Source: Candidatus Micrarchaeota archaeon
GTDB taxonomy: Archaea > B1Sed10-29 > JAJRYS01
Direction: 5' to 3'
Assembly: GCA_964643685.1 (NCBI GenBank)
Contig: CAZXTN010000001.1
Location: 64,001-128,000, forward strand
Length of the DNA stretch: 64,000 nucleotides
Positions within the stretch are counted from its first letter, which is position 1; every line of letters starts with the position of its first letter. Below are positions 1 through 64,000 of the stretch, piece after piece. The notes under the pieces are model-generated. The model saw nothing but the letters and a program-made list of their open reading frames with translations, was not told the origin of the DNA and did no database searches. The position numbers and the translations under genes were made by a program.

Positions 1-533
1 GAATAAAAGAAATGGAAAAAGAAACTCCTTTCATAATGAAAAGCTTCGCCACTTTATTGAATGCAGGAATGAGCTTTGAAAAAGCAATGGAAGAAATATC
101 AAAAAAAGAATACGTTTCATCAAAAGAATTTGAAAAAACACTGAATGAAATAAGACTCGGCGAAAGCGTTGAAAACGCGCTATACAAATTCAAAGAAAGG
201 AACAAGTCAAAGCAAATTGCAAAAATGACAAACCTATTAACAAGCGCATACGCAAACGGAGAAAACATTGAAATGATAAAAAAATCAGCTGAAGAGCAAA
301 GAGAAATCATAAAAAACAAAATGAAAGAATACAATGAAAAAGCAGTGCTTTACTCCTTGGCAATAATAGGCGTATCAGCAATACTACCAGCATTCACTCA
401 GGGATTCCTAATAATAGGCTCAGCATTCATGGACCTCGGAATAAGCGACATGCAAGCAATATTCCTAATCACAGTGGTTTTCCCACTGCTAAACGCGGTG
501 ATATTTTGGATATCAGCATCAAAAAAACCTTGA
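1..533 (+). CDS. Type II/IV secretion system F-family (TadC/GspF-like) membrane protein, 5'-truncated by window edge
   Basis: Frame is open from the window start. Motif LNAGMSFEKAM...EIRLGESVENAL followed by two TM helices is typical of T2SSF domains. Confidence 0.8.
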   Translation, partial: IKEMEKETPFIMKSFATLLNAGMSFEKAMEEISKKEYVSSKEFEKTLNEIRLGESVENALYKFKERNKSKQIAKMTNLLTSAYANGENIEMIKKSAEEQREIIKNKMKEYNEKAVLYSLAIIGVSAILPAFTQGFLIIGSAFMDLGISDMQAIFLITVVFPLLNAVIFWISASKKP

Positions 534-1207
534 AAAAAATAAAACAAGCAAAAAAAGAACATGAAATAGAAAACAACCTGCCAGACGCCTTGTTTCAAAT
601 GAGCGCATCCTCCTACTACCTCCCTCCAGAACAAATGCTCCTTGACATCATAAAATCAGACTACGGGCAACTAAGCAAAGAATTTGAAAAAGCCTACACT
701 GCAATAGAAAACGGCGAAAGCTGGAAAAACGCGCTTGAAAAATTAAAAAAAGACACAAAAAACAAGCACTTTGCAAAAGCAATAAACATGCTCACCCTAA
801 CATATGAAACAGGAAAAGAAGCAGGAACAGCATTAAGAGAAACAGCTGAAGAAATCGCAGAAGAAATGAGAATACAAAGACAGAAAAACACTGCAATGAC
901 AATACAAAAAATAACACTAATCGCCGCAGGCGCTTTCATAATCCCCTTAATACTAGGAGTGCTAATTTCAATGATAAACAACTTTGACTTCACAGGAATA
1001 ACTGAATTTGGAATGACTCAAATGAACTTAAAAACAATAACAAAAGCAAACCAAGCATACTTAATAGAATACGGATTGCTCACAGCAGGCTTCATCTCAT
1101 ACCAAGAAAATAGAAAAGAAAAATTCCTAAAATACGCAGCATTAATCATAATCCCCTCACTAATAATCTTCAACCTCGCAAAAATAGGCGCAATAAGTTT
1201 AATTTAA
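506..1207 (+). CDS. Type II/IV secretion system F-family (TadC-like) membrane protein
   Basis: IENNLPDALFQM...YGQLSKEF...IENGESWKNAL, then three C-terminal TM helices. True start may be TTG at 530, overlapping the upstream stop. Confidence 0.8.
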   Translation: MDISIKKTLKKIKQAKKEHEIENNLPDALFQMSASSYYLPPEQMLLDIIKSDYGQLSKEFEKAYTAIENGESWKNALEKLKKDTKNKHFAKAINMLTLTYETGKEAGTALRETAEEIAEEMRIQRQKNTAMTIQKITLIAAGAFIIPLILGVLISMINNFDFTGITEFGMTQMNLKTITKANQAYLIEYGLLTAGFISYQENRKEKFLKYAALIIIPSLIIFNLAKIGAISLI

Positions 1208-1233
1208 ATACTTGTTTTGAATTACATGAAATC

Positions 1234-1977
1234 ATGTGGGGAAGCAAAGTAAAAATAATCCTAGATAAAAAAACAAACCTAAAAAACTACACGTTAATAG
1301 AAGGATTTCCGGGAATAGGACTAGTCGGCACAATAGCAGCAGGATACATAATAGAAAAAAGAAAAATGGAACCAATAGGGCACATTGAAAGTGAATACTT
1401 CCCACCAATGGCAGCAATACACCAAGGCAAACCATACTTCCCAGCAAGAATATACAAAGACAAAACAAGCGACTTCTGCATACTCCTATCAGAATTCATA
1501 ATCCCCTCAAACATCATTTACGACTTATCAGGACAAATACTAAAATTCGCAAAAAAACAAAAAATAAGACAAATAATCTCACTAGCAGGAATGAGCTCAA
1601 CAATAAAAACAAAAGAAAAAATATTCGGAATAGCATCAAACGACGAAATGCTAAACTACTTAAAAATAAAAAAAATACCCCTAATCAACGAAGGAATAAC
1701 AACAGGAATAAGCGGAGTACTCCTAGCAAAAGCAAGCTCAATAGACTACCCAGTAACAAGCCTACTCATCAAATCAAGCATAGAATACCCAGACCCAAGA
1801 GCAGCAGCAGAACTAATACAAAAACTAGGAGACGTAATAGGACTAGAAGTAGACACAAAAGAACTGCTAAAAGAAGCCAAAACAATAGAAACAAAATTCA
1901 AAGGAATGATACAAAACATACAACAAATGAAAAACTACAAAAAAGCAGAACAAGGCGAACTACCAATGTACGGCTGA
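1234..1977 (+). CDS. PAC2-family proteasome assembly chaperone
   Basis: LIEGFPGIGLVGTIAA N-terminal motif, YPDPRAAA motif, C-terminal PMYG tail. Confidence 0.9.
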   Translation: MWGSKVKIILDKKTNLKNYTLIEGFPGIGLVGTIAAGYIIEKRKMEPIGHIESEYFPPMAAIHQGKPYFPARIYKDKTSDFCILLSEFIIPSNIIYDLSGQILKFAKKQKIRQIISLAGMSSTIKTKEKIFGIASNDEMLNYLKIKKIPLINEGITTGISGVLLAKASSIDYPVTSLLIKSSIEYPDPRAAAELIQKLGDVIGLEVDTKELLKEAKTIETKFKGMIQNIQQMKNYKKAEQGELPMYG

Positions 1978-2080
1978 ACAAACTTTTGAAAAGGTTGTAT
2001 CAAACAAGCCACCTGCACTTTGCTTGGTGACTTAATTCAAAAACCAAAGGTTTTTGAAAATGTTTTGCTTTCGGCAAAAA
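1974..2080 (+). repeat. Four-hairpin dispersed repeat, copy A
   Basis: ACAAA..TTGT-ATCAAACA-stem-TTCAAAAACC/GGTTTTTGAA-AATG-TTTTGC/GCAAAA. Same layout at 2087, 48925 and 49937. Confidence 0.8.
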
Positions 2081-2086
2081 TGACAA

Positions 2087-2252
2087 CTGAACAAACTTTT
2101 GAAAAGTCAATCACAACTTTCAGTTGCTCAAACCTTTACTTTTGACAAAGCAAAGTTTGTATCAAACAGATCATCTTCGGTGCAAAGCACCTCGATGCTC
2201 TTGTTCAAACTTCTCTGAAGTTTGAAATGTTTTGCCTTTAACAAGGCAAAAA
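2087..2252 (+). repeat. Four-hairpin dispersed repeat, copy B (expanded first stem)
   Basis: First 20 nt (CTGAACAAACTTTTGAAAAG) are identical to copy A. Stems 2-4 are most similar to copy C at 48925. Confidence 0.8.
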
Positions 2253-2438
2253 AAGCCAATCATAACTCAACCTGTCTCAAACTACTTTTTTTCACTTCAA
2301 CTCATGAAACAACCAATACTTATTTAATACCTAAAAGAGTTAATACTAAATGCGGAGGAAAAAAAGCATTCCAAAAAACACCAAACAAAACATTATTCAA
2401 ACGCAATTAGCAAATTAATCTCAAAAAGGTTCTTAAAA

Positions 2439-2978
2439 ATGACTGAATTACAAGACTTCTGGAAACTAATGTCACCAAGATTCACAGCACTAGTTACAAC
2501 AATGGACGCAAAAGGAAGAGCAGACGTAAGCCCATTCTCATGGATAACACCAGTCAGCTTCAACCCCCCATTACTAATGATAGCAGTAGGGCCAAACAAG
2601 CACTCATACTGGAACCTCACTCAGAAAAAAGAATTCGTAGTAAACATACCAACTGAAAAAATGCTTGAAAAAATATGGACAGCAGGAGAAAAATGGGACC
2701 CTGAAATATCAAAAATAGAAAGAGCAGGGCTAAAAACAGGAAAATCAGAAAAAGTAGGCCCGCCTCGATTAACAGAATGCGTAGCAAACATAGAATGCTA
2801 CCTAGAAGAAGCTAAAAAAGCAGGAGACCACATAATAATCATAGGCAGAATAGTTGCAATACACGTCAAAGAAGATTACTTAGACGACGAAGGCAGGCTA
2901 AAAGTCGACTTAATCAGAAACCCACTGCACATCGCAGACAACTTATTCGCATTCCCCTACGTGACAAAAGAAGCTTAA
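2439..2978 (+). CDS. Flavin reductase-like (DIM6/NTAB family) protein
   Basis: SPFSW.TPVSFNPPLL, EFVVNIP, PPRLTECVANIEC and GDHIIIIG motifs. Confidence 0.9.
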   Translation: MTELQDFWKLMSPRFTALVTTMDAKGRADVSPFSWITPVSFNPPLLMIAVGPNKHSYWNLTQKKEFVVNIPTEKMLEKIWTAGEKWDPEISKIERAGLKTGKSEKVGPPRLTECVANIECYLEEAKKAGDHIIIIGRIVAIHVKEDYLDDEGRLKVDLIRNPLHIADNLFAFPYVTKEA

Positions 2979-3071
2979 AAAAAGCAGACAATAACTTTTT
3001 AATAAGCAAAACCCTCTTAACAACATAATAAACTAACTCAAAAAAAAATAAGAAGAGGGAAGAAAAATAAA

Positions 3072-4244
3072 ATGCTCAACTTCTGGATTTACTCATACAT
3101 AGGAAGCTTTTTCGGAAGCATAAGCTTCGGATACTTTCTGCTGAGATACGGCTTGCCTGACATCAGAACACTTCCACAGCAAATAAAATTAGGATTAAGC
3201 GGATTCGCAGGACTCCTAATCTTCACAATAAGCGCGTTAATTTCATACTTCCTACTGACACCAATGTTTACCTATGCATTAATGCCAATACTTACTTTCA
3301 TAGCACTAATAGGCATAACAGTAAAAAACAAACTCTTCTCACCTAAAACAATAAAAATAGCAGTGCCAGTAGTGAAAATAAAACAAAAAAAACAAGAAAT
3401 GAAACAAGCACAACCTCCTGCTAAAAAGCAAAAAACTGAAAAAATAAACGTAAAACAAGTGCTTCAGAAAATTGCTGAAAAAACAAAAAAGAAACCAGAA
3501 CAAAAAACTGAAACTAAAAAAGAACAACACAAAATAGAAAAAGAACAGCAGAAAACAGAAGAAGTTAAAAAACCAGTCAAGCTTGAAATACAGCCAGAGA
3601 AACACGAACAAGGAAAGCCGAAAGCAGAAGTGCCTAAAGAATCGCCTTACCTGCTTCACAGAAGAAAAGAAAAAACAGAGGAAAAAACAACTGAAAAACA
3701 AGAAGCACCAAGCAAAACTGAAGAAAAGAGAGGAGAGAAAGAGTTATCTCGTCGTGAAAGGTACTTGAAAAGAAGAGGGTTGTTAATAGAACAAGCAAAA
3801 GCTGACTTGACAAAACCAAAAGAACTTAAGAAAGAAAGCGCGCCTCTTCCAATCATTCCAGAAGAAGAAGTGCAGCTTGAATTCGGAGAAGGGCTTGACT
3901 TAAGTGACTTAGAATCAGTTGACTCATTAAGCGAACTAAGTTCACTAGACGAAGACACTTCACTTGAAGGGTTAGGGGGATTAGATGAATTAAGCTCCCT
4001 TGACTCTGAAGACTTAAGCAACTTAGGAGGCTTAAGCATAGAACAGGAGGTTAAAAAAGAAAAAGGAATGAGCTGCCCAACATGCGGCGCAAAAAACGCC
4101 AAGATAATATACTGCCCGTACTGCGGAAAAGGATTCTGTTCAAACTGTTCATTGAAAGTGCAGAGAAAAGGAGACTTGGTAATATACCAATGTCCTAACT
4201 GCAAAAAAGAAGTCATAGTAAAAGAAGAAAAAAAAGGTATATAA
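3072..4244 (+). CDS. Membrane-anchored protein with long charged linker and C-terminal 8-Cys zinc finger
   Basis: Three N-terminal TM helices, K/E/Q-rich linker, acidic LDELSSL-like repeats, CPTC-x9-CPYC-x4-CSNC-x14-CPNC. Confidence 0.75.
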   Translation: MLNFWIYSYIGSFFGSISFGYFLLRYGLPDIRTLPQQIKLGLSGFAGLLIFTISALISYFLLTPMFTYALMPILTFIALIGITVKNKLFSPKTIKIAVPVVKIKQKKQEMKQAQPPAKKQKTEKINVKQVLQKIAEKTKKKPEQKTETKKEQHKIEKEQQKTEEVKKPVKLEIQPEKHEQGKPKAEVPKESPYLLHRRKEKTEEKTTEKQEAPSKTEEKRGEKELSRRERYLKRRGLLIEQAKADLTKPKELKKESAPLPIIPEEEVQLEFGEGLDLSDLESVDSLSELSSLDEDTSLEGLGGLDELSSLDSEDLSNLGGLSIEQEVKKEKGMSCPTCGAKNAKIIYCPYCGKGFCSNCSLKVQRKGDLVIYQCPNCKKEVIVKEEKKGI

Positions 4245-4270
4245 ACAAAAACTGATTTTAAAAAAAACAT

Positions 4271-4711
4271 ATGAACCTTAATTTTCTCAGCACTTTCCTG
4301 CTGTACCTCTGGTTTAACATAAACAATTTCAAAATATTTGTCATAGGAGGAACAGCAGCAGTATCAACAATCGCCTTCTTATTCATTTACTTCCAAGACA
4401 AGTACACAAACAAAAAGCAGCCTACAGCAGTGAAAATACTCATAGCTTTTACAATCTACTGGGTAATAAACCAAGTGCTGAACATCCTATCAGGAACATT
4501 CACAATAAACCTAAAAGCAATAATCATAAATTACATCTACTACTTCATAATAATTTACATCGGAACAATCATATACTCTAGAATAAAACAAGCAGCAAGC
4601 GAATGGGAAATGCCAAAAGCAATCAAAACATACTTAATTACCCTTGCAACAACTTTAATAATAATGACAGCCATTTACTTAATATCGCAAATAGGAGCAA
4701 GTTACATATGA
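4271..4711 (+). CDS. Hypothetical multi-pass membrane protein
   Basis: About 4 hydrophobic segments, co-oriented with neighbours. Confidence 0.65.
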   Translation: MNLNFLSTFLLYLWFNINNFKIFVIGGTAAVSTIAFLFIYFQDKYTNKKQPTAVKILIAFTIYWVINQVLNILSGTFTINLKAIIINYIYYFIIIYIGTIIYSRIKQAASEWEMPKAIKTYLITLATTLIIMTAIYLISQIGASYI

Positions 4712-5379
4712 AAACAAGACAATTAACCACAATCATACTAGCAATTGCAGTAATAACAACAATATTCACAGCAACAGCAAACTCCTACCAAAAATCAGCA
4801 AAATACGGCTGCTGGACAAACGACAACCAAACATACTACTGCCCAAAAGCAACAACAGTAAGAGACAAACAAATCACATTCTACACTCCAATAACCTGCT
4901 ACATCCTTAATTCAAGCGTGCAATGCTCAAGCGACTGCGGGCAATACGTGGACTACGGATGCTACGCATACATCTCATTCGAAGAAGCATTCAAAGTAAA
5001 CACATGCGAAAAAAAATACACAAACGAAACACTAGGAGAAGACGTAAACTGCAAAGACACTTTAATCAACCCAACTGACTTGCACTTGACAGCAGTTAAT
5101 GTCAATGAAATTGACTACTCAAAATGCACTCAAAGAGTGAATGAAAGCGTGCTGGTAATAGAATGCCCACAGTATAATGGAAAAACAGCACAGGCAATCC
5201 TTCAAACAACAGACGCTGAAATGTTCGACATAATCGACTTCAAAACACAACCAAGCTTAATTGACTTAATAACTCAAAACTTAATTTATTTAATCCTCCT
5301 TGCAGTAATAATAATACTAGCAAAAACAAATTTTATAAAGCCAAGCAAGATGAAAAAATCTAAAAAAAGGAAGAGTTGA
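4708..5379 (+). CDS. Cys-rich exported protein with C-terminal TM anchor and basic tail
   Basis: ATG at 4708 overlaps the upstream TGA (ATGA) and gives signal peptide MKTRQLTTIILAIAVI. Multiple Cys, then a C-terminal TM followed by KKSKKRKS. Confidence 0.75.
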   Translation: MKTRQLTTIILAIAVITTIFTATANSYQKSAKYGCWTNDNQTYYCPKATTVRDKQITFYTPITCYILNSSVQCSSDCGQYVDYGCYAYISFEEAFKVNTCEKKYTNETLGEDVNCKDTLINPTDLHLTAVNVNEIDYSKCTQRVNESVLVIECPQYNGKTAQAILQTTDAEMFDIIDFKTQPSLIDLITQNLIYLILLAVIIILAKTNFIKPSKMKKSKKRKS

Positions 5380-5382
5380 AAA

Positions 5383-8300
5383 ATGAAAATAAAGAAAAAA
5401 GCAAAATTCAGCTATGAAAAAGCATCCTTGTTCTTAATCATAATACTAATAGGCACTTCATTAACTCCTTTTGCTTACTCCATAAAGCCAGCAGAACAAC
5501 AAACAGACAAACTAAACTTGTTTGTAAAAATAGGAGCAGGAGGAGAAGCATGCAAAGACAAAGTCTGGATAGACAAACTTGACTGGAACGAATACCACAA
5601 ACTAGTCAACGACACAATAACACAAGTAGACGCCTTCGGAAACAAAGAAGCCGGCGAAAGAGAACAAAACATGGAAAACGCTGGAATACCCTCAAACCCA
5701 GATGCAATTGGAATGGACAAGCAGTACATACCAGGAGTAGACGGCAAACCAGCTCTCTTATACGACGTCATTGGAAAAAAAGCAGTGAACACAAACGACT
5801 ACTGCTACTTAAACAACTTAGTGACAACAGGAAGAATATCCTACGCAACAAGACTAAAAGGATTCATAAGATACTGCTCAAACAACTCAGCAGAATGCGA
5901 ACAAAGAATAACAAAAGACGAACAAAGTGAAATAGAAGACGCTATAAAAAACGAACTCAAGCCATTAAAAGAACAAATAGACAAAGACAACCCAGACTGG
6001 GAAAAAATAAAAGAAAACATTAACAAATACAAAAACGAAAACACGCAATTCAAAGAAGCACTCTCACAAACAAACTTAATAAAAGAACTTGACAAAACAG
6101 AACCAGACAAAGCAACAGTATCAAAAGAAATGGCAAACCTAGGCTCAGTGCTTGTAATAAAACAAGCAAGCACAGAAACACCAGAATCCTACGTAGAAAG
6201 CCCATCAATAGAACTAACAGTAAACGCAGACCAATTCCTACTAAGCCCAAAAACACTTCAAAACTGGCTCGCCTTCCTAAAATCATTTGCATCATTAGAT
6301 ACTGTAGTAACTGCAATGAATGTGCTTAACATGGCATCAATTGGAAGAGGAGGGAAAGGAGCAGCAGAGGTTATAGAAGGAGCTGAAACAGCTGCAAAAG
6401 CAGAGAAAGTAAGTTGGGTTACAAAATGGGGAAGAAGGTTATTTGGAACAACAGAGGGGGTTAATGCTGGAAGAGCAACAGAATTAATGAAAATAGGGGA
6501 AGCAGCAGAAATGGACGCACAAGTCCTAAAAAATGCGGAAAGGATAGCTAAAGCAACAGAAGAACTTAAAGGAGTAAATAAAGCAGATGAGATATTGAGT
6601 ATATTAAAAAAAAGATCAAATACAATAAGAGAGGCAATAGAAGATACAAATAAGGGATTAAGTAAGAACATAGAAGAATTAGAGAAAATTAAAAATCCCT
6701 CAAACGAAGTAAAGAGTTTGATAAAACAACAAAAGGATATTTTGAAAGATGGAGAGAGCCTAGTAAAAAGGTTAGAAGTTTTAGAAGGAGGAAGTAATAC
6801 AATCACAGATCCTTCGCTATTCGTAGGAGCCATTAACAAATTTGAAGAAGGGGTTAAAAATCTTAAAAATCCATCTCGTTCTTGGGAATGGTATGAAAAA
6901 ATGAAAGCATTAGAAACTGCAGGAAGCTTAAAAGGAAAAGTAGGGGTAAAAGTTTTTGAATTTATACAAGCAGTGTTCCAAAGTAAATTTTTAAATCCAT
7001 TAAAATTAATGATTAGATTTCAAAAAGTAACATGGATAACATATGGTTTAATGTGGATAAACGATCAAGCATTAAGGCAACCAATTTATGAATCAAATGG
7101 AGCATTAATGATAATAAATGAAAAAACAACAAAAACAGCACATATGAGAGAAGCACAATCTTACTTAGATATTAAAAAAACAGTAGATTCAAGAGCGTAC
7201 GCTCAACATTTAAGTGGATTAGTTGATACTTTCTGGAATTTGATAGGAGTCAAAACAGAATCAAAACTAACTAGAAAATTAAAGACAATTCAAGACATTG
7301 TATTTATTTACGACCAAGATGCTTATGCTTCAAAAATAACAGGAAACAATCCAATAAACATTGTATCAAGTCCTCTTGAAACAGGAAGCGAGTGGAAATT
7401 CTTCTCAACAGTAAATGACAAAGCAGTAGTATACAACTTCGAACACCCGAATGGATACAAAGGAGGAGGAAAATACTCAGCATTAGCATTTGAAATAAAA
7501 AACATAAATTTAGGGGCAGTAATAGCAGAGTCAAGTAATAAATTTAACACGCCATTAACAGGCCCGGTAAGAGCAATAGGAGTAATAAGAGATTTAATAG
7601 GGGCAACAATGCTATTTAGTTTTGCACCAGCATCAGCAACAGCAGCAGTGACAACAGCAGGAAAAGTTTTTTACGCATTGCCTGCAATGGCAGTAGCAGG
7701 AGTGTCAACTTATGGTGTAATTAAAGGAGCTTTCCCAATGTATACTCAAGAAATGTATGATATTACACAAGAAACAACAGCAAATGTAAACAGTTTAGAA
7801 GAGATATATGATAATCCAGATGCAACACTCTGTTCAGATGCAATTAATAAAGGAACATTTGGAGACAAGAATGCAGTAACAGCTTTAAAATGGGCTATTG
7901 CAGCAACAGCTTTCATTTCACTTGTTGCATCAGATTCAGGAATAGGAAAACCAATAGGAATAGTTTCTGATTTAATAAATATGGGATTAAGTTGGAAAGA
8001 AGAGAAGATAGAGGAGGAGGTAAATGAAAAATTAAGCAATTGTGTTGAAACTGAATTTGATGCAGTGGCTTACAAGGACATGTTAAGTGACACTGAACTT
8101 CAGCAGAATTCAGCGCAGGCTTTACAGCCTCTTCAAGAAGAAATGTTTAACTTAATGGGAAGCATGAGCCCGCAGGCAACTGAAGCTCTTCAAAGCATTA
8201 CAACCAACATTGTACAGAACACTTTAAGTGTCACAGGAGAATTATATGACAAGAATATTGTAACAACAACAGGAAAAGAAATTTACAATATTCACTTCAA

Positions 8301-9738
8301 AGACGGGGCTATAAAATGGTTCCAAAGCGACAACTGCAAGATACAATTATGCCAGCAGGAAGAAGGCACTACAAGGTATAAATGTGATACTCAGCAAGGT
8401 TACATGTTATATGATGAAAATGGAGAATTAGTTCTGGATGGCGCTCCGCAGGCATTGAGTTTATACACTGATTTTGAAACAGGAAACATGAACATAGTTC
8501 AGAAAGTAATTGAAATAGCCAAGGATTCAGAAAACCCTTCAACGCAGTTTGAAATAACAAAAGATGGAATAAAAGTTAAAAGCACTTGCTTGAAGTCAAA
8601 TATTAAAAAATTACTTGGCTTGACAGGAGACAACATGGAAAGAGTTTCAGAAAATGACATTGACTCTAAAATTGAAACAAGCCTCGGTAACTTAGAAGCA
8701 ATATATACTGAAGATGCTAACTTGTGGTTTGATGAAAACGGCTTGCTTTCAATTCAATTTACAAAAGACACTGGCAGTTACGCTGCAGGGGAAATACAAA
8801 GAGTGAAAAAGGCAAAAATAGAGTTTGAAAACACTAACAATGGATTGATGAAAATAACAGGAGATGACGGCTATTCATTAAGCCTTGAATTAGGTTCAAA
8901 AGGAGTCATTTCATTCAAAAACGGAATGCTGAGGTCAGGTTTGATTCAAACAAAAGAAGATGGAGACAAAGTTGATTTTTCAAACCAGTTCCACTTGTTC
9001 ATATACGGCTTAACTGAATTCACAGTGTCAGATATTAACAGCATAAACATAAGCGATTACTGCAATGAAGACGGCACTTTAAACGGAGTCAAGCTTCAAG
9101 CTGACTTGGCATTAGGAGACCTTGACGCAAGCCAAGTTAACAACGTATTAAGTGACATTTGCTTCAGTGAATTTGAAACTGCAAATGGAGGACACGTGTC
9201 AATAAGAAACGGGCAATTATGCATACAAAAGCCAAATGGAGAAGAAGAATGCACTGACGTAACTGAAACAGATGAGGGCTTGAAAGCAGCAGACGGCAGC
9301 ATTTGGAAAATAGAAAACGGCCCAAACGGACCTGAATGGTGGCAGTACATAAACGGCAAAAGAACAGGCAATCCTCTTCCAATACTAAACATGAACGGCT
9401 TAGGAGGAAGCTGGACAACAGGAGCAGACGGCAGAATAAGCATTAAAAACACTTTCCCATTCGCATTAAACCCTTCATTCAACCAATACGGAGCAGGAGG
9501 ACTTGGTTTAATGACTCCTCAACTGCCTCCATGGGGAGGAAGAGTAGAAGCAAAACAAGCAACGCAAGGAACAGGAGGACAAGGAACTCAAAACAATGTA
9601 ATTGCACAGTTGCCTGGATTACCTGAAAACCCATACTGGTTTGCCTTGTTCATAATCACTTTAATCAGCAGCTTGATAATCATAAGAATAAAATACTCAG
9701 ATGAAGAAGTAAAGCAAATAATTAAAAAACAAGAATAA
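5383..9738 (+). CDS. Giant exported/surface protein (1451 aa) with internal hydrophobic helices and C-terminal TM anchor
   Basis: N-terminal signal peptide, long uninterrupted ORF, C-terminal LPGLPENP-TM-RIK. Confidence 0.8.
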   Translation: MKIKKKAKFSYEKASLFLIIILIGTSLTPFAYSIKPAEQQTDKLNLFVKIGAGGEACKDKVWIDKLDWNEYHKLVNDTITQVDAFGNKEAGEREQNMENAGIPSNPDAIGMDKQYIPGVDGKPALLYDVIGKKAVNTNDYCYLNNLVTTGRISYATRLKGFIRYCSNNSAECEQRITKDEQSEIEDAIKNELKPLKEQIDKDNPDWEKIKENINKYKNENTQFKEALSQTNLIKELDKTEPDKATVSKEMANLGSVLVIKQASTETPESYVESPSIELTVNADQFLLSPKTLQNWLAFLKSFASLDTVVTAMNVLNMASIGRGGKGAAEVIEGAETAAKAEKVSWVTKWGRRLFGTTEGVNAGRATELMKIGEAAEMDAQVLKNAERIAKATEELKGVNKADEILSILKKRSNTIREAIEDTNKGLSKNIEELEKIKNPSNEVKSLIKQQKDILKDGESLVKRLEVLEGGSNTITDPSLFVGAINKFEEGVKNLKNPSRSWEWYEKMKALETAGSLKGKVGVKVFEFIQAVFQSKFLNPLKLMIRFQKVTWITYGLMWINDQALRQPIYESNGALMIINEKTTKTAHMREAQSYLDIKKTVDSRAYAQHLSGLVDTFWNLIGVKTESKLTRKLKTIQDIVFIYDQDAYASKITGNNPINIVSSPLETGSEWKFFSTVNDKAVVYNFEHPNGYKGGGKYSALAFEIKNINLGAVIAESSNKFNTPLTGPVRAIGVIRDLIGATMLFSFAPASATAAVTTAGKVFYALPAMAVAGVSTYGVIKGAFPMYTQEMYDITQETTANVNSLEEIYDNPDATLCSDAINKGTFGDKNAVTALKWAIAATAFISLVASDSGIGKPIGIVSDLINMGLSWKEEKIEEEVNEKLSNCVETEFDAVAYKDMLSDTELQQNSAQALQPLQEEMFNLMGSMSPQATEALQSITTNIVQNTLSVTGELYDKNIVTTTGKEIYNIHFKDGAIKWFQSDNCKIQLCQQEEGTTRYKCDTQQGYMLYDENGELVLDGAPQALSLYTDFETGNMNIVQKVIEIAKDSENPSTQFEITKDGIKVKSTCLKSNIKKLLGLTGDNMERVSENDIDSKIETSLGNLEAIYTEDANLWFDENGLLSIQFTKDTGSYAAGEIQRVKKAKIEFENTNNGLMKITGDDGYSLSLELGSKGVISFKNGMLRSGLIQTKEDGDKVDFSNQFHLFIYGLTEFTVSDINSINISDYCNEDGTLNGVKLQADLALGDLDASQVNNVLSDICFSEFETANGGHVSIRNGQLCIQKPNGEEECTDVTETDEGLKAADGSIWKIENGPNGPEWWQYINGKRTGNPLPILNMNGLGGSWTTGADGRISIKNTFPFALNPSFNQYGAGGLGLMTPQLPPWGGRVEAKQATQGTGGQGTQNNVIAQLPGLPENPYWFALFIITLISSLIIIRIKYSDEEVKQIIKKQE

Positions 9739-9788
9739 GAAAAGAAATACTTCAGTTTTTTATACTCCTTGTTCTTTACTCTAATTTA

Positions 9789-10346
9789 ATGAAATTGCAG
9801 AAAAAAGGCCAGGAATCAGCGCCTATTGAATTGTTAATAGGAGTAACTATCCTAACATTCGTGTTAATTATTGGGTTTTATGTCCTGCAACAAGCATCTT
9901 CACAGCAATACGAGCAAAAACTAAAAGCAAGTTTCAGCAACTTTGCAAGAGACATAGAAGCAGTTTATTTAGGAAGTGTAGGCACAAGTTTCAGGACACA
10001 AGTTGACTTCACGCCCTCTGGAAGCGGAAACGACTTTGTAATTTCATCAATTCAATTAAAACAAGGACTCTCTCCTACGTGCAGTGCCCAAACTGGAAGA
10101 AGCGACTGCATGGAATTATATGCTTACAAGAGAGACAAGTACGGCAATGAAAACTTGTTCCTAGCAGAAGTCATAAACATTCCAAGCAGCGTAAGCATAA
10201 TAGGAAGCTTTTCAAACTGCCAAGGAGGAAATTTAAGTGAAATAGGAAGTAGAGAGAGTAACCCAGATTGCTTCATTACCCCTACAAGCCACTCTTTTAT
10301 TTTGACAAAAACAGGACCTAATGAAATCACTATAAGCGAAGGATGA
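9789..10346 (+). CDS. Class III signal peptide (type IV pilin-like) protein
   Basis: MKLQKKG/QESAPIELLIGVTILTFVLIIGF. Confidence 0.8.
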   Translation: MKLQKKGQESAPIELLIGVTILTFVLIIGFYVLQQASSQQYEQKLKASFSNFARDIEAVYLGSVGTSFRTQVDFTPSGSGNDFVISSIQLKQGLSPTCSAQTGRSDCMELYAYKRDKYGNENLFLAEVINIPSSVSIIGSFSNCQGGNLSEIGSRESNPDCFITPTSHSFILTKTGPNEITISEG

Positions 10347-10353
10347 ATTTAAA

Positions 10354-10908
10354 ATGAACAAAGGATTAAGCGCTTGGCTGTTCAGCAAAATGGTAATGCT
10401 TTCATTTCTGTTAATTGTATTCAGCATCATGGGAGGGTTTCTTACAATATTAAACGAAAGAGCATTCAATGATTCAGCTTCAATACTCTGCCTTCAAGCA
10501 AGAGAATACTTGTCAGGGGTAGTGAATTCAAACGTAATAAGCGTTGAAAAAATAATGCCAATTCCAAAAGTGCTGCCAAGCGAAACAAATCAAAAAAGAA
10601 GAATGTATTACTTAGTAATAAGTTATTCCAGTTCAGACAATTCAGTTTCATTTGCAGTCACGCATGACTTGTATCATGACCAGACATATGTCTCCTCTTC
10701 CTTGCTTTACCTGCCAAGCAATTCAGGAATACAATGGGGAAGTGGAGACTTGAGAATAAGCTCAGATAAATACAGGTACTTAGTTATTCAAAAAAAACAA
10801 GGAGAAACCACAATTTACGCTTGCAAAGGAATAAACCCAACTACATTAAAAAACTGCATTTCAAGCCAAAGCCCTTCAGCTGAAAGTGATTCAATTGAAA
10901 GAGTTTAA
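10354..10908 (+). CDS. Class III signal peptide (minor pilin-like) protein
   Basis: MNKG/LSAWLFSKMVML followed by a hydrophobic helix. Confidence 0.7.
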   Translation: MNKGLSAWLFSKMVMLSFLLIVFSIMGGFLTILNERAFNDSASILCLQAREYLSGVVNSNVISVEKIMPIPKVLPSETNQKRRMYYLVISYSSSDNSVSFAVTHDLYHDQTYVSSSLLYLPSNSGIQWGSGDLRISSDKYRYLVIQKKQGETTIYACKGINPTTLKNCISSQSPSAESDSIERV

Positions 10909-11317
10909 AAGCAAATCAAGGGGGTTCATAGGCCCGATTGGCGACGACTTGCCAAGCATAATAGCAATATTGCTAGGCTTGTCTTTATTTTTCAGCGCAT
11001 TAAGCTTTACGTTAAATGTTTACAATAACAAACTGACAGCATACAACATACTAAAAGGCACAATGGAAATAGCACATAAAGTCAACGAAAAAGGAGTAAT
11101 AACTGAAAGCGCAAGCGACTTAATGCATTCAGCTGAAAAAATAGCTGAGTCATATGGGCTTGACTTCTGCATAAAAACAAAAGTAGGAAACACTAATGGA
11201 AAATCATGCACTACAGGAAACGACTGTCAAACAAGCTGGCTTCATTTCAAATACTTCACGGCATTTGAAACAAGCAACGGCATAAAACCAGGCACTTTGG
11301 AGGTATGCGCAGGATGA
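10886..11317 (+). CDS. Class III signal peptide (minor pilin-like) protein
   Basis: KSKSRG/FIGPIGDDLPSIIAILLGLSLFF. Confidence 0.7.
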   Translation: MIQLKEFKSKSRGFIGPIGDDLPSIIAILLGLSLFFSALSFTLNVYNNKLTAYNILKGTMEIAHKVNEKGVITESASDLMHSAEKIAESYGLDFCIKTKVGNTNGKSCTTGNDCQTSWLHFKYFTAFETSNGIKPGTLEVCAG

Positions 11318-11856
11318 ACAAAAGCAAAAGAAGAAAAGGGCAGTCTTCAATAATAGACGCTTTCTTATTTATAATGATCTGCTCAAGCGCGGCAGTGCTA
11401 ATGATTTACACAGCAGGGTTATATGGATTGAATAATTCAAAACAAGTTAGCATGGCATACAATTTTGAATTCATTAACAATGCTTTGATTTCAATGCATT
11501 ACATGCAAGACAACCAGGGTGATTTTTTCTGGAGCAAGTTAAGTGAAAAGTTAATATGCGATGGAAACACACCATGTGATGAAAAAATAGATGTTCAATC
11601 TTATTTGAATGGAGATGCTAAAGCAATTTGGGGTAACTTAACAACAGCTTCTCCTTCTTCAAAAATATCACTGGAATTTAAGTCAGAGGAGGACAGCAGA
11701 GACTTTTACTGCCACCCCTCATCTTCAGCAACTTTAACAGTAGCATGCACTGACTCTGACAATTATGCAGATTACACTACTATTTTTTCAAGCTCAAGCG
11801 GATTAAAAGACAAAAACGCAGACAGTTGGAAAATAACCTTAAGAATATACTACTAA
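11314..11856 (+). CDS. Class III signal peptide (minor pilin-like) protein
   Basis: MNKSKRRKG/QSSIIDAFLFIMI. GGAGGT lies upstream and ATGA overlaps the previous gene. Alternative start at 11305. Confidence 0.75.
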   Translation: MNKSKRRKGQSSIIDAFLFIMICSSAAVLMIYTAGLYGLNNSKQVSMAYNFEFINNALISMHYMQDNQGDFFWSKLSEKLICDGNTPCDEKIDVQSYLNGDAKAIWGNLTTASPSSKISLEFKSEEDSRDFYCHPSSSATLTVACTDSDNYADYTTIFSSSSGLKDKNADSWKITLRIYY

Positions 11857-12153
11857 AGAAAAAAAAGATAAACCTAAACAAAAACAAACGCCCTAAAAGA
11901 AAAAAAAAGACACAAGTTAATAACAAAATCAGAGCAACAACATGCCTATTTGATTTACTGAGAATTCAGCTGCATTTTGAAACATCGGCTTAATAATAGC
12001 CAACAGCAAAATAGCTGCAATTGCTACAATCACAGCCAAGTAAATAGGCGTCCAATTCTGTCCCTTCATCATAAACAAATCACTTCAAGTAATAACAAAA
12101 GAAAAACAAGTATAAAAACCTTTAACAAAAACAAAAAAAAGAAAAAGAAGGAT

Positions 12154-12567
12154 TTAACTCATAGAGGCATCAGGACCGATACCTACTATACAATCTTTAT
12201 TTTCATCACATGTAGCTTTAATAACTGTTTTAAAAGTGCTTGAGATAGCAACAGTATCTCCAGAAGCTGAACATCCTCCAAGTGCTGCATCACAACTAAA
12301 TTTAACACTTCCTGTTCCTCCTAAAATATCTTTAAAAGAATTGCTTGAATACACAACACCTGGCTTGAAGCTTGCTTCAGTTTGGCTTACAAAAGTAGAA
12401 CCAGGGTACTGAACTGCCTGCTGCAATTGCCCTTTAATCATAGTAGCTGGGTCTTGTCCAGGCAAGCTGATTCCCCCGAGAATAGCTAATAAAATTCCAA
12501 GAATAGCAACTGCTACTACAGCTGCAATCATTAATTTAAAAGTATCAAATGCTTGTCCTCTCATCAT
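12154..12567 (-). CDS. Type IV pilin-like protein (candidate major pilin)
   Basis: MMRG/QAFDTFKLMIAAVVAVAILGILL. A GGTGG RBS upstream of the ATG at 12567 supports a start shorter than the ORF track call. Confidence 0.8.
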   Translation of the reverse strand: MMRGQAFDTFKLMIAAVVAVAILGILLAILGGISLPGQDPATMIKGQLQQAVQYPGSTFVSQTEASFKPGVVYSSNSFKDILGGTGSVKFSCDAALGGCSASGDTVAISSTFKTVIKATCDENKDCIVGIGPDASMS

Positions 12568-12652
12568 ACAAAAAACCACCTCTTTAAGATTAATTAAAAA
12601 AAAGAAACAAAAGTATAAAAAGCTTTTCACGCAAAAAGTTAATCAAATAATT

Positions 12653-13063
12653 TTACGAAGAACAGGATTCACCTAAGTAAACATTGCAAAGAGAATGAGA
12701 AGAACAAGTTACACTTACAGGAGTGCTTAATTTCCTAGGGAAACTGCAAGAACTACCACTGCAAATACGAGGATGAAAAGCATCATCATGAAAAGAAACA
12801 CTTACTCCAATACTTGACTGGTAATAATTTTTTTCAATTAAAGCATGCTTGTCAAAGCAAATTGTTCTTTCAAAGCACTTGTCAGGGGCCCTTGACGCCT
12901 GCAGGACAAGAGTTTCAAGTTCTTTAAAACCAGGCGAAGGGCAGGTAATGTTAGAAGTTGCTTGGTAAATCAAGCCAAGCAAAGCCATTGCAAAAGCCAG
13001 GCCAATGAGCATTTTGAAGACAGTGAACGCTTGCCCCTTGTTATTAATTAATTTTAATTTCAT
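12653..13063 (-). CDS. Type IV pilin-like protein, Cys-rich, paralog of the downstream pilin
   Basis: NNKG/QAFTVFKMLIGLAFAMALLGLI. Confidence 0.8.
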   Translation of the reverse strand: MKLKLINNKGQAFTVFKMLIGLAFAMALLGLIYQATSNITCPSPGFKELETLVLQASRAPDKCFERTICFDKHALIEKNYYQSSIGVSVSFHDDAFHPRICSGSSCSFPRKLSTPVSVTCSSHSLCNVYLGESCSS

Positions 13064-15141
13064 CCGAGAACACCTGACATTTTAGAAGCAAAGAAAGCTG
13101 AAATGAAAAAGAAAAGCAGGGCAATAGGCAGACTCTTGGCTATCACTGACTTCACTGTCAGGTCATTGTCCCCTTCTTCTATTTTAGAAGTGAAGAATAA
13201 GAGAATTAAAGTCACTTGAATTACGTAAATTGCTATGATTATAAGGAAAGTCTGTGAAGAGGGGATTTGTGCAAGGGCTTCTGGATTCGAGCATAAATTA
13301 ACTGAACTCATGCCTCCTTCTGCCATTCCAGCACTTGAGCCAAGTTGTCCTGTTTTTCCACATGCTGATTTCATAGCGTCAATTATTATCTTCTGCAAGG
13401 CTGTTGTTATTCCAAGCACAAGAGGGCCTATGAAAAAAGCAATTGACTTCATCATTGAAGTGATTTCATCTAGTAATGACTTTATTTTTTCATTGATTTT
13501 CTGAGAATCTCTTAATTGCAGTGAAAGGGAAATAAGCGAACGCGCCGCGTGTTGAACTCCTAAGCTGATTGAATCCACTATTATTTTAAAACCTCCCCTG
13601 ATAAGAGTCGAAGGCACATTTTTTAATGCGCCGTAAACAGGGTCAAACAAAGCTCCTTCTACAGTCATTCCCATGTTGTTAATGTTTTCATCTGCCTTGT
13701 TGAAAACATCTGCTATTTCATTTCCTTTCATGAACTGGGCAGTGTAACCCATTGCTTCTTCCATTGGACGGTTTTCGCCTAAACGAGAAGCAAGGATGTA
13801 AATGGAATCCTGGAATCCTTTCTCCATTTTCATTATTTTCAATTGAATTTTTCTCTTAGCACTGACTTGCCCAAGCAAGTAAATAGACAAGAAAGCGCTG
13901 AAGCCGAAGAAAACTCCAGCTATTCTGAAGAAATGAAAGTAAGCAGTGACAGCTTCCTTGTTCCAAGCTTCAGGAGGGGGGTTAAGCAAAGGATCTACTA
14001 CAAAAGCAGACAAGGCGAAGACAATCAAGCCAACTGCAAGCGCAACTGCTATTGTAGGTACTGAAATTTTGCCTATTTTCATAAATCCTTTTTTAGGAAG
14101 ACCAGGATAATTATCTGGAATTTTAGGAGGGGTGTAGACAGGAGGGCGTTTTGCAAGGATGGTGCGAGCGAACATTACAGTCATTAAGGGAATTGCAATG
14201 TTGTACATGAGAATCAAATAAATTGTTTTTCCAAGAGGAAGGCCAGCCATGGCAGAGCCGATTGGAAGCATTATGATGAGAAGAAGAGGAAGGAGAACTC
14301 CTACATAGTAAAGGTAGACACTTGGTTGCCTCATTTCAGCAGCGTATTTTCCCATGTTTTCTTTCAAGCTTTCAAGAGTGTCGCTTACTGCTTTTTCTAA
14401 TAAAATTTCTCTTTTTGCTTCGTCGACTTCAATAACTGAAGAGCGAATAACCATTAACGCGTGCTTGAATTCATCAGAGTACTTTCCCCACTTGTAAGCA
14501 AGTTCATCAAGCCCTTCTTCAATTGTGTTGAATTCCCCTACTTTTGTCTTCCATGATATTTTTTTCAAGTCATCTGCTATTTTTCCCTTACCGTGTTCAG
14601 CTGCGAAGTCAACTGCTTTCTCCAAGTTCGGCGAAAGTTTCATTGACATAACCATGTAATTGATTATTTCAGGAATGTATGTGACTGACTTCATTTTCAA
14701 GTCCTTGGCAGCTGAAACAGGGTAGTTCTGCAAGTAAAAGGAAATGAAAAAAGGAAGAAGCAAAGCAGGCATGCCCACATACACTAAGTAAATGGTTGCG
14801 CCTGGAGGAATTACTCCGAAAACTTGGAAGAAAAGGTCAATTATTACAAATAAGAACAAGGGAATTGAAATCAAAGCACCTATGAACAAGCCAAGCATTG
14901 GAGCTGCATTAACTTCCCTTGGCTTTAAGTCCCAGCCGAGAAAATCAAGAGCAAGCTTGTAATCTTCCTTTTGAAACACGTTAGGTGCTTTGAACATTTT
15001 GCCTGCTTTTCGGCATAACTTGACATACCAGTTGCTGGATTTTCCCCTGCTTGGAGAATCTGCTCCGAAGTCGCTTTGTATTTTTTTAAGAAAATCATCT
15101 TCTTCTTGCTGCGGCGATTTTCTTTTGCTTGATTGCTTCAA
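13060..15141 (-). CDS. Type IV pilus membrane platform protein (TadC/FlaJ-like, two T2SSF-like repeats)
   Basis: Multiple TM helices, repeated MKLSPNLEKAV / LGENRPMEEAM elements, directly downstream of the secretion ATPase. Confidence 0.8.
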   Translation of the reverse strand: MKQSSKRKSPQQEEDDFLKKIQSDFGADSPSRGKSSNWYVKLCRKAGKMFKAPNVFQKEDYKLALDFLGWDLKPREVNAAPMLGLFIGALISIPLFLFVIIDLFFQVFGVIPPGATIYLVYVGMPALLLPFFISFYLQNYPVSAAKDLKMKSVTYIPEIINYMVMSMKLSPNLEKAVDFAAEHGKGKIADDLKKISWKTKVGEFNTIEEGLDELAYKWGKYSDEFKHALMVIRSSVIEVDEAKREILLEKAVSDTLESLKENMGKYAAEMRQPSVYLYYVGVLLPLLLIIMLPIGSAMAGLPLGKTIYLILMYNIAIPLMTVMFARTILAKRPPVYTPPKIPDNYPGLPKKGFMKIGKISVPTIAVALAVGLIVFALSAFVVDPLLNPPPEAWNKEAVTAYFHFFRIAGVFFGFSAFLSIYLLGQVSAKRKIQLKIMKMEKGFQDSIYILASRLGENRPMEEAMGYTAQFMKGNEIADVFNKADENINNMGMTVEGALFDPVYGALKNVPSTLIRGGFKIIVDSISLGVQHAARSLISLSLQLRDSQKINEKIKSLLDEITSMMKSIAFFIGPLVLGITTALQKIIIDAMKSACGKTGQLGSSAGMAEGGMSSVNLCSNPEALAQIPSSQTFLIIIAIYVIQVTLILLFFTSKIEEGDNDLTVKSVIAKSLPIALLFFFISAFFASKMSGVLG

Positions 15142-17383
15142 TTTGCCTCCTCCTCTGCACTAGTCTTTCAACCTGCTCTTTTAAAACCCATTCTTTCCAG
15201 TCTTTTTTCGCCTGCTCCCAGTCAACAAAACCCTGCGCTTGCCTCTGGTCTTCTAAAATAAGCAGCCACTTGTCATTAGCAGGCACTGTGAATTCAGCTT
15301 CAAGCAGCTGCGGAATGTTGTATTTTCTTTTCATTTCAACTAAGAAGTTCTTGGTTTCAGCGCGTGCATGAATGTCATCCCATAAGTCACTGACTTTCAA
15401 ACCACGTTTTTTTGCTATGCGTGGGAACAATTCAGAACGCTTCAACTCCTCTTGGTTTATGTAATGAGTGTCTTTTTCAGCGTCAAATTGAAGAATGTTA
15501 ATAAGCCCTCCTTCTTTTTCAGGGTCCTCGTACCAGTGTTTTCCAATTTCAGTTATTTCAACTAGCCTCCTGTTTCTTTTAAGAGAACCTTTGAATCTCA
15601 CTGGAGCTGAAGTGACTACTACGTCAGTTGCTTTGAATGAGGTGTTAGGCACTCCCAAGTCATTTACTATCCTGTCCCATACTGAGTAAGCGTTTTCACC
15701 GTGAATTGTTCCCATTACAACGTTTCCAACAGCACCTACTCTCATTGCTTCATACAAAACTTGGGCTTCTTTTGAACGCACTTCTCCTACTATCAATACA
15801 GAGTCACCGAGACGCAAAGCAGTTCTTAATGCTTCTTCAGGTGGCACTTCTGCGCTTGTTCTTGAAACACTTATTGCTGACTGCGTTTTCAGCCTTTGAA
15901 TGTTGTAACCTAGTTTTTTCATGTAAGGCACTGGAATTTCAAGAGTGTCTTCTTGTACAATTATTCTCGCTGATGGCAGTATTTCCAGCATTAAAGCCAT
16001 GAGCATTGAAGTCTTACCAGCTCCCCTAGAGCCGTTGACTAGAGTTGATGCCTGCGCGTCTATTAGGAAAGACAGCAAGCCAGCTGCAAGTGGATTAACC
16101 ATTTTAACGTCAATGAATTGAGGCAGAGTCCAAGGCGTCTGCTTGTGTAATCTTAAAGCAAGTGCTATGCCGTCAGGGGATAAAGGAGGACCTATTACAG
16201 CTACTCTTGTTTGAAGAGCGTTTAAGTCCAAGTCCATTACTGGATGCGCTTCGTCAAAAGGCCTTCCTGAAAGCGAACGGAATCTTGAGATTATTCCCTT
16301 TGCTTCTTGTTCAGTGAAAAGCACGTTTGTCTGGCAGCTGCCATATTCTCCATGCACGACGTAAACTGGTTTTGTGCCGAGAGGAGCGTCCATGTAAACG
16401 TCTGTGAGCTTCCTGTCTCTTAAAAGCAGTTCCATCATGCCGTAGCCGACAGTGTAACGGGTTACTATTTTAGCTAATTGCTGTGTTTCTTTTCCTGTTA
16501 TTATTATTTTGTTTTTCTGAGCTAAGTCAGAGATTGTTCTTTCGTAAATTTTAGCAAAGTAGTTTCTGATGTCTTCTGGTGTCATGAACCTGATTCCTTT
16601 CGGGCGGTAGGATGAAACAAGTTCTCTTGTCTTGGTTAGCAGGAAGTATTTTTCAGGGGACAAGTTGAATTCAGGTGGGTTGATGTAGTAGAGGAATTGT
16701 ATTTTTTCAGGGTGCTTGTAAATGTTGACAGTCGCGTCTTCAACTATGTATTGGTCAACTAGTTCCACGTTTGCAGGAGTGTGGAAAAAGACATTTGAAG
16801 ATACAAACGCCGGTTTTATTTGAACTTGAAACAAGGAGTGGTAAATTGCTCTTCCTTTCGGCACTTTTCCAAGTTTTTTAAGAATAAGCTTTACTTTTTT
16901 AATCAAGGTTGTTCTTTCAAAAGCGTTGTACATGAAAGCAAGGGTTCTTAAGAAGCCGTCGTCTCCTCCTGAAGCTATTCTCTGCTTTTCTTTCTTGATT
17001 AATTCAACTAACTGCAAGTAAGCTTGAATAGGGTCTGTTCTAAGAAGCTCCTGTGCTATCATTAAAACTTGCTGATTTCTTTCTTTAAGCACTTCTTCGC
17101 TCGCTTTTCCAAGACGGGATGGAGTCCACACTCCTTCTCTTAAGAACAAGTCATATAATTCAGCTATTTCTTTAATCATTTTTGTCTGTTTTTCATCGTA
17201 AATGTTTTCATAAACATCTGACAAGACAATTATGTCAGGATCAGTTTTGCCTGCTTTTTCAATGACTTCGCTCATCACTGAAGGAAAATCAGCTATGCTT
17301 GCAGAAGCTCCTTCGCCTCTGTAATCTATTATTAAATACCTCTTTCCCCCTTCTACTTTTATGGTGTAATCATGCCCAGACAT
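15095..17383 (-). CDS. Type II/IV secretion system ATPase (VirB11/CpaF/FlaI family)
   Basis: Walker A GSRGAGKT, Asp box QEDTLE, Walker B LIVGEVR, His box GTIHG. Confidence 0.92.
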   Translation of the reverse strand: MSGHDYTIKVEGGKRYLIIDYRGEGASASIADFPSVMSEVIEKAGKTDPDIIVLSDVYENIYDEKQTKMIKEIAELYDLFLREGVWTPSRLGKASEEVLKERNQQVLMIAQELLRTDPIQAYLQLVELIKKEKQRIASGGDDGFLRTLAFMYNAFERTTLIKKVKLILKKLGKVPKGRAIYHSLFQVQIKPAFVSSNVFFHTPANVELVDQYIVEDATVNIYKHPEKIQFLYYINPPEFNLSPEKYFLLTKTRELVSSYRPKGIRFMTPEDIRNYFAKIYERTISDLAQKNKIIITGKETQQLAKIVTRYTVGYGMMELLLRDRKLTDVYMDAPLGTKPVYVVHGEYGSCQTNVLFTEQEAKGIISRFRSLSGRPFDEAHPVMDLDLNALQTRVAVIGPPLSPDGIALALRLHKQTPWTLPQFIDVKMVNPLAAGLLSFLIDAQASTLVNGSRGAGKTSMLMALMLEILPSARIIVQEDTLEIPVPYMKKLGYNIQRLKTQSAISVSRTSAEVPPEEALRTALRLGDSVLIVGEVRSKEAQVLYEAMRVGAVGNVVMGTIHGENAYSVWDRIVNDLGVPNTSFKATDVVVTSAPVRFKGSLKRNRRLVEITEIGKHWYEDPEKEGGLINILQFDAEKDTHYINQEELKRSELFPRIAKKRGLKVSDLWDDIHARAETKNFLVEMKRKYNIPQLLEAEFTVPANDKWLLILEDQRQAQGFVDWEQAKKDWKEWVLKEQVERLVQRRRQIEAIKQKKIAAARRR

Positions 17384-17944
17384 AAAACCACTGCATTCAA
17401 AAAACAGTTGAAAACTGCCTTGATATTCATACTAAGCATAAGTGCTTTTTATACCTTATTCTGGTTAATTTTAAAAAATTTGAATCTGTACCCATTGAAA
17501 AAAGCGACTGCAATAGCAGCTTATAAAATGCTTGAATTAATTGGAGTTAAAGCAGGTTTGGTTTTAACAGCAGAGCCTTCAATAACAGTTGGGAAAGTGA
17601 CTGCGCAGATAACTAACTTATGCGCAGGAGACTTAGAAATAGCTTTGATTACAGCTATTATTTTGTCAACTTTTGACAGGACATGGAAAAACAGGGCTTG
17701 GGGAGTCTTGTTTGCATGGCTTTTAATTTTAATTATCAACCCATTGAGGATATTTGCTGTGCTTGCTGTCGGTTACTATACTTCCTGGCAGTGGGCTGAC
17801 TTCACTCATGACGTGCTGTTCAGGCTGACTTTGCTTGTCGTGATAGTTTTTTATTACTTCATTTGGTATGTAAAAAATGAAAAAATAAAGAAAAAGGTAT
17901 TGAAATGGGCAGAGAAAAAGGGTTTTCATTATTCACTCCATTAA
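17372..17944 (+). CDS. Archaeosortase/exosortase family protein
   Basis: Multi-TM protein with Cys-Arg-His triad contexts TNLCAG, INPLRI and FTHD. Start is uncertain (TTG 17408 possible). Confidence 0.8.
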   Translation: MPRHKTTAFKKQLKTALIFILSISAFYTLFWLILKNLNLYPLKKATAIAAYKMLELIGVKAGLVLTAEPSITVGKVTAQITNLCAGDLEIALITAIILSTFDRTWKNRAWGVLFAWLLILIINPLRIFAVLAVGYYTSWQWADFTHDVLFRLTLLVVIVFYYFIWYVKNEKIKKKVLKWAEKKGFHYSLH

Positions 17945-18873
17945 TCGGAACTACAATAATAGTAATAGCAGCTGTAGTAAGCGCCATGATGCTTCAAAAT
18001 GACGTGAGGATAAGCAGGGCTTTGTCAGATAGCTTCGAGCAAGCAAACCAGCAGAATGCAGCCAAGCTAGTTAAAGCAACTGCTGAAGTGACAATAAGAA
18101 AAGGAGTTGAACAGGGATTCAAAAAAACACTGGAAAAAGGCATAACAATTAATTATGAAAGTAGCAGCATTGAAGATTCTTTCAAGCAAGCAATTGAAAA
18201 AGGGATAAAGGATTACTTATCAACTGACTTATACAGCAATATGCTTGATGAAATTTCAACAAGCACTGGATACGACGCTCAACACATTGATTGCACTGAT
18301 TACGGCGGAGAAGCTGACAGCACGCCTGAAAATTGCCTTGCAAAAGGAATAAGCCACACTTCAATCACTCTTGTAGACGACTCCTCTAATGGAAACAGGT
18401 ACATGGCAGAGTTTGACATAGACAGGGACTATGAAGGAGCTTATGCTGTCCGTTTCAAAAACTCTGAAAACCAGTTTGTTATTCTTTCTTTAGAGCCTGA
18501 TACAAGCGAAAGCTACCCAATTGCAATTGACGCTAAAACAATGATAGGAAACGTCAAGCAAATCAAGCAAAAGCTCGCTGTGAAAGGAGATGAAAGTTAT
18601 AGGAATTTGCTTACAGGATTAAGGGACGGCGGTTTTTTCAGTGGAGTAAAGGAAGTTGACATTTACAAAAAAGAAGGCTCAGATAAGAGGTTAATACAAA
18701 TTATTTTCAAAGGAACAGAATGGGGGTTAGAGAAGGACTTTGTAATTAACTTAAAACCAAATGGAGACAGAACTGATTACCATGTTCCTGAATGCAAATG
18801 GGATGAATCAAATGGAGTGCCAAGCTTATCAAGCTTAGATCCAAATGCTATTTTATGGAATGAATGTGATTAG
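17905..18873 (+). CDS. Class III signal peptide protein (large minor pilin-like)
   Basis: MGREKG/FSLFTPLIGTTIIVIAAVV. Confidence 0.7.
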   Translation: MGREKGFSLFTPLIGTTIIVIAAVVSAMMLQNDVRISRALSDSFEQANQQNAAKLVKATAEVTIRKGVEQGFKKTLEKGITINYESSSIEDSFKQAIEKGIKDYLSTDLYSNMLDEISTSTGYDAQHIDCTDYGGEADSTPENCLAKGISHTSITLVDDSSNGNRYMAEFDIDRDYEGAYAVRFKNSENQFVILSLEPDTSESYPIAIDAKTMIGNVKQIKQKLAVKGDESYRNLLTGLRDGGFFSGVKEVDIYKKEGSDKRLIQIIFKGTEWGLEKDFVINLKPNGDRTDYHVPECKWDESNGVPSLSSLDPNAILWNECD

Positions 18874-18949
18874 TTTTAAATAAAAATACTGATTGATTAA
18901 TTAAATTAAAAGCATTGAAGAAGTTTTTAAAAAAAGCAAAGGAGGAGTT

Positions 18950-21900
18950 TTGAAAATGAATTTAAAAGAAATTTATTTGAAAATTGAAGACAAGTGGTTT
19001 GACTTGCTTGATTCTCTTGATGAAAAAGGAGTGCCTGTTTACAAGGCAGTGGATCCTCTTGAAAAAAAAGGCATACCTACCTTGCCTGTTTTCATAGCTC
19101 TTCTTCTTGCTTTTACTTTCTTAATAACTTCTCCTATGACTTCTTCTCCTTCAATGCTTAAAATAACAGTAATTAACCAAGAAGGACAGCCACTGGCAAA
19201 TGCCAATATTACTTTGCTTGATTCACAGTTAAACCAAGTTGCTTCGCTTCAAACAGACGCGTCAGGGCAAGTTGAATTGAATTTGAAAAAAGGAACTTAT
19301 TACAGCAACATAAGAGCAGAGGACTGCGACAGCGCCATTAATGAAGAAATTTACTTCGTGTCAAACATGCAGGAAAAAGAAATTGAGTTAACATGCCAAG
19401 GGGTTTCACTTGCTGGAAATCAAAGCAGTTTCTGCTTCAATCCATCTGAAGTAGGGGATGTTGAAGTTAAAAAATACCATTTAGGAGTTGAAGCAAGCAG
19501 TGAAGACTGCGGAACTGACGAATGCGTTTTTTCCCCTGAACCTGGAAACACTTACATTTTTTCAACGCCTGATTACGTGTCAAGGCAATTGACTTACGTT
19601 AACTTGATGAATTACTTAAACAGCGAAGAATGCATTGACATGGATGAAAGGATAACTGTCCCTGAAAACCCTCAGCCTGTTTTAGTTGAAGTTAAAAACA
19701 GCGACGGGAACCTGCTTTCATTTGCAACAGTCCAGCTAGTTAACCCGAATGACACAAGCGTTGCATTGTATGAAAAAATGACAAGCGAGAATGGAACAGC
19801 TCTTTTCAAAGTAGAGCTTGGAACTGTTTTCAAAGTAAAAGTAAGCGGAACAGAAGAAACCCTAACTTACATTGATTCAAAAGCTTATGAAACGCCATTA
19901 GGAGGGCTTAACGTAAGCGTAAAAGTAGATTTAAGCGCGTCAAGCCACATTAAAATTTACGAAAAAACAGAACTTGGAAAAGTAGATTCAAAAAACACGC
20001 AAGTAACAGTCATAGACAAAGAATTAAAGCAAATTGTGGCAAGCAAGCAGACAAATTCAACAGGAGAAGTCGTGCTTGGTGTGGAAAAGAACAAGGAGTA
20101 CAAGCTTGCAATATGGAAAAAAGGATTTAATTACACTGAAACTGAATTGACAGGAGGAGAAGATAAGGAGATAACTCTCCATCCTGTTCTTGAAAACCAA
20201 GTTGGAGCAATAAGAGTAAAAGTAATGCTTGAAGATGAAAAATTAGGAGGAGCAACAGTGCATTTGAAAACAAGCGACGGAATGCCAACAGGAATATTCG
20301 CTCCTCCAACAAGATCAAACGGTTACACTTCATTCAGTAACGTGCCTGCAGGAAGCTACTGCCTCACAGTAAGCAGGAAGATAGGAAAAGAAAGCGACTG
20401 CGAAGCAGTTACAGTAACAGCAGGTGAAACAAGCGATGTTGAAATAAAACTTGAAAAAAGAAAGTATCAAGTGACAGTAAAGGTAACAGATGAAAGCGGA
20501 AGCCCAATAGACGAAGCAAGCGTAAAATTAATTGATGAAAAAGGAGAAGAAGTATGCAGCAGCACAAGCGAGTTGTTTGAAGGAGAATTTACATGCGACG
20601 TCAAAGAAGCAACTAAAATAAAAGCAACTGCAAGATATGAAGATAATGGAAAAATATACTCTGCTTCTGCTTATCTTGGAAAAATAGAGCAACCAGTAGA
20701 ACAAAAACTAGTTTTAAGAGAGCTTACAACAGATGTGAAAATAATTGGAATAAAAGCACCTGATGGAACAGAATTAAATTTAGGTTCAGATAAGATTAAA
20801 GCAGGGGTAACAGGTTACAAGGCGATAGTGTCAATTGGATTGCCTAATTACTCTGATTCAAAATGGAGCAATGTTGAATTCACTATAAACGAAGACACAG
20901 GGACATTCGAGTTCTACTCAGGACAAGATGACTACTTCGAAGCCTCAAGCACTGATGAAAAAGCAAGCACAAGAACATTCAATTTAAAAGCATCTAAAAA
21001 AGACTATGAAATAGGAAATCATCAGCTTGAAATTCCATTCAGAGTAAAAACAATAAACGCTGAAACAGGAGAATATGAATTAAAAATTTCAGGAAAATGG
21101 GAAGCACCTAACGGCGATTCATTCAATTATCCTCCAGGAGATGAAGAGGAAAAATTAAAAGTTAATGTGACAGCCGAGCAATGCGAGCAAGTTGGAGACT
21201 TCAGCGTATGCTATTCAATACAGCAAGGGGAGAATTGGGTCAACCCAGTTGCACAAGGAAGCCTTTCTTTTGAAACAGGAGACAAGATAAACATTTCAAT
21301 GAAGATAACAAACGAAGGAAGCGATTTCAAAGGAGAAATTCAAGTAAATGATGATTACTATAAAGGCAGCTTGTTCTCAGAAGTAAGCTCAATAAAAAAG
21401 CAAGGAAGCAGCCAAAACCTGATGCTAGGAAGAGATTATCAATTAAACAACTATGCTTTAAGCATAGAGGAAAACCCTAACACAGAGCTTAAAAACGGAG
21501 AAACAATGCTTTTAAACTTTTCATTAAAAGCAATAAAGCCAGATGCAACTCAGCTTACAGTGAAAATAGGAAGCGGGGAACAAGCTCTTCCTTTGATAAT
21601 AATAACAGGTGAACAAGATGCAAGACTTGTTATTGACAGTGACATTTATGACTTAAGCAATAACATCAGCTTCCATTTAGAATCAGTTGACGGAAGCAAA
21701 GTGCCAATAGGAGAGTATTACGGTTCAGGTTCCTGCGTGAAAGGATTATCAGGCTCTGACATCTGCCTTACTTCAACAAATTACCAGCTAGGGTTAATTA
21801 GTTTAGATTATGAAAACAATGAAGTGACAGTGACATTAACAGCAGACAATAACTTAGTGGGCATGAACAAAGTGCATTTTTCAATAACAGGAACTAGGAT

Positions 21901-24900
21901 AAAAGACATTGATGAATACAAGGATGTTGAATCATGCATTCAAGACGTTACAATCTACCCTATAATTGCTTATCAAACAGTTCCATGCAGCATTTACTTG
22001 AAAACAGGAGAAGCTTCAAGATTTGAATCAAAAAACAACCCAGACAGCACTGGCTTAGCTGCATGCACAACTGAAACTTACCCTTCTTCAAGCGATTCTC
22101 AAAACAGTCCTTACCAAATTATTTTCGGAAGCAAATGCGGAGCTGAAATAAAGGATATCAAGTACATAATAAACCCAGAGCAAGAGGACAACTTCAATCC
22201 AGGAATACTCACAGACCACTTCAACGAAGCAGCAGACTTATACTTTGATTACACACCTCCTTTCTCAGAAGGAACAGTATCAAACCAAGATATTTACAGA
22301 CAAATCAACTTAACCATCACATTTTCAAATGGAGAAGTTGAGAAAAAACTAAAACTCGCGCTGCCATTAACTTTAATAAACCAGGACATAAGCGCTTTCA
22401 ATGAAAACAGCATATTCCATGCATTTAAAACAACAAGTTTGGACAACCCTGACTGCTCAACAAATTACTGCACATTAGAACAATTTTTCAAGTCACTAAC
22501 AGAAAAATTAAACGCAAACCAGCAGATAGGAACAATAACAGTTAATTTAATAGGAGCAAATGACAGGATAAACGAGATAGAATTAAAAGAGATAATTCAA
22601 AAAGCAACAGGAGCAGATGTTCACTCTGGAGAACCAAGCGAAGACGTAAGCACAGGAACTAGCCTTCAAATTTACGTACCTGATCAATTGCTAAGCAATT
22701 CCATAAGCGATGGAAAATACGCTTTTTCAATCATTAAAAAAGCAGACAACATTTACGAAATAACAGGAGTAAGAGCAATAACCCAAATCAAAACAGGAGA
22801 CATTGACAAAATCGAGTCACACTTAACTTACTCAAAAACAGATTATACAGACATCATAGATAATAAGATGAAAACAGGATGGAAAATAAAAACAGAAGGA
22901 ACAAGCTTAACAGACACAAAAAAACAAGAAATAAACAATCACTTCAAAAGTGTTTTAAGAGCAATGTATGAAGATGAGGACAACTTGAATGAAGATGGAA
23001 CAGTTTCAGGAAGCCTTACAATAAACAATCAGGGAAGCGAAGCTAGGAACCAAGTGACTCTTGGAATCTGCAACACTTCAGATGATTCATTCGAAACTAA
23101 CAAAAAAGACATCACTACTTTATGCGGAAAATACTTCCTTTACTCAGGAGAATCAGCTGACTACAGTGGAATAATATTTGAAGAAACAGTAGGAGGAAAA
23201 GGAGTTTACTTCATAGCAACTAATGAAACAAACTTAATCACTTTACTGGACAATTACAAGAAAGCAATAATAAACACAAGAATAGGAGGAGTAACAGGAG
23301 GAAGTTCCTTAAAAATTTACAAAGGAGAAGCATGCTCTAACGGAGAAGAAGTAGGAAGTGACAATTGCGACGTGCAGTTTGAATCTAAGATACTAGCAAG
23401 AGCTCCTTCAACAATACATGTTTACTGCGGAGGAAGCATAACATGTAACCTCGATGACACAAGTGACGAGCTAACAAAAGCATTGAAAGAATACGGAGCA
23501 AAGGCAATTGGTTACGGAGAAGCTGAAATAAACCTAATTGAAGAAACAAACAAAGATGATGCTGACGTGATTATAACAACAAGAGACTCTGATGAATTTG
23601 AAGCATTGCAAAATAACTTCAGAGCAGTTGAAGGAATTCCAACAACCATTGAATTGCCTGACAATTACACTTTCACTGACATCAAAGGAGCAAAAGTAGT
23701 CATAGCTGAAAATGCAGAAGACGCTGCAAAAGTGCTTGAAAACAACGGAGCTCCATTGCAGTTGACAATGCAAGAACTTGACTCTGCATTAAAACAAGCA
23801 ATTTCAGACATAAGCAGCAGCGAAGATGAAGACAGCACAGAAGCAGTTACAAGAACAATGTTTGTAAATATTACAGACGCAAGCTGCTACATTGACTTAC
23901 AAAGCAGTTTAGAAGATGAAAAAGCAGGGTTAAAGATAATAAAGGGAGGGTTAAATAAGGATTACTTTGGAGAGGATTCTTTCAAAGAAAACTCAGAAAA
24001 CTGTAACTGGGTAACTAGCAGCGACATAAACTTACTTCCAGCAGAGTATTTGATTGAAATAACAAATAGTTTTACAGATTGCAATGCAAATAAGGATTAT
24101 CTTATTTATGCTTATCCATTAACAAGAAAGTATGATAACTTACTAAAAGAAAATGGTTATGACGTGTCAAAAGAAACTGACTTATGCGGAGCAGACATTA
24201 TAATGCCAACAACAAAACCAACTTCAATAACTCTTGCAGAACTAGTGCAAAAAATTTGGGGGGTTGAAATAGATGAGAACACTCCGCTTCCTTACAATTT
24301 AGGCACTTTTTATATAACTGATGAAAAATTAAAAATAATTGATAATGATGACCCAGAATTGAATACTGGAGCACTCATTGGACTAACTGACTGGTACAAA
24401 GAAGCTGCTTGGAATGATGAACCTTTAGCTAAAAGTCCAATATGCAATCTTGGGCCAGGTGGCCAGGATGAGGGAGACATAGGCACAGAAAAAGGAGGAA
24501 ATTGGGAAGTAATCTCTTGGAATGATGGAAATGAAATTCATAAAACTAATCCTGAAATTCTGGAAAAAAGTTATTGTATTAACTTGTGGCCAGAAGACAA
24601 TCCTAGCCCTGCTAAAAAAGGAGACATTGTCACTATCCAAATATTGGCTGATTGGCATTTAGCACAAGGAAGATTAAATACAAGGCATAAAACTCAAGTA
24701 AGAAATGTCTTTATATCAGATATCTCAAATGTTTGCCCTGAAGGTTATGATTTCAAGCCAGCTGAATTAGGACAAACAGGAGGAGTATGCATAAAAGAAG
24801 CTTCAGGAAGCAATTCAGAAAAATCAAGAGAGTATGTTGCTGCAAGTGGAACAATTTGCAGAACAAGTTCTGCATTTAATGAGTGTAAGGATGCAAGCAA

Positions 24901-25102
24901 TTTGGATGTAACAGATTACAATCCAGAAAATTGTGGCACTTCTAAAGAAATAACAACTTTAACCACAATTACCAACTACTACCATTGCCCATCTAATTAC
25001 ATTTGCACTGAAGAAGCTAATTATATTGGAGGAGGGATATGCTGTCCTAATGACCATCCTAATTATGATCCAACAACAGAACAATGTTACTCTGAAAGTT
25101 AA
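18950..25102 (+). CDS. Giant membrane-anchored surface protein (2050 aa) with repeated carboxypeptidase-regulatory/Ig-like beta domains and Cys-rich tip
   Basis: N-terminal TM, repeated motifs such as V.V.N.EG.PL..A.V.L and T..SG.V, Cys-rich C-terminus, GGAGG RBS. Confidence 0.8.
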   Translation: MKMNLKEIYLKIEDKWFDLLDSLDEKGVPVYKAVDPLEKKGIPTLPVFIALLLAFTFLITSPMTSSPSMLKITVINQEGQPLANANITLLDSQLNQVASLQTDASGQVELNLKKGTYYSNIRAEDCDSAINEEIYFVSNMQEKEIELTCQGVSLAGNQSSFCFNPSEVGDVEVKKYHLGVEASSEDCGTDECVFSPEPGNTYIFSTPDYVSRQLTYVNLMNYLNSEECIDMDERITVPENPQPVLVEVKNSDGNLLSFATVQLVNPNDTSVALYEKMTSENGTALFKVELGTVFKVKVSGTEETLTYIDSKAYETPLGGLNVSVKVDLSASSHIKIYEKTELGKVDSKNTQVTVIDKELKQIVASKQTNSTGEVVLGVEKNKEYKLAIWKKGFNYTETELTGGEDKEITLHPVLENQVGAIRVKVMLEDEKLGGATVHLKTSDGMPTGIFAPPTRSNGYTSFSNVPAGSYCLTVSRKIGKESDCEAVTVTAGETSDVEIKLEKRKYQVTVKVTDESGSPIDEASVKLIDEKGEEVCSSTSELFEGEFTCDVKEATKIKATARYEDNGKIYSASAYLGKIEQPVEQKLVLRELTTDVKIIGIKAPDGTELNLGSDKIKAGVTGYKAIVSIGLPNYSDSKWSNVEFTINEDTGTFEFYSGQDDYFEASSTDEKASTRTFNLKASKKDYEIGNHQLEIPFRVKTINAETGEYELKISGKWEAPNGDSFNYPPGDEEEKLKVNVTAEQCEQVGDFSVCYSIQQGENWVNPVAQGSLSFETGDKINISMKITNEGSDFKGEIQVNDDYYKGSLFSEVSSIKKQGSSQNLMLGRDYQLNNYALSIEENPNTELKNGETMLLNFSLKAIKPDATQLTVKIGSGEQALPLIIITGEQDARLVIDSDIYDLSNNISFHLESVDGSKVPIGEYYGSGSCVKGLSGSDICLTSTNYQLGLISLDYENNEVTVTLTADNNLVGMNKVHFSITGTRIKDIDEYKDVESCIQDVTIYPIIAYQTVPCSIYLKTGEASRFESKNNPDSTGLAACTTETYPSSSDSQNSPYQIIFGSKCGAEIKDIKYIINPEQEDNFNPGILTDHFNEAADLYFDYTPPFSEGTVSNQDIYRQINLTITFSNGEVEKKLKLALPLTLINQDISAFNENSIFHAFKTTSLDNPDCSTNYCTLEQFFKSLTEKLNANQQIGTITVNLIGANDRINEIELKEIIQKATGADVHSGEPSEDVSTGTSLQIYVPDQLLSNSISDGKYAFSIIKKADNIYEITGVRAITQIKTGDIDKIESHLTYSKTDYTDIIDNKMKTGWKIKTEGTSLTDTKKQEINNHFKSVLRAMYEDEDNLNEDGTVSGSLTINNQGSEARNQVTLGICNTSDDSFETNKKDITTLCGKYFLYSGESADYSGIIFEETVGGKGVYFIATNETNLITLLDNYKKAIINTRIGGVTGGSSLKIYKGEACSNGEEVGSDNCDVQFESKILARAPSTIHVYCGGSITCNLDDTSDELTKALKEYGAKAIGYGEAEINLIEETNKDDADVIITTRDSDEFEALQNNFRAVEGIPTTIELPDNYTFTDIKGAKVVIAENAEDAAKVLENNGAPLQLTMQELDSALKQAISDISSSEDEDSTEAVTRTMFVNITDASCYIDLQSSLEDEKAGLKIIKGGLNKDYFGEDSFKENSENCNWVTSSDINLLPAEYLIEITNSFTDCNANKDYLIYAYPLTRKYDNLLKENGYDVSKETDLCGADIIMPTTKPTSITLAELVQKIWGVEIDENTPLPYNLGTFYITDEKLKIIDNDDPELNTGALIGLTDWYKEAAWNDEPLAKSPICNLGPGGQDEGDIGTEKGGNWEVISWNDGNEIHKTNPEILEKSYCINLWPEDNPSPAKKGDIVTIQILADWHLAQGRLNTRHKTQVRNVFISDISNVCPEGYDFKPAELGQTGGVCIKEASGSNSEKSREYVAASGTICRTSSAFNECKDASNLDVTDYNPENCGTSKEITTLTTITNYYHCPSNYICTEEANYIGGGICCPNDHPNYDPTTEQCYSES

Positions 25103-25182
25103 CCCTCTCCTTATTTCTTTTCTTTTTTTTCCTTAATGTTTTTATATCTTGTTTGTTTTTGTTTTAATTAGAAATTAGAGGC

Positions 25183-25605
25183 TTGTTGAAAATGTTTGTT
25201 TTAGGTTTGTTTGATTCCATGTTTAATGCAATGGGCGTTGGGCAAGACTTTAACTTGCTGATGCTTGGTTTTAAAATTGTTATTCTGCTTTACATTATTC
25301 AGTTTTTTAAAAACAGGTTCGGTGAATCGCCAGTAGTTACTTTGCTAGTGGCTGGAGTGGCTTACTTGTTCCTGTTCACAAGTTATTTCAAAATATTCGG
25401 GCCAATGATGTTTGTTTACTTGTTTGTGATATTTGGCTTTACTTCAATTTTGTTTGACTTGGCTATTGCAAAGCCGTGGAAAAGCATGGATATGCATGGT
25501 GAAATGGAAGCAGGGGAAGAAGAAGGAGGGCATGGTGTTCATCACAGTTTTAAAGAAGCTCAGCATCAGCAGCATAGTTTAAGGAAAATGAGAGCAAGGT
25601 ATTGA
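25183..25605 (+). CDS. Small membrane protein, family A, His-rich C-tail
   Basis: About 3 TM. Shares a helix-turn(G.S)-helix(Y) pattern with 25613, 26057 and 26284. Confidence 0.75.
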   Translation: MLKMFVLGLFDSMFNAMGVGQDFNLLMLGFKIVILLYIIQFFKNRFGESPVVTLLVAGVAYLFLFTSYFKIFGPMMFVYLFVIFGFTSILFDLAIAKPWKSMDMHGEMEAGEEEGGHGVHHSFKEAQHQQHSLRKMRARY

Positions 25606-25612
25606 AAGGTGT

Positions 25613-25957
25613 TTGAAAGAAATGAAGTTGAAAGCAGTTGAAAAGAGGGGTTTTTTGAATACGAATTTTTTAACCATTATCCTCGTGTTTGTTTTGATAA
25701 TGCTTTTGCCTATTGTGTTTTCAGTTAGTTTTCCTATTATCAAGCTTATTATTATGGCTTATTTTGCTTTGCTTATCTTTATTTTTGTCAGGAATATTCT
25801 TGGAAATTCTATTCTTACTTATGTTATCAGCGGTTTGTTGATTTACATTTTAGTTGTTAAGTTCTGGTACTTGTTTGCGCCTGCTTACATGCTTTATTTG
25901 ATTGGAAGCATGTTTTTAAGCGGTTTGATAATCTTTGGTTTACAAAAAGGACCGTAA
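25613..25957 (+). CDS. Small membrane protein, family A, possible class III signal (KRG/FL)
   Basis: Almost entirely hydrophobic, contains FVRNILGNSILTYVISGLLIY. Confidence 0.75.
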   Translation: MKEMKLKAVEKRGFLNTNFLTIILVFVLIMLLPIVFSVSFPIIKLIIMAYFALLIFIFVRNILGNSILTYVISGLLIYILVVKFWYLFAPAYMLYLIGSMFLSGLIIFGLQKGP

Positions 25958-26056
25958 AGTCAATTTAATAAGCTTAGAAGCAGGGTGTTTTGCAGGGAGT
26001 GTAGTTATTTTAGTTTTCAATAAAGCTTAAAAACAAGGAGTTGTTTAATTAAAAAC

Positions 26057-26281
26057 ATGGGTTTGCTTTGGAGCGATGTTAGAATTGCTTTAATGATAAT
26101 TGTTTTTATTTATTTGTTGCAGTGGACTGTTGATTTTACTAAGTCTAAGGCTTTGGGTTTGATTTTAGCTTCTGTTATTGCTTATTTGACTTTTTATCAG
26201 CATTATGAAATTTTGGTGTTTATTTTGGTTTTCTTTTTCGGTTATCCTTTTTTTGAAAAATTGGCAGAGGGTTTTGATTAA
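26057..26281 (+). CDS. Small membrane protein, family A
   Basis: IYLLQWTVDFTKSKALGLILASVIAYLTF. Confidence 0.75.
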   Translation: MGLLWSDVRIALMIIVFIYLLQWTVDFTKSKALGLILASVIAYLTFYQHYEILVFILVFFFGYPFFEKLAEGFD

Positions 26282-26283
26282 TT

Positions 26284-26583
26284 ATGGATACTTTTACGAC
26301 TGTTGTGATGTTGTTGATTGCTTTCATGGCTTGGAGCATGGGTTTTGATTACATTTTTTTAGGCTTAGCTGCTTTTACTATTTTGTTGAGTCACAGTTGG
26401 GGCATGGCTAGTATTTTGATTTTGGGAATTGGCGCTGTTTATTTGTTTGGCTTGAAGGAGTATTGGTTTGTTTTGTTTATTATTATAATTGCTTTTGTTT
26501 TGATTAAGAATGAGAAGCAGGGGAGTAATGCTGGAGGGGGAAGTTATTCGCCTGAGTTGATGAACTTGCTTGGCGGTTATTGA
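26284..26583 (+). CDS. Small membrane protein (family A-like)
   Basis: Several short hydrophobic helices, polar tail, 2-nt gap after the previous gene. Confidence 0.7.
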   Translation: MDTFTTVVMLLIAFMAWSMGFDYIFLGLAAFTILLSHSWGMASILILGIGAVYLFGLKEYWFVLFIIIIAFVLIKNEKQGSNAGGGSYSPELMNLLGGY

Positions 26584-26605
26584 TTTAAAAAATTGGGTTT
26601 TTTGA

Positions 26606-26938
26606 ATGGCAAGTGATTCGCAGTTGTTTATTGGTTTTTTAGTTGTTGTTTTGCTTGGTTTTGTTTACAATCAAATTTGGCTGAGTTTTGTAATTGGAGC
26701 TGTGTTGTTTTTAATGTTGTTTTTACAGGAGGAGCCTGTGAAAAAAAGTTCTTCTTCTAGTGTGATTGTCAGGCCTATTAAAGTTCAGAGGAAGTATGAG
26801 GAAGGTGCTTCGATTTACCCTAAGAAGATGGAGATTCATTTAGCTGAAAGAGGCCCTCCTAAAGCTTGGGAGAGGGGGCCTGAGCCTATTGGAAAGGCAG
26901 TTGGTAAGGGTTTGAAGTGGTTGTTTAATCATTTTTGA
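26606..26938 (+). CDS. Small membrane protein, family B (TM hairpin + YPxKM + C-terminal amphipathic helix)
   Basis: IYPKKMEIH ... IGKAVGKGLKWLFNHF. Confidence 0.75.
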   Translation: MASDSQLFIGFLVVVLLGFVYNQIWLSFVIGAVLFLMLFLQEEPVKKSSSSSVIVRPIKVQRKYEEGASIYPKKMEIHLAERGPPKAWERGPEPIGKAVGKGLKWLFNHF

Positions 26939-26989
26939 AGGTGTTTTGGCATTTGAAATGGAAAAAGCCTTGTTTTTTTAAAGTTTGAA

Positions 26990-27343
26990 TTGCTTAATAT
27001 AAAGTTGATGGACAGTAGAAGTATTGTTTTGATACTCGCTTTGGTTATTTTTTCTTATTACTTAGGCTTGAATTGGCTTGTGTTGCTGTTGTCAATTGTA
27101 TTGTTTTTAATTGGGCTTGGTTCTGTTAAGAGAAGTTCAGGTGAAGTTAAGAAAGAAGTTAACAAGAACCCTGATGTGATTTATCCTGTGATTTACGAGG
27201 ATGTTGGAGAGCCTCCTTTGCTTTATCCTGAAAAAATGGGGGTTAAAATTTACGATGCTTCTAAGAAGACAAGTGCTTTGGAAGATGCTTTAAGGGGCAT
27301 TGGTTCAGGAGCAAAGGCTTTGATTAAATTTTTAACAAAGTGA
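26990..27343 (+). CDS. Small membrane protein, family B
   Basis: LYPEKMGVK ... ALRGIGSGAKALIKFLTK. ATG at 27008 is the likely start. Confidence 0.75.
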   Translation: MLNIKLMDSRSIVLILALVIFSYYLGLNWLVLLLSIVLFLIGLGSVKRSSGEVKKEVNKNPDVIYPVIYEDVGEPPLLYPEKMGVKIYDASKKTSALEDALRGIGSGAKALIKFLTK

Positions 27344-27356
27344 ATGAAAGAGTTGA

Positions 27357-27704
27357 GTGAAAATGAATTCAAGGACAGTTTTGTTAGTGAGTTTAATTGC
27401 AGGTGTTGCTGTTTATTCTTCAATGCCTTCAATTGGATTCTTGATAATTGTGTTTAGTTTGATTGGCTTGCTTGCAACTGTTTTTTCAAAAAAGCAGGAG
27501 GCGAAGAGCGGAAGCAGTTATAAGATGGGTGAGGAGATTGTTATTGAGTCAACAAAGCAGCTTCCTTACAGGATTCCATCTAAAATGAATTTGACTTACT
27601 CTCCTAATTCAAAGCAAAGGAAGCCGTGGTGGACTAAAGTTACAAGCAAGGGCATTTTGCCTAATGTTGCTAAAGGCATTGGAAAGTTGTTGAAAGAGTT
27701 GTGA
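27357..27704 (+). CDS. Small membrane protein, family B
   Basis: RIPSKMNLT ... NVAKGIGKLLKEL. Confidence 0.75.
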   Translation: MKMNSRTVLLVSLIAGVAVYSSMPSIGFLIIVFSLIGLLATVFSKKQEAKSGSSYKMGEEIVIESTKQLPYRIPSKMNLTYSPNSKQRKPWWTKVTSKGILPNVAKGIGKLLKEL

Positions 27705-27725
27705 GAGAACTATTTTTTTAAGTGG

Positions 27726-28238
27726 TTGCTGATGAGAAGTTTGCTTATTGGACTTGTGCTTGTTTTAGTAGGTTGGGTTACTGGAAGCAGTGTTCTTGTT
27801 TTTTTAGGTGTTGTTTTGACAGCTGTTGTTGTTTTTCTTGAAAAAGAAGAGAAAGTTGTTTATGAGTATGTGGATAACAAGCCGAAGCATGTTGTTATTC
27901 AATCAAAGCCAGTTGAAACCAAGGCTCCTCTTCCAAATGAAGTGCTTTCGCCTGTTGGCAGGGCTATTTATGACAAGGAAGTTAAGCCGTTGGAGGATAA
28001 GGTTAAGAAGTTGAGAGTGGATTCTCTTGTTGCAAAAGGAGAAGTAAAGGAGAAGCTGTTGAAAGAGTTGAAGGATGCTGAGAAGGAGTATGAGGAGAAA
28101 TTAAATAAAGTGTCTGCTCTTCCTTTCGGAGTTAGGAAAGAGGCTTCTAATCCTGTTTACAGTTTGTTTAAGGGAATTGGAATAAACTTGAGTGTTAAGA
28201 TTGTTTCTAAGTTGTTTGATAAGAAAGACAAGAAGTAG
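27726..28238 (+). CDS. Membrane protein, family B-like with inserted coiled coil
   Basis: TM hairpin, PLPNEV, coiled-coil segment, C-terminal SLFKGIGINLSVKIVSKLF. Confidence 0.7.
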   Translation: MLMRSLLIGLVLVLVGWVTGSSVLVFLGVVLTAVVVFLEKEEKVVYEYVDNKPKHVVIQSKPVETKAPLPNEVLSPVGRAIYDKEVKPLEDKVKKLRVDSLVAKGEVKEKLLKELKDAEKEYEEKLNKVSALPFGVRKEASNPVYSLFKGIGINLSVKIVSKLFDKKDKK

Positions 28239-28248
28239 GAGAGTTTTT

Positions 28249-28824
28249 TTATTTTTTTTCAAGTTTTAAGAGCATTTTTTTGTTTATTTCAATTAACTGC
28301 TGCTGCAGGTCAGCCATGCCTTTGATTAATGGCTTGAGTTCAATAAGCATTTCTTTGACTTCTCTTATTTCGCTTTTAAGGAAGGAAGTTTCGTTTAAGT
28401 TTTTTTCAATTTCTTCGTGTTTAGTGTGCAGGGTGTTTATTTTTTGATTTATTGTTTCAAGTGTCTGCGCGTGTTGTGAAAATTTGTCATTCAGGGAATT
28501 TAAGGAAGAGGAGTGTTCAGTTACTTTTCCGTGTATTTCATTGACTTCTTGTTTTATGCCTTTTGTTTCTTCAGTTGCTTTTTTAACTTCTTCAACTGCT
28601 GGGTTAAAAGCGCTTCCGCTTAGCACGACTTCGTGGACGTCATTAACTTTTTCATGAATGTCTTTCAAGTTAGGCTGAGCTGATACAGAGCCGATGAGCT
28701 CGTCTACCTCAAGTGAAGATAAGCCTATTGCTGTTAAGGTGCTTTTGATTTCTGCTGTTGAGCTTCCTTCTTTTTTCATTGATTTTATTATGTTTAAAAT
28801 CTTGTTTTTCTTATCCTCGTCCAT
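28249..28824 (-). CDS. Coiled-coil protein with small N-terminal helical domain
   Basis: Heptad-like pattern over most of its length. Confidence 0.7.
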   Translation of the reverse strand: MDEDKKNKILNIIKSMKKEGSSTAEIKSTLTAIGLSSLEVDELIGSVSAQPNLKDIHEKVNDVHEVVLSGSAFNPAVEEVKKATEETKGIKQEVNEIHGKVTEHSSSLNSLNDKFSQHAQTLETINQKINTLHTKHEEIEKNLNETSFLKSEIREVKEMLIELKPLIKGMADLQQQLIEINKKMLLKLEKK

Positions 28825-28881
28825 TATTCATAGTTAAAAACATTTAAGTTTAAATACCCATCCTATGTAAATTAACAAATA

Positions 28882-30342
28882 ATGGAGTTAATCAGGGGCC
28901 CTTGGAAAAATTTATTCAAAGGCAATTGGGATGGTTATGAAATAGAGGTTAAGGAGAATCCTGAAAAGGAGATTCTTACTTTGATTTATGAAAAAGAAAA
29001 GGCAGGGGCAGTGAGTTTAGTAACTAGGTTTTATCACGTTCAGGGAAATGCGCATAGGTTAACTGAAGAGTTTAAAAATTACTCAACTATCATTGAAAAG
29101 CAGTTTCCAACTCATAAGACTGTTTTTTTCAGCATATCTTCTGGCCCAAGTTACAGTTCGCTTGAACTCTTAAATCAGGTTGTTGAAGAGCAGTTTAAAA
29201 AAATAGAGGCAGAAGCAGAGGATTTGAATGAAAAAACAAGACTTTTTTCCCTGACTTTGACTGAATTGAAAAGAGCAGGCAAGGATGTTCAAAGAGAGTT
29301 GCTGTCAGATCCTCTTTTAATGACTTCTCTGATAACAGGAGAGGGAAAAGGAGTAGAGCCTGTAAGGGCAAGCGTAAAAGTTCCTCTTGGAAAAACGCTT
29401 GAAGGAGTGGAGAAGGAAGAGGATATTAATTCTTTCTTAAGCACTTTAATTATAGGAAATGAAGTTGAAGTTGAAAAAGCAGTGCATGTTATTCTTGAAA
29501 ACGCGGTGCTTGCTGGAAAAATAGGCATAGTGTTTGATTATGACGGAAGTTTTTCAAAAATGAATTACCCTAACAGGAATTTTGATTACCAGAAAGAACA
29601 GCAGGTGCAACCAATCGGGCTTCCTATTAAGCATGCTGAGATAAGTGAACTTGGCATTGATTTGAAGCTGCTGGATAAGAAAATGCTTGCTGAAATTTTT
29701 TCAATTGACTCTGAAGGTTTCATAGCAGAAGAAGCAAGGGAAGTGATGGCAACTGCTTTTGAAAAAAACAAGGAGGAGATTAATTCTCTTGAGGATCTTG
29801 AACAGAAAGTGATGATGACAAGCGATGAAACTAAAAAGTTTCATGTTTACAGGGCTGTGAGGTGGTTGAAGGTTCTTGGAAAAAAGTACCCTGGTTATTT
29901 CAAAGGAGAAACAAGTTACAGGAAATTCATACCTCCTTATTCCAAATCAATGGGTTCGATAATAAGAGTGAATGTAAGCGGAGAAAAGAGCATGGTAAAA
30001 AAAGCTCTTCTTTATTCTCTTGTAAAAACAATGGAAAAAGATTATGAAAAAACATTCTCTTCATTTCAATTGAAATCAATAGCATGCTTGGTTAAAGGAA
30101 AAGATTACTTTCCAACTGAGCCTGTGAAGGAAATTGAAAAAGAGTTGATTAAAACTTATTCAAAGGCTCTTGAAAAAGGAATTGGAGTGGCAGCTGGTTT
30201 TGAATCAGAAGCAGAAGCTAATGAATTCATGCTTGACACTGAAACAATCAGAATAAGCTTTATTTCGCAATCAGAAGCAGCTGTTAAGGAAAGGAACTCA
30301 CGCCCTTACAGGATAAAATTAAGGCAGAACATGTCTTCTTGA
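28882..30342 (+). CDS. HerA/FtsK/VirB4-like P-loop protein with degenerate Walker A
   Basis: VPLGKTLEG...STLIIG-NEVEVEKA-VHVILEN...GIVFDYDGSF follows the HerA/DUF87 N-terminal strand order but lacks GxxGxGKT. Confidence 0.6.
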   Translation: MELIRGPWKNLFKGNWDGYEIEVKENPEKEILTLIYEKEKAGAVSLVTRFYHVQGNAHRLTEEFKNYSTIIEKQFPTHKTVFFSISSGPSYSSLELLNQVVEEQFKKIEAEAEDLNEKTRLFSLTLTELKRAGKDVQRELLSDPLLMTSLITGEGKGVEPVRASVKVPLGKTLEGVEKEEDINSFLSTLIIGNEVEVEKAVHVILENAVLAGKIGIVFDYDGSFSKMNYPNRNFDYQKEQQVQPIGLPIKHAEISELGIDLKLLDKKMLAEIFSIDSEGFIAEEAREVMATAFEKNKEEINSLEDLEQKVMMTSDETKKFHVYRAVRWLKVLGKKYPGYFKGETSYRKFIPPYSKSMGSIIRVNVSGEKSMVKKALLYSLVKTMEKDYEKTFSSFQLKSIACLVKGKDYFPTEPVKEIEKELIKTYSKALEKGIGVAAGFESEAEANEFMLDTETIRISFISQSEAAVKERNSRPYRIKLRQNMSS

Positions 30343-30372
30343 AACGAGGAGGAGTGAAAAGAAGAAAGTTTG

Positions 30373-30819
30373 TTATTTATTAAGATTGTCTTTGATTAAT
30401 TCTTTTACTTGGTTTAAAGTAACGTATTCCATTGGGTTTACAGTGTCTAACACGTATTTCATTTCATTAATGTCTTGGCGCATGGAGTCAATTAATTCCC
30501 TGTTGTAGTTAATTTCCTTGACTAAGTCTTTTACAAGAGAATTAAGTTCTTCAATTTGGGAAACTATTTTAGAGTCAATTTGCGGCTGAGTAGAGACAAG
30601 CTCATGGCTTTGCATGGTGGAGCTTCCTGTCCTTTCAAGTTCTTTAAGCTTCTTGTTGTGGTTGACAAGAGTTTTTCCAATAATCTGCTCGTTTTTCTCA
30701 ATTACTCTCATTCTCTGAGCAACTACTCTTATTTTAGAATCAAGGGATTGAATTTCTGTTTTCAATTGCCTTAAAACTGCTTGCCATTCCTTGTCAGCCA
30801 TTAATTCAAATAAAAACAA
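30373..30819 (-). CDS. Coiled-coil protein
   Basis: Two heptad-rich segments separated by an S/T/Q linker. ATG at 30801 is a possible start. Confidence 0.7.
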   Translation of the reverse strand: MFLFELMADKEWQAVLRQLKTEIQSLDSKIRVVAQRMRVIEKNEQIIGKTLVNHNKKLKELERTGSSTMQSHELVSTQPQIDSKIVSQIEELNSLVKDLVKEINYNRELIDSMRQDINEMKYVLDTVNPMEYVTLNQVKELIKDNLNK

Positions 30820-30853
30820 GGGTTAAATAAAAAGCTTACTTAAAAAACAATTA

Positions 30854-33148
30854 ATGAAAGGATTCATATTTGACTTGAAAAGCGAAGGAGAAAAGATAAA
30901 AATTCTTTTCAAAAACAAGGAACAGGAAAAATTAATAGTAAAGGAATTTCCTCCTTATTTTTATTTGAAAAAATACGAGAAAGGCATAGAACAAATACCT
31001 GAAGTGAAAAAAGTTGAAAAAGAAAAAAAGGAAAAACAAGTTCTTTACAAGATAACAGTGGATAATCCTGGTTCTGTGATTAAGCTAAGAGAGGACTTGA
31101 AAGAATTTGAGCCAATTGAAGCTAACATTCCACACGTTTATCGTTTTTTAATTGACAACAACTTGTACGCCACAAGGACATATGAGTACGATGAGAAAAA
31201 AGCAGAGTTTAAAGAAGTTGAAAAGGAGGAAACGTATTTGAAAATGGCTTCTTTTGACTTGGAGGTTTACAACAAGGAAGGCATGCCTAACCCTGGAAAA
31301 GACCCTATTTTGATGATAAGCTACTGCGATGGAAAAGAGTCGAGAGTGTTTTACTGGAAGAAAAACAAGGGAACTGAAAAGGAGATGATTCTTGACTTCT
31401 TATCCAAGTTGAAGAAGGAGAAAATTGATGTGCTGACTGGTTACAATTCCTCTGGTTTTGACTTGCCTTATTTGAAAAAAAGATGCAGTGTCTTGGGAAT
31501 AGAACTTGACTTGTCAAAAGACGGTTCGCCTGTGCAGATTAAAAGAGGAGCGTTCAGCACAAAAGCAGATATTTTTGGCTTGCTTCACTTCGATGCTTAT
31601 GATGGAGTGGCTTTTCTGAACAAAGTTGGGGCAATGAACATTCCTAAAAAAGACTTAGAAGCAGTTTACAAGGAGATGTTTGGCAAGGAAAAGCTTGACA
31701 TAGAGCCGTGGAAGATATGGAGCATGTGGGAAAAAGGAGGAAAAGAGCTTGAAACCCTTATTCAATACAATAAGGAAGATGCAATAGCTGGTTATGAAAT
31801 AGCAAAGGAGTTGCTTCCTCTTTATGTTGAAATCAGCAAACTAGTTGGGCTTCCGATATACGAAGTTACTAGAATGAGCACTTCTCAGATGGTGGAATGG
31901 CTTCTTATAAGAGAAGCAGTGCAAAGAAAGTTAATAATTCCAAACACTCCAAGTGAAAAAGAAGTCAAGCAAAGGATGATGAGGGGAATTGAAGGTGGTT
32001 TTGTAAAGCAGCCTGAGAAGGGACTGCATGAAAAAATTGCAGTATGCGACTTCCGTTCCTTATACCCTACTTTGATAATTGCTTATAACATTGACAAGAC
32101 AACCTATAACAAGCCATGTAAGGATTACAACGTGTCTCCTAAAGGGCATAGGTTCTGCAAGAAGCCAATTGGCTTGATTCCAAAAATGCTTAAAGAATTT
32201 CTTGAAAAGAGAATAGAAATAAAAAAGGAGATGAAAAAGTACAAGAAAGGAACTCCTCAATACAAGTTTAATTATTATAGGCAATGGGCTTTGAAAATAA
32301 TAGCTAATTCTTCTTATGGTTACATGGTTTACGCTCGCGCCAAGTGGTACTCACGTGAAGCAGGTGAATCAGTTACTTCATGGGCGCGTGAAAAAATTCA
32401 TGAGACAATAAAAAAAGCTGAACAAGAAGGATTCAGCGTCTTGTACGCTGACACTGACTCTGTTTTTTTAAAACTCGGTGACAGAAAAACCAAGCAGGAT
32501 GTGTTTGATTTTGTTGAAAAAATAAATGCGAGTTTGCCAGAGGGAATGGAGCTTGAATTTGAAGGCTACTTCCCAAGAGGAATTTTTGTAAGCGGAAAAG
32601 AAGGCAAGAGAGCTGTTAAGAAAAAATACGCTTTGATAAGAGAAGACGGCGGGCTTGAAATAAAAGGATTTGAATTAGTGAGAAGAGACTGGAGCAACAT
32701 AGCAAAGGAAACGCAGAGGAAAGTAATCAAGGCAATTCTTGAACAAGGAAGCCCTGAAAAAGCAAAAGAGATTGTGAAAAAAACAATACAGGATATTAGG
32801 GACAGGAAAATTGACTTGAAAGAATTTGTAATTTACACTCAGATTAAAAGAAAAATTGACAAGTATGAACAGCAGGCTCCTCATGTAAAAGCAGCTAAGA
32901 AGCTGATTAAAGCAGGTTATAAAGTGAAAACAGGAACTATGCTTGAGTACGTGATAGTGCAGGGTTCAGGCAACATTTCAGACAGGGCAATTCCAATTCA
33001 ATTAATTGGAAACAAGAAGTATGACGCTGAGTATTACATTGAAAACCAAGTGCTTCCAGCTGTCATGAAGATAATAAGAGAAGTTGGGGTAACTGAAGAT
33101 GAGTTGAGGTACAAAGGCAAGCAAGAAGGGTTGAACAAATGGTTTTAA
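30854..33148 (+). CDS. polB: Family B DNA polymerase
   Basis: Exonuclease motifs FDLEV, YNSSGFDLPY and YNKED. Polymerase motifs DFRSLYP, KIIANSSYGY and YADTDS. Confidence 0.97.
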   Translation: MKGFIFDLKSEGEKIKILFKNKEQEKLIVKEFPPYFYLKKYEKGIEQIPEVKKVEKEKKEKQVLYKITVDNPGSVIKLREDLKEFEPIEANIPHVYRFLIDNNLYATRTYEYDEKKAEFKEVEKEETYLKMASFDLEVYNKEGMPNPGKDPILMISYCDGKESRVFYWKKNKGTEKEMILDFLSKLKKEKIDVLTGYNSSGFDLPYLKKRCSVLGIELDLSKDGSPVQIKRGAFSTKADIFGLLHFDAYDGVAFLNKVGAMNIPKKDLEAVYKEMFGKEKLDIEPWKIWSMWEKGGKELETLIQYNKEDAIAGYEIAKELLPLYVEISKLVGLPIYEVTRMSTSQMVEWLLIREAVQRKLIIPNTPSEKEVKQRMMRGIEGGFVKQPEKGLHEKIAVCDFRSLYPTLIIAYNIDKTTYNKPCKDYNVSPKGHRFCKKPIGLIPKMLKEFLEKRIEIKKEMKKYKKGTPQYKFNYYRQWALKIIANSSYGYMVYARAKWYSREAGESVTSWAREKIHETIKKAEQEGFSVLYADTDSVFLKLGDRKTKQDVFDFVEKINASLPEGMELEFEGYFPRGIFVSGKEGKRAVKKKYALIREDGGLEIKGFELVRRDWSNIAKETQRKVIKAILEQGSPEKAKEIVKKTIQDIRDRKIDLKEFVIYTQIKRKIDKYEQQAPHVKAAKKLIKAGYKVKTGTMLEYVIVQGSGNISDRAIPIQLIGNKKYDAEYYIENQVLPAVMKIIREVGVTEDELRYKGKQEGLNKWF

Positions 33149-33185
33149 AACAAAAAGGATTAAAAAGAAATTGAAAAGGAGATAA

Positions 33186-34124
33186 TTGCAAATGAACGAA
33201 GAGGAAATTGAATGGATTGAAGAAGAAGATCCTAACAGGTTTGATTATTACTTGAAAGCAGGTAAAGTAGCAGGTGAAGCTAGGAAAAAAGCAGCTTCTC
33301 TTGTCAAGCCAGGTAAGAGTGTTTACGAGTTAGTTGAAGAGGTTGAGCAATGGATTTTGAAACAGGACTGTGGTTGGAGCTTTCCAATTAACATTTCAAT
33401 AAACCACCAGGCAGCGCATTATACCCCTAAACTGAATGATGAATTGACATTCGGCGAAAATGATGTAGTGAAAGTTGATGTAGGAACTCATTACAAGGGT
33501 TATATTGGAGACACTGCTGAAACAGTTGACTTAAGCGGAGAAAATGGAAAGCTTGTTGAAGCAACTGAACAGGCGCTTGAAAATGCTTTGTCAGTGATAA
33601 AAGCAGGCATAGGCAGCCATGAAATAAGCAGGGAAATAGAGGAAACAATTAAAGAGTATGGTTTTAAGCCAGTTGAAAATTTAGGTGGGCATATGCTTGA
33701 ACAGTATGAGCTTCATGCTGGTTACTTCGTGCCTAATGTGGAGCAACAGGATTCATGGGAGTTGGAAGAAGGTTTTGCAATTGCGATTGAACCTTTTGCA
33801 TCAACTGGAAAAGGGCATGTAAGCGAAGGAAGTTACACTGAAATATTCACTTATGAGGGGGATGTGCTTACAAGAAACAGCACTGCAAGACAAGTTCTTG
33901 AAATTATAAGAAATGATTACCCTTCATTGCCTTTTGCTGAAAGATGGCTGGCTAAAAAATTCAAAGACAATGAATTTCAATTCAAGCTTGCTGTAAGGGA
34001 GTTAATGAAACTAGGTGCTTTGAAAGGATACCCAGTGCTTCAAGATGAAAAAAAATCGCTAGTAAGCCAAGCTGAAAAGACAATAATAGTTGAAAAAGAT
34101 TCATGCAGGATTACAACGCCTTAA
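33186..34124 (+). CDS. map: Methionine aminopeptidase type II
   Basis: AAHYTP, KVDVGTH.KGYIGDTA, NLGGH, AIEPF, SQAEKT. Confidence 0.95.
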   Translation: MQMNEEEIEWIEEEDPNRFDYYLKAGKVAGEARKKAASLVKPGKSVYELVEEVEQWILKQDCGWSFPINISINHQAAHYTPKLNDELTFGENDVVKVDVGTHYKGYIGDTAETVDLSGENGKLVEATEQALENALSVIKAGIGSHEISREIEETIKEYGFKPVENLGGHMLEQYELHAGYFVPNVEQQDSWELEEGFAIAIEPFASTGKGHVSEGSYTEIFTYEGDVLTRNSTARQVLEIIRNDYPSLPFAERWLAKKFKDNEFQFKLAVRELMKLGALKGYPVLQDEKKSLVSQAEKTIIVEKDSCRITTP

Positions 34125-34146
34125 AAAGAAACAGGTGTTTTGAAAA

Positions 34147-35004
34147 ATGAATTCAGATGAAAAAAAAGAAATGGTTCTTGAAATCTTTTTCCTGACTGCT
34201 TCAACTTTTTTATTCCTTTACTTTTTTTCAAAAACAGGCATAAGCTTTGACTACTCCTTTGACTTGACAAAAATGCAGGAGTTAGCAAGCACGGAGCTTG
34301 TTAAAAACTTAGCAGCTTCTGTTTTTTTCATTTCTTTCAGCATTTTTTTAATTAATTACTTCGCAAGAGGAATTGTAAAAAAAGAAAGAGCAGTGACTAT
34401 TACTTTAAGCATACTAACTGCCTCTCTTCTTTTTTATTACTTCAATGGATTGACAGAAGTAGGCATTGCAATGATTTTGTTCTACTGGATTGGGTTAATG
34501 TTCATCTCTGTCAAGACGCATAAGAAGCCGAAGAATGTCTGGGAAAAAATAGGAATTGGCTGGAGCCATTCCAAGAACATCACTCTTGCTCTTGCAATAG
34601 GAGGGCTTGTTGTTGGCTTGTATTTCACTAATGTTAACCTAAGCGAGTACCAGAATCTTGTTAAAGAATCAATAATAACAGTTTCAGTTGAAGCTTCTCA
34701 GCAGTTCATGCCTGAAGGCTATGAGTTAGATTCTTCAATTGCTTCAACGCAAAGAGCCTTGTTTGCTAGTTTAATTGAAGACATGCCCTTGTTTCAAAGT
34801 TTTTTAGACTCTCTTCCTTTGTTAACTGGCTTGATGCTGGCAAGCATAATTTACACAATAGGCAACATGACAATTCCCTTCATTACTTCTTTCCTGTGCT
34901 TGTTTTTAAAAACAGAAAAAGAACCTGAAGTGAAGTTAAAGCATAGGAAAGGATTGTTTGACAACGTGCCTGTTGAAGAAGAGGAAGAACGGCAAGAGCA
35001 GTGA
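34147..35004 (+). CDS. Hypothetical multi-pass membrane protein
   Basis: About 6 hydrophobic segments. Confidence 0.7.
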   Translation: MNSDEKKEMVLEIFFLTASTFLFLYFFSKTGISFDYSFDLTKMQELASTELVKNLAASVFFISFSIFLINYFARGIVKKERAVTITLSILTASLLFYYFNGLTEVGIAMILFYWIGLMFISVKTHKKPKNVWEKIGIGWSHSKNITLALAIGGLVVGLYFTNVNLSEYQNLVKESIITVSVEASQQFMPEGYELDSSIASTQRALFASLIEDMPLFQSFLDSLPLLTGLMLASIIYTIGNMTIPFITSFLCLFLKTEKEPEVKLKHRKGLFDNVPVEEEEERQEQ

Positions 35005-35051
35005 AAAAACTTTTTTCAATTTAATAAATTTTTTTATTGACTAAATAATTT

Positions 35052-35162
35052 GGGCCTGTAGCATAGTTTGGATTAATGCGCGCGGCTTCGGACCGCGAGA
35101 TCAGGGGTTCAAATATGCCTTGCGGATATTTCCGCATGCATGCGAAAATCCTCTCAGGCCCG
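35052..35162 (+). tRNA. tRNA-Arg(TCG) with T-loop intron (59/60) at 35114-35148
   Basis: Acceptor GGGCCTG/CAGGCCC, anticodon arm CGCGG-CT-TCG-GA-CCGCG, 35-nt hairpin insert after TTCAAA. Confidence 0.92.
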
Positions 35163-35280
35163 CTTCAACAATTGCAACTGATTCTGATTAGCAAGATTGA
35201 AAAGAAAAGGAAGAGAACAGAAAGAAGAAAAGGAAGTAAAACCTTTCTCCTTTCTTTCAGGGTTTCAGGAACTTGTTTTT

Positions 35281-35664
35281 TTAGATTGTTGCCAAGTCCC
35301 AGATTGTCTTTAAAGCGACAACAACTGCTGCTGGTGTTACGAAAGCCGCTATGTTGTTTATTATTGAAGCTAAAGGAACTCCAATGAATGGGATTAATGA
35401 TAATCCCCCTGCTGTTCCTCCAACTGCAACTAATGCGACTACTGCTAGCAAGAAAGCAGTTACGTCTTTTTCAACTAGGTTCAATAATCCTACAACAAGT
35501 CCTAGGATTACTAGGACAAGGATTACTGTTGCTGATGAGACGTCATCAAGCTGTCCTGCTGCAGACACTAATCCAGCAACTACAGCTATTAAGATACCTA
35601 GCAAGAATGCGTAGTATCCTATGTTGCTGTCGTTTGCTTTGCTTCTTCTAACCATGTGTATCAA
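35281..35664 (-). CDS. Small very hydrophobic membrane protein (about 4 TM)
   Basis: G/A/V/L-rich helices, TTTATAAA box upstream. Confidence 0.75.
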   Translation of the reverse strand: MIHMVRRSKANDSNIGYYAFLLGILIAVVAGLVSAAGQLDDVSSATVILVLVILGLVVGLLNLVEKDVTAFLLAVVALVAVGGTAGGLSLIPFIGVPLASIINNIAAFVTPAAVVVALKTIWDLATI

Positions 35665-35729
35665 TTAAAACAATAGATAAGCAGGGTTTATAAAGTTTTT
35701 TGTTTTTTAACGTCAAAAAGCGACAAAAG

Positions 35730-36557
35730 TTAGTTTTTTACAAGGATGTCAAATACAACTTGCACGACTGATGGCGAAAAAGGGCGGACAATTCTTTTAG
35801 AAATTATTTCAACCTCTTTTTTTTCTTTTTTTGCAATTTCCTTTATGCGTTTTTCAGAATCAGTATAAGGAAAGTCCTTTTTTGCGAAAGTGTAGAAGTG
35901 TATTATGCAATTTTCGCTAGCCTTCTCAAATGCCTTGCTTAGGAAATCTTCAGCTCCTTTTGGAAGGGGCATGATTATCCTGTCAAATTTAGGCAGTTCA
36001 TCAACAACTTCATTAACGTCTCCTAACACTGGTTTTATTACTTCCTCCATCTTGTTGAGTTTAATATTAGCTTTCAGGCTATTGAATGCATTTTCGTTAA
36101 GCTCAATGGCATAAATTAAAACTTTTTTATTTTTTTTGGCTATGACAAGTGGAAATGGACCTACTCCTGCAAACCATGCGCCTATTACTTCTCCTTCTTT
36201 GACTTGTTTTGCTATTCTTTCTCTTTCGTGGCTTAATCTTGGAGTGAAGTAAACTTTGTTTACGTCTAATCTCATTCTTACTCCTGATTCTTTATATTCT
36301 GTTTGTGTCGTGTTTTCTCCTGCTATCACTTCAACAGGGCGTATTCTGAAAACGCCTTGATGATGCCCTGCTCTTTTGCAGACTGTTTTAATGTTTTTGT
36401 TTAATTGAATGATTGCTTCTCCTATCTGTTTTTGTTTGTGTTGAAGTTCTGGGGGTATTTCAATTATTGCAATTGAACCTATTACGTCATAGCTTGTGAT
36501 TAATTTTTTCATTTCTTCTTCTGTGAGCTTGTCTTTCAGAAGTTCTTTCAAGTTCAT
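35730..36557 (-). CDS. Trm5/Tyw2-family tRNA-modifying SAM-dependent transferase
   Basis: SYDVIGSIAI, VYFTPRLSHERERI, WFAGVGPF, DRIIMPLP. Confidence 0.88.
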   Translation of the reverse strand: MNLKELLKDKLTEEEMKKLITSYDVIGSIAIIEIPPELQHKQKQIGEAIIQLNKNIKTVCKRAGHHQGVFRIRPVEVIAGENTTQTEYKESGVRMRLDVNKVYFTPRLSHERERIAKQVKEGEVIGAWFAGVGPFPLVIAKKNKKVLIYAIELNENAFNSLKANIKLNKMEEVIKPVLGDVNEVVDELPKFDRIIMPLPKGAEDFLSKAFEKASENCIIHFYTFAKKDFPYTDSEKRIKEIAKKEKKEVEIISKRIVRPFSPSVVQVVFDILVKN

Positions 36558-36575
36558 AGTTTTATATTTACTCTC

Positions 36576-37367
36576 TTGATTAAAATAAACATGATGGATT
36601 GGTTGTCAGCTTATTTCATAGATCCTCTTGTAAAAGGCACAGGGTATAATATTGTTAACACTCTTTTTTTTGGAATTGTTTTTATAATTTTTTTATTTAT
36701 TATTGAAAAGGTTTCTGAGAAGATGAAAATAAAATTTGATGAGAAATTATTTTTTTCCCTTGCTCCATTTATAATTCTTGGGGGAGTTTTAAGGGCTTTG
36801 CAGGACACTGGTTTTTTTAATTTCTTGGGCTATTTCAGGTTCTTGTTTGTGACTCCTGGGATTTATTTTCTCATTTTTTCAATTGTTTTAATCAGCTTGT
36901 GGGTTGAGAAAAAAGGAGTTAAGAATTTTGCAGAGTTAAATGGAGTTGTGCTTGCTGCTTTTTTCTTAACAATTGCTTTGCTTGAGAGCAGGAATTGGAG
37001 CGGGTTTTTAATAGCTGTTTCCCTTGCTCTTATTTCTTTTTTTCTGAGTTTTTTGTTATTCAGAAAATTTCTGAAGTCAATGGAAGCTTGGACAGCTGTT
37101 TTTGCTCATTCGCTTGACGCTTGCAGCAGCGTCACTGCAATTTTAATTGTTGGTGGTTTTTGGGAGCAGCATGTGCTTCCTAAATTCTTATTGAATGCTG
37201 GGTTGTTTTGGCTGTTTATTCCATTGAAGATATTATTTGTTTTGTTTGTTTCTCGTTTTATTGAAGAAGAAAGCAGGGGTAATTGGAGATGGCTTTTTTT
37301 ATTTAGCTTAGTAGTGCTTGGCTTGGGGCCTGGAACGCGTGATGCTTTGGCAATACTTTTACATTAA
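36576..37367 (+). CDS. DUF63-family membrane protein
   Basis: GYNIVNT, PFIILGGVLRALQD, AHSLDA, EQHVLP, LGLGPGTRD. Confidence 0.85.
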   Translation: MIKINMMDWLSAYFIDPLVKGTGYNIVNTLFFGIVFIIFLFIIEKVSEKMKIKFDEKLFFSLAPFIILGGVLRALQDTGFFNFLGYFRFLFVTPGIYFLIFSIVLISLWVEKKGVKNFAELNGVVLAAFFLTIALLESRNWSGFLIAVSLALISFFLSFLLFRKFLKSMEAWTAVFAHSLDACSSVTAILIVGGFWEQHVLPKFLLNAGLFWLFIPLKILFVLFVSRFIEEESRGNWRWLFLFSLVVLGLGPGTRDALAILLH

Positions 37368-37379
37368 AAAAGAGAGAAA

Positions 37380-37482
37380 TGCGCCTACCGGGAGTTTCAA
37401 GCACGAGAGTTGGTGCTCTTGTCTTGTTGAACCCGGTCCTTGAGCTTGGGAAGCTCACATCATACCTCTAGACTATAGGCGC
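37380..37482 (-). tRNA. tRNA-Gly(CCC) with T-loop intron (59/60) at 37394-37425
   Basis: Minus strand GCGCCTA/TAGGCGC, TGAGC-TT-CCC-AA-GCTCA, BHB central helix TTCA/TGAA. Confidence 0.92.
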
Positions 37483-37554
37483 ATTAAACACTAAGATAAA
37501 TTAAAGAAAAAAGGAGTATAAAAAAATTAGGAGCAGGGAGAGTGATTATAAGAA

Positions 37555-37842
37555 TCACTCTATTACTTCTATTGTTCCTGTTTTTGGCACGTTTAGTTGG
37601 AGGTTGTTGTTCCATTCTCTTACGTATCCTCCTGTGATTTTGACTTTGTCTCCTGTTTTCAGCAGACTTGTCTTGTCTCCCCATAAAACGAGGACTATTT
37701 CTCCTGTGTCATCTTTTAGTGTTGCATTGGAGACTTTGTTTAAGCCGAATTTTGTGTTGACTTCTCTTGGTTCTGTTGTTTCTTTTACTTCTGCTTCTAT
37801 GTCTACGTCTTTCATGCCGTTTTGTATTTCATTTATTTTCAT
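37555..37842 (-). CDS. Single OB-fold ssDNA-binding protein (SSB/RPA-like)
   Basis: PREVNTKFG...ATLKDDTGEIVLVLW...GDKVKITGGYVREWN. Confidence 0.9.
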   Translation of the reverse strand: MKINEIQNGMKDVDIEAEVKETTEPREVNTKFGLNKVSNATLKDDTGEIVLVLWGDKTSLLKTGDKVKITGGYVREWNNNLQLNVPKTGTIEVIE

Positions 37843-37945
37843 TTTTAAAACTCCTCCTTGAATTAAAAGAATAAGAAAACTTTTTTCTTAACTTTTTTTT
37901 AAAAAAGAAAAAGAAAAAAGAAAGAAGTTAATCTCTTTCTTTTTT

Positions 37946-38158
37946 TTAGATTTTTCCTAAATTTTCAATGAAGAATTTTTTGATTTCTTCTTCATCTGGG
38001 AACCCTATTGCTGCTTTGTATCTTTTTTGTCCTGCTTTGTTGTAGAATCCTTTGCTTAGTGATATGAATTCTGCGTCTTCTACTTTTTTCCTTGCTATTT
38101 CAAGGAAGTTGTTTCCGTATTTGTATTCTTCTGCTTTTATTGTTTCATATTCTGGCAT
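37946..38158 (-). CDS. Small conserved-looking protein, possibly PC4-like nucleic acid-binding fold
   Basis: GGAGTGA RBS. NNFLEIARK...FISLSKGFY...KRYK..IGFP beta-rich pattern followed by a helix. Fold is inference. Confidence 0.6.
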   Translation of the reverse strand: MPEYETIKAEEYKYGNNFLEIARKKVEDAEFISLSKGFYNKAGQKRYKAAIGFPDEEEIKKFFIENLGKI

Positions 38159-38274
38159 TGTTAATTCACTCCTTTGGTTCCACAGTTCTGATGCGCGCTT
38201 AATGCGAACTGCTGTGGTTGTTGTGTGAATTGAGTAAATTGGTATATAAATACTTGACGATTAATAGAAATTGT

Positions 38275-39381
38275 ATGAAATTAGGGTTTGTTTTTGGCAA
38301 GAATTGGAAGCTTAGTTTGGCTGAACTGCTTGCTTTTTTTGAAAAAGAGGAAATTGAATGGAAGTTTGTTGACTTGACTAAGAAAGCGTTGGTTGTTGAA
38401 ACAGAAGTAGATCTAGGAGTAATAGACAAGCTTGGGGGAATTTTGAAGATTGTGTCAATTGAAGAGGAGTTCAGTTTCAGTGATTTAAAGAAACAGGATT
38501 TTGGCGAAGCAGTTAATTACCCTATTAGCGTTTATGGCAGTTATAAGTTGCTTCATAACGTGCGTAAAATTTTCAAAGTGATTCCGAAGGATGGAGTGCT
38601 GAGTGTGCGTGACAAGATAAGGAAGAAATGGAGTTATGAAAGTGCTTTGATTGTAACTCCTGATGAAAAATGCTATTATGGAGAAGTTGTAGCTTATTAC
38701 TCCCCTTATGAGCAGAAGAAAAGGGATTTGAACAGGCCTTACAAGGATTACTTAACAATCTCGCCTTCAAGGGCGATGATTTTAGTGAATTTAAGCAGGG
38801 CGAAGAAGAACTTATTGGATCCTTTTTGCGGTTTGGGAACAATTGCAATGGAGGCTATTGTGCTTGGCATTAAGAATATTTACATAAGTGACATTGACAA
38901 GAAAGTGTTAAGCAAGGCGAAGTCTAATTTAAAGTGGGCACAGAAGGAGTATGGTAAGATAAGCGTGCATGCTAAAGCAATGGATGCGCGTAACATGGAT
39001 TACAGGGGAATTGAGGCTATTGCAACTGAACCTTATTTGGGACCTGCTTTGAAAGAGAAGCCGAGCAAGAGAGATGCTGAGAAGATAGCAAAGCATTTGG
39101 AGGATTTGTATAGGAAGTTTTTCAACTCTGCTTATGATGTTTTGAAAAAAGATGGAAAGGTTGCTATTGTTTTTCCCGTGTTTAATGCTAAGAGAAGCAA
39201 GGTTTTTGTGAACAAGTTTTTCCCTGGTTTTGAGGTTGTTTATCCTTTTGATTCTATTCCTAAGAGGTACAGGGAAAGTTTAAAATTAACAAATCCTTTC
39301 ATTACAGATGAAGAGAGGGAAAAAGGCAAAGTTAGGAATGTAATAAGGGAGTTTTGCGTTTACAAAGTGAAAAAAAAGTAA
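38275..39381 (+). CDS. Trm11/TrmG10-like (UPF0020) tRNA methyltransferase
   Basis: LSLAEL, LGGILKI, LLDPFCGLGTI, IATEPYLGP. ATG at 38275 preferred. Confidence 0.85.
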   Translation: MKLGFVFGKNWKLSLAELLAFFEKEEIEWKFVDLTKKALVVETEVDLGVIDKLGGILKIVSIEEEFSFSDLKKQDFGEAVNYPISVYGSYKLLHNVRKIFKVIPKDGVLSVRDKIRKKWSYESALIVTPDEKCYYGEVVAYYSPYEQKKRDLNRPYKDYLTISPSRAMILVNLSRAKKNLLDPFCGLGTIAMEAIVLGIKNIYISDIDKKVLSKAKSNLKWAQKEYGKISVHAKAMDARNMDYRGIEAIATEPYLGPALKEKPSKRDAEKIAKHLEDLYRKFFNSAYDVLKKDGKVAIVFPVFNAKRSKVFVNKFFPGFEVVYPFDSIPKRYRESLKLTNPFITDEEREKGKVRNVIREFCVYKVKKK

Positions 39382-39397
39382 AGGGATGATGAGTTAA

Positions 39398-41635
39398 ATG
39401 AAGTACTTGAAATTTTTCGATGAGATTAGAAAAACAGATGTGGCAATAGTTGGAGGAAAATCAGCTAACCTTGGGGAAATGACTTCGCAGGTAATGGTTC
39501 CAGTGCCCTTTGGTTTCGCAACTACAAGCGACGCTTATTGGAAATTCATAAATGAAAACAAGCTGTGGCCGAAAATAGAAAGGGAGCTTAGGAAAGTGAA
39601 AAAGGCGAATGACACGAAGGTTCTTGAAAAAGCAAGTAAAAACATTCAAAAATTAATAAAGTCAGGAAAAATGCCTGTTGAAATGGAAAAAGAAATAATA
39701 CAGGCGTATAAGCAGATTGGCGGCGGTTTTGTTTCAGTGCGTTCATCTGCAACAGCAGAGGATTTGCCAGGAGCAAGTTTTGCAGGGCAACAGGAAACAT
39801 ACCTAAACGTAAAAGGAGAGAAGAAAGTGATTAAGAAAATAATTGAGTGTTATGCTTCTCTTTTTACAACGCGTTCTATTTTTTACAGAATGCAGAAGGG
39901 ATTCAGTCATGAAAAAGTTGCTTTAAGTGCAGCTGTTCAAAAAATGGTTAATTCAAAAGCAAGCGGGGTAATGTTCACTCTTGATGTGAGAAACGGGGAC
40001 AGGAGTAAGATAATAATTGAAGGAAGTTGGGGTTTGGGTGAATACATTGTCCAAGGAGTAGTGACACCTGATGATTACGTTGTTGACAAAAAAACAATGA
40101 AGATAGTGGAGAAGAAAATAAGCAAAGAAAAAAGAGTAATGCTTGTGCCTACAGCAAAAGGGGTTGAAGAAAAAAAAGTCCCTAGAAAACTGCAATCAAC
40201 TCCTGTTTTGACTCCGAAAGAAGTGAAGCAATTGGCTTATTATGCTTTGGAATTGGAAAAGCACTATAGAGTGCCACAGGATATTGAATGGGCTAAAAAC
40301 GAAGAAGGCCACTTGTTCATTTTACAAACTCGTCCTGAAACAGTGTGGAGCGAGAAGACAAAAACAGAGACAAAAAAGCTTAAAGGTAAAGTGATTTTGA
40401 AGGGATTGCCTGCTTCACCTGGTTTTGGAACAGGCACAGTGAGAATAGTTAAGGACATGAAAGACATTGACAAGGTGAAACCAGGGGACATCTTGGTAAC
40501 TAGAATGACTAACCCTGACATGGTTCCTGCGATGAAAAAAGCAGATGCCATAATTACAAATGAAGGAGGAGTGACTTCCCACGCTGCAATTGTTTCAAGG
40601 GAACTTGGAATTCCATGCGTTACTGGAACAGAAAAAGCAACAAAAGTATTGAAAGAAAAGCAGTTGGTAACAGTTGATGGAAACGAGGGATTGGTTTATG
40701 AAGGAGCAGTTGGAGAAGCAAAAAAACAACAATACAAGGATTACAGGACAAAAACAAAAATTTATGTTAACCTTGGAATTCCTGAAATAGCTGACAAAAT
40801 AGCAAAAAAACACGTTGACGGCGTTGGCTTAATGAGAGAAGAGTTCATAATAGCAACGTATATTAAAAAGCACCCTCTTTGGCTCATACAGCAGGGAAAA
40901 GAAAAAGAGTTTGTTGACAAGCTAGCTAAGGGAATTGAAAAGGTAGTGAAGGATTTCAAGCCACGTCCAGTCATACTAAGATTAAGTGACTTGAAGTCAA
41001 ATGAATACAGGGGCTTGGAAGGAGGAAAAAATTTCGAACCAGTTGAAGACAATCCAATGATTGGATGGAGAGGTTGTTCAAGGTACATCCACCCTGACTA
41101 CGAACCTGCATTCAGGTTGGAGTTACAGGCAATAAAAAAAGTTAGGAAAAAATACAAGAATCTTCACATAATGCTTCCTTTTGTAAGAAGCATAAACGAG
41201 TTGAAAAAAGTGACAGAGATATTGAAAAAAGAGGGGTTGGAGAGGAAAAAGGATTTCAAGCTTTACTTAATGGCTGAAATACCAGCAAACATTTTCCTAG
41301 CTGACTTGTTCTCACAGTACTGCGACGGGTTTTCAATAGGAAGCAATGACTTGACTCAATTAACTCTTGGCGTTGACAGGGACTCTGAACTCCTGGCAAA
41401 AATGGGTGAATTTGACGAACAAAACCTCGCAGTCAAGAGGGCAATAAGCCACTTGATAAAAACAGCACACAAGTACGGCAAAACAGTTGGAATCTGCGGG
41501 CAAGCTCCAAGCGAGTACCCTGAATTCACAAGATTCTTAGTAAGCAAGGGAATTGACACCATTTCAGTCAACCCAGATGTGATTGAAAAAACAAGATACA
41601 TCGTCCACGAAGCAGAGAAAAAATTAAAACGATGA
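39398..41635 (+). CDS. ppsA: Phosphoenolpyruvate synthase
   Basis: VGGKSANLGEM, VRSSATAEDLPGASFAGQQET, GGVTSHAAIVSRELG, FSIGSNDLTQ, GICGQAPS. Confidence 0.97.
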   Translation: MKYLKFFDEIRKTDVAIVGGKSANLGEMTSQVMVPVPFGFATTSDAYWKFINENKLWPKIERELRKVKKANDTKVLEKASKNIQKLIKSGKMPVEMEKEIIQAYKQIGGGFVSVRSSATAEDLPGASFAGQQETYLNVKGEKKVIKKIIECYASLFTTRSIFYRMQKGFSHEKVALSAAVQKMVNSKASGVMFTLDVRNGDRSKIIIEGSWGLGEYIVQGVVTPDDYVVDKKTMKIVEKKISKEKRVMLVPTAKGVEEKKVPRKLQSTPVLTPKEVKQLAYYALELEKHYRVPQDIEWAKNEEGHLFILQTRPETVWSEKTKTETKKLKGKVILKGLPASPGFGTGTVRIVKDMKDIDKVKPGDILVTRMTNPDMVPAMKKADAIITNEGGVTSHAAIVSRELGIPCVTGTEKATKVLKEKQLVTVDGNEGLVYEGAVGEAKKQQYKDYRTKTKIYVNLGIPEIADKIAKKHVDGVGLMREEFIIATYIKKHPLWLIQQGKEKEFVDKLAKGIEKVVKDFKPRPVILRLSDLKSNEYRGLEGGKNFEPVEDNPMIGWRGCSRYIHPDYEPAFRLELQAIKKVRKKYKNLHIMLPFVRSINELKKVTEILKKEGLERKKDFKLYLMAEIPANIFLADLFSQYCDGFSIGSNDLTQLTLGVDRDSELLAKMGEFDEQNLAVKRAISHLIKTAHKYGKTVGICGQAPSEYPEFTRFLVSKGIDTISVNPDVIEKTRYIVHEAEKKLKR

Positions 41636-41642
41636 GATTAAA

Positions 41643-42815
41643 ATGCTTGGAATAAGTAAACGTGCAGAGAGATATGAAGGTTCCCCAATAAGAAGAATTA
41701 GCTCCATGCTTGAAAAAGCAGGCAATGACAAGTCAATCATAAGCTTTGGAGGAGGCGCTCCTTCACTCGCACCACCTAAAGAAGTTATTGACTACGTAGT
41801 TGAAAAACTTAAAGCAGAACCGCAACATTCAACTGCATATACATCAACTCCAGGACCAACACATACAAGAGAACTTATAAGCGAAGACCTGAAAAGAGAA
41901 GAAGGAGTAAACATACCAGCAGAGGAAATAATTTTAACAATAGGGGGAACAGAAGCGCTTTACGTTGCTTTTCAAACACTCATTAACCCAGGAGATGAAG
42001 TGCTTACCACTGACCCTGCTTATCTCGGCTACAACGAGCCAATAAAACTAGCAGGAGGAGTTAAAAAAACAATTCCAATTTACTGGAAAGAAAACTTTCA
42101 AATAAAAGAAGAAAGATTGAAAGAGGCAATCACAAGCAAGACAAAAGCAATGATTCTAATTTCACCAGACAACCCGACAGGAGCAGTGCAAGAAGAAAAA
42201 AACTTAAAAGCAATTGTTGAAATATGCGAAGATAAAGGAATATGGTTGATTACAGACGACATTTACAAGCACATTGTCTTCGAAGGAAAGTTCATCAACA
42301 CCAGGAAATTTGGAGGATACGAAAACACAATAAGTTTAGGCAGTTTTTCAAAATCAGCAAGCATACCAGGTGTAAGAATCGGCTATGCTTACGGGCCAAA
42401 AGAAGTGATTAAAAAAATAAGCGAGTTAAAACAAGCAACTAGCTTGACAGCACCTAAACTAGCAACTCTTTTCATAGATAAGTTCTTGGAAAACAACGCT
42501 GAAGTTAAGAAAAAATACTTATCTGAAATAGTTGTTCCAACTTACAAGGAAAGACGCGACTACATGGGCGAAATGCTGAAAAAATACACTGACTTGGAAT
42601 TCGCCACTCCACAAGGCGCTTTCTACTACTTCATTGACATAAGCAGGGAAGATGAAAAATTCAGCGACGAGTTGCTGAAAGAAAACATTGTAGTAATTCC
42701 AGGAAAGTACTTCGGTGAAAAAGGCAAAAACCACATACGCTTAACCTTCGTCTCTGAAACAAAAGAAAGAATAGAAAAAGGAATAAAAAAAATAGGGGAA
42801 AAATTAGCCCATTAA
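41643..42815 (+). CDS. PLP-dependent aminotransferase class I/II
   Basis: SPDNPTG, DDIY, SFSKSASIPGVRIGY, HIRLTF. Confidence 0.93.
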   Translation: MLGISKRAERYEGSPIRRISSMLEKAGNDKSIISFGGGAPSLAPPKEVIDYVVEKLKAEPQHSTAYTSTPGPTHTRELISEDLKREEGVNIPAEEIILTIGGTEALYVAFQTLINPGDEVLTTDPAYLGYNEPIKLAGGVKKTIPIYWKENFQIKEERLKEAITSKTKAMILISPDNPTGAVQEEKNLKAIVEICEDKGIWLITDDIYKHIVFEGKFINTRKFGGYENTISLGSFSKSASIPGVRIGYAYGPKEVIKKISELKQATSLTAPKLATLFIDKFLENNAEVKKKYLSEIVVPTYKERRDYMGEMLKKYTDLEFATPQGAFYYFIDISREDEKFSDELLKENIVVIPGKYFGEKGKNHIRLTFVSETKERIEKGIKKIGEKLAH

Positions 42816-43463
42816 AATTACTCTTGTTTTTAAATCACTTGCTTCAACTAAAGACTTGAAACCACGTGCATTAGCAATTGTTTCTTTCAAAGTGCCGTAA
42901 TGCATTGGAATCACATACCTCGGCTGAAATGATTTAACTGCTTCAACTGCCTCTGCTTCATCCATTGTAAAAGTTCCTCCAATAGGCAACAAAGCAATAT
43001 CAATGTTCATTAAATTTTTCATTTCAGGTATGAAGTCAGTGTCCCCTGCGATGTAAATGCGCGTGCCATTCACATTAAAAATGTAACCATTGCCTTCTCC
43101 TTTTGGATGAAACACCTTCCCAGGCGCCCTGAACTTGTTAATATTATAAGCTGGAATTGACTCAATTTCAACTCCTTTAACTGAAAGCTTTTGAAAATTA
43201 GAAACAACTTCAATTTTTACTCCCAAGTCACTTAATTTCAAATTACAGAAAACAGGCGCCACAACAACAGTACCTTCCTTAATCAATTGCCTGATTTTCT
43301 CCTTGTCACAGTGGTCAAAATGCTCATGAGTAACAAGAATCAAATCAGCTTTCTCACAACCAGGAGTCAAAACAAAAGGGTCAGTGTAAACAACCAAACC
43401 ACTGCCTTTTATTTTAAAAGTAGCATGCCCAATCCATTCAACATCAACACTCATTAACTTCAC
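42804..43463 (-). CDS. MBL-fold metallo-hydrolase
   Basis: WIGHATF, THEHFDH, YIAGDT, VIPMHYG. Confidence 0.92.
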   Translation of the reverse strand: MKLMSVDVEWIGHATFKIKGSGLVVYTDPFVLTPGCEKADLILVTHEHFDHCDKEKIRQLIKEGTVVVAPVFCNLKLSDLGVKIEVVSNFQKLSVKGVEIESIPAYNINKFRAPGKVFHPKGEGNGYIFNVNGTRIYIAGDTDFIPEMKNLMNIDIALLPIGGTFTMDEAEAVEAVKSFQPRYVIPMHYGTLKETIANARGFKSLVEASDLKTRVILMG

Positions 43464-43580
43464 AAGACACCACCTTATTAGAAATTATATTTAATTTAAA
43501 TAAGTTAAAATATAAAAAACAATAAAAGAGCAACAAAATAAAAAGAAAAAACAGAACTGAAGGAGATATAAACCAAAAAT

Positions 43581-43686
43581 AGCCCTGTAGTCTAGTGGCC
43601 AAGGATGCGGGACTCTGGATCCTGCGACGCAGGTTCGAATAATTTTCGCTTTCAAAAGCGGAAAAACGAAAATCCTGCCAGGGCTA
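43581..43686 (+). tRNA. tRNA-Gln(CTG) with T-loop intron (59/60) at 43640-43672
   Basis: AGCCCTG/CAGGGCT, CGGGA-CT-CTG-GA-TCCTG, BHB central helix TTCG/CGAA. Confidence 0.92.
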
Positions 43687-43711
43687 TTCTCACTAAAAAA
43701 AAACAGGAAAA

Positions 43712-44302
43712 GTGAAAAAAATGGTGGACAAATACGAAGCACAAAAAAAGAGAGATGCTTTAGATGAAATAATTGCAAACGCTACACAAATAGAATGGGA
43801 AAAAGAATGGGAAGAAAGAGTTAGCAAAGAAGTTGCAGAAGCAAAAAAAAGAATAGAAGAAGAAATAGAAAAAAGAATAAAAAAAGGAGAACAACCGCAG
43901 AAAGTAATTGAAGAAATGGAAAACAAAATCCTCCCCAACGGAACAATACTAAAAGAAGAAAGAGAATGGATGAATCAGGCAATTGAAAAAGCCGAAGACA
44001 AAGCAAGATTAACAGAACAAGTAAGGAGAATAGAACAAAACCCAAACCTAAACAGGGACAAAAAAGAGCTATACAAAGTAGTAGCAGCAAGAAGAGTATA
44101 TCAAAAATGGAATAAAAAAGGAATGAACGCAAGAAATGAAACAGTGCCTAGGTTAGTAAAAGAAGCTGAAAAAGAAATTAAAAAGTGGGGCCCATTAGAA
44201 GCAATAAGGGGACCAGAAGAACAGGAAAAGGTAACAGAGTATAATAAAAAAAGAGAAAAAAAGAGAGGAGCAAAGAGAGGGAGTAGAAGGAGGCGTTTTT
44301 AA
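43712..44302 (+). CDS. Hypothetical highly charged helical protein
   Basis: K/E/R-rich ORF between two tRNA genes. Confidence 0.6.
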   Translation: MKKMVDKYEAQKKRDALDEIIANATQIEWEKEWEERVSKEVAEAKKRIEEEIEKRIKKGEQPQKVIEEMENKILPNGTILKEEREWMNQAIEKAEDKARLTEQVRRIEQNPNLNRDKKELYKVVAARRVYQKWNKKGMNARNETVPRLVKEAEKEIKKWGPLEAIRGPEEQEKVTEYNKKREKKRGAKRGSRRRRF

Positions 44303-44303
44303 A

Positions 44304-44630
44304 ATGAGTAAATTATTAGATAAATTTAAGAGAATAAGAGAAAGAAAAAGAGCAAGGAGAGAGGACATAAAGCGTATTGAAAAAAACTTAGGGAAAATTG
44401 ACAGAGAGATAAGAGAAATAGAAAATGCTTTAAAAGGCGAGAGAAATTTACTTGAAGAAAGAGGAATGAAAGAGGATATGCCTGACTGGATTAAAGAAAA
44501 AATGGAAAGTGGAGTGGAACAAGAAGTAATTGGCATAGAAGGGAACCCTTCAGAGGTAATTTTAGAACAAAGGTTAATGGAACTTAAGAGAATAAGAAGG
44601 GGATTAAGAGAGGAGTTAAGTAGATTATAG
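44304..44630 (+). CDS. Hypothetical charged coiled-coil protein
   Basis: GGAGG RBS upstream. The stop codon shares its last base with tRNA-Val +1. Confidence 0.6.
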   Translation: MSKLLDKFKRIRERKRARREDIKRIEKNLGKIDREIREIENALKGERNLLEERGMKEDMPDWIKEKMESGVEQEVIGIEGNPSEVILEQRLMELKRIRRGLREELSRL

Positions 44631-44736
44631 GGCCCGTGGTCTAGTGGTTAGGAAAGCTGGCAGTGGAAAAGCTGTGGTTTTAGCAAACGTCGCCTTCACA
44701 CGGCGGAGATCGCTCGTTCAAGTCGGGCCGGGCCCA
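44630..44736 (+). tRNA. tRNA-Val(CAC) with D-stem intron (23/24) at 44653-44686
   Basis: GGGCCCG/CGGGCCC, TCGCC-TT-CAC-AC-GGCGG, BHB helix GTTA/TAGC. Confidence 0.9.
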
Positions 44737-44826
44737 CTTACAAAAAAACAAAAACTGCTTCCGTCTCCCAGGCCCAACTTCCTATGGGCGATCGGACAAG
44801 CCACACAAGGTGCCTTAAAAAAAATT

Positions 44827-44901
44827 GCTTCCGTCTTCTAGCTCGGTCAAGGATGAGGGACTCTCACTCCCTCGACGCGGGTTCAAATCCCGCCGGAAGC
44901 A
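44827..44901 (+). tRNA. tRNA-Glu(CTC), intronless
   Basis: GCTTCCG/CGGAAGC, AGGGA-CT-CTC-AC-TCCCT, GCGGG-TTCAAAT-CCCGC. Confidence 0.93.
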
Positions 44902-44964
44902 CTTAAAAGGAATAAAAAGCAGTGAAGGGTTTAAATCAGAGAAGAGAGTTAAAGAGGTATTAAG

Positions 44965-45408
44965 ATGGTTGATGAATTAGATTTGCAGATTTTAAGTATA
45001 CTTAGGAGAGATGCTAGGTTGTCTTATAGGAAGATAGCTGAGGAGTTAGGAGTAGCTACGGGAACTGTTCAGAATAGGATACAGAAAATGGAGCAGGAGA
45101 AGGTAATCACTGATTACCATGCAGGAATAGATTTAAGTAAATTAGGTTACAACATAGCTGCGATAATTGGAATATGTATTGATAGAAAAGAAGCAAGCAA
45201 AATAGAAAAAAAATTAGTCAAGCATTCAAATGTGTTTGCTGTTTATTCAGTAACAGGAGAGTATGACTTGTTTGTAGCAACAAGATTTAAGACAATGGAG
45301 GACCTTAATAATTTTATAAGAAAGGAATTGTCAAATGAATCAATACTGAAAACAAATACTTTCATAATATTAAACATTTCAAAAGAAACATACACCTTTC
45401 TAAAATAA
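44965..45408 (+). CDS. Lrp/AsnC family transcriptional regulator
   Basis: DELDLQILSILRRDARLSYRKIAEELGV HTH, VTGEYD. Confidence 0.95.
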   Translation: MVDELDLQILSILRRDARLSYRKIAEELGVATGTVQNRIQKMEQEKVITDYHAGIDLSKLGYNIAAIIGICIDRKEASKIEKKLVKHSNVFAVYSVTGEYDLFVATRFKTMEDLNNFIRKELSNESILKTNTFIILNISKETYTFLK

Positions 45409-45426
45409 AGAGGAGAAGATGAAAAA

Positions 45427-45885
45427 ATGGCAGAAGATGATTATATAATATTCGACGCAAAAGTAGGCAAATGGATAAGCATTAAAAAAATAAAAATAAA
45501 ACCAGACACAGAAAAAGCAGACGTAGCAAGACTCCTGGCAAGCATACATGACTCCATGCACAGGAAAATATGGGACTTCTTATCAGAAGAAGTAAACTTA
45601 AAAGAACTTGACGAAATAGCATATGAAATAACAGGAGCACAATTCGACAAGAAGAAAAAAACATACGTCGTAAAAGGAAGAAAATCAGAAGCACAAATAG
45701 CAGAAGCACTTGCAAAATGCAACTCCCCCTCAACGACAAAAAAGATAACAAAGTCTCCTAACAAGTATTACTTAGAAATAGCAAAAACTTACTTGACAAG
45801 AAAAGTCATCGACTTGCTTGGAGTAAGAATAGAAATAGACCCAAAAACAATTGAAAAATACATGGAACAAAAAAGCAAACTATAA
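45427..45885 (+). CDS. Conserved archaeal protein, DUF2666-like
   Basis: F.AK.G.W...KK.KI...T...DVARLLASI N-terminal pattern. Family recalled, not searched. Confidence 0.6.
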   Translation: MAEDDYIIFDAKVGKWISIKKIKIKPDTEKADVARLLASIHDSMHRKIWDFLSEEVNLKELDEIAYEITGAQFDKKKKTYVVKGRKSEAQIAEALAKCNSPSTTKKITKSPNKYYLEIAKTYLTRKVIDLLGVRIEIDPKTIEKYMEQKSKL

Positions 45886-45951
45886 AAAAAATCCTTTAAC
45901 AATTTCTTTTAAATACTAAAAAACAAACAAAAAATAGATAACACAAAAAAA

Positions 45952-46133
45952 GGGGCTATAGGGTAGTCATCGCTTACATTAAAAAAAAAGCGACTATAAT
46001 GGTCCATCCTTCCGGCTTTGGGAAAATTCTTCTCAACAGAAGAATTTAAAAACAGCCGGGGACCCCAGTTCGAACCTGCAATGAGTAAACTCACTGAGTT
46101 TTTCTCTTGCAAGAGAAAATCTGGGTAGCCCCA
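45952..46133 (+). tRNA. tRNA-Pro(TGG) with three introns: D-loop 45969-45999, canonical 46023-46053, T-loop 46075-46119
   Basis: GGGGCTA/TAGCCCC, CCGGC-TT-TGG-G^A-GCCGG. Removing the three hairpin inserts gives a standard cloverleaf. Confidence 0.9.
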
Positions 46134-46187
46134 TTAACAACTTCTCTAAAAAGAATAAAGTTAATTAAACAGAATACACAAGGGTTC

Positions 46188-46262
46188 CTTCTGCAACTAT
46201 GTTTACTATGCGTTTTGCAGAAGTTTCTTCTGCAACTGCGCTTGCTATGCGTTTTGCAGAAG
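46188..46262. repeat. Two tandem 36-nt hairpin units (CTTCTGCAA...TTGCAGAAG)
   Basis: Units at 46188-46223 and 46227-46262, embedded in a degenerate copy of the tRNA-Leu(TAA) 5' end. Confidence 0.85.
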
Positions 46263-46303
46263 TGGGGGAGCTTGGAAAACTCCCATTAATTAATATAGAA
46301 CAC

Positions 46304-46424
46304 GCAAGGGTGGCGGAGCTTGGAAAACGCGCAGGACTTAAGATCCGTACACAGGTTTTCAAACCTACCGGTTTGGTTATCCTGTGTCTCAGTGACTACG
46401 AGGGTTCAAATCCCTTCCCTTGCA
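46304..46424 (+). tRNA. tRNA-Leu(TAA) with canonical intron 46343-46378
   Basis: GCAAGGG/CCCTTGC, CAGGA-CT-TAA-G^A-TCCTG, long variable arm. Confidence 0.92.
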
Positions 46425-46479
46425 CTAATGGGTTTTATGCCCATGGGTTTTGATGCAACTTTTGTCAAAAGTTGCGTTT

Positions 46480-46596
46480 AAATCCCTTCCCTTGCACTTT
46501 GAAAAAAAATAAAGGGACTAAGCGAAGCGCATGTCGCTGGATTAAATGCAATTTTTGTTAAAAATTGCTGACAATCCCTTCCCTTGCACTAATGGG
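46480..46596 (+). repeat. Two extra copies of the tRNA-Leu(TAA) 3' end (AATCCCTTCCCTTGCACT) at about 46480-46498 and 46573-46596
   Basis: Exact direct repeats of 46409-46426. Confidence 0.9.
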
Positions 46597-46620
46597 CTTA
46601 TGCTTAATGGAGTTAATTTG

Positions 46621-46773
46621 ATGGGTAAGACTAAAAAAGATTTGAACAAACAAATGCAGTCAATTAAAAAAAGAATTGCTGAGTTAGAGGATAAAGCAAG
46701 AAAAGACCCTTTGAAGAAAAACAAAGCTTTGCATGAAGAACTAGCTAAATTAAAGAAAAAATTAAACAAGTGA
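46621..46773 (+). CDS. Small basic coiled-coil protein (50 aa)
   Basis: GGAG upstream of ATG 46621. The ORF-track extension to 46546 runs over a tRNA-end repeat. Confidence 0.55.
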   Translation: MGKTKKDLNKQMQSIKKRIAELEDKARKDPLKKNKALHEELAKLKKKLNK

Positions 46774-46784
46774 AAAAGATAAGA

Positions 46785-47168
46785 TTAGATTTTTAGGGTT
46801 TTTTTAACAGCTTCTAATTCATTTTTAGGAATTCTCTTTTCAATTAAAAAATTATAAAAATCTACTTTAACCTTTCTAGGAAGCTTGTTAATATCCTGCG
46901 TTAAAAAGTTCCTCTTCAACCTAGTTTCTCTTAAAATTTGATTAGGATCAACTTTTGGAAGCAAAGTTGACATTGTTGCAAGATCTCCTGCTTCTCTTAT
47001 AGCAGAGTTGATGTCTCTCTGCATTTTTTCTTCTCTTAAATTCTTTCTTGCTTTTGAAAAAGAACGAGCCCATTTCCCATAAAGCCCCAATCTACCAGCT
47101 AAAGTAGCATCTTTAATTGCTTGACTAGCTGGGCTTCTACTACTCCTATTTTTACTTCTTGGTGCCAT
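46785..47168 (-). CDS. Hypothetical basic protein
   Basis: 127-aa ORF with TTTAAATA box upstream, divergent from tRNA-Thr. Confidence 0.55.
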   Translation of the reverse strand: MAPRSKNRSSRSPASQAIKDATLAGRLGLYGKWARSFSKARKNLREEKMQRDINSAIREAGDLATMSTLLPKVDPNQILRETRLKRNFLTQDINKLPRKVKVDFYNFLIEKRIPKNELEAVKKTLKI

Positions 47169-47225
47169 ATTCTTTTGTTAAGTTTTTTAAAGTATTTAAA
47201 ACCAAAACATAACAGAAAACTAAAA

Positions 47226-47407
47226 GCCTCGGTGGCTAAGACAGCAACAAAAACCAACTTTTTTGCTGTGGAAATGGTATAGCGCGTGCTTGGTAACTCT
47301 TTTGAAAAGGAAGAGACGAAAAGCACGAGGCCGCGGGTTCAATTCTGCGTTAAAAAAAATGAAAAAGAAGGAGTTTTTTTGCGCAGGTGAAAATCCCGCC
47401 CGAGGCT
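47226..47407 (+). tRNA. tRNA-Thr(GGT) with three introns: D-loop ~47243-47274, canonical 47296-47321, T-loop 47344-47393
   Basis: GCCTCGG/CCGAGGC, CGTGC-TT-GGT-A^A-GCACG, T-loop BHB helix TTCA/TGAA. D-loop junction is approximate. Confidence 0.88.
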
Positions 47408-47416
47408 CTTAACTAC

Positions 47417-47968
47417 TTATTCTTTAAGTGGAAGCAGTTCATTCAAGTTTTTTCTTTTGCCGTACCTGCCTATTGAATCATATGGCTTGCTTGCAGGTGT
47501 TTTTAATTCATGAAAAACCATTTTGCCAATAACCATTCCTTTAGTTAACACCACTTCAAAGGGACCTGAATTGCTGATTTCAAGAATTATTTTCCTTGCT
47601 TTTGGAATTCCATGCCCAGCGTGGATCAAAGGAGCAGTTTGCACGACACTTACCCCTACCCTAGCAAGCCCAGTGCGTCCAGTAATAAAACCACTGACAT
47701 CAAGAGGAATTGTAAATTTTTCAAGAGTACGTGCTAAAATAAAACTATTCGGCTTTAAAACAAAACCTTGCTTTGAAATACGTGTTTTTTTATAAAAAAG
47801 AGAGTAATCACTTACGCCTCTTGGATTTAACTTGCCTTGCTTGGCAATTGCTATTGCTGAATCCAAGTGAATCTTATAAGAATCAGGCTGCAAGTCTTTC
47901 TTGTTAAAAGGAGTTATTTTAAGCTTTTTAGAGTTAATTAATTCAAGAATGTCTTTATCAGAATACAT
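47417..47968 (-). CDS. dcd: dCTP deaminase
   Basis: YSDKDI, LQPDSY, FILARTLE, GRTGLARVG, IILEISN. Start at ATG 47968. Confidence 0.88.
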   Translation of the reverse strand: MYSDKDILELINSKKLKITPFNKKDLQPDSYKIHLDSAIAIAKQGKLNPRGVSDYSLFYKKTRISKQGFVLKPNSFILARTLEKFTIPLDVSGFITGRTGLARVGVSVVQTAPLIHAGHGIPKARKIILEISNSGPFEVVLTKGMVIGKMVFHELKTPASKPYDSIGRYGKRKNLNELLPLKE

Positions 47969-48164
47969 ATAAATAAGAAAAAACCAAACAATGTTTATAA
48001 ACATTCGCTCATAAAATACAAATAAAAGGCAGGGACATGCAAACAATTAAAAAATTGTTTGAACCCCCTACATTATAAGACTGCTGTTAAAAATGCAGGG
48101 GTGCATGAACAAAGCAAGTTTGTTCAATCCCCAGCTTGCCACTATGACAAGCTATTAAGAACAA

Positions 48165-48389
48165 GCAGGGGTAGCCAAGAGGTCAACGGCGCCAGGTTCA
48201 GGTGAACTTCTTTCAAAAAGAAGTTCTGAAACGCCTGGTCTCTCAGTGAGTTCAAGGGTTCGAAAGCAGCCGTATCCGGCTGGCGGGCTAGACGACGTTC
48301 ACTTCGTTCAGTCGTCTGGTTTTCTTTTTAAAAAAGAAAAAGAGTCCGCTTTCAGCTGGAAACAGTTGACGGGAATCCCTTTCCCTGCA
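48165..48389 (+). tRNA. tRNA-Leu(CAG) with canonical intron 48203-48232 and 111-nt T-loop intron 48265-48375
   Basis: GCAGGGG/TCCCTGC, CCAGG-TT-CAG-G^G-CCTGG, AAGGG-TTCGAA^T-CCCTT. Confidence 0.88.
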
Positions 48390-48425
48390 TTTATTTTCAA
48401 ATTACAAAAAATGAGTAAATGAAAT

Positions 48426-48442
48426 GCCGGGGTGGTTCAGCC
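48426..48442 (+). repeat. Exact duplicate of tRNA-Met exon 1 (GCCGGGGTGGTTCAGCC)
   Basis: 17-nt identity with 48516-48532, ending exactly at the intron junction. Confidence 0.92.
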
Positions 48443-48515
48443 TGCCCCTTTCTTTTAAAAAAAGAAAGCGACAAGTTCGCGGAAAGAAAAAAGGTTGAAA
48501 AACAATAGAAAAAAC

Positions 48516-48633
48516 GCCGGGGTGGTTCAGCCACTGCGTTGAAAAGATTTCAACGTGTTTTCAGCGCAGCTGAAATGGTTAGGACGCAAGACTCATAATC
48601 TTGAGATCGCTGGTTCAAATCCGGCCCCCGGCA
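48516..48633 (+). tRNA. tRNA-Met(CAT), probably elongator, with D-loop intron 48533-48575
   Basis: GCCGGGG/CCCCGGC, CAAGA-CT-CAT-AA-TCTTG, strict BHB helix TCAG/CTGA. Confidence 0.92.
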
Positions 48634-48695
48634 CTAAAAAAAGGGCTTTATACCCTTTTGGGTTTTGATGCAACTTTTGTTAAAAGTTGCCGAAG

Positions 48696-48714
48696 ATCCA
48701 GCCCCCGGCACTAA
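48696..48714 (+). repeat. Duplicate of tRNA-Met 3' end (ATCCAGCCCCCGGCACTAA)
   Basis: One mismatch to 48619-48637. Confidence 0.88.
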
Positions 48715-48781
48715 GAAATAAATGAAAAAAAGCCATAACAAAGCATTTAAATAATGCTTTAGATAAAAAAACATAGAAACC

Positions 48782-48924
48782 GCCGCAGTAGCACAGTCTG
48801 CAAGAAACGAAGTTTCTTGAGCTTCCACCTTGCAGGTGCAATGGTAGTGCGGCTGCCTTGTAAACAACCTTAAAAAGTTGTTCAGGACAGCAGCAGGTCA
48901 CCGGTTCAAATCCGGTCTGCGGCT
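48782..48924 (+). tRNA. tRNA-Thr(TGT) with D-loop intron ~48799-48841 and canonical intron 48863-48888
   Basis: GCCGCAG/CTGCGGC, GCTGC-CT-TGT-A^A-GCAGC, ACCGG-TTCAAAT-CCGGT. Confidence 0.9.
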
Positions 48925-49112
48925 CTACAATTTGTTGAACAAATTGTATTAAACAATCTATCTTCGGCGACAAGCGCCTTGATAGACTAGTTCAAACTTC
49001 TAACGAAGTTTGAAATCTTTTTTGCCTTACGGCAAAAAAATGAGCACTTCAGCAAGCTGAAGGGGTCAATTGATACAAACTTTTAAAGTTTGTTTTGCCT
49101 TACGGCAAAAAA
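48925..49112 (+). repeat. Four-hairpin dispersed repeat, copy C (48925-49040) plus truncated copy (about 49073-49112)
   Basis: Starts at the base after the tRNA-Thr discriminator. First 31 nt are identical to copy D. Confidence 0.85.
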
Positions 49113-49151
49113 CAAAAAGTGAAAGTAGCAAGATAAGAAAATAGGTGTTTT

Positions 49152-49472
49152 TTGAAAATGATTAAGATATATAAGATACCAAATGAAAAACTGCAAGAAG
49201 CAAAGAAAGTGCTTGAAAACCCAGATGTAACAACAAACAATTGGGCTAGAAACGGCTACACACTAAGAGACGCTAAAATAATTGGCTTTGATGAAAACTG
49301 CAATTACCTATACGTAAAAGCAATTGAAGAATTCTTCCAACAAAACGAAAAACAAATAACAAGCATAGAAGGGGTTGCAATCTTGGAAGGAGAAGAATTT
49401 GAAAAAGTAAAAAACAAAATAGAGGAAGAGCAGGATTCAACAGCCTCAGGAATAGGAGCAATTTTCGGATAA
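49152..49472 (+). CDS. Hypothetical small protein
   Basis: AGGTG RBS, WARNGYTLRD, C-terminal GIGAIFG. Confidence 0.75.
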   Translation: MKMIKIYKIPNEKLQEAKKVLENPDVTTNNWARNGYTLRDAKIIGFDENCNYLYVKAIEEFFQQNEKQITSIEGVAILEGEEFEKVKNKIEEEQDSTASGIGAIFG

Positions 49473-49492
49473 AAAAAGAGAACAAGGTTAAG

Positions 49493-49565
49493 GGGCTCGT
49501 GGGCTAGTCTGGTATGCTCGGAGCTTCGGGAGCTCCTGACCTGAGTTCAAATCTCAGCGAGCCCA
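49493..49565 (+). tRNA. tRNA-Pro(CGG), intronless
   Basis: GGGCTCG/CGAGCCC, GGAGC-TT-CGG-GA-GCTCC, CTGAG-TTCAAAT-CTCAG. Confidence 0.93.
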
Positions 49566-49657
49566 GTTAACAAAAAAAACAGTTCAAAGAAAAAACAAGT
49601 TTGATAAGATACAATATTAATAAATAACAAAAATAAAAGAACAGATAATAAAAAAAT

Positions 49658-49768
49658 CCCGCTGTAGCTTAGTGGTAGAGCGCCTGGCTGTAGTATGGTT
49701 AAACGCGTGAAAAACGTGTTTTGCAGGTGGTCACCGGGAGATCGGGAGTTCAAATCTCCCCGGCGGGA
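49658..49768 (+). tRNA. tRNA-Tyr(GTA) with canonical intron 49694-49732
   Basis: CCCGCTG/CGGCGGG (C1-G72), CCTGG-CT-GTA-G^A-CCGGG. Confidence 0.92.
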
Positions 49769-49808
49769 TTGCCTTTAAAAAAAGAAGAAAACATAAAAAA
49801 AGCAAAAT

Positions 49809-49936
49809 GCCCCGGTAGTCTAGTGGTTAGGATTCAGCCCTGTCGAGGCTGAGACTCGGGTTCAAAAGTGACTTTTCTTTTCAAAAAAGAAAAGACACCT
49901 GAAAAGAAAACACTACTGAAAATCCCGGCTGGGGCG
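49809..49936 (+). tRNA. tRNA-Asp(GTC) with T-loop intron 49867-49922
   Basis: GCCCCGG/CTGGGGC, CAGCC-CT-GTC-GA-GGCTG, BHB helix TTCA/TGAA. Confidence 0.92.
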
Positions 49937-50032
49937 CTACAATTTGTTGAACAAATTGTATTAAACAGACCACACAAGGTAGTCTTATTCAAACTCTTTC
50001 AGAGTTTGAAATGTTTTTGCCTTCGCAAAAAA
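49937..50032 (+). repeat. Four-hairpin dispersed repeat, copy D
   Basis: Starts at the base after the tRNA-Asp discriminator, with the same stems and linkers as copies A-C. Confidence 0.85.
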
Positions 50033-50326
50033 GCTTTGCTTCAAAGAAGGGTTGAAACAAAAATTATAAAAGACCCCTAAGAGAAGCACATGTGGTCTGC
50101 GAGGGAATCAGAAATTCCCTAGAAATCAATCGCCTAACGGCTCAAACGTTTTTCCCTAACAGGAAAAACTGAAAGGGGCAGCAAGTCCCCTGCGTTTCGG
50201 TGAGGATTCAGGCTGGGGCGCTTTAGCTTTAAAGCAAAAAAGATACGAATAGAAAAGTATATATACTTGGAAAGCAACAAAAGATACACCTATTTTTTTT
50301 CTATTTTTGGGCTGGGTGAAGTTAAT

Positions 50327-50560
50327 TTGAGCAAAAAAAAGATACTTGAGCATGAATTAGTGCCATTGCACGAGGTTTTACCAGAAGAAGAAGTTAGTCT
50401 TATTTTGAAGAAGTATGGAATTGCAAAAGAGCAGTTGCCTAAAATTTTATCAGATGATCCTGTTGTAAAAGCAATAGGAGCTAAAGAGGGGCAGGTTCTT
50501 AAGATTACAAGAAAAAGCCCAACTGTTCATGAAAGCATTTATTATCGTTTAGTGGTTTGA
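50327..50560 (+). CDS. rpoH: RNA polymerase subunit H (Rpo5)
   Basis: HELVPLHEVL, QLPKILSDDPV, YYRLVV. TTG start after GGTGA. Confidence 0.95.
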   Translation: MSKKKILEHELVPLHEVLPEEEVSLILKKYGIAKEQLPKILSDDPVVKAIGAKEGQVLKITRKSPTVHESIYYRLVV

Positions 50561-50577
50561 ATAAAGGTGTTTGAAAA

Positions 50578-52050
50578 GTGTATCATTGGGAATTAGTTGA
50601 AGCATTGTTTAAAGAAAATCCATTGGTTAAGCAGCATATTGATTCTTATAACGAGTTTGTGAATAACAAAATTCACACTATAATACAAGAGTTAAATGAA
50701 GAGCAGAGTGAAAAAGAAAGAGTTAGGATAAAGTTTCATAAGGTAAGGCTTGAAAAACCAACTGTCATTGAAGCAGATGGTTCTAAAAGAAAAATAACTC
50801 CAAATGAAGCAAGGTTAAGGAACAGGAGTTACTCTGCATCTATGTATGTTGATTTAAGCATTATTGAAGAAGGAAAGGAAATTGACAGGGATGAGATTTA
50901 CATAGGAGAAATACCAGTGATGGTAAAATCAGATTTATGTCATTTGAAAGGATTGTCAAAAGAAGAGTTAATTGAAAAAGGAGAAGACCCATATGAGCAA
51001 GGGGGTTTTTTCATAATAAGCGGAAGCGAAAGAGTGCTTGTTGCAATTGAAGATCTTGCACCTAATCGTTTAATCATCTCAAAAGAAAACAAAGTAGGAA
51101 AAGAAATTGTAAGTGGAAGAATAACTTCTGTTAGAAAAGGATTCAGAGCAAGAACAGTGCTTGAAAGAAAAGAAGATGGAATAATGCACATTAGTTTCCC
51201 TGCTTCTCCTAAAAATTTAAACTTGTTCATGGTTTTAAAAGCACTTGGGTTTGACACCCCTAAGAAGATAAAAGAAGCTTTCTCAGATGACAAGCAAGTT
51301 ATAAACGACATTCTTTTAAATTTAGAGCAAATTGAAGCTAAAAACCAAGAAGAAGCAATTGACTACATTGGAAAAAAACTAGCAGCAGGCCAAATGGAAG
51401 AGTATAGAAAATCAAGAGCAAGATACGTGTTAGACAACTTCCTGCTTCCTCACTTAGGAGTAAGGGAAGAAGACAGGAAGAAAAAAGCGTATTACCTAGC
51501 ATCTGTAACTGAAAAAATGATAGAAGTAGCACAAGGAAAAAGAGAAGAAGACGACAGAGACAATTATACTAACAAAAGGTTGAAAATAACAGGAGTGCTC
51601 ATGGAAGAACTGTTTAGAACAGCCATAAACGCATTCATCAAAGACATAAAATACCAAATAGACAGGGCACATACAAGAGGCAGAAAAATGCAGATAAAAA
51701 CACTTACAAGACCAGATGCAATGACAGACAGGATAAGATTTGCAATGGGCACAGGACAATGGGTAGGTGGAAGAACAGGAGTTTCTCAATTGCTTGATAG
51801 AACAGCTTACATGGCAACAGTGTCACACTTAAGAAGAGTCCTCTCACCTTTGTCAAAAACCCAACAGCATTTCGAAGCAAGGGACTTGCACCCAACTCAC
51901 CTTGGAAAAATATGCCCAAACGAAACGCCAGAAGGACAATCAGTAGGGCTTGTTAAAAACCTTGCAATAGGCTGCTTCATATCCACAAAAGAAACACAAG
52001 GCTTGGAAAAAGAATTTTCAAAAATGGGCGTGGAATTAATAAAAAAATAA
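50578..52050 (+). CDS. rpoB2: RNA polymerase subunit B''
   Basis: HIDSYNEF, GGFFIISGSERV, ARDLHPTH, CPNETPEG. Confidence 0.96.
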   Translation: MYHWELVEALFKENPLVKQHIDSYNEFVNNKIHTIIQELNEEQSEKERVRIKFHKVRLEKPTVIEADGSKRKITPNEARLRNRSYSASMYVDLSIIEEGKEIDRDEIYIGEIPVMVKSDLCHLKGLSKEELIEKGEDPYEQGGFFIISGSERVLVAIEDLAPNRLIISKENKVGKEIVSGRITSVRKGFRARTVLERKEDGIMHISFPASPKNLNLFMVLKALGFDTPKKIKEAFSDDKQVINDILLNLEQIEAKNQEEAIDYIGKKLAAGQMEEYRKSRARYVLDNFLLPHLGVREEDRKKKAYYLASVTEKMIEVAQGKREEDDRDNYTNKRLKITGVLMEELFRTAINAFIKDIKYQIDRAHTRGRKMQIKTLTRPDAMTDRIRFAMGTGQWVGGRTGVSQLLDRTAYMATVSHLRRVLSPLSKTQQHFEARDLHPTHLGKICPNETPEGQSVGLVKNLAIGCFISTKETQGLEKEFSKMGVELIKK

Positions 52051-52076
52051 AAACACGAAAAAGAAGTGAAGATTAA

Positions 52077-53888
52077 ATGAAAAAAACAAAAGTGTACTTG
52101 AATGGAAAACTAATCGGATTCCACAGCAAACCGCAGGAATTAGCAGACTCAATAAGGCAAAAAAGAAGGCAAGGAGAACTGCCAGCAAACTTAACAGTCG
52201 TTTACTACGATGACTTGGATGAAATTTACATTAACACAGATGAAGGAAGAGCAATGCGCCCACTCATAGTTGTAAAAAATGGAAAATCAATGTACACTAA
52301 AGAACATGAAAAAATGATAAAAGAAGGTAAGATAAATTTCTCAGACTTAGTTAAAAACGGAGTAATAGAATACTTAGATGCTGAAGAAGAAGAAAACGCT
52401 TACATAGCATTGACAGAAAAAGAGTTAACAAAAGACCACACGCACTTAGAAATACACCCTTCATTAATGCTCGGAGCAGTTGCAGCAGTAGCTCCTTCAC
52501 CACAACACAATTCATCACCAAGGATAACAATGACAACAGCAATGCTTAAACAAGCATTAGGACAATACGCTTTAAACTACCAAATAAGGTCAGATACTCA
52601 GTCCCATATTATGTACTACACGCAAGAACCATTAGTGCAGACGAAATACATGAGCATAGTCGGGTTAGACAAAAAAGCAGCAGGACAAAACTTTGTAGTA
52701 GCAATAATGCCTTACTATGGATACAACATTGACGACGGATTAGTATTAAACAAAGCATCAGTAGAAAGAGGACTGGCAAGAACAGCTTACTTCAGAACAT
52801 ATGTAACAGAAGAAAGAACATACCCAGGAGGACAAAAAGACAAATTCCAGTTAATCAACCCAGAAGTACAAGGATACAGAGGAGAAGAGGCATACAAATA
52901 CCTAGATGACTACGGCATAGTAGAACCTGAATTCCACGTAAAAAGCGGAGAAGTAATAGTGGGAAAAACAAGCCCACCTAGATTCATAGAAGAAACAGGA
53001 GAATTTGGATTAATAGAAGAAAAAAGAAGAGAAAACTCACTAACAGTAAAATCAGGAGAACACGGAAAAGTAGACTGGGTGATAATCACACAAGGACAAG
53101 GAGGAAACAGGATAATAAAAGTAAGAACAAGAACAATAATGATACCTGAAATAGGAGACAAATTCGCAGCAAGACATGGACAAAAAGGAATCATAGGACT
53201 GCTAGCAGAAAGCAATGACATGCCATTCTCGGAAAAAGGAATAATACCAGACTTATGCATGAACGCACACGCAGTACCATCAAGAATGACAGCTTCATTC
53301 TTACTTGAATGCATAGGAGCAAAAAAAGTAGCATTAAAAGGAGAAATACAAGACGCAACAGCATTCGAACCAATAAACGAAGATGAGATAAAAAAAGCAT
53401 TAAAAGAATACGGCTTCAAAGAAAACGGAAAAGAAACGCTATACGACGGACTAACAGGAAGAAAAATAGAAGCAGAGATATTCACAGGGATAATATACTA
53501 CCAAAAACTAAAACACTTAGTAGCAAACAAGATACACGTAAGAGCAAGAGGACCAATACAAATACTAACAAGACAGCCAACAGAAGGAAGAGGAAGAGAA
53601 GGAGGACTAAGATTCGGAGAAATGGAAAGAGACTGCCTAATCGGACACGGAACATCAATGCTCCTCATGGAAAGATTACTAGAAGAATCAGACAAAGTAA
53701 CAGAACTAGTATGTTCAAAATGCGGAATGATAGCAATAGAAGACAAAATAAGAAAGAAAAAATACTGCCCAGTATGCGGCTCAACAGATGTAGTTCCAAT
53801 AGAAATGAGCTACGCATTCAAACTACTACTAAATGAAATGAAGTCAATGGGAGTATATCCAAAACTTGAATTGGGGGACAAAGCATGA
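52077..53888 (+). CDS. rpoB1: RNA polymerase subunit B'
   Basis: GDKFAARHGQKG, HAVPSRMT, GGLRFGEMERD. Confidence 0.96.
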   Translation: MKKTKVYLNGKLIGFHSKPQELADSIRQKRRQGELPANLTVVYYDDLDEIYINTDEGRAMRPLIVVKNGKSMYTKEHEKMIKEGKINFSDLVKNGVIEYLDAEEEENAYIALTEKELTKDHTHLEIHPSLMLGAVAAVAPSPQHNSSPRITMTTAMLKQALGQYALNYQIRSDTQSHIMYYTQEPLVQTKYMSIVGLDKKAAGQNFVVAIMPYYGYNIDDGLVLNKASVERGLARTAYFRTYVTEERTYPGGQKDKFQLINPEVQGYRGEEAYKYLDDYGIVEPEFHVKSGEVIVGKTSPPRFIEETGEFGLIEEKRRENSLTVKSGEHGKVDWVIITQGQGGNRIIKVRTRTIMIPEIGDKFAARHGQKGIIGLLAESNDMPFSEKGIIPDLCMNAHAVPSRMTASFLLECIGAKKVALKGEIQDATAFEPINEDEIKKALKEYGFKENGKETLYDGLTGRKIEAEIFTGIIYYQKLKHLVANKIHVRARGPIQILTRQPTEGRGREGGLRFGEMERDCLIGHGTSMLLMERLLEESDKVTELVCSKCGMIAIEDKIRKKKYCPVCGSTDVVPIEMSYAFKLLLNEMKSMGVYPKLELGDKA

Positions 53889-56407
53889 TAGAAAAAGAAA
53901 TAAAATCAGTAAACTTCGGAATACTAAGCCCTGAAATGATAAGAAAAATGAGCGCAATAAGAGTAACTACTCCAGACACATACGACGACAGCGGATACCC
54001 AATAGAAGGAGGACTCATGGACTTAAGACTAGGAGTAATAGACCCGGGACTAAGATGCAAAACATGCGGAGGAAAAATGAACACATGCTCAGGACACTTC
54101 GGTTCAATAGAACTAGTAAGACCAGTAATACACATAGGACACATCAAAATGATAATGGGCTTACTTAAAGCAACATGCAACAAATGCGGAAGAATACTCA
54201 TCCCCCCTGAAAAACTAGAAGAAATAAAAAAACTAATGCTTGAAGAAGAAGACTTAGAAGAAGAAAAAATCCTCGACTTACTTGAAAAGTCAAAAAAAGC
54301 AACAAAATGCCCACACTGCGGAGCAAAACAAGGAAAAATAAAACTAATAAAACCAACAACATTCTACGAAGACGATCAAAGGCTATTCCCATCAGAAATA
54401 AGAGAAAGACTAGAAAGAATACCAGACGCAGACTTAAAATTAATAGGATTAAACCCAGAAAAAGCACGCCCAGAATGGGCAGTCCTAACAGTACTGCCAG
54501 TGCCACCAGCAACAACAAGGCCATCTATCACACTAGAATCAGGAGAAAGAAGCGAAGACGACCTGACACACAAACTAGTAGACATACTAAGAATAAACCA
54601 AAGACTAGCAGACAACATCGCAGCAGGAGCACCGCAATTAATAATAGAAGACCTATGGGACTTACTACAATACCACTTAACAACATACTTCAACAACGAA
54701 GTATCAGGAATACCACCAGCAAAACACAGGTCAGGAAGACCATTAAAAACCCTATTCCAAAGACTCAAAGGAAAAGAAGGAAGATTCAGGTGGAACCTTT
54801 CTGGAAAAAGGGTAAACTTCTCAGCAAGAACAGTAATATCCCCAGACCCAAACATATCAATAGAAGAAGTAGGAGTACCACAACAAATAGCAGAAGAATT
54901 AACAGTCCCAGTAATGGTAACAGAATGGAACAAAGAACAAATAAAAAAAATAATAAAAAGCGATGAATACCCAAAAGCAAACTACGTAATAAGACCAGAC
55001 GGCAGAAGAAAAAAAGTAACAGAACTAAACAAAGAAGAAATAATAGAAGAACTAGACATAGGCTACATAGTTGAAAGGCAACTAATGGACGGAGACATAA
55101 CAATATTCAACAGGCAACCATCACTACACAGAGTATCAATGATGGGACACAAAGTAAAAGTACTGCCAGGCAAAACATTCAGACTAAACGACGCAGTAGC
55201 AAAACCATACAACGCGGACTTCGACGGAGACGAAATGAACCTACACGTCCCACAAACAATAGAAGCACAAATAGAAACAGAAAAACTAATGGCAGTAAGC
55301 AAAAACATAATCTCAATAAGACAAGGAACACCAGACATATCAGCAAACCAAGACCACATAACAGGAGCACACCTACTAACAAGAGAAGGAACCTACTTTG
55401 ACAAAAAAACAACAGAATGGCTACTATCAGCAGTAGGAGTAAAAGAACTGCCAAAACCAGTGTCAAAAAACAAATACGCTGGAAAAGACATCTTCTCAAT
55501 GATAATACCAAAAGAAATAAACCTGAAATACAAATCAAAAATAGGAGAAATAGTCGAAATAAAAAACGGACAAATAGTAAAAGGAACAATGGAAGGACAA
55601 GGACTAAAAAACAACTTAATACTTGAAATAATAAACAAAAAAGGACCAGAAGCAGCAAGAAAATTCATAGACCAATCAACAAAACTAGCACTATACGCAA
55701 TAGTTCAAGAAGGATACACAATAGGATTATACGACTACGAATTGTCAGAAAAAGCACTAAAACAAACAGGAGAAATACTAACAAAAGCAGAAAAAGAAGT
55801 AGACAAATTAATAGAAAAATACAAACAAGGAAAACTTGAAAGAATGCCAGGAAAAACAACAGAAGAAACACTAGAAGACTTAATCATGCAAGTCCTATCA
55901 CAAGCAAGAACAGACGCAGGAAACATAGCAGGAGAAGACATGGGCATAAAGAACCCAGCAGTGTTAATGGGAAAAGCAGGCGTAAGAGGAAACATGCTAA
56001 ACGTAACACAAATGACAGCATGCGTAGGACAAACAGCACTAAGAGGAAAAAGAATACTAAGAGGATACAGAAAAAAAGCACTCCCATACTTCAAAGAAGG
56101 AGACATCTCAGCAAAAGCAAGAGGGTTCATAAGAAGCTCATACGTAGAAGGGCTCAACCCAATTGAATACTACTTCCACTCAATGTCAGGAAGAGACGGA
56201 CTAGTAGACAAAGGAATCAACACATCAAGATCAGGATACATGCAAAGAAGACTAGTAAACGCAATGATAGACCTCTCACTAAAAGAAGACATGACAGTAA
56301 GAAACGCAGCAGGAACAATAATACAATTCACATACGGAGAAGACGGAGTAAATCCGCAAAAAACAAAAACACAAAAAGCAATAAAAGTAGAAAAATTCCT
56401 TCAATGA
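53885..56407 (+). CDS. rpoA1: RNA polymerase subunit A'
   Basis: YNADFDGDEMN catalytic motif, N-terminal Zn sites. Confidence 0.97.
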   Translation: MIEKEIKSVNFGILSPEMIRKMSAIRVTTPDTYDDSGYPIEGGLMDLRLGVIDPGLRCKTCGGKMNTCSGHFGSIELVRPVIHIGHIKMIMGLLKATCNKCGRILIPPEKLEEIKKLMLEEEDLEEEKILDLLEKSKKATKCPHCGAKQGKIKLIKPTTFYEDDQRLFPSEIRERLERIPDADLKLIGLNPEKARPEWAVLTVLPVPPATTRPSITLESGERSEDDLTHKLVDILRINQRLADNIAAGAPQLIIEDLWDLLQYHLTTYFNNEVSGIPPAKHRSGRPLKTLFQRLKGKEGRFRWNLSGKRVNFSARTVISPDPNISIEEVGVPQQIAEELTVPVMVTEWNKEQIKKIIKSDEYPKANYVIRPDGRRKKVTELNKEEIIEELDIGYIVERQLMDGDITIFNRQPSLHRVSMMGHKVKVLPGKTFRLNDAVAKPYNADFDGDEMNLHVPQTIEAQIETEKLMAVSKNIISIRQGTPDISANQDHITGAHLLTREGTYFDKKTTEWLLSAVGVKELPKPVSKNKYAGKDIFSMIIPKEINLKYKSKIGEIVEIKNGQIVKGTMEGQGLKNNLILEIINKKGPEAARKFIDQSTKLALYAIVQEGYTIGLYDYELSEKALKQTGEILTKAEKEVDKLIEKYKQGKLERMPGKTTEETLEDLIMQVLSQARTDAGNIAGEDMGIKNPAVLMGKAGVRGNMLNVTQMTACVGQTALRGKRILRGYRKKALPYFKEGDISAKARGFIRSSYVEGLNPIEYYFHSMSGRDGLVDKGINTSRSGYMQRRLVNAMIDLSLKEDMTVRNAAGTIIQFTYGEDGVNPQKTKTQKAIKVEKFLQ

Positions 56408-57547
<1,140 letters not shown>

Positions 57548-57566
57548 AAAAACAAAGGGATAAAAA

Positions 57567-57872
57567 ATGGACATCACAACAGCAATCAAAAGAATACTAA
57601 AAACAGGAAAAGTAGAATACGGCAGCAAAAAAGCAATAGAAAACACACTAACAGGAAAAGCAAAAGCAGTGATAATAGCTGAAAACTGCCCAAAAAACAC
57701 AAAAGAAGACCTAGAAACGTACACAAAGCAAGCAAGCATACCCCTAATAAAATACCCTGGAACAGCACTTGAACTAGGAGAAGTATGCGGAAGACCCCAC
57801 TTAATCGCAAGCATAACAATAATAAACGAAGGAGACGTTGACATCAAAAAACTAACAGAGGAAAAACCATGA
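57567..57872 (+). CDS. rpl30e: 50S ribosomal protein L30e
   Basis: TGKVEYG, IIAENCP, ELGEVCGRPH, conserved operon position. Confidence 0.95.
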   Translation: MDITTAIKRILKTGKVEYGSKKAIENTLTGKAKAVIIAENCPKNTKEDLETYTKQASIPLIKYPGTALELGEVCGRPHLIASITIINEGDVDIKKLTEEKP

Positions 57873-58279
57873 TAAAATACACTCAAGAAGAAATACAACT
57901 AATAAACCACTTCGAAAAAGAAACAAGAACAACAGTAAAAGACTGCATAATAACACCTGAAAACATAACATTCATAGTAAAAAAAGGAGAGATAGGACAA
58001 GCAGTCGGAAAAAACGGCTCAATAATAAAAAAAATAAAACAAAAAATAGGAAAAGAAATAAACGTATACGAACACTCAGACAAACCAGAAGAATTCATAA
58101 AAAACCTTCTGTTTCCAGTAAAGATTAAAAACACAGAAATACAAAACAACACAGCAACAGTTAAAGTCGAAAAACAAGATAAAAAAAGAGCAATAGGAAA
58201 AGAAGGAAAAAAAATAAAAAAAGTAAAAGAAATAATAAAAAGACACTACCCAAACATAACAGAAATAAAAATAATATGA
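57869..58279 (+). CDS. nusA: Archaeal NusA (two KH domains)
   Basis: AVGKNG and AIGKEG KH motifs, operon position. Confidence 0.93.
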
Positions 58280-58298
58280 AAAAGAGGATGAAAAAAAC

Positions 58299-58727
58299 AT
58301 GCCAGGAGAATTCGCAGCAAAAAAACTAGCAGATGACAGGCAACACTTCAGATGGAAAGATGTAAGATACCAGAAAAGAAAAAGAAGAGAAAGACACAAG
58401 GATACAGACCCATTAGAAGGAGCGCCACAAGCAAAAGGAATAGTAGTAGAAAAAAAAGGAGTAGAACAAAAACAGCCACACTCAGGAATAATAAAAGCAG
58501 TAAGAGTACAACTACTAAAAAACGGTAAGACAGTAACAGCACACGTACCAAGAGACGGAGCAATTAAATTCATAGACGAACACGACGAAGTACTAATAGA
58601 AGGACTAGGAGGCTCACAAGGAGGAGCAATAGGTTCAATGTGGGGAATCAAATACAAAGTAGTCAAAGTAAACGGAGTATCACTAGAAGAACTGAGAAAA
58701 GGAAAGAAAGAAAAAGCAAAAAGGTAA
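58299..58727 (+). CDS. rps12: 30S ribosomal protein S12 (uS12)
   Basis: [29 protein letters not shown]. Confidence 0.96.
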
Positions 58728-58754
58728 GTAACTAAAAAAAGGAAAGGATGACAA

Positions 58755-59360
58755 ATGACACAACATGAACTCATATTCGGAAAATGGGAATCAAAAGCAA
58801 AAATAACAGACCCTGGAATAAGAAGATACTTGAATCTCGACGCAAGAATAGTGCTACACAATCAAGGAAGACACGCTAAAAAAACATTCGGAAAAACAAA
58901 AGTCCACATAGTAGAAAGACTCATAAACTCCTTAATGAGAGGAGGAACAGGCAGAAAAATAGGCGGAAAAGTAATCAGAGGCAGAGGAGGAACAGGAAAA
59001 AAAACAAAAATGCATGAAATAACAAAAAAAGCCTTTGAAATAATACACACAAAAACAAAACAAAACCCAGTAGAAGTGCTAGTAAAAGCAATAGAAAACG
59101 CTGCTCCAAGAGAAGAAACAACAAGAGTAAAATACGGAGGAGCAATCCAACACTTACCAGTAGACATAGCACCACAAAGAAGAATCGACTTCGCATTAAG
59201 AAACATTGCAAGAGCAGTGGCAATAAAATCATTCGACACCAAAAAAACAGCAGAAGAAGCACTAGCAGAAGAACTAATCCTAGCTTCAAAAAACGAGCCA
59301 AGCTCAAACGCAATAGCAAAAAAAATAGAAGTTGAAAGAATAGCAAAATCAAGCAGGTAA
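58755..59360 (+). CDS. rps7: 30S ribosomal protein S7 (uS7)
   Basis: AIENAAPREETT, VDIAPQRR, ERIAKSSR. Confidence 0.96.
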   Translation: MTQHELIFGKWESKAKITDPGIRRYLNLDARIVLHNQGRHAKKTFGKTKVHIVERLINSLMRGGTGRKIGGKVIRGRGGTGKKTKMHEITKKAFEIIHTKTKQNPVEVLVKAIENAAPREETTRVKYGGAIQHLPVDIAPQRRIDFALRNIARAVAIKSFDTKKTAEEALAEELILASKNEPSSNAIAKKIEVERIAKSSR

Positions 59361-59421
59361 AACTAAAAAAAAACAACAAAAACATGATTTTTCAAATTAA
59401 AAAAAAAGAGGATGTTGAATT

Positions 59422-61614
59422 ATGGGAAGAAAAGAACAAATGGCTGAAAAAGTGCACAAAATAATGCACGAACAAGAAAAAATAAGAAACATGGCAATAG
59501 TAGCACACATCGACCACGGAAAAACAACACTATCAGACAACTTAATAGCAGGAGCAGGCTTAATGAGCCAAGAACTAGCAGGCTCAGAAAGAGCAATGGA
59601 CTCCTACGAACTAGAAGCAGAAAGAGGAATCACAATCTTCTCAGCCAACATCTCAATGGTCTACCCATATAAAAACAACGAATACCTCGTGAACTTGATA
59701 GACACTCCAGGACACGTTGACTTCGGAGGAGGAGTAACAAGAGCAATGAGAGCAGTAGACGGAGCAATCGTCGTCGCCTGCGCAGTAGAAGGAGTAATGC
59801 CACAAACAGAAACAGTACTAAGACAAGCACTAAAAGAAAAAGTAAAACCAGTGCTATACATAAACAAAGTAGACAGGGCAATAAATGAACTGCAAATAAG
59901 CCCAGAAGAATTACAAAAAAGATTCGTCAAAATCATAGCAAAAGTAAACAACTTAATAAAAAAATACGCCATCGGCGACTTGAAAGAAAAATGGCAAGTC
60001 AGCGTAAAAGACGGTTCAGTTGCATTCGGAAGCGCTTACCACAACTGGGCATTATCAGCACCAGTAATGCAAGAAACAGGAATAGGATTCAAAGAAGTAT
60101 ACGAACACTGCCAAAACGACACACAAAAAGAACTAGCTAAAAAAATACCAGGATACAAGGCAATCCTAGACATGGCAATAAAACACCTACCAAACCCAAT
60201 AGAAGCACAAAAATACAGAATACCAAACATATGGGCAGGAGACAAAGAATCAGAGATAGGAAAAGACATGCTAACATGCAACAAAAACGGAAAAACAGCT
60301 TTAATGATAACAAGCATATCAATAGACCCACAAGCAGGAGAAATAGCAACAGCAAGAGTCTACTCAGGAACCTTGAAAAAAGGACAAAAACTACATTTAA
60401 TAAACTCAGTAAGAGACGCTGCAATACAACAAATAGGAATATACATGAACGACGGAAGAATCCAAGTACCAGACATACCAGCTGGAAACATAGCAGCAAT
60501 AATAGGATTAAAAGACGCATTCGCAGGAGAAACAGCAGCAGAAGAAAAAATAGAACCATTCGAATCAATCAAACACTACTCAGAACCAGTAGTCACAAAA
60601 TCAATCGAAGCAAAAAACCCAAAAGACCTGCCAAAACTAATAGAAGCATTAAGACAAGTAGCAAAAGAAGACCCAACAGTAAAAGTGCAAATCAACGAAG
60701 AAACAGGAGAACACCTCCTATCAGGAATGGGAGAACTCCACTTAGAAATACTTGAACACGTAATAAGAAAAGACAAAGGAGTAGACATTGAAACATCAAA
60801 CCCAATCGTAGTATACAGAGAAAGCTCAAACAAACTAGGAGACGAAGTAGAAGGAAAATCACCAAACAAACACAACAAATTCTACCTAACAGCAGAACCA
60901 CTCTCAGACAACATATACAACGCAATAGTAGAAGGTGAAATACCAGAAGGAAAAATCAAAAACCCAAAAGAACTAGCAGAAAAACTAAGAAACTTAGGAA
61001 TGGACAAAGACCAAGCAAAAAAAGTATGGCACGTTTACAACCATTGCATGATAATAGACGTTTCAAAAGGAGTACAAAACCTGCATGAAACAAGAGAACT
61101 AGTGATACAAGCATTCAAAGAAGCAATGGACGCAGGGCCACTAGCAAAAGAAAAATGCACAAAAGTACTAATCAAACTACACGACGCAGTCCTACACGAA
61201 GACGCAGTACACAGAGGACCATCACAAGTAATACCAGCAGTAAAAAGAGCAATACTCGCAGCAATACTAAAATCAGACGCAGTGCTCCTAGAACCAAAGC
61301 AAAAACTATTCATCTCAGTACCACAGGATTACATGGGAGCAGTTACAAACGACATACAAGGAAGAAGAGGACAAATCCTCGAAATGAACCAAGAAGAAGA
61401 CGCACTAACAATCCAAGCAAAAGTACCAGTAGCAGAAATGTTCGGATTCGCAGCAGCAATCAGATCAACAACACAAGGAAGAGCACTCTGGTCAACAGAA
61501 TACGCTGGATTTGAAAAAGTACCAAAACAACTGCAACCTCAAATAATAAAACAAATCAGAGAAAGGAAGGGACTAAAACCAGAACCACCAACAGCACAAG
61601 ACTTCCTATCATAA
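59422..61614 (+). CDS. fusA: Translation elongation factor EF-2
   Basis: [17 protein letters not shown], diphthamide loop HEDAVHRG. Confidence 0.98.
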
Positions 61615-61657
61615 AAATAATATTAACATATGTTATAAAAAAACGGAGGTAAAAGCC

Positions 61658-62929
<1,272 letters not shown>

Positions 62930-62940
62930 AAAACCCATGA

Positions 62941-62968
62941 AAAGGAGGTTATTTAAACCTCCTCTTTC
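62941..62968. terminator. Hairpin between tuf and rps10 (possible terminator or processing site)
   Basis: AGGAGGTT-ATTTA-AACCTCCT inverted repeat followed by CTTT. Confidence 0.4.
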
Positions 62969-63014
62969 AAAAAAAATAAACACTTAAAAAAAATAAACCG
63001 GTGAAAAAAACAAC

Positions 63015-63329
63015 ATGAGCCAAATAGCAAGCATAAAACTAGTAAGCCCAGAATACACAAAACTACAGAAAGTAAGCGAAGAAATAAAAGACATAGCTAA
63101 AAGAACAGGCGCAAAAGTAAAAGGGCCAATACCACTGCCAACAAAAAAACTAGTCATACCAACAATGAAATCACCATGCGGAGACGGCTCAAAAACATGG
63201 GAAAAATGGCAAATGAGAGTACACAAAAGACTCATCAACATCGTAGCAGACGAAAGAACACTAAGACAAATAATGAGAATACAAGTCCCAGACCAAGTGC
63301 ACATCGAAATTGAACTAAAATCAGAATAA
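63015..63329 (+). CDS. rps10: 30S ribosomal protein S10 (uS10)
   Basis: KGPIPLPTK, KSPCGDGSKTWEKWQMRVHKRLI. Confidence 0.97.
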   Translation: MSQIASIKLVSPEYTKLQKVSEEIKDIAKRTGAKVKGPIPLPTKKLVIPTMKSPCGDGSKTWEKWQMRVHKRLINIVADERTLRQIMRIQVPDQVHIEIELKSE

Positions 63330-63380
63330 AAAAAAACACAAACTAATTCTTTAAAAAAACAGAAAAGAACAAGCTAATTC

Positions 63381-63388
63381 TTTATAAA
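63381..63388 (+). promoter_or_regulatory. Putative TATA box of tRNA-Ser
   Basis: TTTATAAA about 30 nt upstream of the tRNA 5' end. Confidence 0.5.
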
Positions 63389-63418
63389 CTTCAAATAACA
63401 TTTAGTATTAACATCAAT

Positions 63419-63546
63419 GCAGAGGTGGCAGAGTGGTAATGCGCTGGTTCACTTTCGCTCGGCGAAATGAACGACTGAACGGAGTGAGGCGAGTCTTGAA
63501 AACCAGTGTCCTCCGGGGCGCTAGGGTTCAAATCCCTACCTCTGCG
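63419..63546 (+). tRNA. tRNA-Ser(TGA) with anticodon-stem intron (30/31) at 63448-63493
   Basis: GCAGAGG/CCTCTGC, CTGG^T-CT-TGA-AA-ACCAG, long variable arm, BHB helix CGCT/GGCG. Confidence 0.9.
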
Positions 63547-63661
63547 CTTTACTTTTATAATTTTACAGATTAAGTTGGTTACAAAATGAAATCAATCGCA
63601 AATAAAAGACATGAAGGCTCAAACTTTCATTTTTTATCTGTGAAAATGGATGGTTAAAAAA

Positions 63662-64000
63662 ATGAAATACGAGTTGTTCAGAACATTTTTGAAAATCTGC
63701 AGGCACGAGTTTCCATTAGTAGGCGCAACTGCAATAATAACAAACAAGAAAAAAGAAGTGCTGTTAAGTAGAAGGAAAAAAAGCGGGTTGTTTTATCCTG
63801 GTTATTGGAACCTCCCAGGGGGCTTGATTGAAATAGGAGAAACAGCAACAAAAGCCCTTAAAAGAGAAGTAAAAGAAGAGATAGGAGTAGACATAAAAGT
63901 GAAAAAATACACTGGAAGGTATTATGAAAAAAATTTAATTAGAAACAAGAAAATATATTCTACAATTACCCTTCCTTTCTACGCAGAGATAATAAGAGGA
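63662..64000 (+). CDS. NUDIX hydrolase, 3'-truncated by window edge
   Basis: Hand translation gives WNLPGGLIEIGETATKALKREVKEEIG (Nudix box). Absent from the ORF track because no stop lies in the window. Confidence 0.9.
   Translation, partial: MKYELFRTFLKICRHEFPLVGATAIITNKKKEVLLSRRKKSGLFYPGYWNLPGGLIEIGETATKALKREVKEEIGVDIKVKKYTGRYYEKNLIRNKKIYSTITLPFYAEIIRG

What the first reader, a model, noticed from the sequence alone, without database searches (positions are those of the whole stretch)
1974..2252. Dispersed four-hairpin element with compensatory base changes (candidate new structured RNA or non-autonomous mobile element)
Seen: four copies (1974-2080, 2087-2252, 48925-49040, 49937-50032) plus a truncated one share stem1-ATYAAACA-stem2-stem3-linker-stem4. 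Stem 3 covaries: TTCAAAAACC/GGTTTTTGAA, TTCAAACTTC/GAAGTTTGAA (twice) and TTCAAACTCT/AGAGTTTGAA. Stem 2 swaps GGTG/CACC for GGCG/CGCC. Stem 4 keeps TTTTGC/GCAAAA with variable loops. AAACA can pair with the TGTTT after stem 3 in copies A, B and D, closing a multiway junction. All copies sit directly 3' of a gene in the same orientation. Inference: structure is conserved while loops drift, as expected for a functional RNA or a ssDNA substrate such as a REP/IS200-605-like HUH-mobilised element. No transposase is visible in the window.
Basis: partly seen in the sequence, partly recalled or inferred. Interest (0 to 1): 0.78.

Follow-up and report, generated by a model that had tools for sequence, protein, structure and literature searches.

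The report
Four-hairpin repeat family in archaeal genome
A small DPANN-type archaeon carries a family of roughly 100-base non-coding repeats built from four hairpins that keep their pairing through matched base changes; they sit just after tRNA and protein genes, match no known RNA family, and most resemble the mosaic palindromic repeats of bacteria.

Summary
Four full copies (1978-2079, 2091-2251, 48926-49039, 49938-50031) share four hairpins in a fixed order, with conserved linkers. On the alignment, 13 of 30 pairs change on both sides and 94.7% of cells stay paired. A covariance model scores the copies 94-113 bits and finds no fifth full copy.

There is no Rfam match, no conserved ORF and no transposase or integrase among 63 ORFs. 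None of the 111 pattern hits in species-representative genomes is a true copy. The host is a Micrarchaeota-related archaeon.

New points:
- The stem-1-plus-linker sub-module also occurs four times in reverse, three of them beside duplicated tRNA 3' fragments.
- The copies are mosaics of each other.
- The minus strand folds better than the plus strand in all four copies.
- The proposed junction-closing helix has no covariation.

Best reading (0.45): a BIME-like family of hairpin modules that spreads by duplication and recombination at gene 3' flanks. It is transcribed as a 3' trailer ending in a U-tract.

HUH mobilisation, a dedicated functional RNA and integration remnants remain open. Copy number and relatives could not be checked.

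The parts
1978..2079 (+). Copy A. Stem 1 is 1978-1998, the 8-base linker 1999-2006, stem 2 2006-2033, stem 3 2036-2058 and stem 4 2063-2079. It starts right after the stop codon (1975-1977) of the PAC2-family gene 1234-1977.
   Evidence: model R1 scores 112.9 bits; Pfam PAC2
2087..2251 (+). Copy B. 2087-2106 repeats the first 20 bases of A exactly. The stem-1 arms are 2091-2099 and 2152-2160, around a 52-base insert. The linker is 2161-2168, stem 2 2168-2201, stem 3 2204-2226 and stem 4 2230-2251.
   Evidence: 93.8 bits
48926..49039 (+). Copy C. Stem 1 is 48926-48948, stem 2 48957-48986, stem 3 48991-49014 and stem 4 49018-49039, which holds a T6 run. It starts 3 bases after the discriminator (48924) of an intron-bearing tRNA, probably Thr(UGU), at 48782-48924.
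   Evidence: 112.7 bits; tRNA
49938..50031 (+). Copy D. Stem 1 is 49938-49960, stem 2 49967-49985 (short form without the inner helix), stem 3 49988-50010 and stem 4 50014-50031, which holds a T5 run. It starts 3 bases after the discriminator (49936) of tRNA-Asp(GUC) at 49809-49936, which has a T-loop intron.
   Evidence: 102 bits; tRNA
49041..49112 (.). Partial copy C'. It has a hairpin at 49041-49068, a stem-1-like hairpin with linker in reverse orientation at 49066-49093, and an exact 20-base repeat of stem 4 of C at 49093-49112.
46444..46475 (-). Reversed stem-1-plus-linker module (hairpin 46455-46475), just upstream of a duplicated tRNA-Leu 3' fragment at 46484-46497.
   Evidence: (family D16)
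46537..46568 (-). Reversed stem-1-plus-linker module (hairpin 46548-46568), upstream of a second duplicated tRNA-Leu 3' fragment at 46576-46589. Model R1 scores 28.2 bits on the minus strand of 46459-46575.
48659..48690 (-). Reversed stem-1-plus-linker module (hairpin 48670-48690), upstream of a duplicated tRNA-Met 3' fragment at 48698-48711.
50208..50221 (+). Partial duplicate of the tRNA-Asp 3' end (12 of 14 bases; a 12-base exact core). Copy D and about 170 further hairpin-rich bases therefore lie between the tRNA end and its repeat.

Best explanation
These are members of a lineage-specific family of non-coding repeats in the chromosome of a Micrarchaeota-related (DPANN) archaeon.

Each repeat is assembled from a few hairpin modules: stem 1 with an 8-base linker, then stems 2, 3 and 4. 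In kind it is closest to bacterial REP/BIME-type mosaic palindromic repeats.

Shown:
- The modules keep their pairing through changes on both sides.
- They are reshuffled between copies.
- They occur as a fixed four-hairpin unit in gene orientation, and as partial units in reverse.

Inferred:
- The family grows at the DNA level by local duplication and by recombination or gene conversion between copies. It lodges in the 3' flanks of tRNA and protein genes.
- The full units are co-transcribed with the gene they abut, because there is no room for a promoter between gene and repeat. They then form four stable hairpins that end at a U-tract.
- As RNA they would serve as a 3'-end module: archaeal U-tract termination plus a barrier to 3' exonucleases. 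In the two tRNA cases the trailer would be cut off by RNase Z.
For: Structure is kept through change.
- 13 of 30 pairs change on both sides and 94.7% of cells are paired.
- RNAalifold gives the same three stems.
- For stem 1 in 7 of the 8 modules (B left out because of its insert), 98.4% of 63 cells are paired and 4 of 9 pairs change on both sides.

The copies are mosaics.
- A and B share an identical 20-base start.
- C and D share an identical 31-base start.
- B and C share stems 2 and 3 (76% over 58 bases).
- The 3' tails pair A with C and B with D.
- B's start repeats 4 bases of the upstream gene's end, so it arose by local duplication rather than by precise transposition.

Sub-modules occur in both orientations, in tandem and in inverted clusters.

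Hairpins cluster: 26 of the 34 distinct perfect hairpins with stems of 8 bp or more lie in 2036-2251 and 46024-50169, about 7% of the window.

Position and termination signals.
- A starts at the base after a stop codon. C and D start 3 bases after a tRNA discriminator.
- T5/T6 runs sit in stem 4 of D and C, and a T7 run lies 34 bases after B.
- On this A-rich sense strand, T-runs of 5 or more are rare and follow several other stops at about 18 bases.
- TATA-like boxes of the local type follow B and D before the next genes.
- Archaeal termination at U-tracts is taken from PMC8716108 and PMC7515710 (abstract starts seen in the listing).

No known family or coding explanation: no Rfam family and no ORF.
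Against: - Only 4 full and 4 partial copies were seen, in 64 kb of a 239 kb contig. High copy number, the hallmark of REP/BIME, is untested.
- No mobilising enzyme is in the window.
- The fixed module order and the near-invariant unpaired linkers look more like a single functional RNA than a loose mosaic.
- For the RNA step, the minus strand folds better in all four copies: A -28.1 against -26.1, B 3' part -36.8 against -33.4, C -45.2 against -40.2, D -31.8 against -26.7 kcal/mol.
- Three of the stem-2 mismatches are C-A on the plus strand, which is G-U on the minus strand.
- If termination happens in the T-run, which is the 5' arm of stem 4, that hairpin would never form in the RNA.
- A and B have only T4 in stem 4.
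- Only 2 of the roughly 13 tRNA genes I could read in the window carry the unit.
- No transcript data exist.
Confidence: 0.45

Rival explanations
1. It is a dedicated functional structured RNA on the plus strand. It would be either a cis-acting 3' element or a roughly 100-base small RNA released from tRNA and mRNA trailers. Multiple gene copies are kept by selection on the RNA, not by any mobility.
For: - The order of four helices is fixed, with near-invariant unpaired linkers and helix bases while the distal pairs and loops vary.
- All four full copies are co-oriented with, and abut, an upstream gene.
- A T-run lies at the 3' end.
- Copy C folds far better than shuffles (z -9.0).
Against: - The minus strand is the more stable in 4 of 4 copies.
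- No pair varies on one side only, so there are no G-U intermediates.
- Sub-modules occur reversed four times.
- The copies are recombinant mosaics.
- No true copy was found among the 111 pattern matches in 185,579 species-representative genomes. The exact-pattern search would miss diverged relatives.
Confidence: 0.2
2. It is a non-autonomous ssDNA-hairpin element mobilised in trans by a Y1/HUH enzyme, of the REP-RAYT or IS200/IS605 (PATE) type. The hairpins would be the enzyme's recognition structures on one DNA strand.
For: - The palindromes are imperfect, with one mismatch in the outer stem 2 of each copy.
- Pairing is kept by changes on both sides without G-U steps.
- The minus strand carries G-T where the plus strand carries C-A.
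- Tandem and inverted arrangements occur.
- REPs with associated Y1 transposases are known in bacteria (PMC2817692 and PMC3116915, abstract starts seen in the listing).
Against: - No Y1/HUH, TnpB or any transposase family was found among 63 ORFs. The 12 unexplained ORFs gave nothing at lax thresholds.
- The one weak zinc-ribbon hint (3072-4244) belongs to a membrane and low-complexity protein, not a TnpB.
- No shared 4-5-base target lies to the left of the copies.
- No two copies are near-identical over their full length.
- B's start copies flanking gene bases, which argues against precise excision and insertion.
Confidence: 0.12
3. The unit is the edge of small integrative or transposing elements that target the 3' end of tRNA genes. 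Stem 1 plus linker would be the site next to the crossover core, forward on one side and reversed on the other. The short stretches seen today would be decayed or miniature inserts.
For: - C and D start right after a tRNA 3' end.
- D plus about 170 bases is followed by a repeat of the tRNA-Asp 3' end (12-base exact core).
- tRNA-Leu has 3 copies, and tRNA-Met 2 copies, of the stretch from the T-loop to the 3' end. Each extra copy is preceded by a reversed stem-1 module.
- At the C locus a forward and a reversed module face each other about 140 bases apart.
- Repeats running from the T-loop to the 3' end are the usual mark of integrase sites in tRNA genes (recalled, not from a call).
Against: - No integrase, casposase or other recombinase is in the window.
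- C has no downstream repeat of its tRNA end.
- A and B are not at a tRNA gene.
- The Leu and Met inserts are only about 55-90 bases and lack the forward module.
- No reversed module precedes the Asp repeat.
Confidence: 0.15
4. The functional strand is the minus strand: a structured RNA read antisense to the end of the upstream gene.
For: - The minus-strand folds are 2.0-5.1 kcal/mol more stable in 4 of 4 copies, with stem 2 continuous through G-U pairs.
- In their own orientation, three of the four reversed modules (the second Leu module, the Met module and C') are followed by a T7 or T8 run.
Against: - The local TATA type is not seen to the right of the full copies (my reading; not scanned formally).
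- On the minus strand a T-run comes first, and no T-run follows stem 1.
- The three C-A mismatches are all G-to-A on the A-rich plus strand relative to the other copies. A mutation bias would explain them without selection.
Confidence: 0.05
5. The hairpins are chance palindromes in AT-rich spacers.
For: The window is 36% G+C, and spacers and tRNA introns here are full of AT-rich hairpins.
Against: - Four copies share order, linkers and helix bases.
- Motif counts are far above shuffles.
- Model scores are 94-113 bits against 32 bits or less elsewhere.
- 13 pairs are compensatory.
Confidence: 0.01

Closest known systems
Bacterial REP / BIME (repetitive extragenic palindromes and their mosaic clusters)
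   Same: - Short imperfect palindromes in intergenic DNA, mostly just after genes.
- Combined with conserved linkers into mosaic units, in tandem and in inverted arrangements.
- Pairing kept while sequence drifts.
- Proposed roles in termination and mRNA protection (PMC3733652 and PMC2817692, abstract starts seen).
- REP-like palindromes have been reported in archaea in general. In the passages of PMC12306157 read, the word DPANN occurs 0 times.
   Different: - No sequence similarity.
- AT-rich stems of 9-10 bp rather than GC-rich ones.
- A fixed four-hairpin order.
- No GTAG/CGTC-type head that holds for all copies.
- Copy number unknown.
- No RAYT gene seen.
IS200/IS605-derived miniature elements (PATEs) and REP-RAYT systems
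   Same: Hairpins that could act as ssDNA signals. There are no terminal inverted repeats at the unit's two ends and no short target duplication.
   Different: - No Y1 transposase or TnpB in the window.
- No constant target bases to the left of the unit.
- Four hairpins rather than one at each end.
- Copies are diverged mosaics rather than near-identical insertions.
Attachment sites of integrative elements in tRNA genes
   Same: The position directly after tRNA genes. Repeats of the stretch from the T-loop to the 3' end lie nearby (Leu, Met, Asp). Module orientation is mirrored on the two sides of the repeated tRNA piece.
   Different: - The inserts are only tens to hundreds of bases.
- No integrase is present.
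- Two of the four units are not at a tRNA gene.
- One tRNA-linked unit has no repeat.
Functional RNAs cut from tRNA 3' external spacers and mRNA 3' UTRs (for example the E. coli leuZ 3' spacer RNA; recalled, not from a call)
   Same: The unit would be co-transcribed behind a tRNA or an ORF and released by 3' processing as a stable structured RNA.
   Different: Those are single-copy and act by base-pairing through an unstructured seed. Here there are several copies, almost fully paired, with no target in view.
Archaeal U-tract terminators acting with aCPSF1
   Same: T5/T6 runs at the unit's 3' end, on a sense strand that is otherwise poor in T-runs.
   Different: U-tract termination needs no hairpins. 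Here the run is one arm of a conserved hairpin, and three more conserved hairpins lie before it.

Membership tests
Any Rfam 15 family | A covariance-model match at the family's gathering score | tested here: not met
   The whole window at gathering score gives only tRNA. With E up to 5 over 44500-50700 and E up to 10 over 1900-2450, nothing over the units scores more than 25 bits, and every match is far below its cut-off.
REP / BIME | Short imperfect palindromes in intergenic DNA, joined into mosaic clusters in both orientations | tested here: met
REP / BIME | High copy number (on the order of 100 or more per genome) | not testable with these tools
   Only 64 kb of the genome is held, with 4 full and 4 partial copies.
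REP / BIME | A conserved GTAG or CGTC head at one end of the palindrome (PMC3733652, title and abstract start) | tested here: not met
   This rests on reading. C and D have the complement of such a head before stem 1, but it is the flank shared by most tRNA genes here. A and B lack it.
REP-RAYT / IS200-IS605 (PATE) | A Y1/HUH transposase (or TnpB) gene in the genome, typically flanked by the repeats | tested here: not met
   None among 63 ORFs of the window in Pfam. The 12 unexplained ORFs were re-scanned in NCBIfam and in Pfam at E up to 1. The rest of the genome was not seen.
IS200-IS605 (PATE) | A constant 4-5-base target immediately 5' of the left end | tested here: not met
   The left flanks of A, B, C and D differ wherever the boundary is set.
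Integron attC site | One bipartite hairpin closed by conserved inverted core sites at the two ends, in cassette arrays next to an integron integrase | tested here: not met
   The unit is four separate hairpins and its two ends do not pair. No integrase is in the window. The core-site consensus was compared by eye only.
Archaeal bulge-helix-bulge intron | Two 3-base bulges separated by a 4-bp helix at the boundaries | tested here: inconclusive
   No such motif appears in the folds of the units with their flanks. No dedicated BHB scan was run.
Integrative-element attachment site in a tRNA gene | A direct repeat of the tRNA 3' part bounding the insert, and an integrase gene | tested here: inconclusive
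   A repeat is present for D (12 of 14 bases) and absent for C. A and B are not at a tRNA gene. No integrase is in the window.

The most novel reading that the evidence does not exclude
The hairpin modules may be the working parts of a so far undescribed process that remodels RNA genes in DPANN archaea.

In this reading, a module (stem 1 plus linker) lands beside tRNA ends in either orientation and duplicates the adjoining tRNA end piece. The 5' piece runs to or near a D-loop intron site, and the 3' piece runs from the usual T-loop intron site. That would seed new tRNA introns and the heavy fragmentation of tRNA genes seen here. The four-hairpin unit would be its full form, and may also be a new class of structured RNA released from 3' trailers.
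Probability: 0.12. Interest if true: 0.8.

Novelty: new variant of a known kind. Interest (0 to 1): 0.45.

Why it matters
DPANN archaea have tiny genomes with little spare DNA, and almost nothing is known of their non-coding elements.

A repeat family that keeps four hairpins through compensatory change, sits at the 3' ends of tRNA and protein genes, and shares modules with the spacers beside duplicated tRNA pieces would be one of two things. It could be the first BIME-like system described in this group, with a say in RNA 3'-end formation. Or it could be a handle on how the unusually fragmented tRNA genes of this lineage arise.

It also gives a ready covariance model for scanning related genomes.

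Tried and rejected
1. One scan of genome contigs with a gapped pattern built from the linker and stem 3 gave 111 loci, mostly bacterial, including one orthologous Pelagibacteraceae locus hit many times. With model R1 the best locus scores 23.4 bits (E 0.035) against 94-113 bits for the true copies, so all are chance matches. The window's own genome was not among them.

2. blastn of copy C against the phage and plasmid collections gave no match.

3. Six-frame translation of the four copies shows no shared open frame.

4. The ORF at 3072-4244 gave a weak hit to a Cas12f/TnpB-type zinc ribbon (E 0.3). The protein has an N-terminal hydrophobic stretch, a long charged low-complexity middle and a C-terminal zinc ribbon. 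Its PDB matches are zinc-finger and RING proteins plus weak ribosomal-protein L4 hits. It is not a transposase.

6. K-turn, H/ACA and C/D box features were looked for by eye in stems 1 and 2 and not seen. These are recalled consensus features, and no tool test was run.

7. A likeness between the bases before A and a tRNA 3' end (10 of 17 by my own count on the family D10 alignment) is best read as chance. Those bases encode the gene's last residues, which fit the C-terminal HbYX motif of PAC2-type proteins (motif recalled).

8. Literature searches and the passages of PMC12306157 read turned up no description of such an element in Micrarchaeota or DPANN. These were word searches of an open-access library only.

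Helix coordinates were taken instead from folds run on coordinates.
Full report
**Setting.** The window is archaeal chromosome. It carries the rpoH-rpoB-rpoA-L30e-NusA-S12-S7-EF2-EF1alpha-S10 row, a family B DNA polymerase, a PAC2-family gene, pilus-type secretion genes and very large surface proteins. G+C is about 36%, and the sense strand is strongly A-rich. The best named relatives of its EF-2 are Candidatus Micrarchaeota (74% identity) and DPANN archaea. Unnamed relatives reach 83%, and the source contig is 239 kb. Stretches 43.5-50 kb and 63.4 kb hold many tRNA genes with one to three introns. ARAGORN finds only 3 of them, and Rfam finds 5 at gathering score.

**The observation.** Each folds into four consecutive hairpins. 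Z-scores are -2.8 to -9.0, and 0 of 200 shuffles fold as well in each case. The helices are:
- Copy A: 1978-1998, 2006-2033, 2036-2058, 2063-2079.
- Copy B: stem-1 arms 2091-2099 and 2152-2160, then 2168-2201, 2204-2226, 2230-2251.
- Copy C: 48926-48948, 48957-48986, 48991-49014, 49018-49039.
- Copy D: 49938-49960, 49967-49985, 49988-50010, 50014-50031.

Motif counts are far above shuffles. The stem-4 pattern gives 5 matches, all in copies, against 0.81 expected. The stem-3 pattern gives 4 of 5 matches in copies against 1.09 expected. A covariance model built from the four copies scores them 93.8-112.9 bits. Every other match in the window is 32 bits or less. The three best of those are mirror hits on the minus strand of the copies themselves. 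So there are four full copies in 64 kb and no fifth.

**Covariation.** On the MAFFT alignment, with a structure I wrote for stems 1 to 3, 94.7% of 113 cells are paired. 13 of 30 pairs change on both sides and none changes on one side only. 0 of 500 shuffles reach the observed pairing, covariation score or the two counts of changes on both sides; the count of further pair types was reached by 142 of 500. Slid controls give 30-50% pairing. I derived that structure from these sequences, which favours it. RNAalifold finds the same three stems unaided, with 11 of 26 pairs compensatory. Stem 4 could not be aligned in register and was left out of the counts. By reading, its inner six pairs are invariant and its outer pairs differ in number. 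With four related sequences this is strong descriptive evidence, not a formal test.

- B is a full copy with a 52-base insert in the loop of stem 1.
- B's first 20 bases equal those of A, including the last base and the stop codon of the PAC2 gene. At least that part of B arose by local duplication of A with its flank.
- The three bases before C and D belong to a four-base flank shared by most tRNA genes here. The units therefore begin at stem 1.
- The proposed helix closing a multiway junction is present in 19 of 20 cells. It never covaries, its one change breaks it in copy C, and it competes with stem 4.

**New observations that bear on the interpretation.**

First, the copies are mosaics. 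A and B share their starts, and so do C and D (31 identical bases). B and C share stems 2 and 3. The 3' tails pair A with C and B with D.

Second, the sub-module made of stem 1 and the linker recurs four times in reverse orientation, at 46444-46475, 46537-46568, 48659-48690 and 49066-49093. When seven of the eight modules are aligned in their own orientation (B left out), 98.4% of cells are paired and 4 of 9 pairs change on both sides.

Third, three of the reversed modules lie just upstream of extra copies of the 3' piece of tRNA-Leu (two extra copies) and tRNA-Met (one). Each piece runs from the T-loop to the 3' end. The 3' end of tRNA-Asp is also partly repeated at 50208-50221, about 170 bases beyond copy D.

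Fourth, the minus strand folds better than the plus strand in all four copies, by 2.0 to 5.1 kcal/mol. Three stem-2 mismatches are C-A on the plus strand. All three are G-to-A changes on the A-rich strand relative to the other copies. A mutation bias can therefore explain them.

Fifth, 26 of the 34 distinct perfect hairpins with stems of 8 bp or more in the window lie in the two stretches that hold the units and the tRNA introns.

**What it is not.**
- No Rfam family matches, at gathering score or at lax E-values.
- No open frame is shared between the copies.
- No transposase, integrase or Cas1 family appears among 63 ORFs. The 12 unexplained ORFs gave nothing on re-scanning. The one weak zinc-ribbon hint is not a TnpB.
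- There are no terminal inverted repeats between the unit's two ends and no constant left-flank bases.
- No match was found in the phage or plasmid collections.
That scan needed exact conserved motifs, so diverged relatives would be missed. The window's own genome is not in that collection.

**Position and likely working.** A begins at the base after a stop codon. C and D begin three bases after the discriminators of a probable tRNA-Thr(UGU) and of tRNA-Asp(GUC).
- For Thr, among the 17,280 in-silico splice variants, 2,664 ARAGORN calls of normal length (71-77 nt) were Thr(UGU), and this was the commonest call.
- For Asp, 54 of 192 variants gave a tRNA call; all 40 printed were tRNA-Asp(GUC).

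There is no room for a promoter, so the units are almost certainly transcribed with the gene ahead of them. This is inferred.

T-runs of five or more are rare on this sense strand and follow several other stop codons at about 18 bases. C and D carry T6 and T5 runs in the 5' arm of stem 4, and a T7 run follows B by 34 bases. TATA-like boxes of the local type lie between B and the next gene, and just before rpoH after D. Archaeal termination at U-tracts helped by aCPSF1 is established (PMC8716108 and PMC7515710, abstract starts).

The simplest working model is therefore a 3' trailer module. It would combine four stable hairpins, which could block 3' exonucleases, with a U-tract. In the two tRNA cases RNase Z would cut the trailer off. 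None of this is shown. If RNA polymerase stops inside the T-run, stem 4 cannot form in that RNA.

**Weighing.** The mosaic make-up, the reversed sub-modules, the tandem and facing arrangements, the lack of G-U steps and the indifference to strand all point to a repeat family shaped at the DNA level. That is how bacterial REP/BIME clusters behave. The strict gene-end position, the shared orientation of the four full units and the T-run point to a role once transcribed. The two are compatible, as they are for REP/BIME. I therefore file the element as a BIME-like hairpin-module family (0.45).

The rivals are:
- a dedicated plus-strand RNA (0.20);
- remnants or miniature forms of elements that integrate at tRNA 3' ends (0.15);
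- a Y1/HUH-mobilised ssDNA element (0.12);
- a minus-strand RNA (0.05);
- chance (0.01).

Membership in REP/BIME proper is not claimed. Copy number could not be tested, the tagged head is not met, and no RAYT was seen.

**Novelty and limits.** I found no description of such an element in the word searches, or in the passages read. REP-like palindromes are reported in archaea in general there, but DPANN is not mentioned. The kind (mosaic palindromic intergenic repeats) is known. This form, in this lineage and with these links to tRNA gene ends, appears new.

The main limit is that only 64 kb of one genome could be examined. The copy number, the spread among relatives and any partner enzyme are unknown.

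Noticed in passing
window 43577-50000 and 63417-63550: Many tRNA genes are broken by one to three introns, including introns in the D-loop and T-loop. ARAGORN finds 3 tRNAs and Rfam 5 at gathering score. By reading I count about 13. tRNA-Asp (49809-49936) is called only after about 55 bases are removed from its T-loop. The tRNA at 48782-48924 needs two removals and is most often called Thr(UGU). This fits the broad-specificity splicing endonuclease described for Micrarchaeum (PMC3239211, abstract start).
   Followed up: partly
window 46412-46589, 48426-48442, 48621-48711, 44757-44771, 50208-50221: Terminal pieces of tRNA genes are repeated next to the genes. The 3' piece of tRNA-Leu occurs 3 times identically. 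tRNA-Met has its 3' piece twice (1 mismatch) and its first 15-17 bases twice. The 5' end of tRNA-Glu occurs twice (2 mismatches) and the 3' end of tRNA-Asp twice (2 mismatches). The 3' pieces start in the T-loop, where other tRNAs here have introns. The Met 5' piece ends at or near its D-loop intron site. The cause is open: integration sites, partial duplications, or intron birth.
   Followed up: partly
window 48047-48148: An apparent orphan tRNA 3' piece (a T-arm interrupted by a hairpin, then an acceptor 3' strand) lies between the dCTP deaminase gene and a tRNA. No matching 5' part is nearby; the matching 7-base acceptor string occurs 12 times in the window, none of them next to this piece. 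It may be a split tRNA piece or a relic.
   Followed up: partly
window 46184-46283: A tandem 39-base repeat (87% identical, family D12) lies just upstream of tRNA-Leu. By my reading, it is followed by a short stretch resembling the D-arm of that tRNA.
   Followed up: no
window 50035-50207: The stretch between copy D and the repeat of the tRNA-Asp end holds several more stable hairpins. One is like stem 4, with a compensatory change. Another shares its loop with the hairpin at 49041-49068. Rfam gives no match.
   Followed up: partly
window 44725-49940 (3' flanks of tRNA genes): By my reading, 8 of the 14 tRNA-like ends listed are followed by the same short four-base flank after the discriminator rather than by an encoded CCA. 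This may be a processing or termination signal.
   Followed up: no
window 1-12000 and 50000-64000: AT skew on the sense strand is extreme (up to +0.58), and T-runs of five or more are almost confined to gene ends there.
   Followed up: no
window 1969-1977: The PAC2-family protein ends in a hydrophobic-Tyr-X tail. As I recall, this is the motif by which such chaperones dock on the proteasome. Copy A starts at the very next base.
   Followed up: no
loci L001, L003, L008, L009, L015, L025, L026 and others: The search pattern hit what looks like one shared locus in many Pelagibacteraceae genomes (79-base matches). Model R1 scores there are 18 bits or less, so it is unrelated to the element.
   Followed up: partly

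Follow-up and report, generated by a model that had tools for sequence, protein, structure and literature searches.

Positions 25183–30819 of the window, the whole 64,000-nucleotide stretch of Candidatus Micrarchaeota DNA that was analysed, hold 11 open reading frames: eight small membrane proteins (m1–m8), a coiled-coil protein (cc1), a larger protein (big) and a second coiled-coil protein (cc2). These genes are listed below together with those that lie upstream.

9789, 11305, 12154 (minus strand) and 12653 (minus strand): small proteins with KGQ/RGQ-type N-termini
13060–15141, minus strand: T2SSF (Pfam)
15095–17383, minus strand: T2SSE ATPase (Pfam)
17372–17944: exosortase-like protein (Pfam)
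18950–25102: 2050-aa protein with Ig-like and CarboxypepD_reg domains (Pfam)
25140–25147, plus strand: TATA-box-like element TTTTATAT, read by eye, approximately 45 nt upstream of an ATG at 25192
25183–25605, plus strand: m1, 140 aa, about three transmembrane segments and an acidic, His-rich tail
25613–25957, plus strand: m2, 114 aa, polytopic membrane protein
26057–26281, plus strand: m3, 74 aa, membrane protein
26284–26583, plus strand: m4, 99 aa, membrane protein with the conserved C-terminal motif YSPELMxLLGG
26606–26938, plus strand: m5, 110 aa, with an N-terminal hydrophobic block
26990–27343, plus strand: m6, 117 aa, paralogue of m5 and m7
27357–27704, plus strand: m7, 115 aa, paralogue of m5 and m6
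27726–28238, plus strand: m8, 170 aa, architecture of the m5–m7 type with a charged insert
28249–28824, minus strand: cc1, 191 aa, soluble, with a heptad-periodic stretch
28882–30342, plus strand: big, 486 aa, HerA superfamily without Walker A or Walker B
30373–30819, minus strand: cc2, 148 aa, soluble coiled-coil protein

The original prediction described eight consecutive, co-oriented small genes of 74–170 aa, followed by a coiled coil, a P-loop-like protein and a second coiled coil, and this arrangement was recovered at the predicted positions with m1–m8 all on the plus strand. Both cc1 and cc2 are encoded on the minus strand, a reversal that the earlier description did not include. An oligo-T run follows the gene for the 2050-aa protein and is in turn followed by TTTTATAT; going by archaeal rules, the former would be a terminator and the latter a promoter. 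The putative TATA-box-like element thus suggests that m1, which would be 137 aa long if translation starts at the ATG at 25192, may open its own transcription unit. The cc1, big and cc2 genes fall outside the membrane-protein operon and, as judged from the gene layout, each forms its own transcription unit on alternating strands.

The block had also been placed directly after a locus for a pilus, a sortase and a giant adhesin, and the Pfam assignments listed above agree with this. The KGQ/RGQ-type N-termini of the small upstream proteins, read by eye, suggest putative class III signal peptides, of which this motif is typical. Between the T2SSE/F genes and the block lie ∼ 8 kb and three genes, and the other neighbours of the block are core archaeal genes.

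A failure of the genes to co-occur in relatives had been named as a refutation; instead, two other archaeal genomes (L001 and L002), one of them labelled Candidatus Micrarchaeota, carry all 11 with their order unchanged. The big protein is 37% identical in L001/L002, and the ten small genes all have co-linear orthologues in both, with identical alignment columns across the three genomes ranging from 16/174 (m8) to 41/145 (m1). The genes of the block abut or overlap: in L001 m8 and cc1 are separated by 0 nt, and big and cc2 overlap by 4 nt. The conserved block extends in all three genomes to PolB and a methionine aminopeptidase-like M24 peptidase gene, with cc2 and PolB as divergent neighbours. 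The L001 and L002 contigs stop at m1 or just before it, and because of this the block's connection with pilus and adhesin genes rests on a single genome, the present one.

Wider searches returned 220 representative clusters for the big family (E ≤ 0.001) and 72 proteins for the m1 family. Eight pairs of big-family and m1-family records come from contigs of exactly equal size (239374, 54919, 12514, 10668, 35650, 113002, 1076730 and 44108), which points to both families being encoded on the same contigs. This association was seen within a clade comprising 15 of the 89 aligned big-family members; 18 more distant big clusters (8/10 and 10/10) gave no equal-size pairing with the m1 family, a non-match that is uninformative. 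The few named members of the big family belong to Micrarchaeota or Diapherotrites.

A Kyte–Doolittle scan (19-residue window, threshold 1.6) identified hydrophobic segments in 8/8 small proteins, as expected from their original designation as membrane proteins, whereas cc1 and cc2 have none. The m1 and m2 proteins, which in this respect are the block's largest membrane proteins, have approximately 3–4 such segments. Proteins m5–m8 each carry a single N-terminal hydrophobic block of ∼ 40 residues, which in m5 presumably forms a transmembrane hairpin. The rest of m5 consists of a basic linker, a strand-like motif that is conserved, and an amphipathic segment at the C-terminus. The tails of m5–m8 are rich in lysine and arginine. 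The m6 motif IYPVIYEDxGEPP is kept in all three genomes, with 12/13 positions invariant, while the charged insert of m8 occurs in the window copy only. In the m1 family, K31, Y79, G85 and D92 are identical in 71/71 aligned sequences, and K31 and D92 fall in or near membrane segments.

The eight proteins had been assigned to two families, and this assignment holds in part. The m5, m6 and m7 proteins are clear paralogues by hhalign (m5–m6 95.8%, m5–m7 97.1%, m6–m7 97.3%; E-values from 8e-9 to 2e-11, with 2.2e-11 for m6–m7), and m1 and m2 are probable paralogues on the strength of the m1 family aligned against m2 (89.6%, E 1.9e-6). The remaining proteins are less easily placed. Despite the common architecture, m8 aligns to m5–m7 at only 13.7–34.2%, which makes any kinship weak. 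The m3 protein is possibly a distant relative of m1 (hhalign 40.6%); when a small local ORF set was searched with the m1-family HMM, the orthologue of m3 was matched at 9.6e-5 in L002 and at 4.4e-4 in L001. No paralogue of m4 was detected within the block (hhalign 9.9%).

The two coiled coils of the original prediction were likewise recovered, with heptad scores of 0.82 for cc1 and 0.85 for cc2 against 95th percentiles of 0.62 and 0.63, respectively, from 100 shuffles. The cc1 protein has a small conserved helical region at its N-terminus and a heptad-periodic stretch at approximately residues 76–164. The conserved motifs of cc2 are NExIIGKTLxxHNKxLK and KYVLDxxNPxxYVT. Searches of Pfam, NCBIfam, PADLOC and PHROGs with cc1 gave only sub-threshold coiled-coil matches, including FlaC_arch (17 bits, cut-off 27.8; one among 64 coiled-coil matches) and Rad50/SMC in NCBIfam (14.4–23.9 bits, cut-offs 567–1087).

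A structural model of big, built from an 89-sequence alignment (pLDDT 93.4, pTM 0.73), comprises a β-rich N-terminal domain (residues 1–93), a long helix (residues 94–121) and a RecA-like core (approximately residues 165–486). A Foldseek search of the PDB with this model gave 147 matches at E ≤ 0.001, led by HerA 9x1l (rank 1, E 2.5e-13) and including HerA 4d2i (E 2.4e-12). The fold as a whole resembles that of HerA (4d2i, 9x1l and 7wrw; E 2.5e-13 to 1e-9) along most of the protein, and VirB4 appeared at rank 48 (4ag5_B, E 1.2e-8). The big-family profile matched YjgR (5.9e-7) and HerA 4d2i (6.6e-7) in the PDB, with profile positions 169–466 aligned to HerA residues 114–409. Moreover, 18/89 family members matched PF01935 (E ≤ 0.01), and the Atlas neighbours of big are DUF87/HerA clusters. 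The window's big matched no Pfam family at E ≤ 1, and no usable Atlas match was obtained with its first 160 residues. Profile and model together show that big is a relative of HerA with a HerA-type RecA-like core.

Unlike HerA, however, the big family lacks GxxxxGK[ST], the Walker A motif, at its P-loop site throughout (0/89 members have it), and the four matches to this expression in the family all lie at other positions. The P-loop site of the window's big reads IIGNEVEVEKAV, and the family consensus is T-h-h-x-G-G-x-E-E-R-x-H-A. A Walker-B-like hhhh[DE][DE] is present in 4/89 members and absent from the window's big, which reads IACLVKGKD. Residue E206 is invariant in 89/89, so the P-loop site of big is under a different constraint. 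The initial description of a HerA/VirB4-like protein with a dead Walker A is therefore supported by both fold and motif.

No fitting family was found for any of the 11 proteins in Pfam, NCBIfam, PADLOC or PHROGs, in line with the statement in the original prediction that no component belonged to a named family, and none of these databases returned the known complex that would have contradicted it. PADLOC gave no families for big or m1–m8 and coiled-coil noise only for cc1 and cc2. Neither an effector partner nor a PADLOC model of the Sir2-HerA and DUF4297-HerA anti-phage systems was detected at the block. In addition, no NurA, Mre11 or Rad50 family occurs among its neighbours, where HerA-NurA end resection would place one. 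A tblastn search found no plasmid or phage match. Given this, the lack of a PADLOC or PHROGs fit and the core character of the neighbouring genes, the block appears to be neither mobile nor defence-related. No published description of such a block was found in the literature, and it fits no described system.

In the archaellum motor, a T2SSE/T2SSF core is surrounded by accessories, namely the RecA-like ring FlaH, the coiled-coil ring FlaX and FlaF/FlaG. The block recalls these in combining an impaired RecA-fold protein with coiled coils and small membrane-anchored proteins, in a region with T2SSE, T2SSF and pilin-like proteins. This analogy is limited by several differences: FlaH is of the KaiC/FlaH type whereas big is of the HerA type, the FlaC_arch match of cc1 is below threshold, the T2SSE/F genes here lie at a distance from the block, and Pfam shows no archaellin family in the surrounding genes.

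The best explanation, which we hold tentatively and at a little less than an even chance, is that in Micrarchaeota-type DPANN archaea the products of the 11 genes make up a lineage-specific assembly, associated with the membrane and centred on a HerA derivative that has lost the usual handling of ATP. We infer both the physical association of the products and the function of the block. In such an assembly big would have lost the usual ATP binding and hydrolysis and, by analogy with the hexameric HerA ATPases of archaea and bacteria, might still form a ring, whose part would be passive, that of a scaffold or portal, and not that of a motor. The m1–m4 proteins would provide an integral membrane platform, and m5–m8 would be N-in/C-in hairpins whose cytoplasmic tails, with their strand-like motif and terminal amphipathic helix, may tether cytoplasmic partners to the membrane. 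The cc1 and cc2 proteins could brace or position the big ring, and any energy needed would be supplied by another ATPase. The preservation of the 11-gene order at 37% identity of big, with abutting or overlapping genes, argues for one assembly. Against it, the conserved neighbours PolB and M24 are surely unrelated in function, so synteny among related genomes may equal plain inheritance. As to the process served, our preference is for an apparatus at the cell envelope or surface that would serve contact, exchange or the support of a pilus, because the families occur only in a lineage that is host-associated and because in this genome the block comes after the locus for the type IV pilus and the giant surface protein. 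A bolder version, unlikely as it stands, is that four paralogous hairpins and two coiled coils hold the dead HerA ring beneath the membrane and form with it a symbiont-side portal or docking hub for host exchange, a new machine of the Micrarchaeota/Diapherotrites type. If this were true, the portal would supply the partner that is missing on the DPANN side of the intercellular tubes seen by cryo-tomography.

It is somewhat unlikely, though worth serious consideration, that the genes are not one system at all, and that an eight-gene membrane operon and cc1, big and cc2 have separate functions and an adjacency inherited within the lineage. The continuation of synteny into PolB and the M24 peptidase in all three genomes would fit such an account, as would the separate transcription units of cc1, big and cc2 and the restriction of m1–big co-occurrence to the 15/89 clade. 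It is harder to reconcile with a gene order kept with almost no intergenic space while big has diverged so far, with 11 families that all lack a database match beside ordinary core genes, and with m5–m8 tails that resemble docking elements for soluble partners.

The original prediction compared the block with the Ced system and conjugative T4SS, an analogy that did not hold up well. A conduit of this kind, with the hairpins as pilin- or VirB3-like subunits and a HerA/VirB4-like ring as inner-membrane hub, would pass macromolecules such as DNA into a host cell or out of it, with energy from another ATPase, for example the upstream T2SSE-family protein; we consider it doubtful. Like Ced/Ted and T4SS loci, the block sets a HerA/VirB4-superfamily protein beside several very small proteins with at least two membrane segments. 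According to PMC9905601, Ced combines a VirB4/HerA-like ATPase with small two-TM proteins, and a polytopic 6–7 TM CedA/VirB6-like protein is among the Ced/Ted components. No such channel protein is present here. VirB4 is among the structural matches of big (also 4ag6_B, E 1.8e-6), yet HerA ranks well above it (2.5e-13 versus 1.2e-8) and the ATPase motifs are missing. The block lies after the locus that encodes the pilus, the giant surface protein and a T2SSE ATPase, and PMC11329633 reports tubes between a Micrarchaeota-type symbiont and its host for which no partner on the symbiont side is known. However, the K/R-rich tails of m5–m8 look cytoplasmic, unlike an exported pilin, and m1–m8 show no detectable similarity to T4SS families in Pfam or NCBIfam, the NCBIfam TraL match of m5 lying far under its cut-off (13.9 versus 30.95 bits). 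Lastly, the block sits among core chromosomal genes and drew no plasmid match by tblastn.

A division, chromosome-segregation or membrane-remodelling complex, in which a membrane-tethered FtsK/HerA-superfamily ring and coiled coils would act at the division site, is improbable. Work by Iyer and colleagues in 2004 is said to have tied the FtsK-HerA superfamily to chromosome segregation and division, and the divergent arrangement of cc2 and PolB in all three genomes could be read in the same way. A HerA-domain protein is located at midcell in Haloferax, as stated in bioRxiv 10.64898/2026.07.16.738847. Against this, a dead ATPase could not pump DNA, no known division family was matched in Pfam or NCBIfam, and the named members of the big family have a narrower distribution than is usual for the core machinery of division.

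Compared with the assembly that we favour, it is highly improbable that m1–m4, with or without m5–m8, belong as subunits to a transporter of ions or solutes to which big is unrelated or regulatory: the invariant K31 and D92 and the acidic, His-rich tail of m1 would suit such a role, but m1–m8 matched no ion-transporter or respiratory subunit beyond sub-threshold noise in Pfam and NCBIfam at E ≤ 1 (best RseC_MucC, 14 versus 24.4 bits). The sole m1-family match carrying PF01545, P0244 on a 758-nt contig, joins a cation-efflux-like N-terminal half to an m1-like C-terminal half and is read as an assembly chimera.

The block at window 25183–30819 comprises eleven open reading frames, arranged as follows.

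Genes of the block
m1–m8, within 25183–30819, co-oriented: eight small membrane proteins of 74–170 aa each, with gaps of 2–99 nt
cc1, minus strand, convergent: coiled-coil protein of 191 aa
big, 28882–30342, plus strand: HerA-like protein of 486 aa
cc2, minus strand, convergent, and divergent from the polymerase gene at 30854: coiled-coil protein of 148 aa

A hydropathy scan identified membrane-type segments in all eight of m1–m8 and in neither cc1 nor cc2, while the heptad periodicity of the last two was 0.82 and 0.85, respectively, against shuffled 95th percentiles of 0.62 and 0.63. The surrounding sequence comes from the chromosome of an archaeon of low GC content (0.34–0.41 in 2-kb windows) and carries core genes for PAC2, a family B DNA polymerase (PolB), TYW2, S12, S7, EF-2 and EF-1alpha, together with split RNA polymerase B and A subunits. 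Since, as read by eye, the gap separating m1 from the gene for a 2050-aa protein contains an oligo-T run and a TTTTATAT element, the membrane operon m1–m8 probably begins its own transcript. A scan for promoters and terminators, which found 13 promoter-like sites where 13.2 were expected and no terminators, is uninformative here because its models are of bacterial type and the organism is an archaeon.

The conservation of the block was examined in a scan covering one genome per species, with an alignment of the eight closest big proteins as the query. This returned 33 pattern matches, two of which encode a relative. These two loci, L001 (a MAG titled Candidatus Micrarchaeota archaeon) and L002 (also a MAG), each encode a big protein 37% identical to that of the window, and both display the gene order m1, m2, m3, m4, m5, m6, m7, m8, cc1 (minus strand), big, cc2 (minus strand), PolB, a small ORF and an M24 peptidase. 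Three-way alignments of the window, L001 and L002 revealed sharp conserved motifs in every small protein, among them IYPVIYEDxGEPP in m6 and YSPELMxLLGG in m4, and cc2 contains both NExIIGKTLxxHNKxLK and KYVLDxxNPxxYVT. No additional copies of the block families turned up elsewhere in these three sequences in a local HMM search.

A search for the m1 family yielded 72 proteins, eight of which match a big-family record exactly in longest-contig size among the approximately 65 big-side records compared. With one longest contig per cluster and many contigs of a few kb, such size matching was used as positive evidence only; it is taken to mean that m1 and big share a contig in five assemblies in addition to the window, L001 and L002. 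In a FastTree phylogeny of 89 big-family proteins the window groups in a clade of 15 members (local support 99), and this clade holds all three members with m1 known on the same contig. Few members carry source names, these being Candidatus Micrarchaeota for P0088, P0027, the L001 record and the m1-family match P0207, and Candidatus Diapherotrites for P0025 and P0038. The L001 and L002 contigs stop at m1 or within about 160 nt of it (regions L001 1–373 and L002 1–579), and many m1-family records lie on contigs of only 600–2000 nt. Assemblies may tend to break just 5′ of m1, perhaps owing to a variable or repetitive giant surface-protein gene.

Profile–profile comparison, built from three-sequence alignments, identified m5, m6 and m7 as paralogues (95.8–97.3%), with m8 scoring weakly against them (13.7–34.2%). 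Against a 70-sequence m1 alignment, m2 scored 89.6% (E 1.9e-6), m3 40.6% and m4 9.9%. On these scores the proposal that the small proteins form two families is only partly right: it stands for m5–m7, probably for m1 with m2 and possibly for m3, with m8 linked weakly by score and m4 unsupported. One architecture is common to all twelve m5–m8 sequences in the window, L001 and L002. A short N-terminus is followed by a hydrophobic block of ∼40 residues, which we infer to be a two-helix hairpin, and then by a K/R-rich linker, a strand-like motif (h-x-P-[IV]-[IV]-[IV]), the sequence P-x-x-[YI]-P-x-x-M, a Trp and a C-terminal amphipathic segment ([IL]G-x-[AG]-x-GK-x-L). All 71 aligned m1-family sequences carry K31, Y79, G85 and D92. 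One m1-family match on a 758-nt contig, P0244, has a cation-efflux-like N-terminal half (PF01545) and an m1-like C-terminal half; it was rejected as a lead, as the sequence looks chimeric, and is probably an assembly chimera and not a real Cation_efflux–m1 fusion.

A word-indexed search with big found seven relatives, and an exhaustive profile search recovered 220 representatives at E ≤ 0.001 (193 at ≤ 1e-10 and 138 at ≤ 1e-30), mostly of 470–520 aa. The 89 sequences aligned were picked, for looking near full length, among the best 150 of the 220 matches; the other 61 of the best 150 (fragments, and some full-length proteins such as P0014) and the remaining 70 were left out. A word-indexed protein search with this alignment returned at least nine proteins and gained nothing new. 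The window's own big had no Pfam match and no match in a single-sequence PDB search. At the family level, PF01935 was matched by 18 of the 89 members and the family profile, from sequence alone, matched YjgR (5.9e-7) and HerA (4d2i, 6.6e-7) in the PDB. An initial structural model from eight sequences was poor (pLDDT 58.5) and was superseded by one from the 89-sequence alignment (pLDDT 93.4, pTM 0.73). Foldseek comparison of big with the PDB placed HerA chains at the top (9x1l, 2.5e-13; 4d2i, 2.4e-12; 7wrw, 2.6e-11) and VirB4 (4ag5_B) at rank 48 (1.2e-8). Comparison with viral models returned generic HerA, FtsK and packaging ATPase folds only, and an Atlas search with big residues 1–160 gave no usable feature match, its structural rows (TM 0.36–0.50) coming from unrelated clusters.

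In a profile alignment the HerA P-loop aligns with the big-family segment T-h-h-x-G-G-x-E-E-R-x-H-A, and the window's big reads IIGNEVEVEKAV at this site. GxxxxGK[ST] is present there in none of the 89 members; four regex matches lie elsewhere, near reference residues 165–170 or 467. At the Walker B position the window's big reads IACLVKGKD, and hhhh[DE][DE] is kept in four of the 89. E206 is invariant in 89 of 89 sequences, as are W8, G170, R327 and R481, and R477 is nearly so; of these, W8, E206, R327, R477 and R481 are candidates for a conserved binding surface. Taken together, the missing Walker A motif and the invariant residues indicate, at the level of sequence, that the family lost its nucleotide site before diversifying while other constraints were retained. 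The big family forms a new branch of the HerA superfamily, predicted to be catalytically dead, and in the window it is set in a conserved membrane gene block specific to this lineage. The original prediction had described eight co-oriented membrane genes, two coiled coils and a HerA/VirB4-like protein with a dead Walker A site. The eleven ORFs, the hydropathy and the heptad scores confirm this gene content, and the HerA fold and the empty P-loop position agree with its reading of big.

None of the eleven proteins exceeded a curated cut-off in Pfam, NCBIfam, PADLOC or PHROGs. No defence or viral family (PADLOC, PHROGs) and no transporter family (Pfam, NCBIfam) fits the block. Moreover, tblastn found no plasmid or phage match of big, and family scans of the neighbouring genes found no NurA, Mre11 or Rad50. 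Ced, Ted and T4SS machines combine a VirB4-like ATPase, a VirB6/CedA-like channel of 6–7 TM segments and a VirB2/CedA1-like pilin, according to the available part of PMC9905601. Unlike these, the block encodes neither an active VirB4-like ATPase nor the 6–7 TM channel. The suggestion of a Ced/T4SS-like contact apparatus or a division or remodelling complex was upheld in part, for a HerA-superfamily protein lacking Walker A in a block that fits no family, and is not supported for the Ced/T4SS ATPase and channel. No description of the big family or the block was found in the searched literature, most subscription journals lying outside the search, which makes this weak evidence of absence; nor was one found of stand-alone conserved pseudo-enzymes of the HerA superfamily. 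The available parts of PMC9905601, PMC11329633, PMC4158269 and bioRxiv 10.64898/2026.07.16.738847 contain no account of either the family or the block.

As a tentative model, big would still oligomerise into a HerA-like ring and act as a passive scaffold or portal. The m5–m8 proteins would sit in the membrane as hairpins of N-in/C-in topology, and their tails, anchored distally through the amphipathic helix, would offer the conserved motif to cytoplasmic partners; m1–m4 would form an integral platform, and cc1 and cc2 would brace the assembly. A complex prediction for big (89-row alignment) and the m6 tail (residues 46–117, 3-row alignment) scored 0.01 against a mark of 0.32 and weighs neither way. 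The main rival, which we regard as unlikely, holds that the block does not form a single system, because synteny extends just as well to PolB and the M24 peptidase.

The restriction of the block to one lineage, and the pilus, exosortase-like and giant-protein locus that lies upstream of it, tilt it towards an envelope or contact function. The conserved adjacency to PolB and the history of the HerA superfamily tilt it towards segregation or division, and the invariance of K31 and D92 would also allow m1 a part in transport. That the block is a new DPANN contact or portal machine is improbable. Host-derived tubes are reported in PMC11329633 to enter a Micrarchaeota-type symbiont, and the available part of that paper names no symbiont-side component. 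Any tie between such tubes and the block is speculation.

DPANN archaea depend on other cells, and to our knowledge almost no molecules are known at the interface with their partners. The block is a conserved, chromosomal set of eleven uncharacterised genes in one DPANN lineage, the sole recognisable part of which is a HerA-type, putatively ring-forming protein without a nucleotide site. If the proposed assembly exists, it would provide targets for tagging and subtomogram averaging in cultivated Micrarchaeota co-cultures, give insight into the reuse of a pumping ATPase fold as a passive structural element, and define several new small-membrane-protein families. If there is no assembly, the finding shrinks to a new inactive HerA family and a lineage-specific membrane operon.

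Elsewhere in the window, a type IV pilus-like locus (9789–13063 and 13060–17383) encodes an unusually large T2SSF-like protein (693 aa) and T2SSE-like ATPase (762 aa), accompanied by at least four small proteins with KKGQ, RKGQ, RGQA or NKGQ at the N-terminus ahead of a hydrophobic helix; these pilin-like proteins had no Pfam match. A second T2SSF-like gene at 3–1207 appears as overlapping ORFs (12–533 and 506–1207), both matching PF00482, and may carry a frameshift or be divided by the edge of the window. A giant protein of 1451 aa (5383–9738) matches no Pfam family at all, and the 2050-aa protein (18950–25102) combines a membrane helix at its N-terminus with CarboxypepD_reg and Ig-like domains and a C-terminal part rich in Cys. 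A 190-aa archaeosortase-like protein (17372–17944) matches Exosortase_EpsH (E 8.1e-10); its gene lies directly 5′ of those for an unknown protein of 322 aa and the 2050-aa protein, and the latter may be its substrate. Rfam tRNA matches lie at 46304–46424, 48569–48633, 48832–48925 and 49658–49768, some of them 111–121 nt long and probably intron-bearing, and two weak (33.2 and 30.9 bits); ARAGORN reads 48838–48925 as a tRNA with the four-base anticodon ‘taaa’. These tRNA genes are likely to be intron-containing or unusual. At 50578–53888, RNA polymerase subunits B (490 and 603 aa) and A (840 and 378 aa) are each split between two genes, an arrangement that is ordinary in archaea and a useful lineage marker.

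Follow-up and report, generated by a model that had tools for sequence, protein, structure and literature searches.

The tRNA(CAU) gene in the window, the whole 64,000-nucleotide stretch of DNA analysed here, is a complete gene that lies between copies of its own terminal exons. Each copy is set off from the gene by a structured spacer, and intron-type elements of this kind are found in true tRNA introns, behind other intact tRNA genes and, in the case of a further family named X2, at the ends of three protein genes. On balance, and with some reserve, we favour the explanation that intron-type repeat modules insert while duplicating the rest of a gene and keeping that gene intact, and that the outer exons of tRNA(CAU) are by-products of such insertions.

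Structure of the tRNA(CAU) locus

The features of the locus are as follows.

48426 to 48442, + strand: outer copy of exon 1 (tRNA positions 1-17), the same as resident exon 1, GCCGGGGTGGTTCAGCC
48443 to 48515, + strand: upstream spacer Y, with the hairpin CCCTTTCTTTT..AAAAGAAAG (48446-48468), then A-rich with GGTTGAA (48493-48499)
48516 to 48532, + strand: resident exon 1 of tRNA(CAU), GCCGGGGTGGTTCAGCC again
48533 to 48575, + strand: resident D-loop intron of 43 nt ending in CTGAAA, with central helix TCAG/CTGA and inner helix CTGCG/CGCAG (from sequence and fold)
48576 to 48633, + strand: resident exon 2, ending at discriminator A73, with the uninterrupted T-arm GCTGG-TTCAAAT-CCGGC
48619 to 48637, + strand: left (resident) copy of the 19-nt direct repeat, positions 59-73 plus CTAA, ATCCGGCCCCCGGCACTAA
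48638 to 48695, + strand: downstream spacer X1, with an A-run, the hairpin GGGCTTTATACCC, the hairpin TGATGC-AACTTTTGTTAAAAGTT-GC (48666-48690) and CGAAG
48696 to 48714, + strand: outer 3' exon copy, positions 59-73 plus CTAA, ATCCAGCCCCCGGCACTAA, with A replacing G at position 63 (48700)

The resident gene, at 48516-48633, has a CAU anticodon and one D-loop intron, and its complete sequence folds as a cloverleaf. An earlier reading made from the sequence only had described an exact duplication of exon 1 at a distance of 90 nt upstream. This is confirmed by direct reading, since the 17 nt at 48426-48442 and 48516-48532 show no difference. The duplication of the 3' end that it placed after CGAAGA is also present, as a 19-nt repeat whose second copy, 77 nt further downstream, differs from the first at 48700 only. 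Each repeat pattern has 2 matches in the window, compared with matches in 0 of 100 dinucleotide shuffles. The gene had been said to have no T-loop intron, in agreement with its uninterrupted T-arm, and the flank in front of the 3' copy does look intron-like, as a hairpin is followed there by CGAA-GA in the layout of real T-loop intron ends.

Other claims of the sequence-only reading were upheld in part. The motif TTGA-AA, proposed as a partner in a bulge-helix-bulge (BHB), is present in spacer Y (48495-48500), and in the minimum-energy fold GGTTGAA of the spacer and TTCAGCC of the outer exon 1 are paired; however, the result is a plain 7-bp helix and not a BHB, followed by an A-rich spacer and no exon 2. 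As a putative relic 3' splice site the motif is weak evidence. The CCAGC of the outer copy was said to fit the T-stem better, and it does pair fully with GCTGG, whereas the resident CCGGC leaves a U.G pair. This U51.G63 pair is kept in all 6 relatives viewed and lost in the outer copy, indicating that A63 of the outer copy is the derived form.

Contigs from Logan match the tRNA(CAU) region with 0 differences. From the possible source run, one contig covers 48312-48689 and another covers 48661-48940. From independent runs, contig X4 (48400-48620) bridges both copies of exon 1, and contig X3 (48569-48752) bridges both copies of the 3' exon. Artefacts do exist in the assembly: at C4:40522-40731 an N gap is enclosed by a 55-nt repeat, and contig C8 is a duplicate of C1:75876-101373 at 99.95% identity. 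Nevertheless, with both duplications bridged without differences by contigs of independent runs and studies, and with exon copies found at 15 loci as well as in other genomes, the probability of an assembly or chimera artefact is negligible.

Exon copies at other tRNA genes

The host genome comprises 695 kb and is 91.75% complete. After 17 non-tRNA rows of the tRNA scan had been removed by eye, 44 tRNA genes were retained; two apparent copies were excluded, one as a chance match (C1:99406) and one as an artefact of an N gap (C4:40718). Intact 3' exon copies are carried by 13 of the 44 genes, with 15 copies in all, and decayed 3' copies occur at 2 further genes. Copies of the 5' exon were found at 7 genes, and only 4 tRNAs have both. 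Far from being a one-off, the architecture is common in this genome, and it occurs elsewhere in the phylum. A survey of direct repeats counted pairs that were 13 nt or longer, lay within 400 nt and satisfied two composition filters (a GC fraction of 0.35 or more and an entropy exceeding 1.6); of the 52 pairs that remained, 21 are tRNA-end copies.

Two further examples from the window are listed below.

46304 to 46596, + strand: tRNA-Leu with the same architecture; gene at 46304-46424, X1 plus 3' copy at 46480-46498, second X1 plus second copy at 46573-46596
49809 to 50222, + strand: tRNA-Asp with the same architecture; gene with T-loop intron at 49809-49936, X2 with an internal insert at about 50069-50200, decayed 3' copy ATTCAGGCTGGGGCGCT at 50206-50222

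The intact 3' copies start at positions 57-60 in 12 of 15 cases and at positions 53/54 in the other 3. Introns in the T-loop are present in 21 of the 44 tRNA genes, and the outer 3' copy of tRNA(CAU) starts at position 59, which is that intron site. The 5' copies end at the scattered positions 8, 10, 10-11, 15-16, 17, 19 and 24, and the two shortest of them may be chance matches. The boundaries of the 3' fragments are non-random, which supports the sequence-only reading; the scattered 5' ends give it no such support.

The repeats of the 3' type are 16-41 nt long when ungapped and about 72 nt long with gaps in one case. They end 0-8 nt beyond the discriminator in 12 of 15 copies, and the 5' copies begin 0-7 nt before position 1. 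At all 15 loci, the DNA between the repeats measures 53-213 nt. Identity of the intact 3' copy to the resident exon was observed in 12 of 15 cases; selection or gene conversion, instead of recent origin, could account for it. The 3' copy at tRNA-Asp has 2 changes, and the copy on C9 is without the T-stem strand. At Gln-TTG, Y is separated from the resident exon 1 by about 40 nt that also occur upstream of a paralogous Gln tRNA (39 nt, 87% identity), a stretch that a simple target-duplication picture does not predict.

Element families associated with the exon copies

Every one of the 15 intact 3' copies is preceded by a structured repeat, X1 or X2. The 31-nt core of X1 at tRNA(CAU) recurs unchanged at C2:16667 and with a single-nt difference at C1:110445, and the Y hairpin also follows the 5' exon copies of Gln-TTG (C1:166267) and Gly-GCC (contig C4). 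The genes whose ends adjoin an X1 or X2 element comprise 13 tRNAs, all different, and 3 ORFs, and each has a repeat of its own.

The same modules occur in true introns. The T-loop intron of Gln-TTG contains X2, a genuine anticodon-loop intron in three relatives (G016, G006 and G015) finishes with the X1 hairpin, and in another (G005) a true D-loop intron opens with the Y hairpin. The elements are built like the end of a BHB intron, with a stable hairpin, 4 nt pairing with the exon before the splice site, and 2-3 nt. Outside genes, they are bracketed by a direct repeat that runs from the T-loop or D-loop intron site to just beyond the gene end, so that one complete copy of the gene survives.

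Several observations on X2 bear on mobility. Two X2 elements behind different tRNAs are 98% alike over 85 nt, and at one locus X2a and X2b adjoin with the same exon copy after each. Direct repeats bracket 11 of the 14 X2 copies; tRNA ends account for 8 of these and the ends of protein genes for 3. In the latter, the direct repeats are 33-56 nt long and the left one contains the end of the ORF with its stop codon. Behind a 785-aa ORF, all 4 of the 4 same-family relatives have an empty site where X2 stands here. In 6 of 15 predicted pairs of X2, compensatory changes preserve the fold.

Searches of X1, X2 and Y against Rfam gave only tRNA and chance hits (the window at gathering thresholds, 11 tRNA loci at E up to 1). 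Several known classes of element were considered. As a hammerhead ribozyme, X2 has CUGA, but the GAAA expected after the second stem is absent by eye. The X1 hairpin in G000 carries TGATGC or TGATGA on its 5' side and CTGA or CCGA on its 3' side; in G018 and G025 the 3' box is missing (TTCG). A guide-length spacer is absent, and a box C/D small RNA is unsupported in the relatives. A guide-RNA role, as a TnpB/IscB scaffold or an antisense small RNA, was suggested by the copy of neighbouring sequence that follows each element, but it was set aside because TnpB/IscB was not found, the copy is sense-oriented, and no consistent downstream promoter was visible by eye. One X2 copy and the X1 of tRNA(CAU) were inspected for terminal inverted repeats, and these two elements have internal hairpins only. 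This, together with the variable repeat length and the failure to find a matching transposase among the Y1_Tnp, Cas1 and TnpB families searched, speaks against a MITE or DNA transposon.

Junctions and splicing

The 4 nt before each copy were compared with T-loop positions 54-57. Among the 15 copy junctions, 4/4 pairs are formed in 8, 3/4 in 3 and 2/4 in 4, while the 21 true T-loop introns give 4/4 in 13 and 3/4 in 8 by the same test. For random 4-mers, the corresponding frequencies are 2.1% for 4/4 and 17% for 3/4 or better. The outer junctions at Glu-TTC and Val belong to the 4/4 group. The outer junction of tRNA(CAU) has an outer helix GCTGG/CCAGC of 5 bp and a central helix TTCA/CGAA with 3 of 4 pairs and an A.C mismatch; beside its 5' bulge no inner helix was found by eye. 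A relaxed BHB form is at most plausible at this X1 junction.

X1 sits after the uninterrupted resident T-arm and acceptor strand (48609-48633), and so it interrupts no sequence of the mature RNA. The genome contains an ORF of 170 aa for the splicing endonuclease (C1:21078-21338). A gene for RNase P RNA is also present, so that the resident exon 1 could still be matured from behind its spacer. Two further ideas were discarded. A processing stem of the rRNA kind, made from the outer exon 1 and the outer 3' exon, would amount to a 7-bp stem with no BHB, and both flanks occur at just the 4 tRNAs. Nor do T-loop introns, by eye, have a decayed 3' exon copy at their beginning; the intron families start directly at the splice site across tRNAs.

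Comparison with relatives

The phylum was represented by 31 genomes. At the tRNA(CAU) locus of 6 relatives, no flank copies are present in the parts viewed, of which about 60 nt are visible upstream in G004 and about 70 nt downstream in G001. A D-loop intron at the same position was found in G004, in G009 and in one CAU tRNA of G002. In G004, which belongs to the same family, the tRNA(CAU) gene has a true T-loop intron at the position-59 site, unrelated to X1, and its tRNA-Asp gene is followed by X2 and a 3' exon copy. Three further families of the phylum show the layout of X1 with an exon copy, for the most part at tRNA-Leu, and a compensatory change from C:G to A:U is seen in the X1 hairpin across them. 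This recurrence would also fit a conserved function.

Origin of the outer exons

The flanks of tRNA(CAU) had been read as exons with relics of former introns. In form they do look like an exon plus an intron end, and the 3' copy starts at an intron site; however, the same kind of duplication at the ends of protein genes points to a by-product of insertion, not to a relic of the gene's own introns. The mechanism that we infer would require two separate insertions, of Y on the 5' side and of X1 on the 3' side, each element being copied in by a process that duplicates the target over varying lengths. Our best guess for this process is template switching in replication or repair, with exit in the A-rich trailer and re-entry at the conserved T-loop, which resembles the 3' end of the element. 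Microhomology at the junctions is seen by eye. An insertion would survive only when the duplicated stretch takes in all that remains of an essential single-copy gene, and such a filter would account for the clustering of repeat lengths slightly above the minimum. The outer copies would afterwards be free to decay. Given read-through transcripts, the outer 3' exon could act as a relaxed splice site, in which case the locus could be an intermediate toward a true T-loop intron. In the genome, 91.75% complete, no match to RVT_1, Phage_integrase, Y1_Tnp, Cas1 or Resolvase was detected, and TnpB gave only a sub-threshold zinc-ribbon match of 23.6 bits.

It has to be considered whether the outer exons are working alternatives. 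A read-through precursor, folded with the 5' strand of the T-stem paired to the distal 3' exon, would be cut by the endonuclease in the T-loop and before 48696, and ligation would yield a tRNA with the outer exon together with a circular RNA of X1; the layout would then be kept for a stable circular small RNA or as a back-up route to the tRNA. Pairing with the T-loop about as good as at real intron ends at 11 of 15 copy junctions, the 12 copies that equal their resident exon, the compensatory changes in the X2 and X1 hairpins, the occurrence of the layout in several families, and the endonuclease gene all agree with such a role, as does the acceptor-like stem that the outer exon 1 and the outer 3' exon make in the minimum-energy fold. 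On the other hand, the outer copy of tRNA(CAU) has given up the wobble pair that all 6 relatives keep, suggesting that the outer exons are by-products and not working parts. Moreover, the copies at tRNA-Asp and on C9 are damaged, the central helix at tRNA(CAU) has its mismatch and no inner helix, and no relative shows the flanks at this locus in the parts viewed. A circle needs no inner exon, and ordinary T-loop introns already give circles. The duplications at three protein-gene ends, where a tRNA fold is absent, are likewise unaccounted for. We regard working outer exons as unlikely.

Somewhat more doubtful still is an intron bypass, in which the outer exons with Y and X1 would be the original gene, and exon pieces copied from its own transcript, between splice site and transcript end, would later have been placed beside its introns during break repair, yielding an uninterrupted inner gene and leaving the old exons stranded. 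The repeats end near the expected ends of short primary transcripts (for 12 of 15 3' copies 0-8 nt beyond the discriminator, for 5' copies 0-7 nt before position 1), longer ones extend through T-runs, the flank modules are intron modules, and G004 does have a true T-loop intron in tRNA(CAU). That intron, however, is unrelated to X1. No reverse transcriptase was found in the genome, an encoded CCA follows no inner exon, and the resident gene keeps an intron exactly where the outer exon 1 ends. At Gln-TTG, sequence from upstream of the paralogue lies between Y and the inner exon 1, and the protein-gene element in a site that is empty in 4 of 4 relatives indicates insertion rather than an old intron. 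The flanks might also be attachment-site repeats left by viruses or plasmids with an integrase and since deleted almost wholly. According to one report (PMC3293823), integration into archaeal tRNA genes rebuilds the gene and leaves its 5' or 3' end as a direct repeat, and both tRNA fragments and intron gain were proposed to arise in this way, which is the precedent for this account. Yet no tyrosine or serine recombinase was found (0 matches to Phage_integrase and Resolvase in a genome 91.75% complete), only 53-213 nt lie between the repeats at all 15 loci, and the repeats at protein genes vary in length. Furthermore, one spacer family stands behind many tRNAs, each with its own end, and this cannot be explained by a single attachment site. 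An origin from attachment sites is accordingly very improbable.

Insertion with duplication of the gene end remains our preferred reading, and a broader version of it can be put forward, although we give it rather little credence. These loci would catch the arrival of archaeal tRNA introns in the act. Self-propagating end-modules would enter by copy-choice, with re-entry at the conserved T-loop or D-loop, and the duplication of the gene end would make the insertion harmless. The outer exon would be spliceable, giving two routes of maturation and a circular RNA until one copy decays and either an intron or a relic is left; protein genes would be entered as well.

Relation to known systems

Non-canonical BHB tRNA introns and a "large-scale intron transposition" were reportedly described in Thermoproteales by Fujishima et al. 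in 2010. Similar to those introns, related intervening sequences recur here across tRNAs at the D-loop and T-loop, with ends that fit the splicing motif. Unlike them, the modules also lie outside intact genes together with a duplicate of the terminal exon, and at protein-gene ends between long direct repeats. No description of exon duplication for the Thermoproteales system was found in the literature searched.

Integrations of the SSV1/pNOB8 type and the intron-gain model for Caldiarchaeum share with our loci a rebuilt tRNA gene and an end repeat tied to intron gain (PMC3293823). Those repeats bracket kilobase elements with an integrase at one fixed attachment site, whereas here 53-213 nt are bracketed, an integrase was not found, and each tRNA has its own repeat. 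In the split, tri-split and permuted tRNA genes of Nanoarchaeum, Caldivirga and Thermofilum, the pieces also end at intron positions and the flanks can form splice motifs; there an uninterrupted gene is absent and the pieces are essential, in contrast to the complete gene that stands between the pieces here (PMC3218864). Eukaryotic Introners, MITE-derived introns and intron gain by tandem duplication offer a further parallel, in that a non-autonomous repeat brings splice signals and a target duplication (PMC11282704). They differ in depending on the spliceosome instead of a protein endonuclease; at our loci the duplicated stretches vary in size, are long and stop at the gene end, with no terminal inverted repeats and no transposase found.

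For the BHB introns of archaeal tRNAs, a recent preprint states that "how they arrive remains open" and calls for systems with insertion in progress (bioRxiv 10.64898/2026.10.13.758758). Such a system is available in this small vent archaeon and in its relatives, where the same modules occur as true introns, parked behind intact genes with an exon copy, and as protein-gene insertions whose sites are empty in relatives. Predictions on junction microhomology, repeat-length distribution, dual maturation and circular RNAs become testable.

The locus also carries a warning for annotation. ARAGORN, run over the window, missed the tRNA(CAU) gene, and Rfam matched only 48569-48633 at that gene. Most tRNA genes of the window are missed by these standard tools, with 3 of the 15 recovered by ARAGORN and 5 by Rfam, and the exon copies could pass for pieces of split tRNAs.

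The tRNA(CAU) locus

The tRNA(CAU) gene, of elongator Met or Ile2 type, is enclosed by outer copies of its own exon 1 and 3' exon.

Features of the tRNA(CAU) locus (window positions)
48426-48442: outer exon 1 copy, exact match to the resident exon 1
48516-48633: tRNA(CAU) gene, by direct sequence reading
48696-48714: outer 3' copy, the tRNA's final 15 nt plus CTAA, differing at 48700 only (A for G)

The gene itself consists of a 17-nt exon 1, a 43-nt D-loop intron ending in CTGAAA, and a remainder with an unbroken T-arm. The exon 1 and 3'-end patterns were absent from all 100 shuffles of the window. Both copy pairs are bridged without differences by Logan contigs of independent runs (X4, 48400-48620; X3, 48569-48752), and the duplications are therefore real DNA. 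Contigs from the probable source run cover 48312-48940, and the runs holding the locus are labelled hydrothermal-vent metagenomes. The sequence-only reading was correct in describing nested copies here, exact on the 5' side and with one change on the 3' side.

At the outer junction, three of four central pairs (one A.C mismatch) and a perfect 5-bp outer helix can be formed; an inner helix was looked for at this junction and none was found. In the minimum-energy fold of 48426-48714 (z = -6.9), the inner tRNA folds independently and the outer pieces pair as a 7-bp outer stem, which is a trivial consequence of their sequence.

Distribution of tRNA-end copies

The copying of tRNA ends is broader than the sequence-only reading could tell, and extends across the whole genome (695 kb, 12 contigs, 36% G+C). 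Of the 52 direct-repeat pairs that were 13 nt or longer, lay within 400 nt and passed the composition filters (GC of at least 0.35, entropy above 1.6), 21 are tRNA-end copies. A scan for the T-arm 5' half with matching T-stem and acceptor strand, from which 17 non-tRNA rows were discarded by eye, placed 44 tRNA genes, 21 of them with a T-loop intron. Fifteen intact extra 3' exon copies accompany 13 of these genes at distances of 53-213 nt downstream, and decayed copies were found at two more (Asp in the window and one on contig C9). Upstream copies of the 5' end occur at seven genes; the two shortest copies (8 and 10 nt) may be chance matches. Both kinds are found together at four genes, including Met.

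Most tRNA genes of the window are missed by standard finders because of their D-loop and T-loop introns: ARAGORN recovered 3 and the Rfam tRNA model 5 of the 15 placed by the T-arm-based scan. Window 11876-37373 (C1:75876-101373) has a 25.5-kb duplicate, 99.95% identical, at C8:90-25585, reflecting assembly redundancy or two near-identical strains. The duplicate holds a second count of one tRNA gene, and the overlapping portion was counted once. At C4:40522-40731, an N run lies between identical 55-nt repeats that span the T-loop intron and 3' exon of a tRNA; this looks like a scaffolding artefact mimicking the exon-copy pattern, and was left out of the counts.

Twelve of the 15 intact 3' copies begin at tRNA positions 57-60, and the remaining three at 53/54. 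Twelve of the repeats stop 0-8 nt beyond the discriminator, and the rest extend up to about 57 nt beyond it.

Junction pairing with T-loop positions 54-57 (four bases, -7 to -4 relative to the T-stem strand)
3' exon copies (n = 15): 4/4 in 8, 3/4 in 3, 2/4 in 4
Real T-loop introns (n = 21): 4/4 in 13, 3/4 in 8, 2/4 in 0
Random 4-mers (n = 20000): 4/4 in 2.1%, 3/4 in 15.3% (3/4 or better, 17%), 2/4 in 39.4%

According to these counts, the junction from element to exon copy is organized like a T-loop intron's 3' end, which bears out the intron-end-like layout proposed earlier for the 3' copy.

Repeat families and their intron relatives

All 15 intact 3' copies are directly preceded by a member of one of two structured repeat families.

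X1, 9-10 copies in the genome: variable hairpin, T-rich linker, hairpin TGATGC-AACTTTTGTTAAAAGTT-GC, then YGARR
X2, 14 copies by motif scan and 13 hits by covariance model: three hairpins, terminus GCGKTTCGG(T)GAR

The 31-nt X1 core behind Met is identical to one behind tRNA-Leu on contig C2. The X1 hairpin is present in 7 of 31 genomes of the phylum. In three (G016, G006, G015) it terminates a true anticodon-loop intron on the 3' side, followed by four exon-pairing nt and then 2 nt, and in three (G018, G025, G007) a tRNA 3' exon copy follows it in four checked cases, a fifth being cut by the contig end. X2 is present in 4 of the 31 genomes; in the genome studied, the true T-loop intron of Gln-TTG has X2 as its 3' part. 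The consensus fold of X2 has compensatory changes in 6 of 15 pairs, including those separating its two subfamilies. The hairpin of the upstream spacer module, Y, lies behind the outer exon 1 of Met and Gln-TTG and behind two diverged exon-1 copies before Gly-GCC; elsewhere it begins a true D-loop intron (G005) or simply follows tRNA 3' ends (G002 and G025). The earlier interpretation of the flanks as exon plus intron end is supported by junction pairing and by modules that are intron parts elsewhere.

Three X2 copies (window 50097-50200; C3:26810-26913; C6:632-735) carry a 45-nt insert, CAATCGCCTAA..GGAAAAA, between hairpins 2 and 3, which may be a nested sub-element. Unlike the X2 cases at 3' ends, the copy at locus L048 (G005:C41:69-130, minus strand) runs straight into a tRNA gene's 5' end (..GGTCTGG/AGGGGCTGTAGCTCAGCGGG), and it lacks a repeat.

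Mobility and target duplication

X2 copies behind two different tRNAs share 98% identity over 85 nt. At C6:36186 the order is exon, X2a, exon copy, X2b, exon copy; elements of two subfamilies are each followed here by the identical exon copy, which speaks against simple local tandem duplication. Direct repeats bracket 11 of the 14 X2 copies, the right repeat beginning 0-10 nt past the element, and of the three without brackets, one is the true intron and two are intergenic. Eight bracketed sites adjoin tRNA ends; the other three lie at ORF 3' ends (785, 228 and 176 aa), where the left repeat comprises the final codons and stop (repeat lengths about 33, 56 and 48 nt). Behind the 785-aa ORF, the site is empty in all four family relatives, with the next gene within about 20 nt (about 95 nt in G004). 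In G004, repeats of a tRNA 3' exon flank each of the eight viewed X2 copies on both sides. Judged from these arrangements, the elements evidently move and duplicate whatever sequence they enter.

No flank copies were seen in the viewed parts of the tRNA(CAU) loci of six relatives (the view reached only about 60 nt upstream of the gene in G004 and about 70 nt downstream of it in G001). The tRNA(CAU) gene has the same D-loop intron and a true T-loop intron unrelated to X1 in G004, a D-loop intron only in G009, and no intron in G001, G003, G007 and G013. The Met flanks are more likely an insertion by-product than the relics of the gene's own former introns that had been suggested from sequence alone.

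Possible mechanism and use of the outer exons

Outside the DDE families, the genome (91.75% complete) was searched for reverse transcriptases, tyrosine and serine recombinases, IS200-type transposases and Cas1, and none of these was detected; the TnpB search gave a sub-threshold zinc-ribbon hit only. Terminal inverted repeats were absent from the two elements tested, and the direct repeats range in length from 16 to about 72 nt. The pattern is therefore at odds with both a classical transposon and an integrase. A copy-in process giving target duplications of variable size is envisaged, preferably as a double template switch, in which the template would be left within the A-rich trailer (an A-run usually forms the left edge of the element) and re-entered at the conserved T-loop, similar to the element 3' end. 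Selection would retain only insertions whose duplication rebuilds the entire gene end, which would explain the clustering of repeat lengths just above the required 15 nt. RNase P RNA was found in the genome, so an exon 1 behind the spacer could still mature from a read-through transcript. If the inner exon copies had instead been inserted as copies of a transcript of the gene itself, the repeat ends would be accounted for equally well; however, this is harder to square with the missing reverse transcriptase, the absence of an encoded CCA, the D-loop intron retained in the resident gene, and the protein-gene sites empty in relatives.

That the outer exons may be functionally used is an idea kept alive by 12 of 15 intact 3' copies being identical to the resident exon, the splice-like outer junctions, the conserved element structures, and the recurrence of the element and exon-copy layout in several families of the phylum. 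Against such use, the U51.G63 wobble of the resident tRNA(CAU) is kept in all six relatives whereas A63 is found in the outer copy, the Asp copy differs at two positions, the C9 copy is without the T-stem strand, and duplications of the same kind occur at protein genes.

Comparison with known systems and other shared structures

Full-text searches, with supplements and subscription journals outside their scope, provisionally gave no account of intact tRNA genes systematically trailed by an intron-type module and duplicate exon, nor of one module also lying between long repeats at protein-gene ends. The nearest known cases include the shared intron families of Thermoproteales. Others are integrated elements with tRNA-end direct repeats at their borders, together with the Caldiarchaeum model of intron gain (PMC3293823). 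Split and permuted tRNA genes and eukaryotic transposon-born introns are also among the closest descriptions.

A T-loop intron family, AGCAGCCGTATCCGGYTGGCGGGC..., occupies one shared site in five tRNA genes (88-91% identity).

Members of the AGCAGCCGTATCCGGYTGGCGGGC family
Window 48267-48376
C9:5919-6071
C6:17228-17334
C6:36287-36370
C1:32400-32508

Work on Thermoproteales has reportedly described intron families common to several tRNA genes, and the sharing observed here is of the same kind.

Additionally, a conserved hairpin string (ACAAATTGT-type, CTATC..GATAG type, GTTCAAAC..GTTTGAA, TTTTGCCTTACGGCAAAAAA) lies behind several tRNA genes (window 48926-49125 and 49937-50035; downstream of C3:54884, C2:39923 and C6:36625). 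On its opposite strand, an X1-like hairpin leads directly into the antisense of a tRNA 3' end. Immediately upstream of tRNA-Leu, window 46206-46283 holds a 39-nt tandem repeat (CTATGCGTTTTGCAGAAGT twice) and a hairpin with a 14-nt copy of the tRNA-Leu D-loop region (GGAGCTTGGAAAAC).
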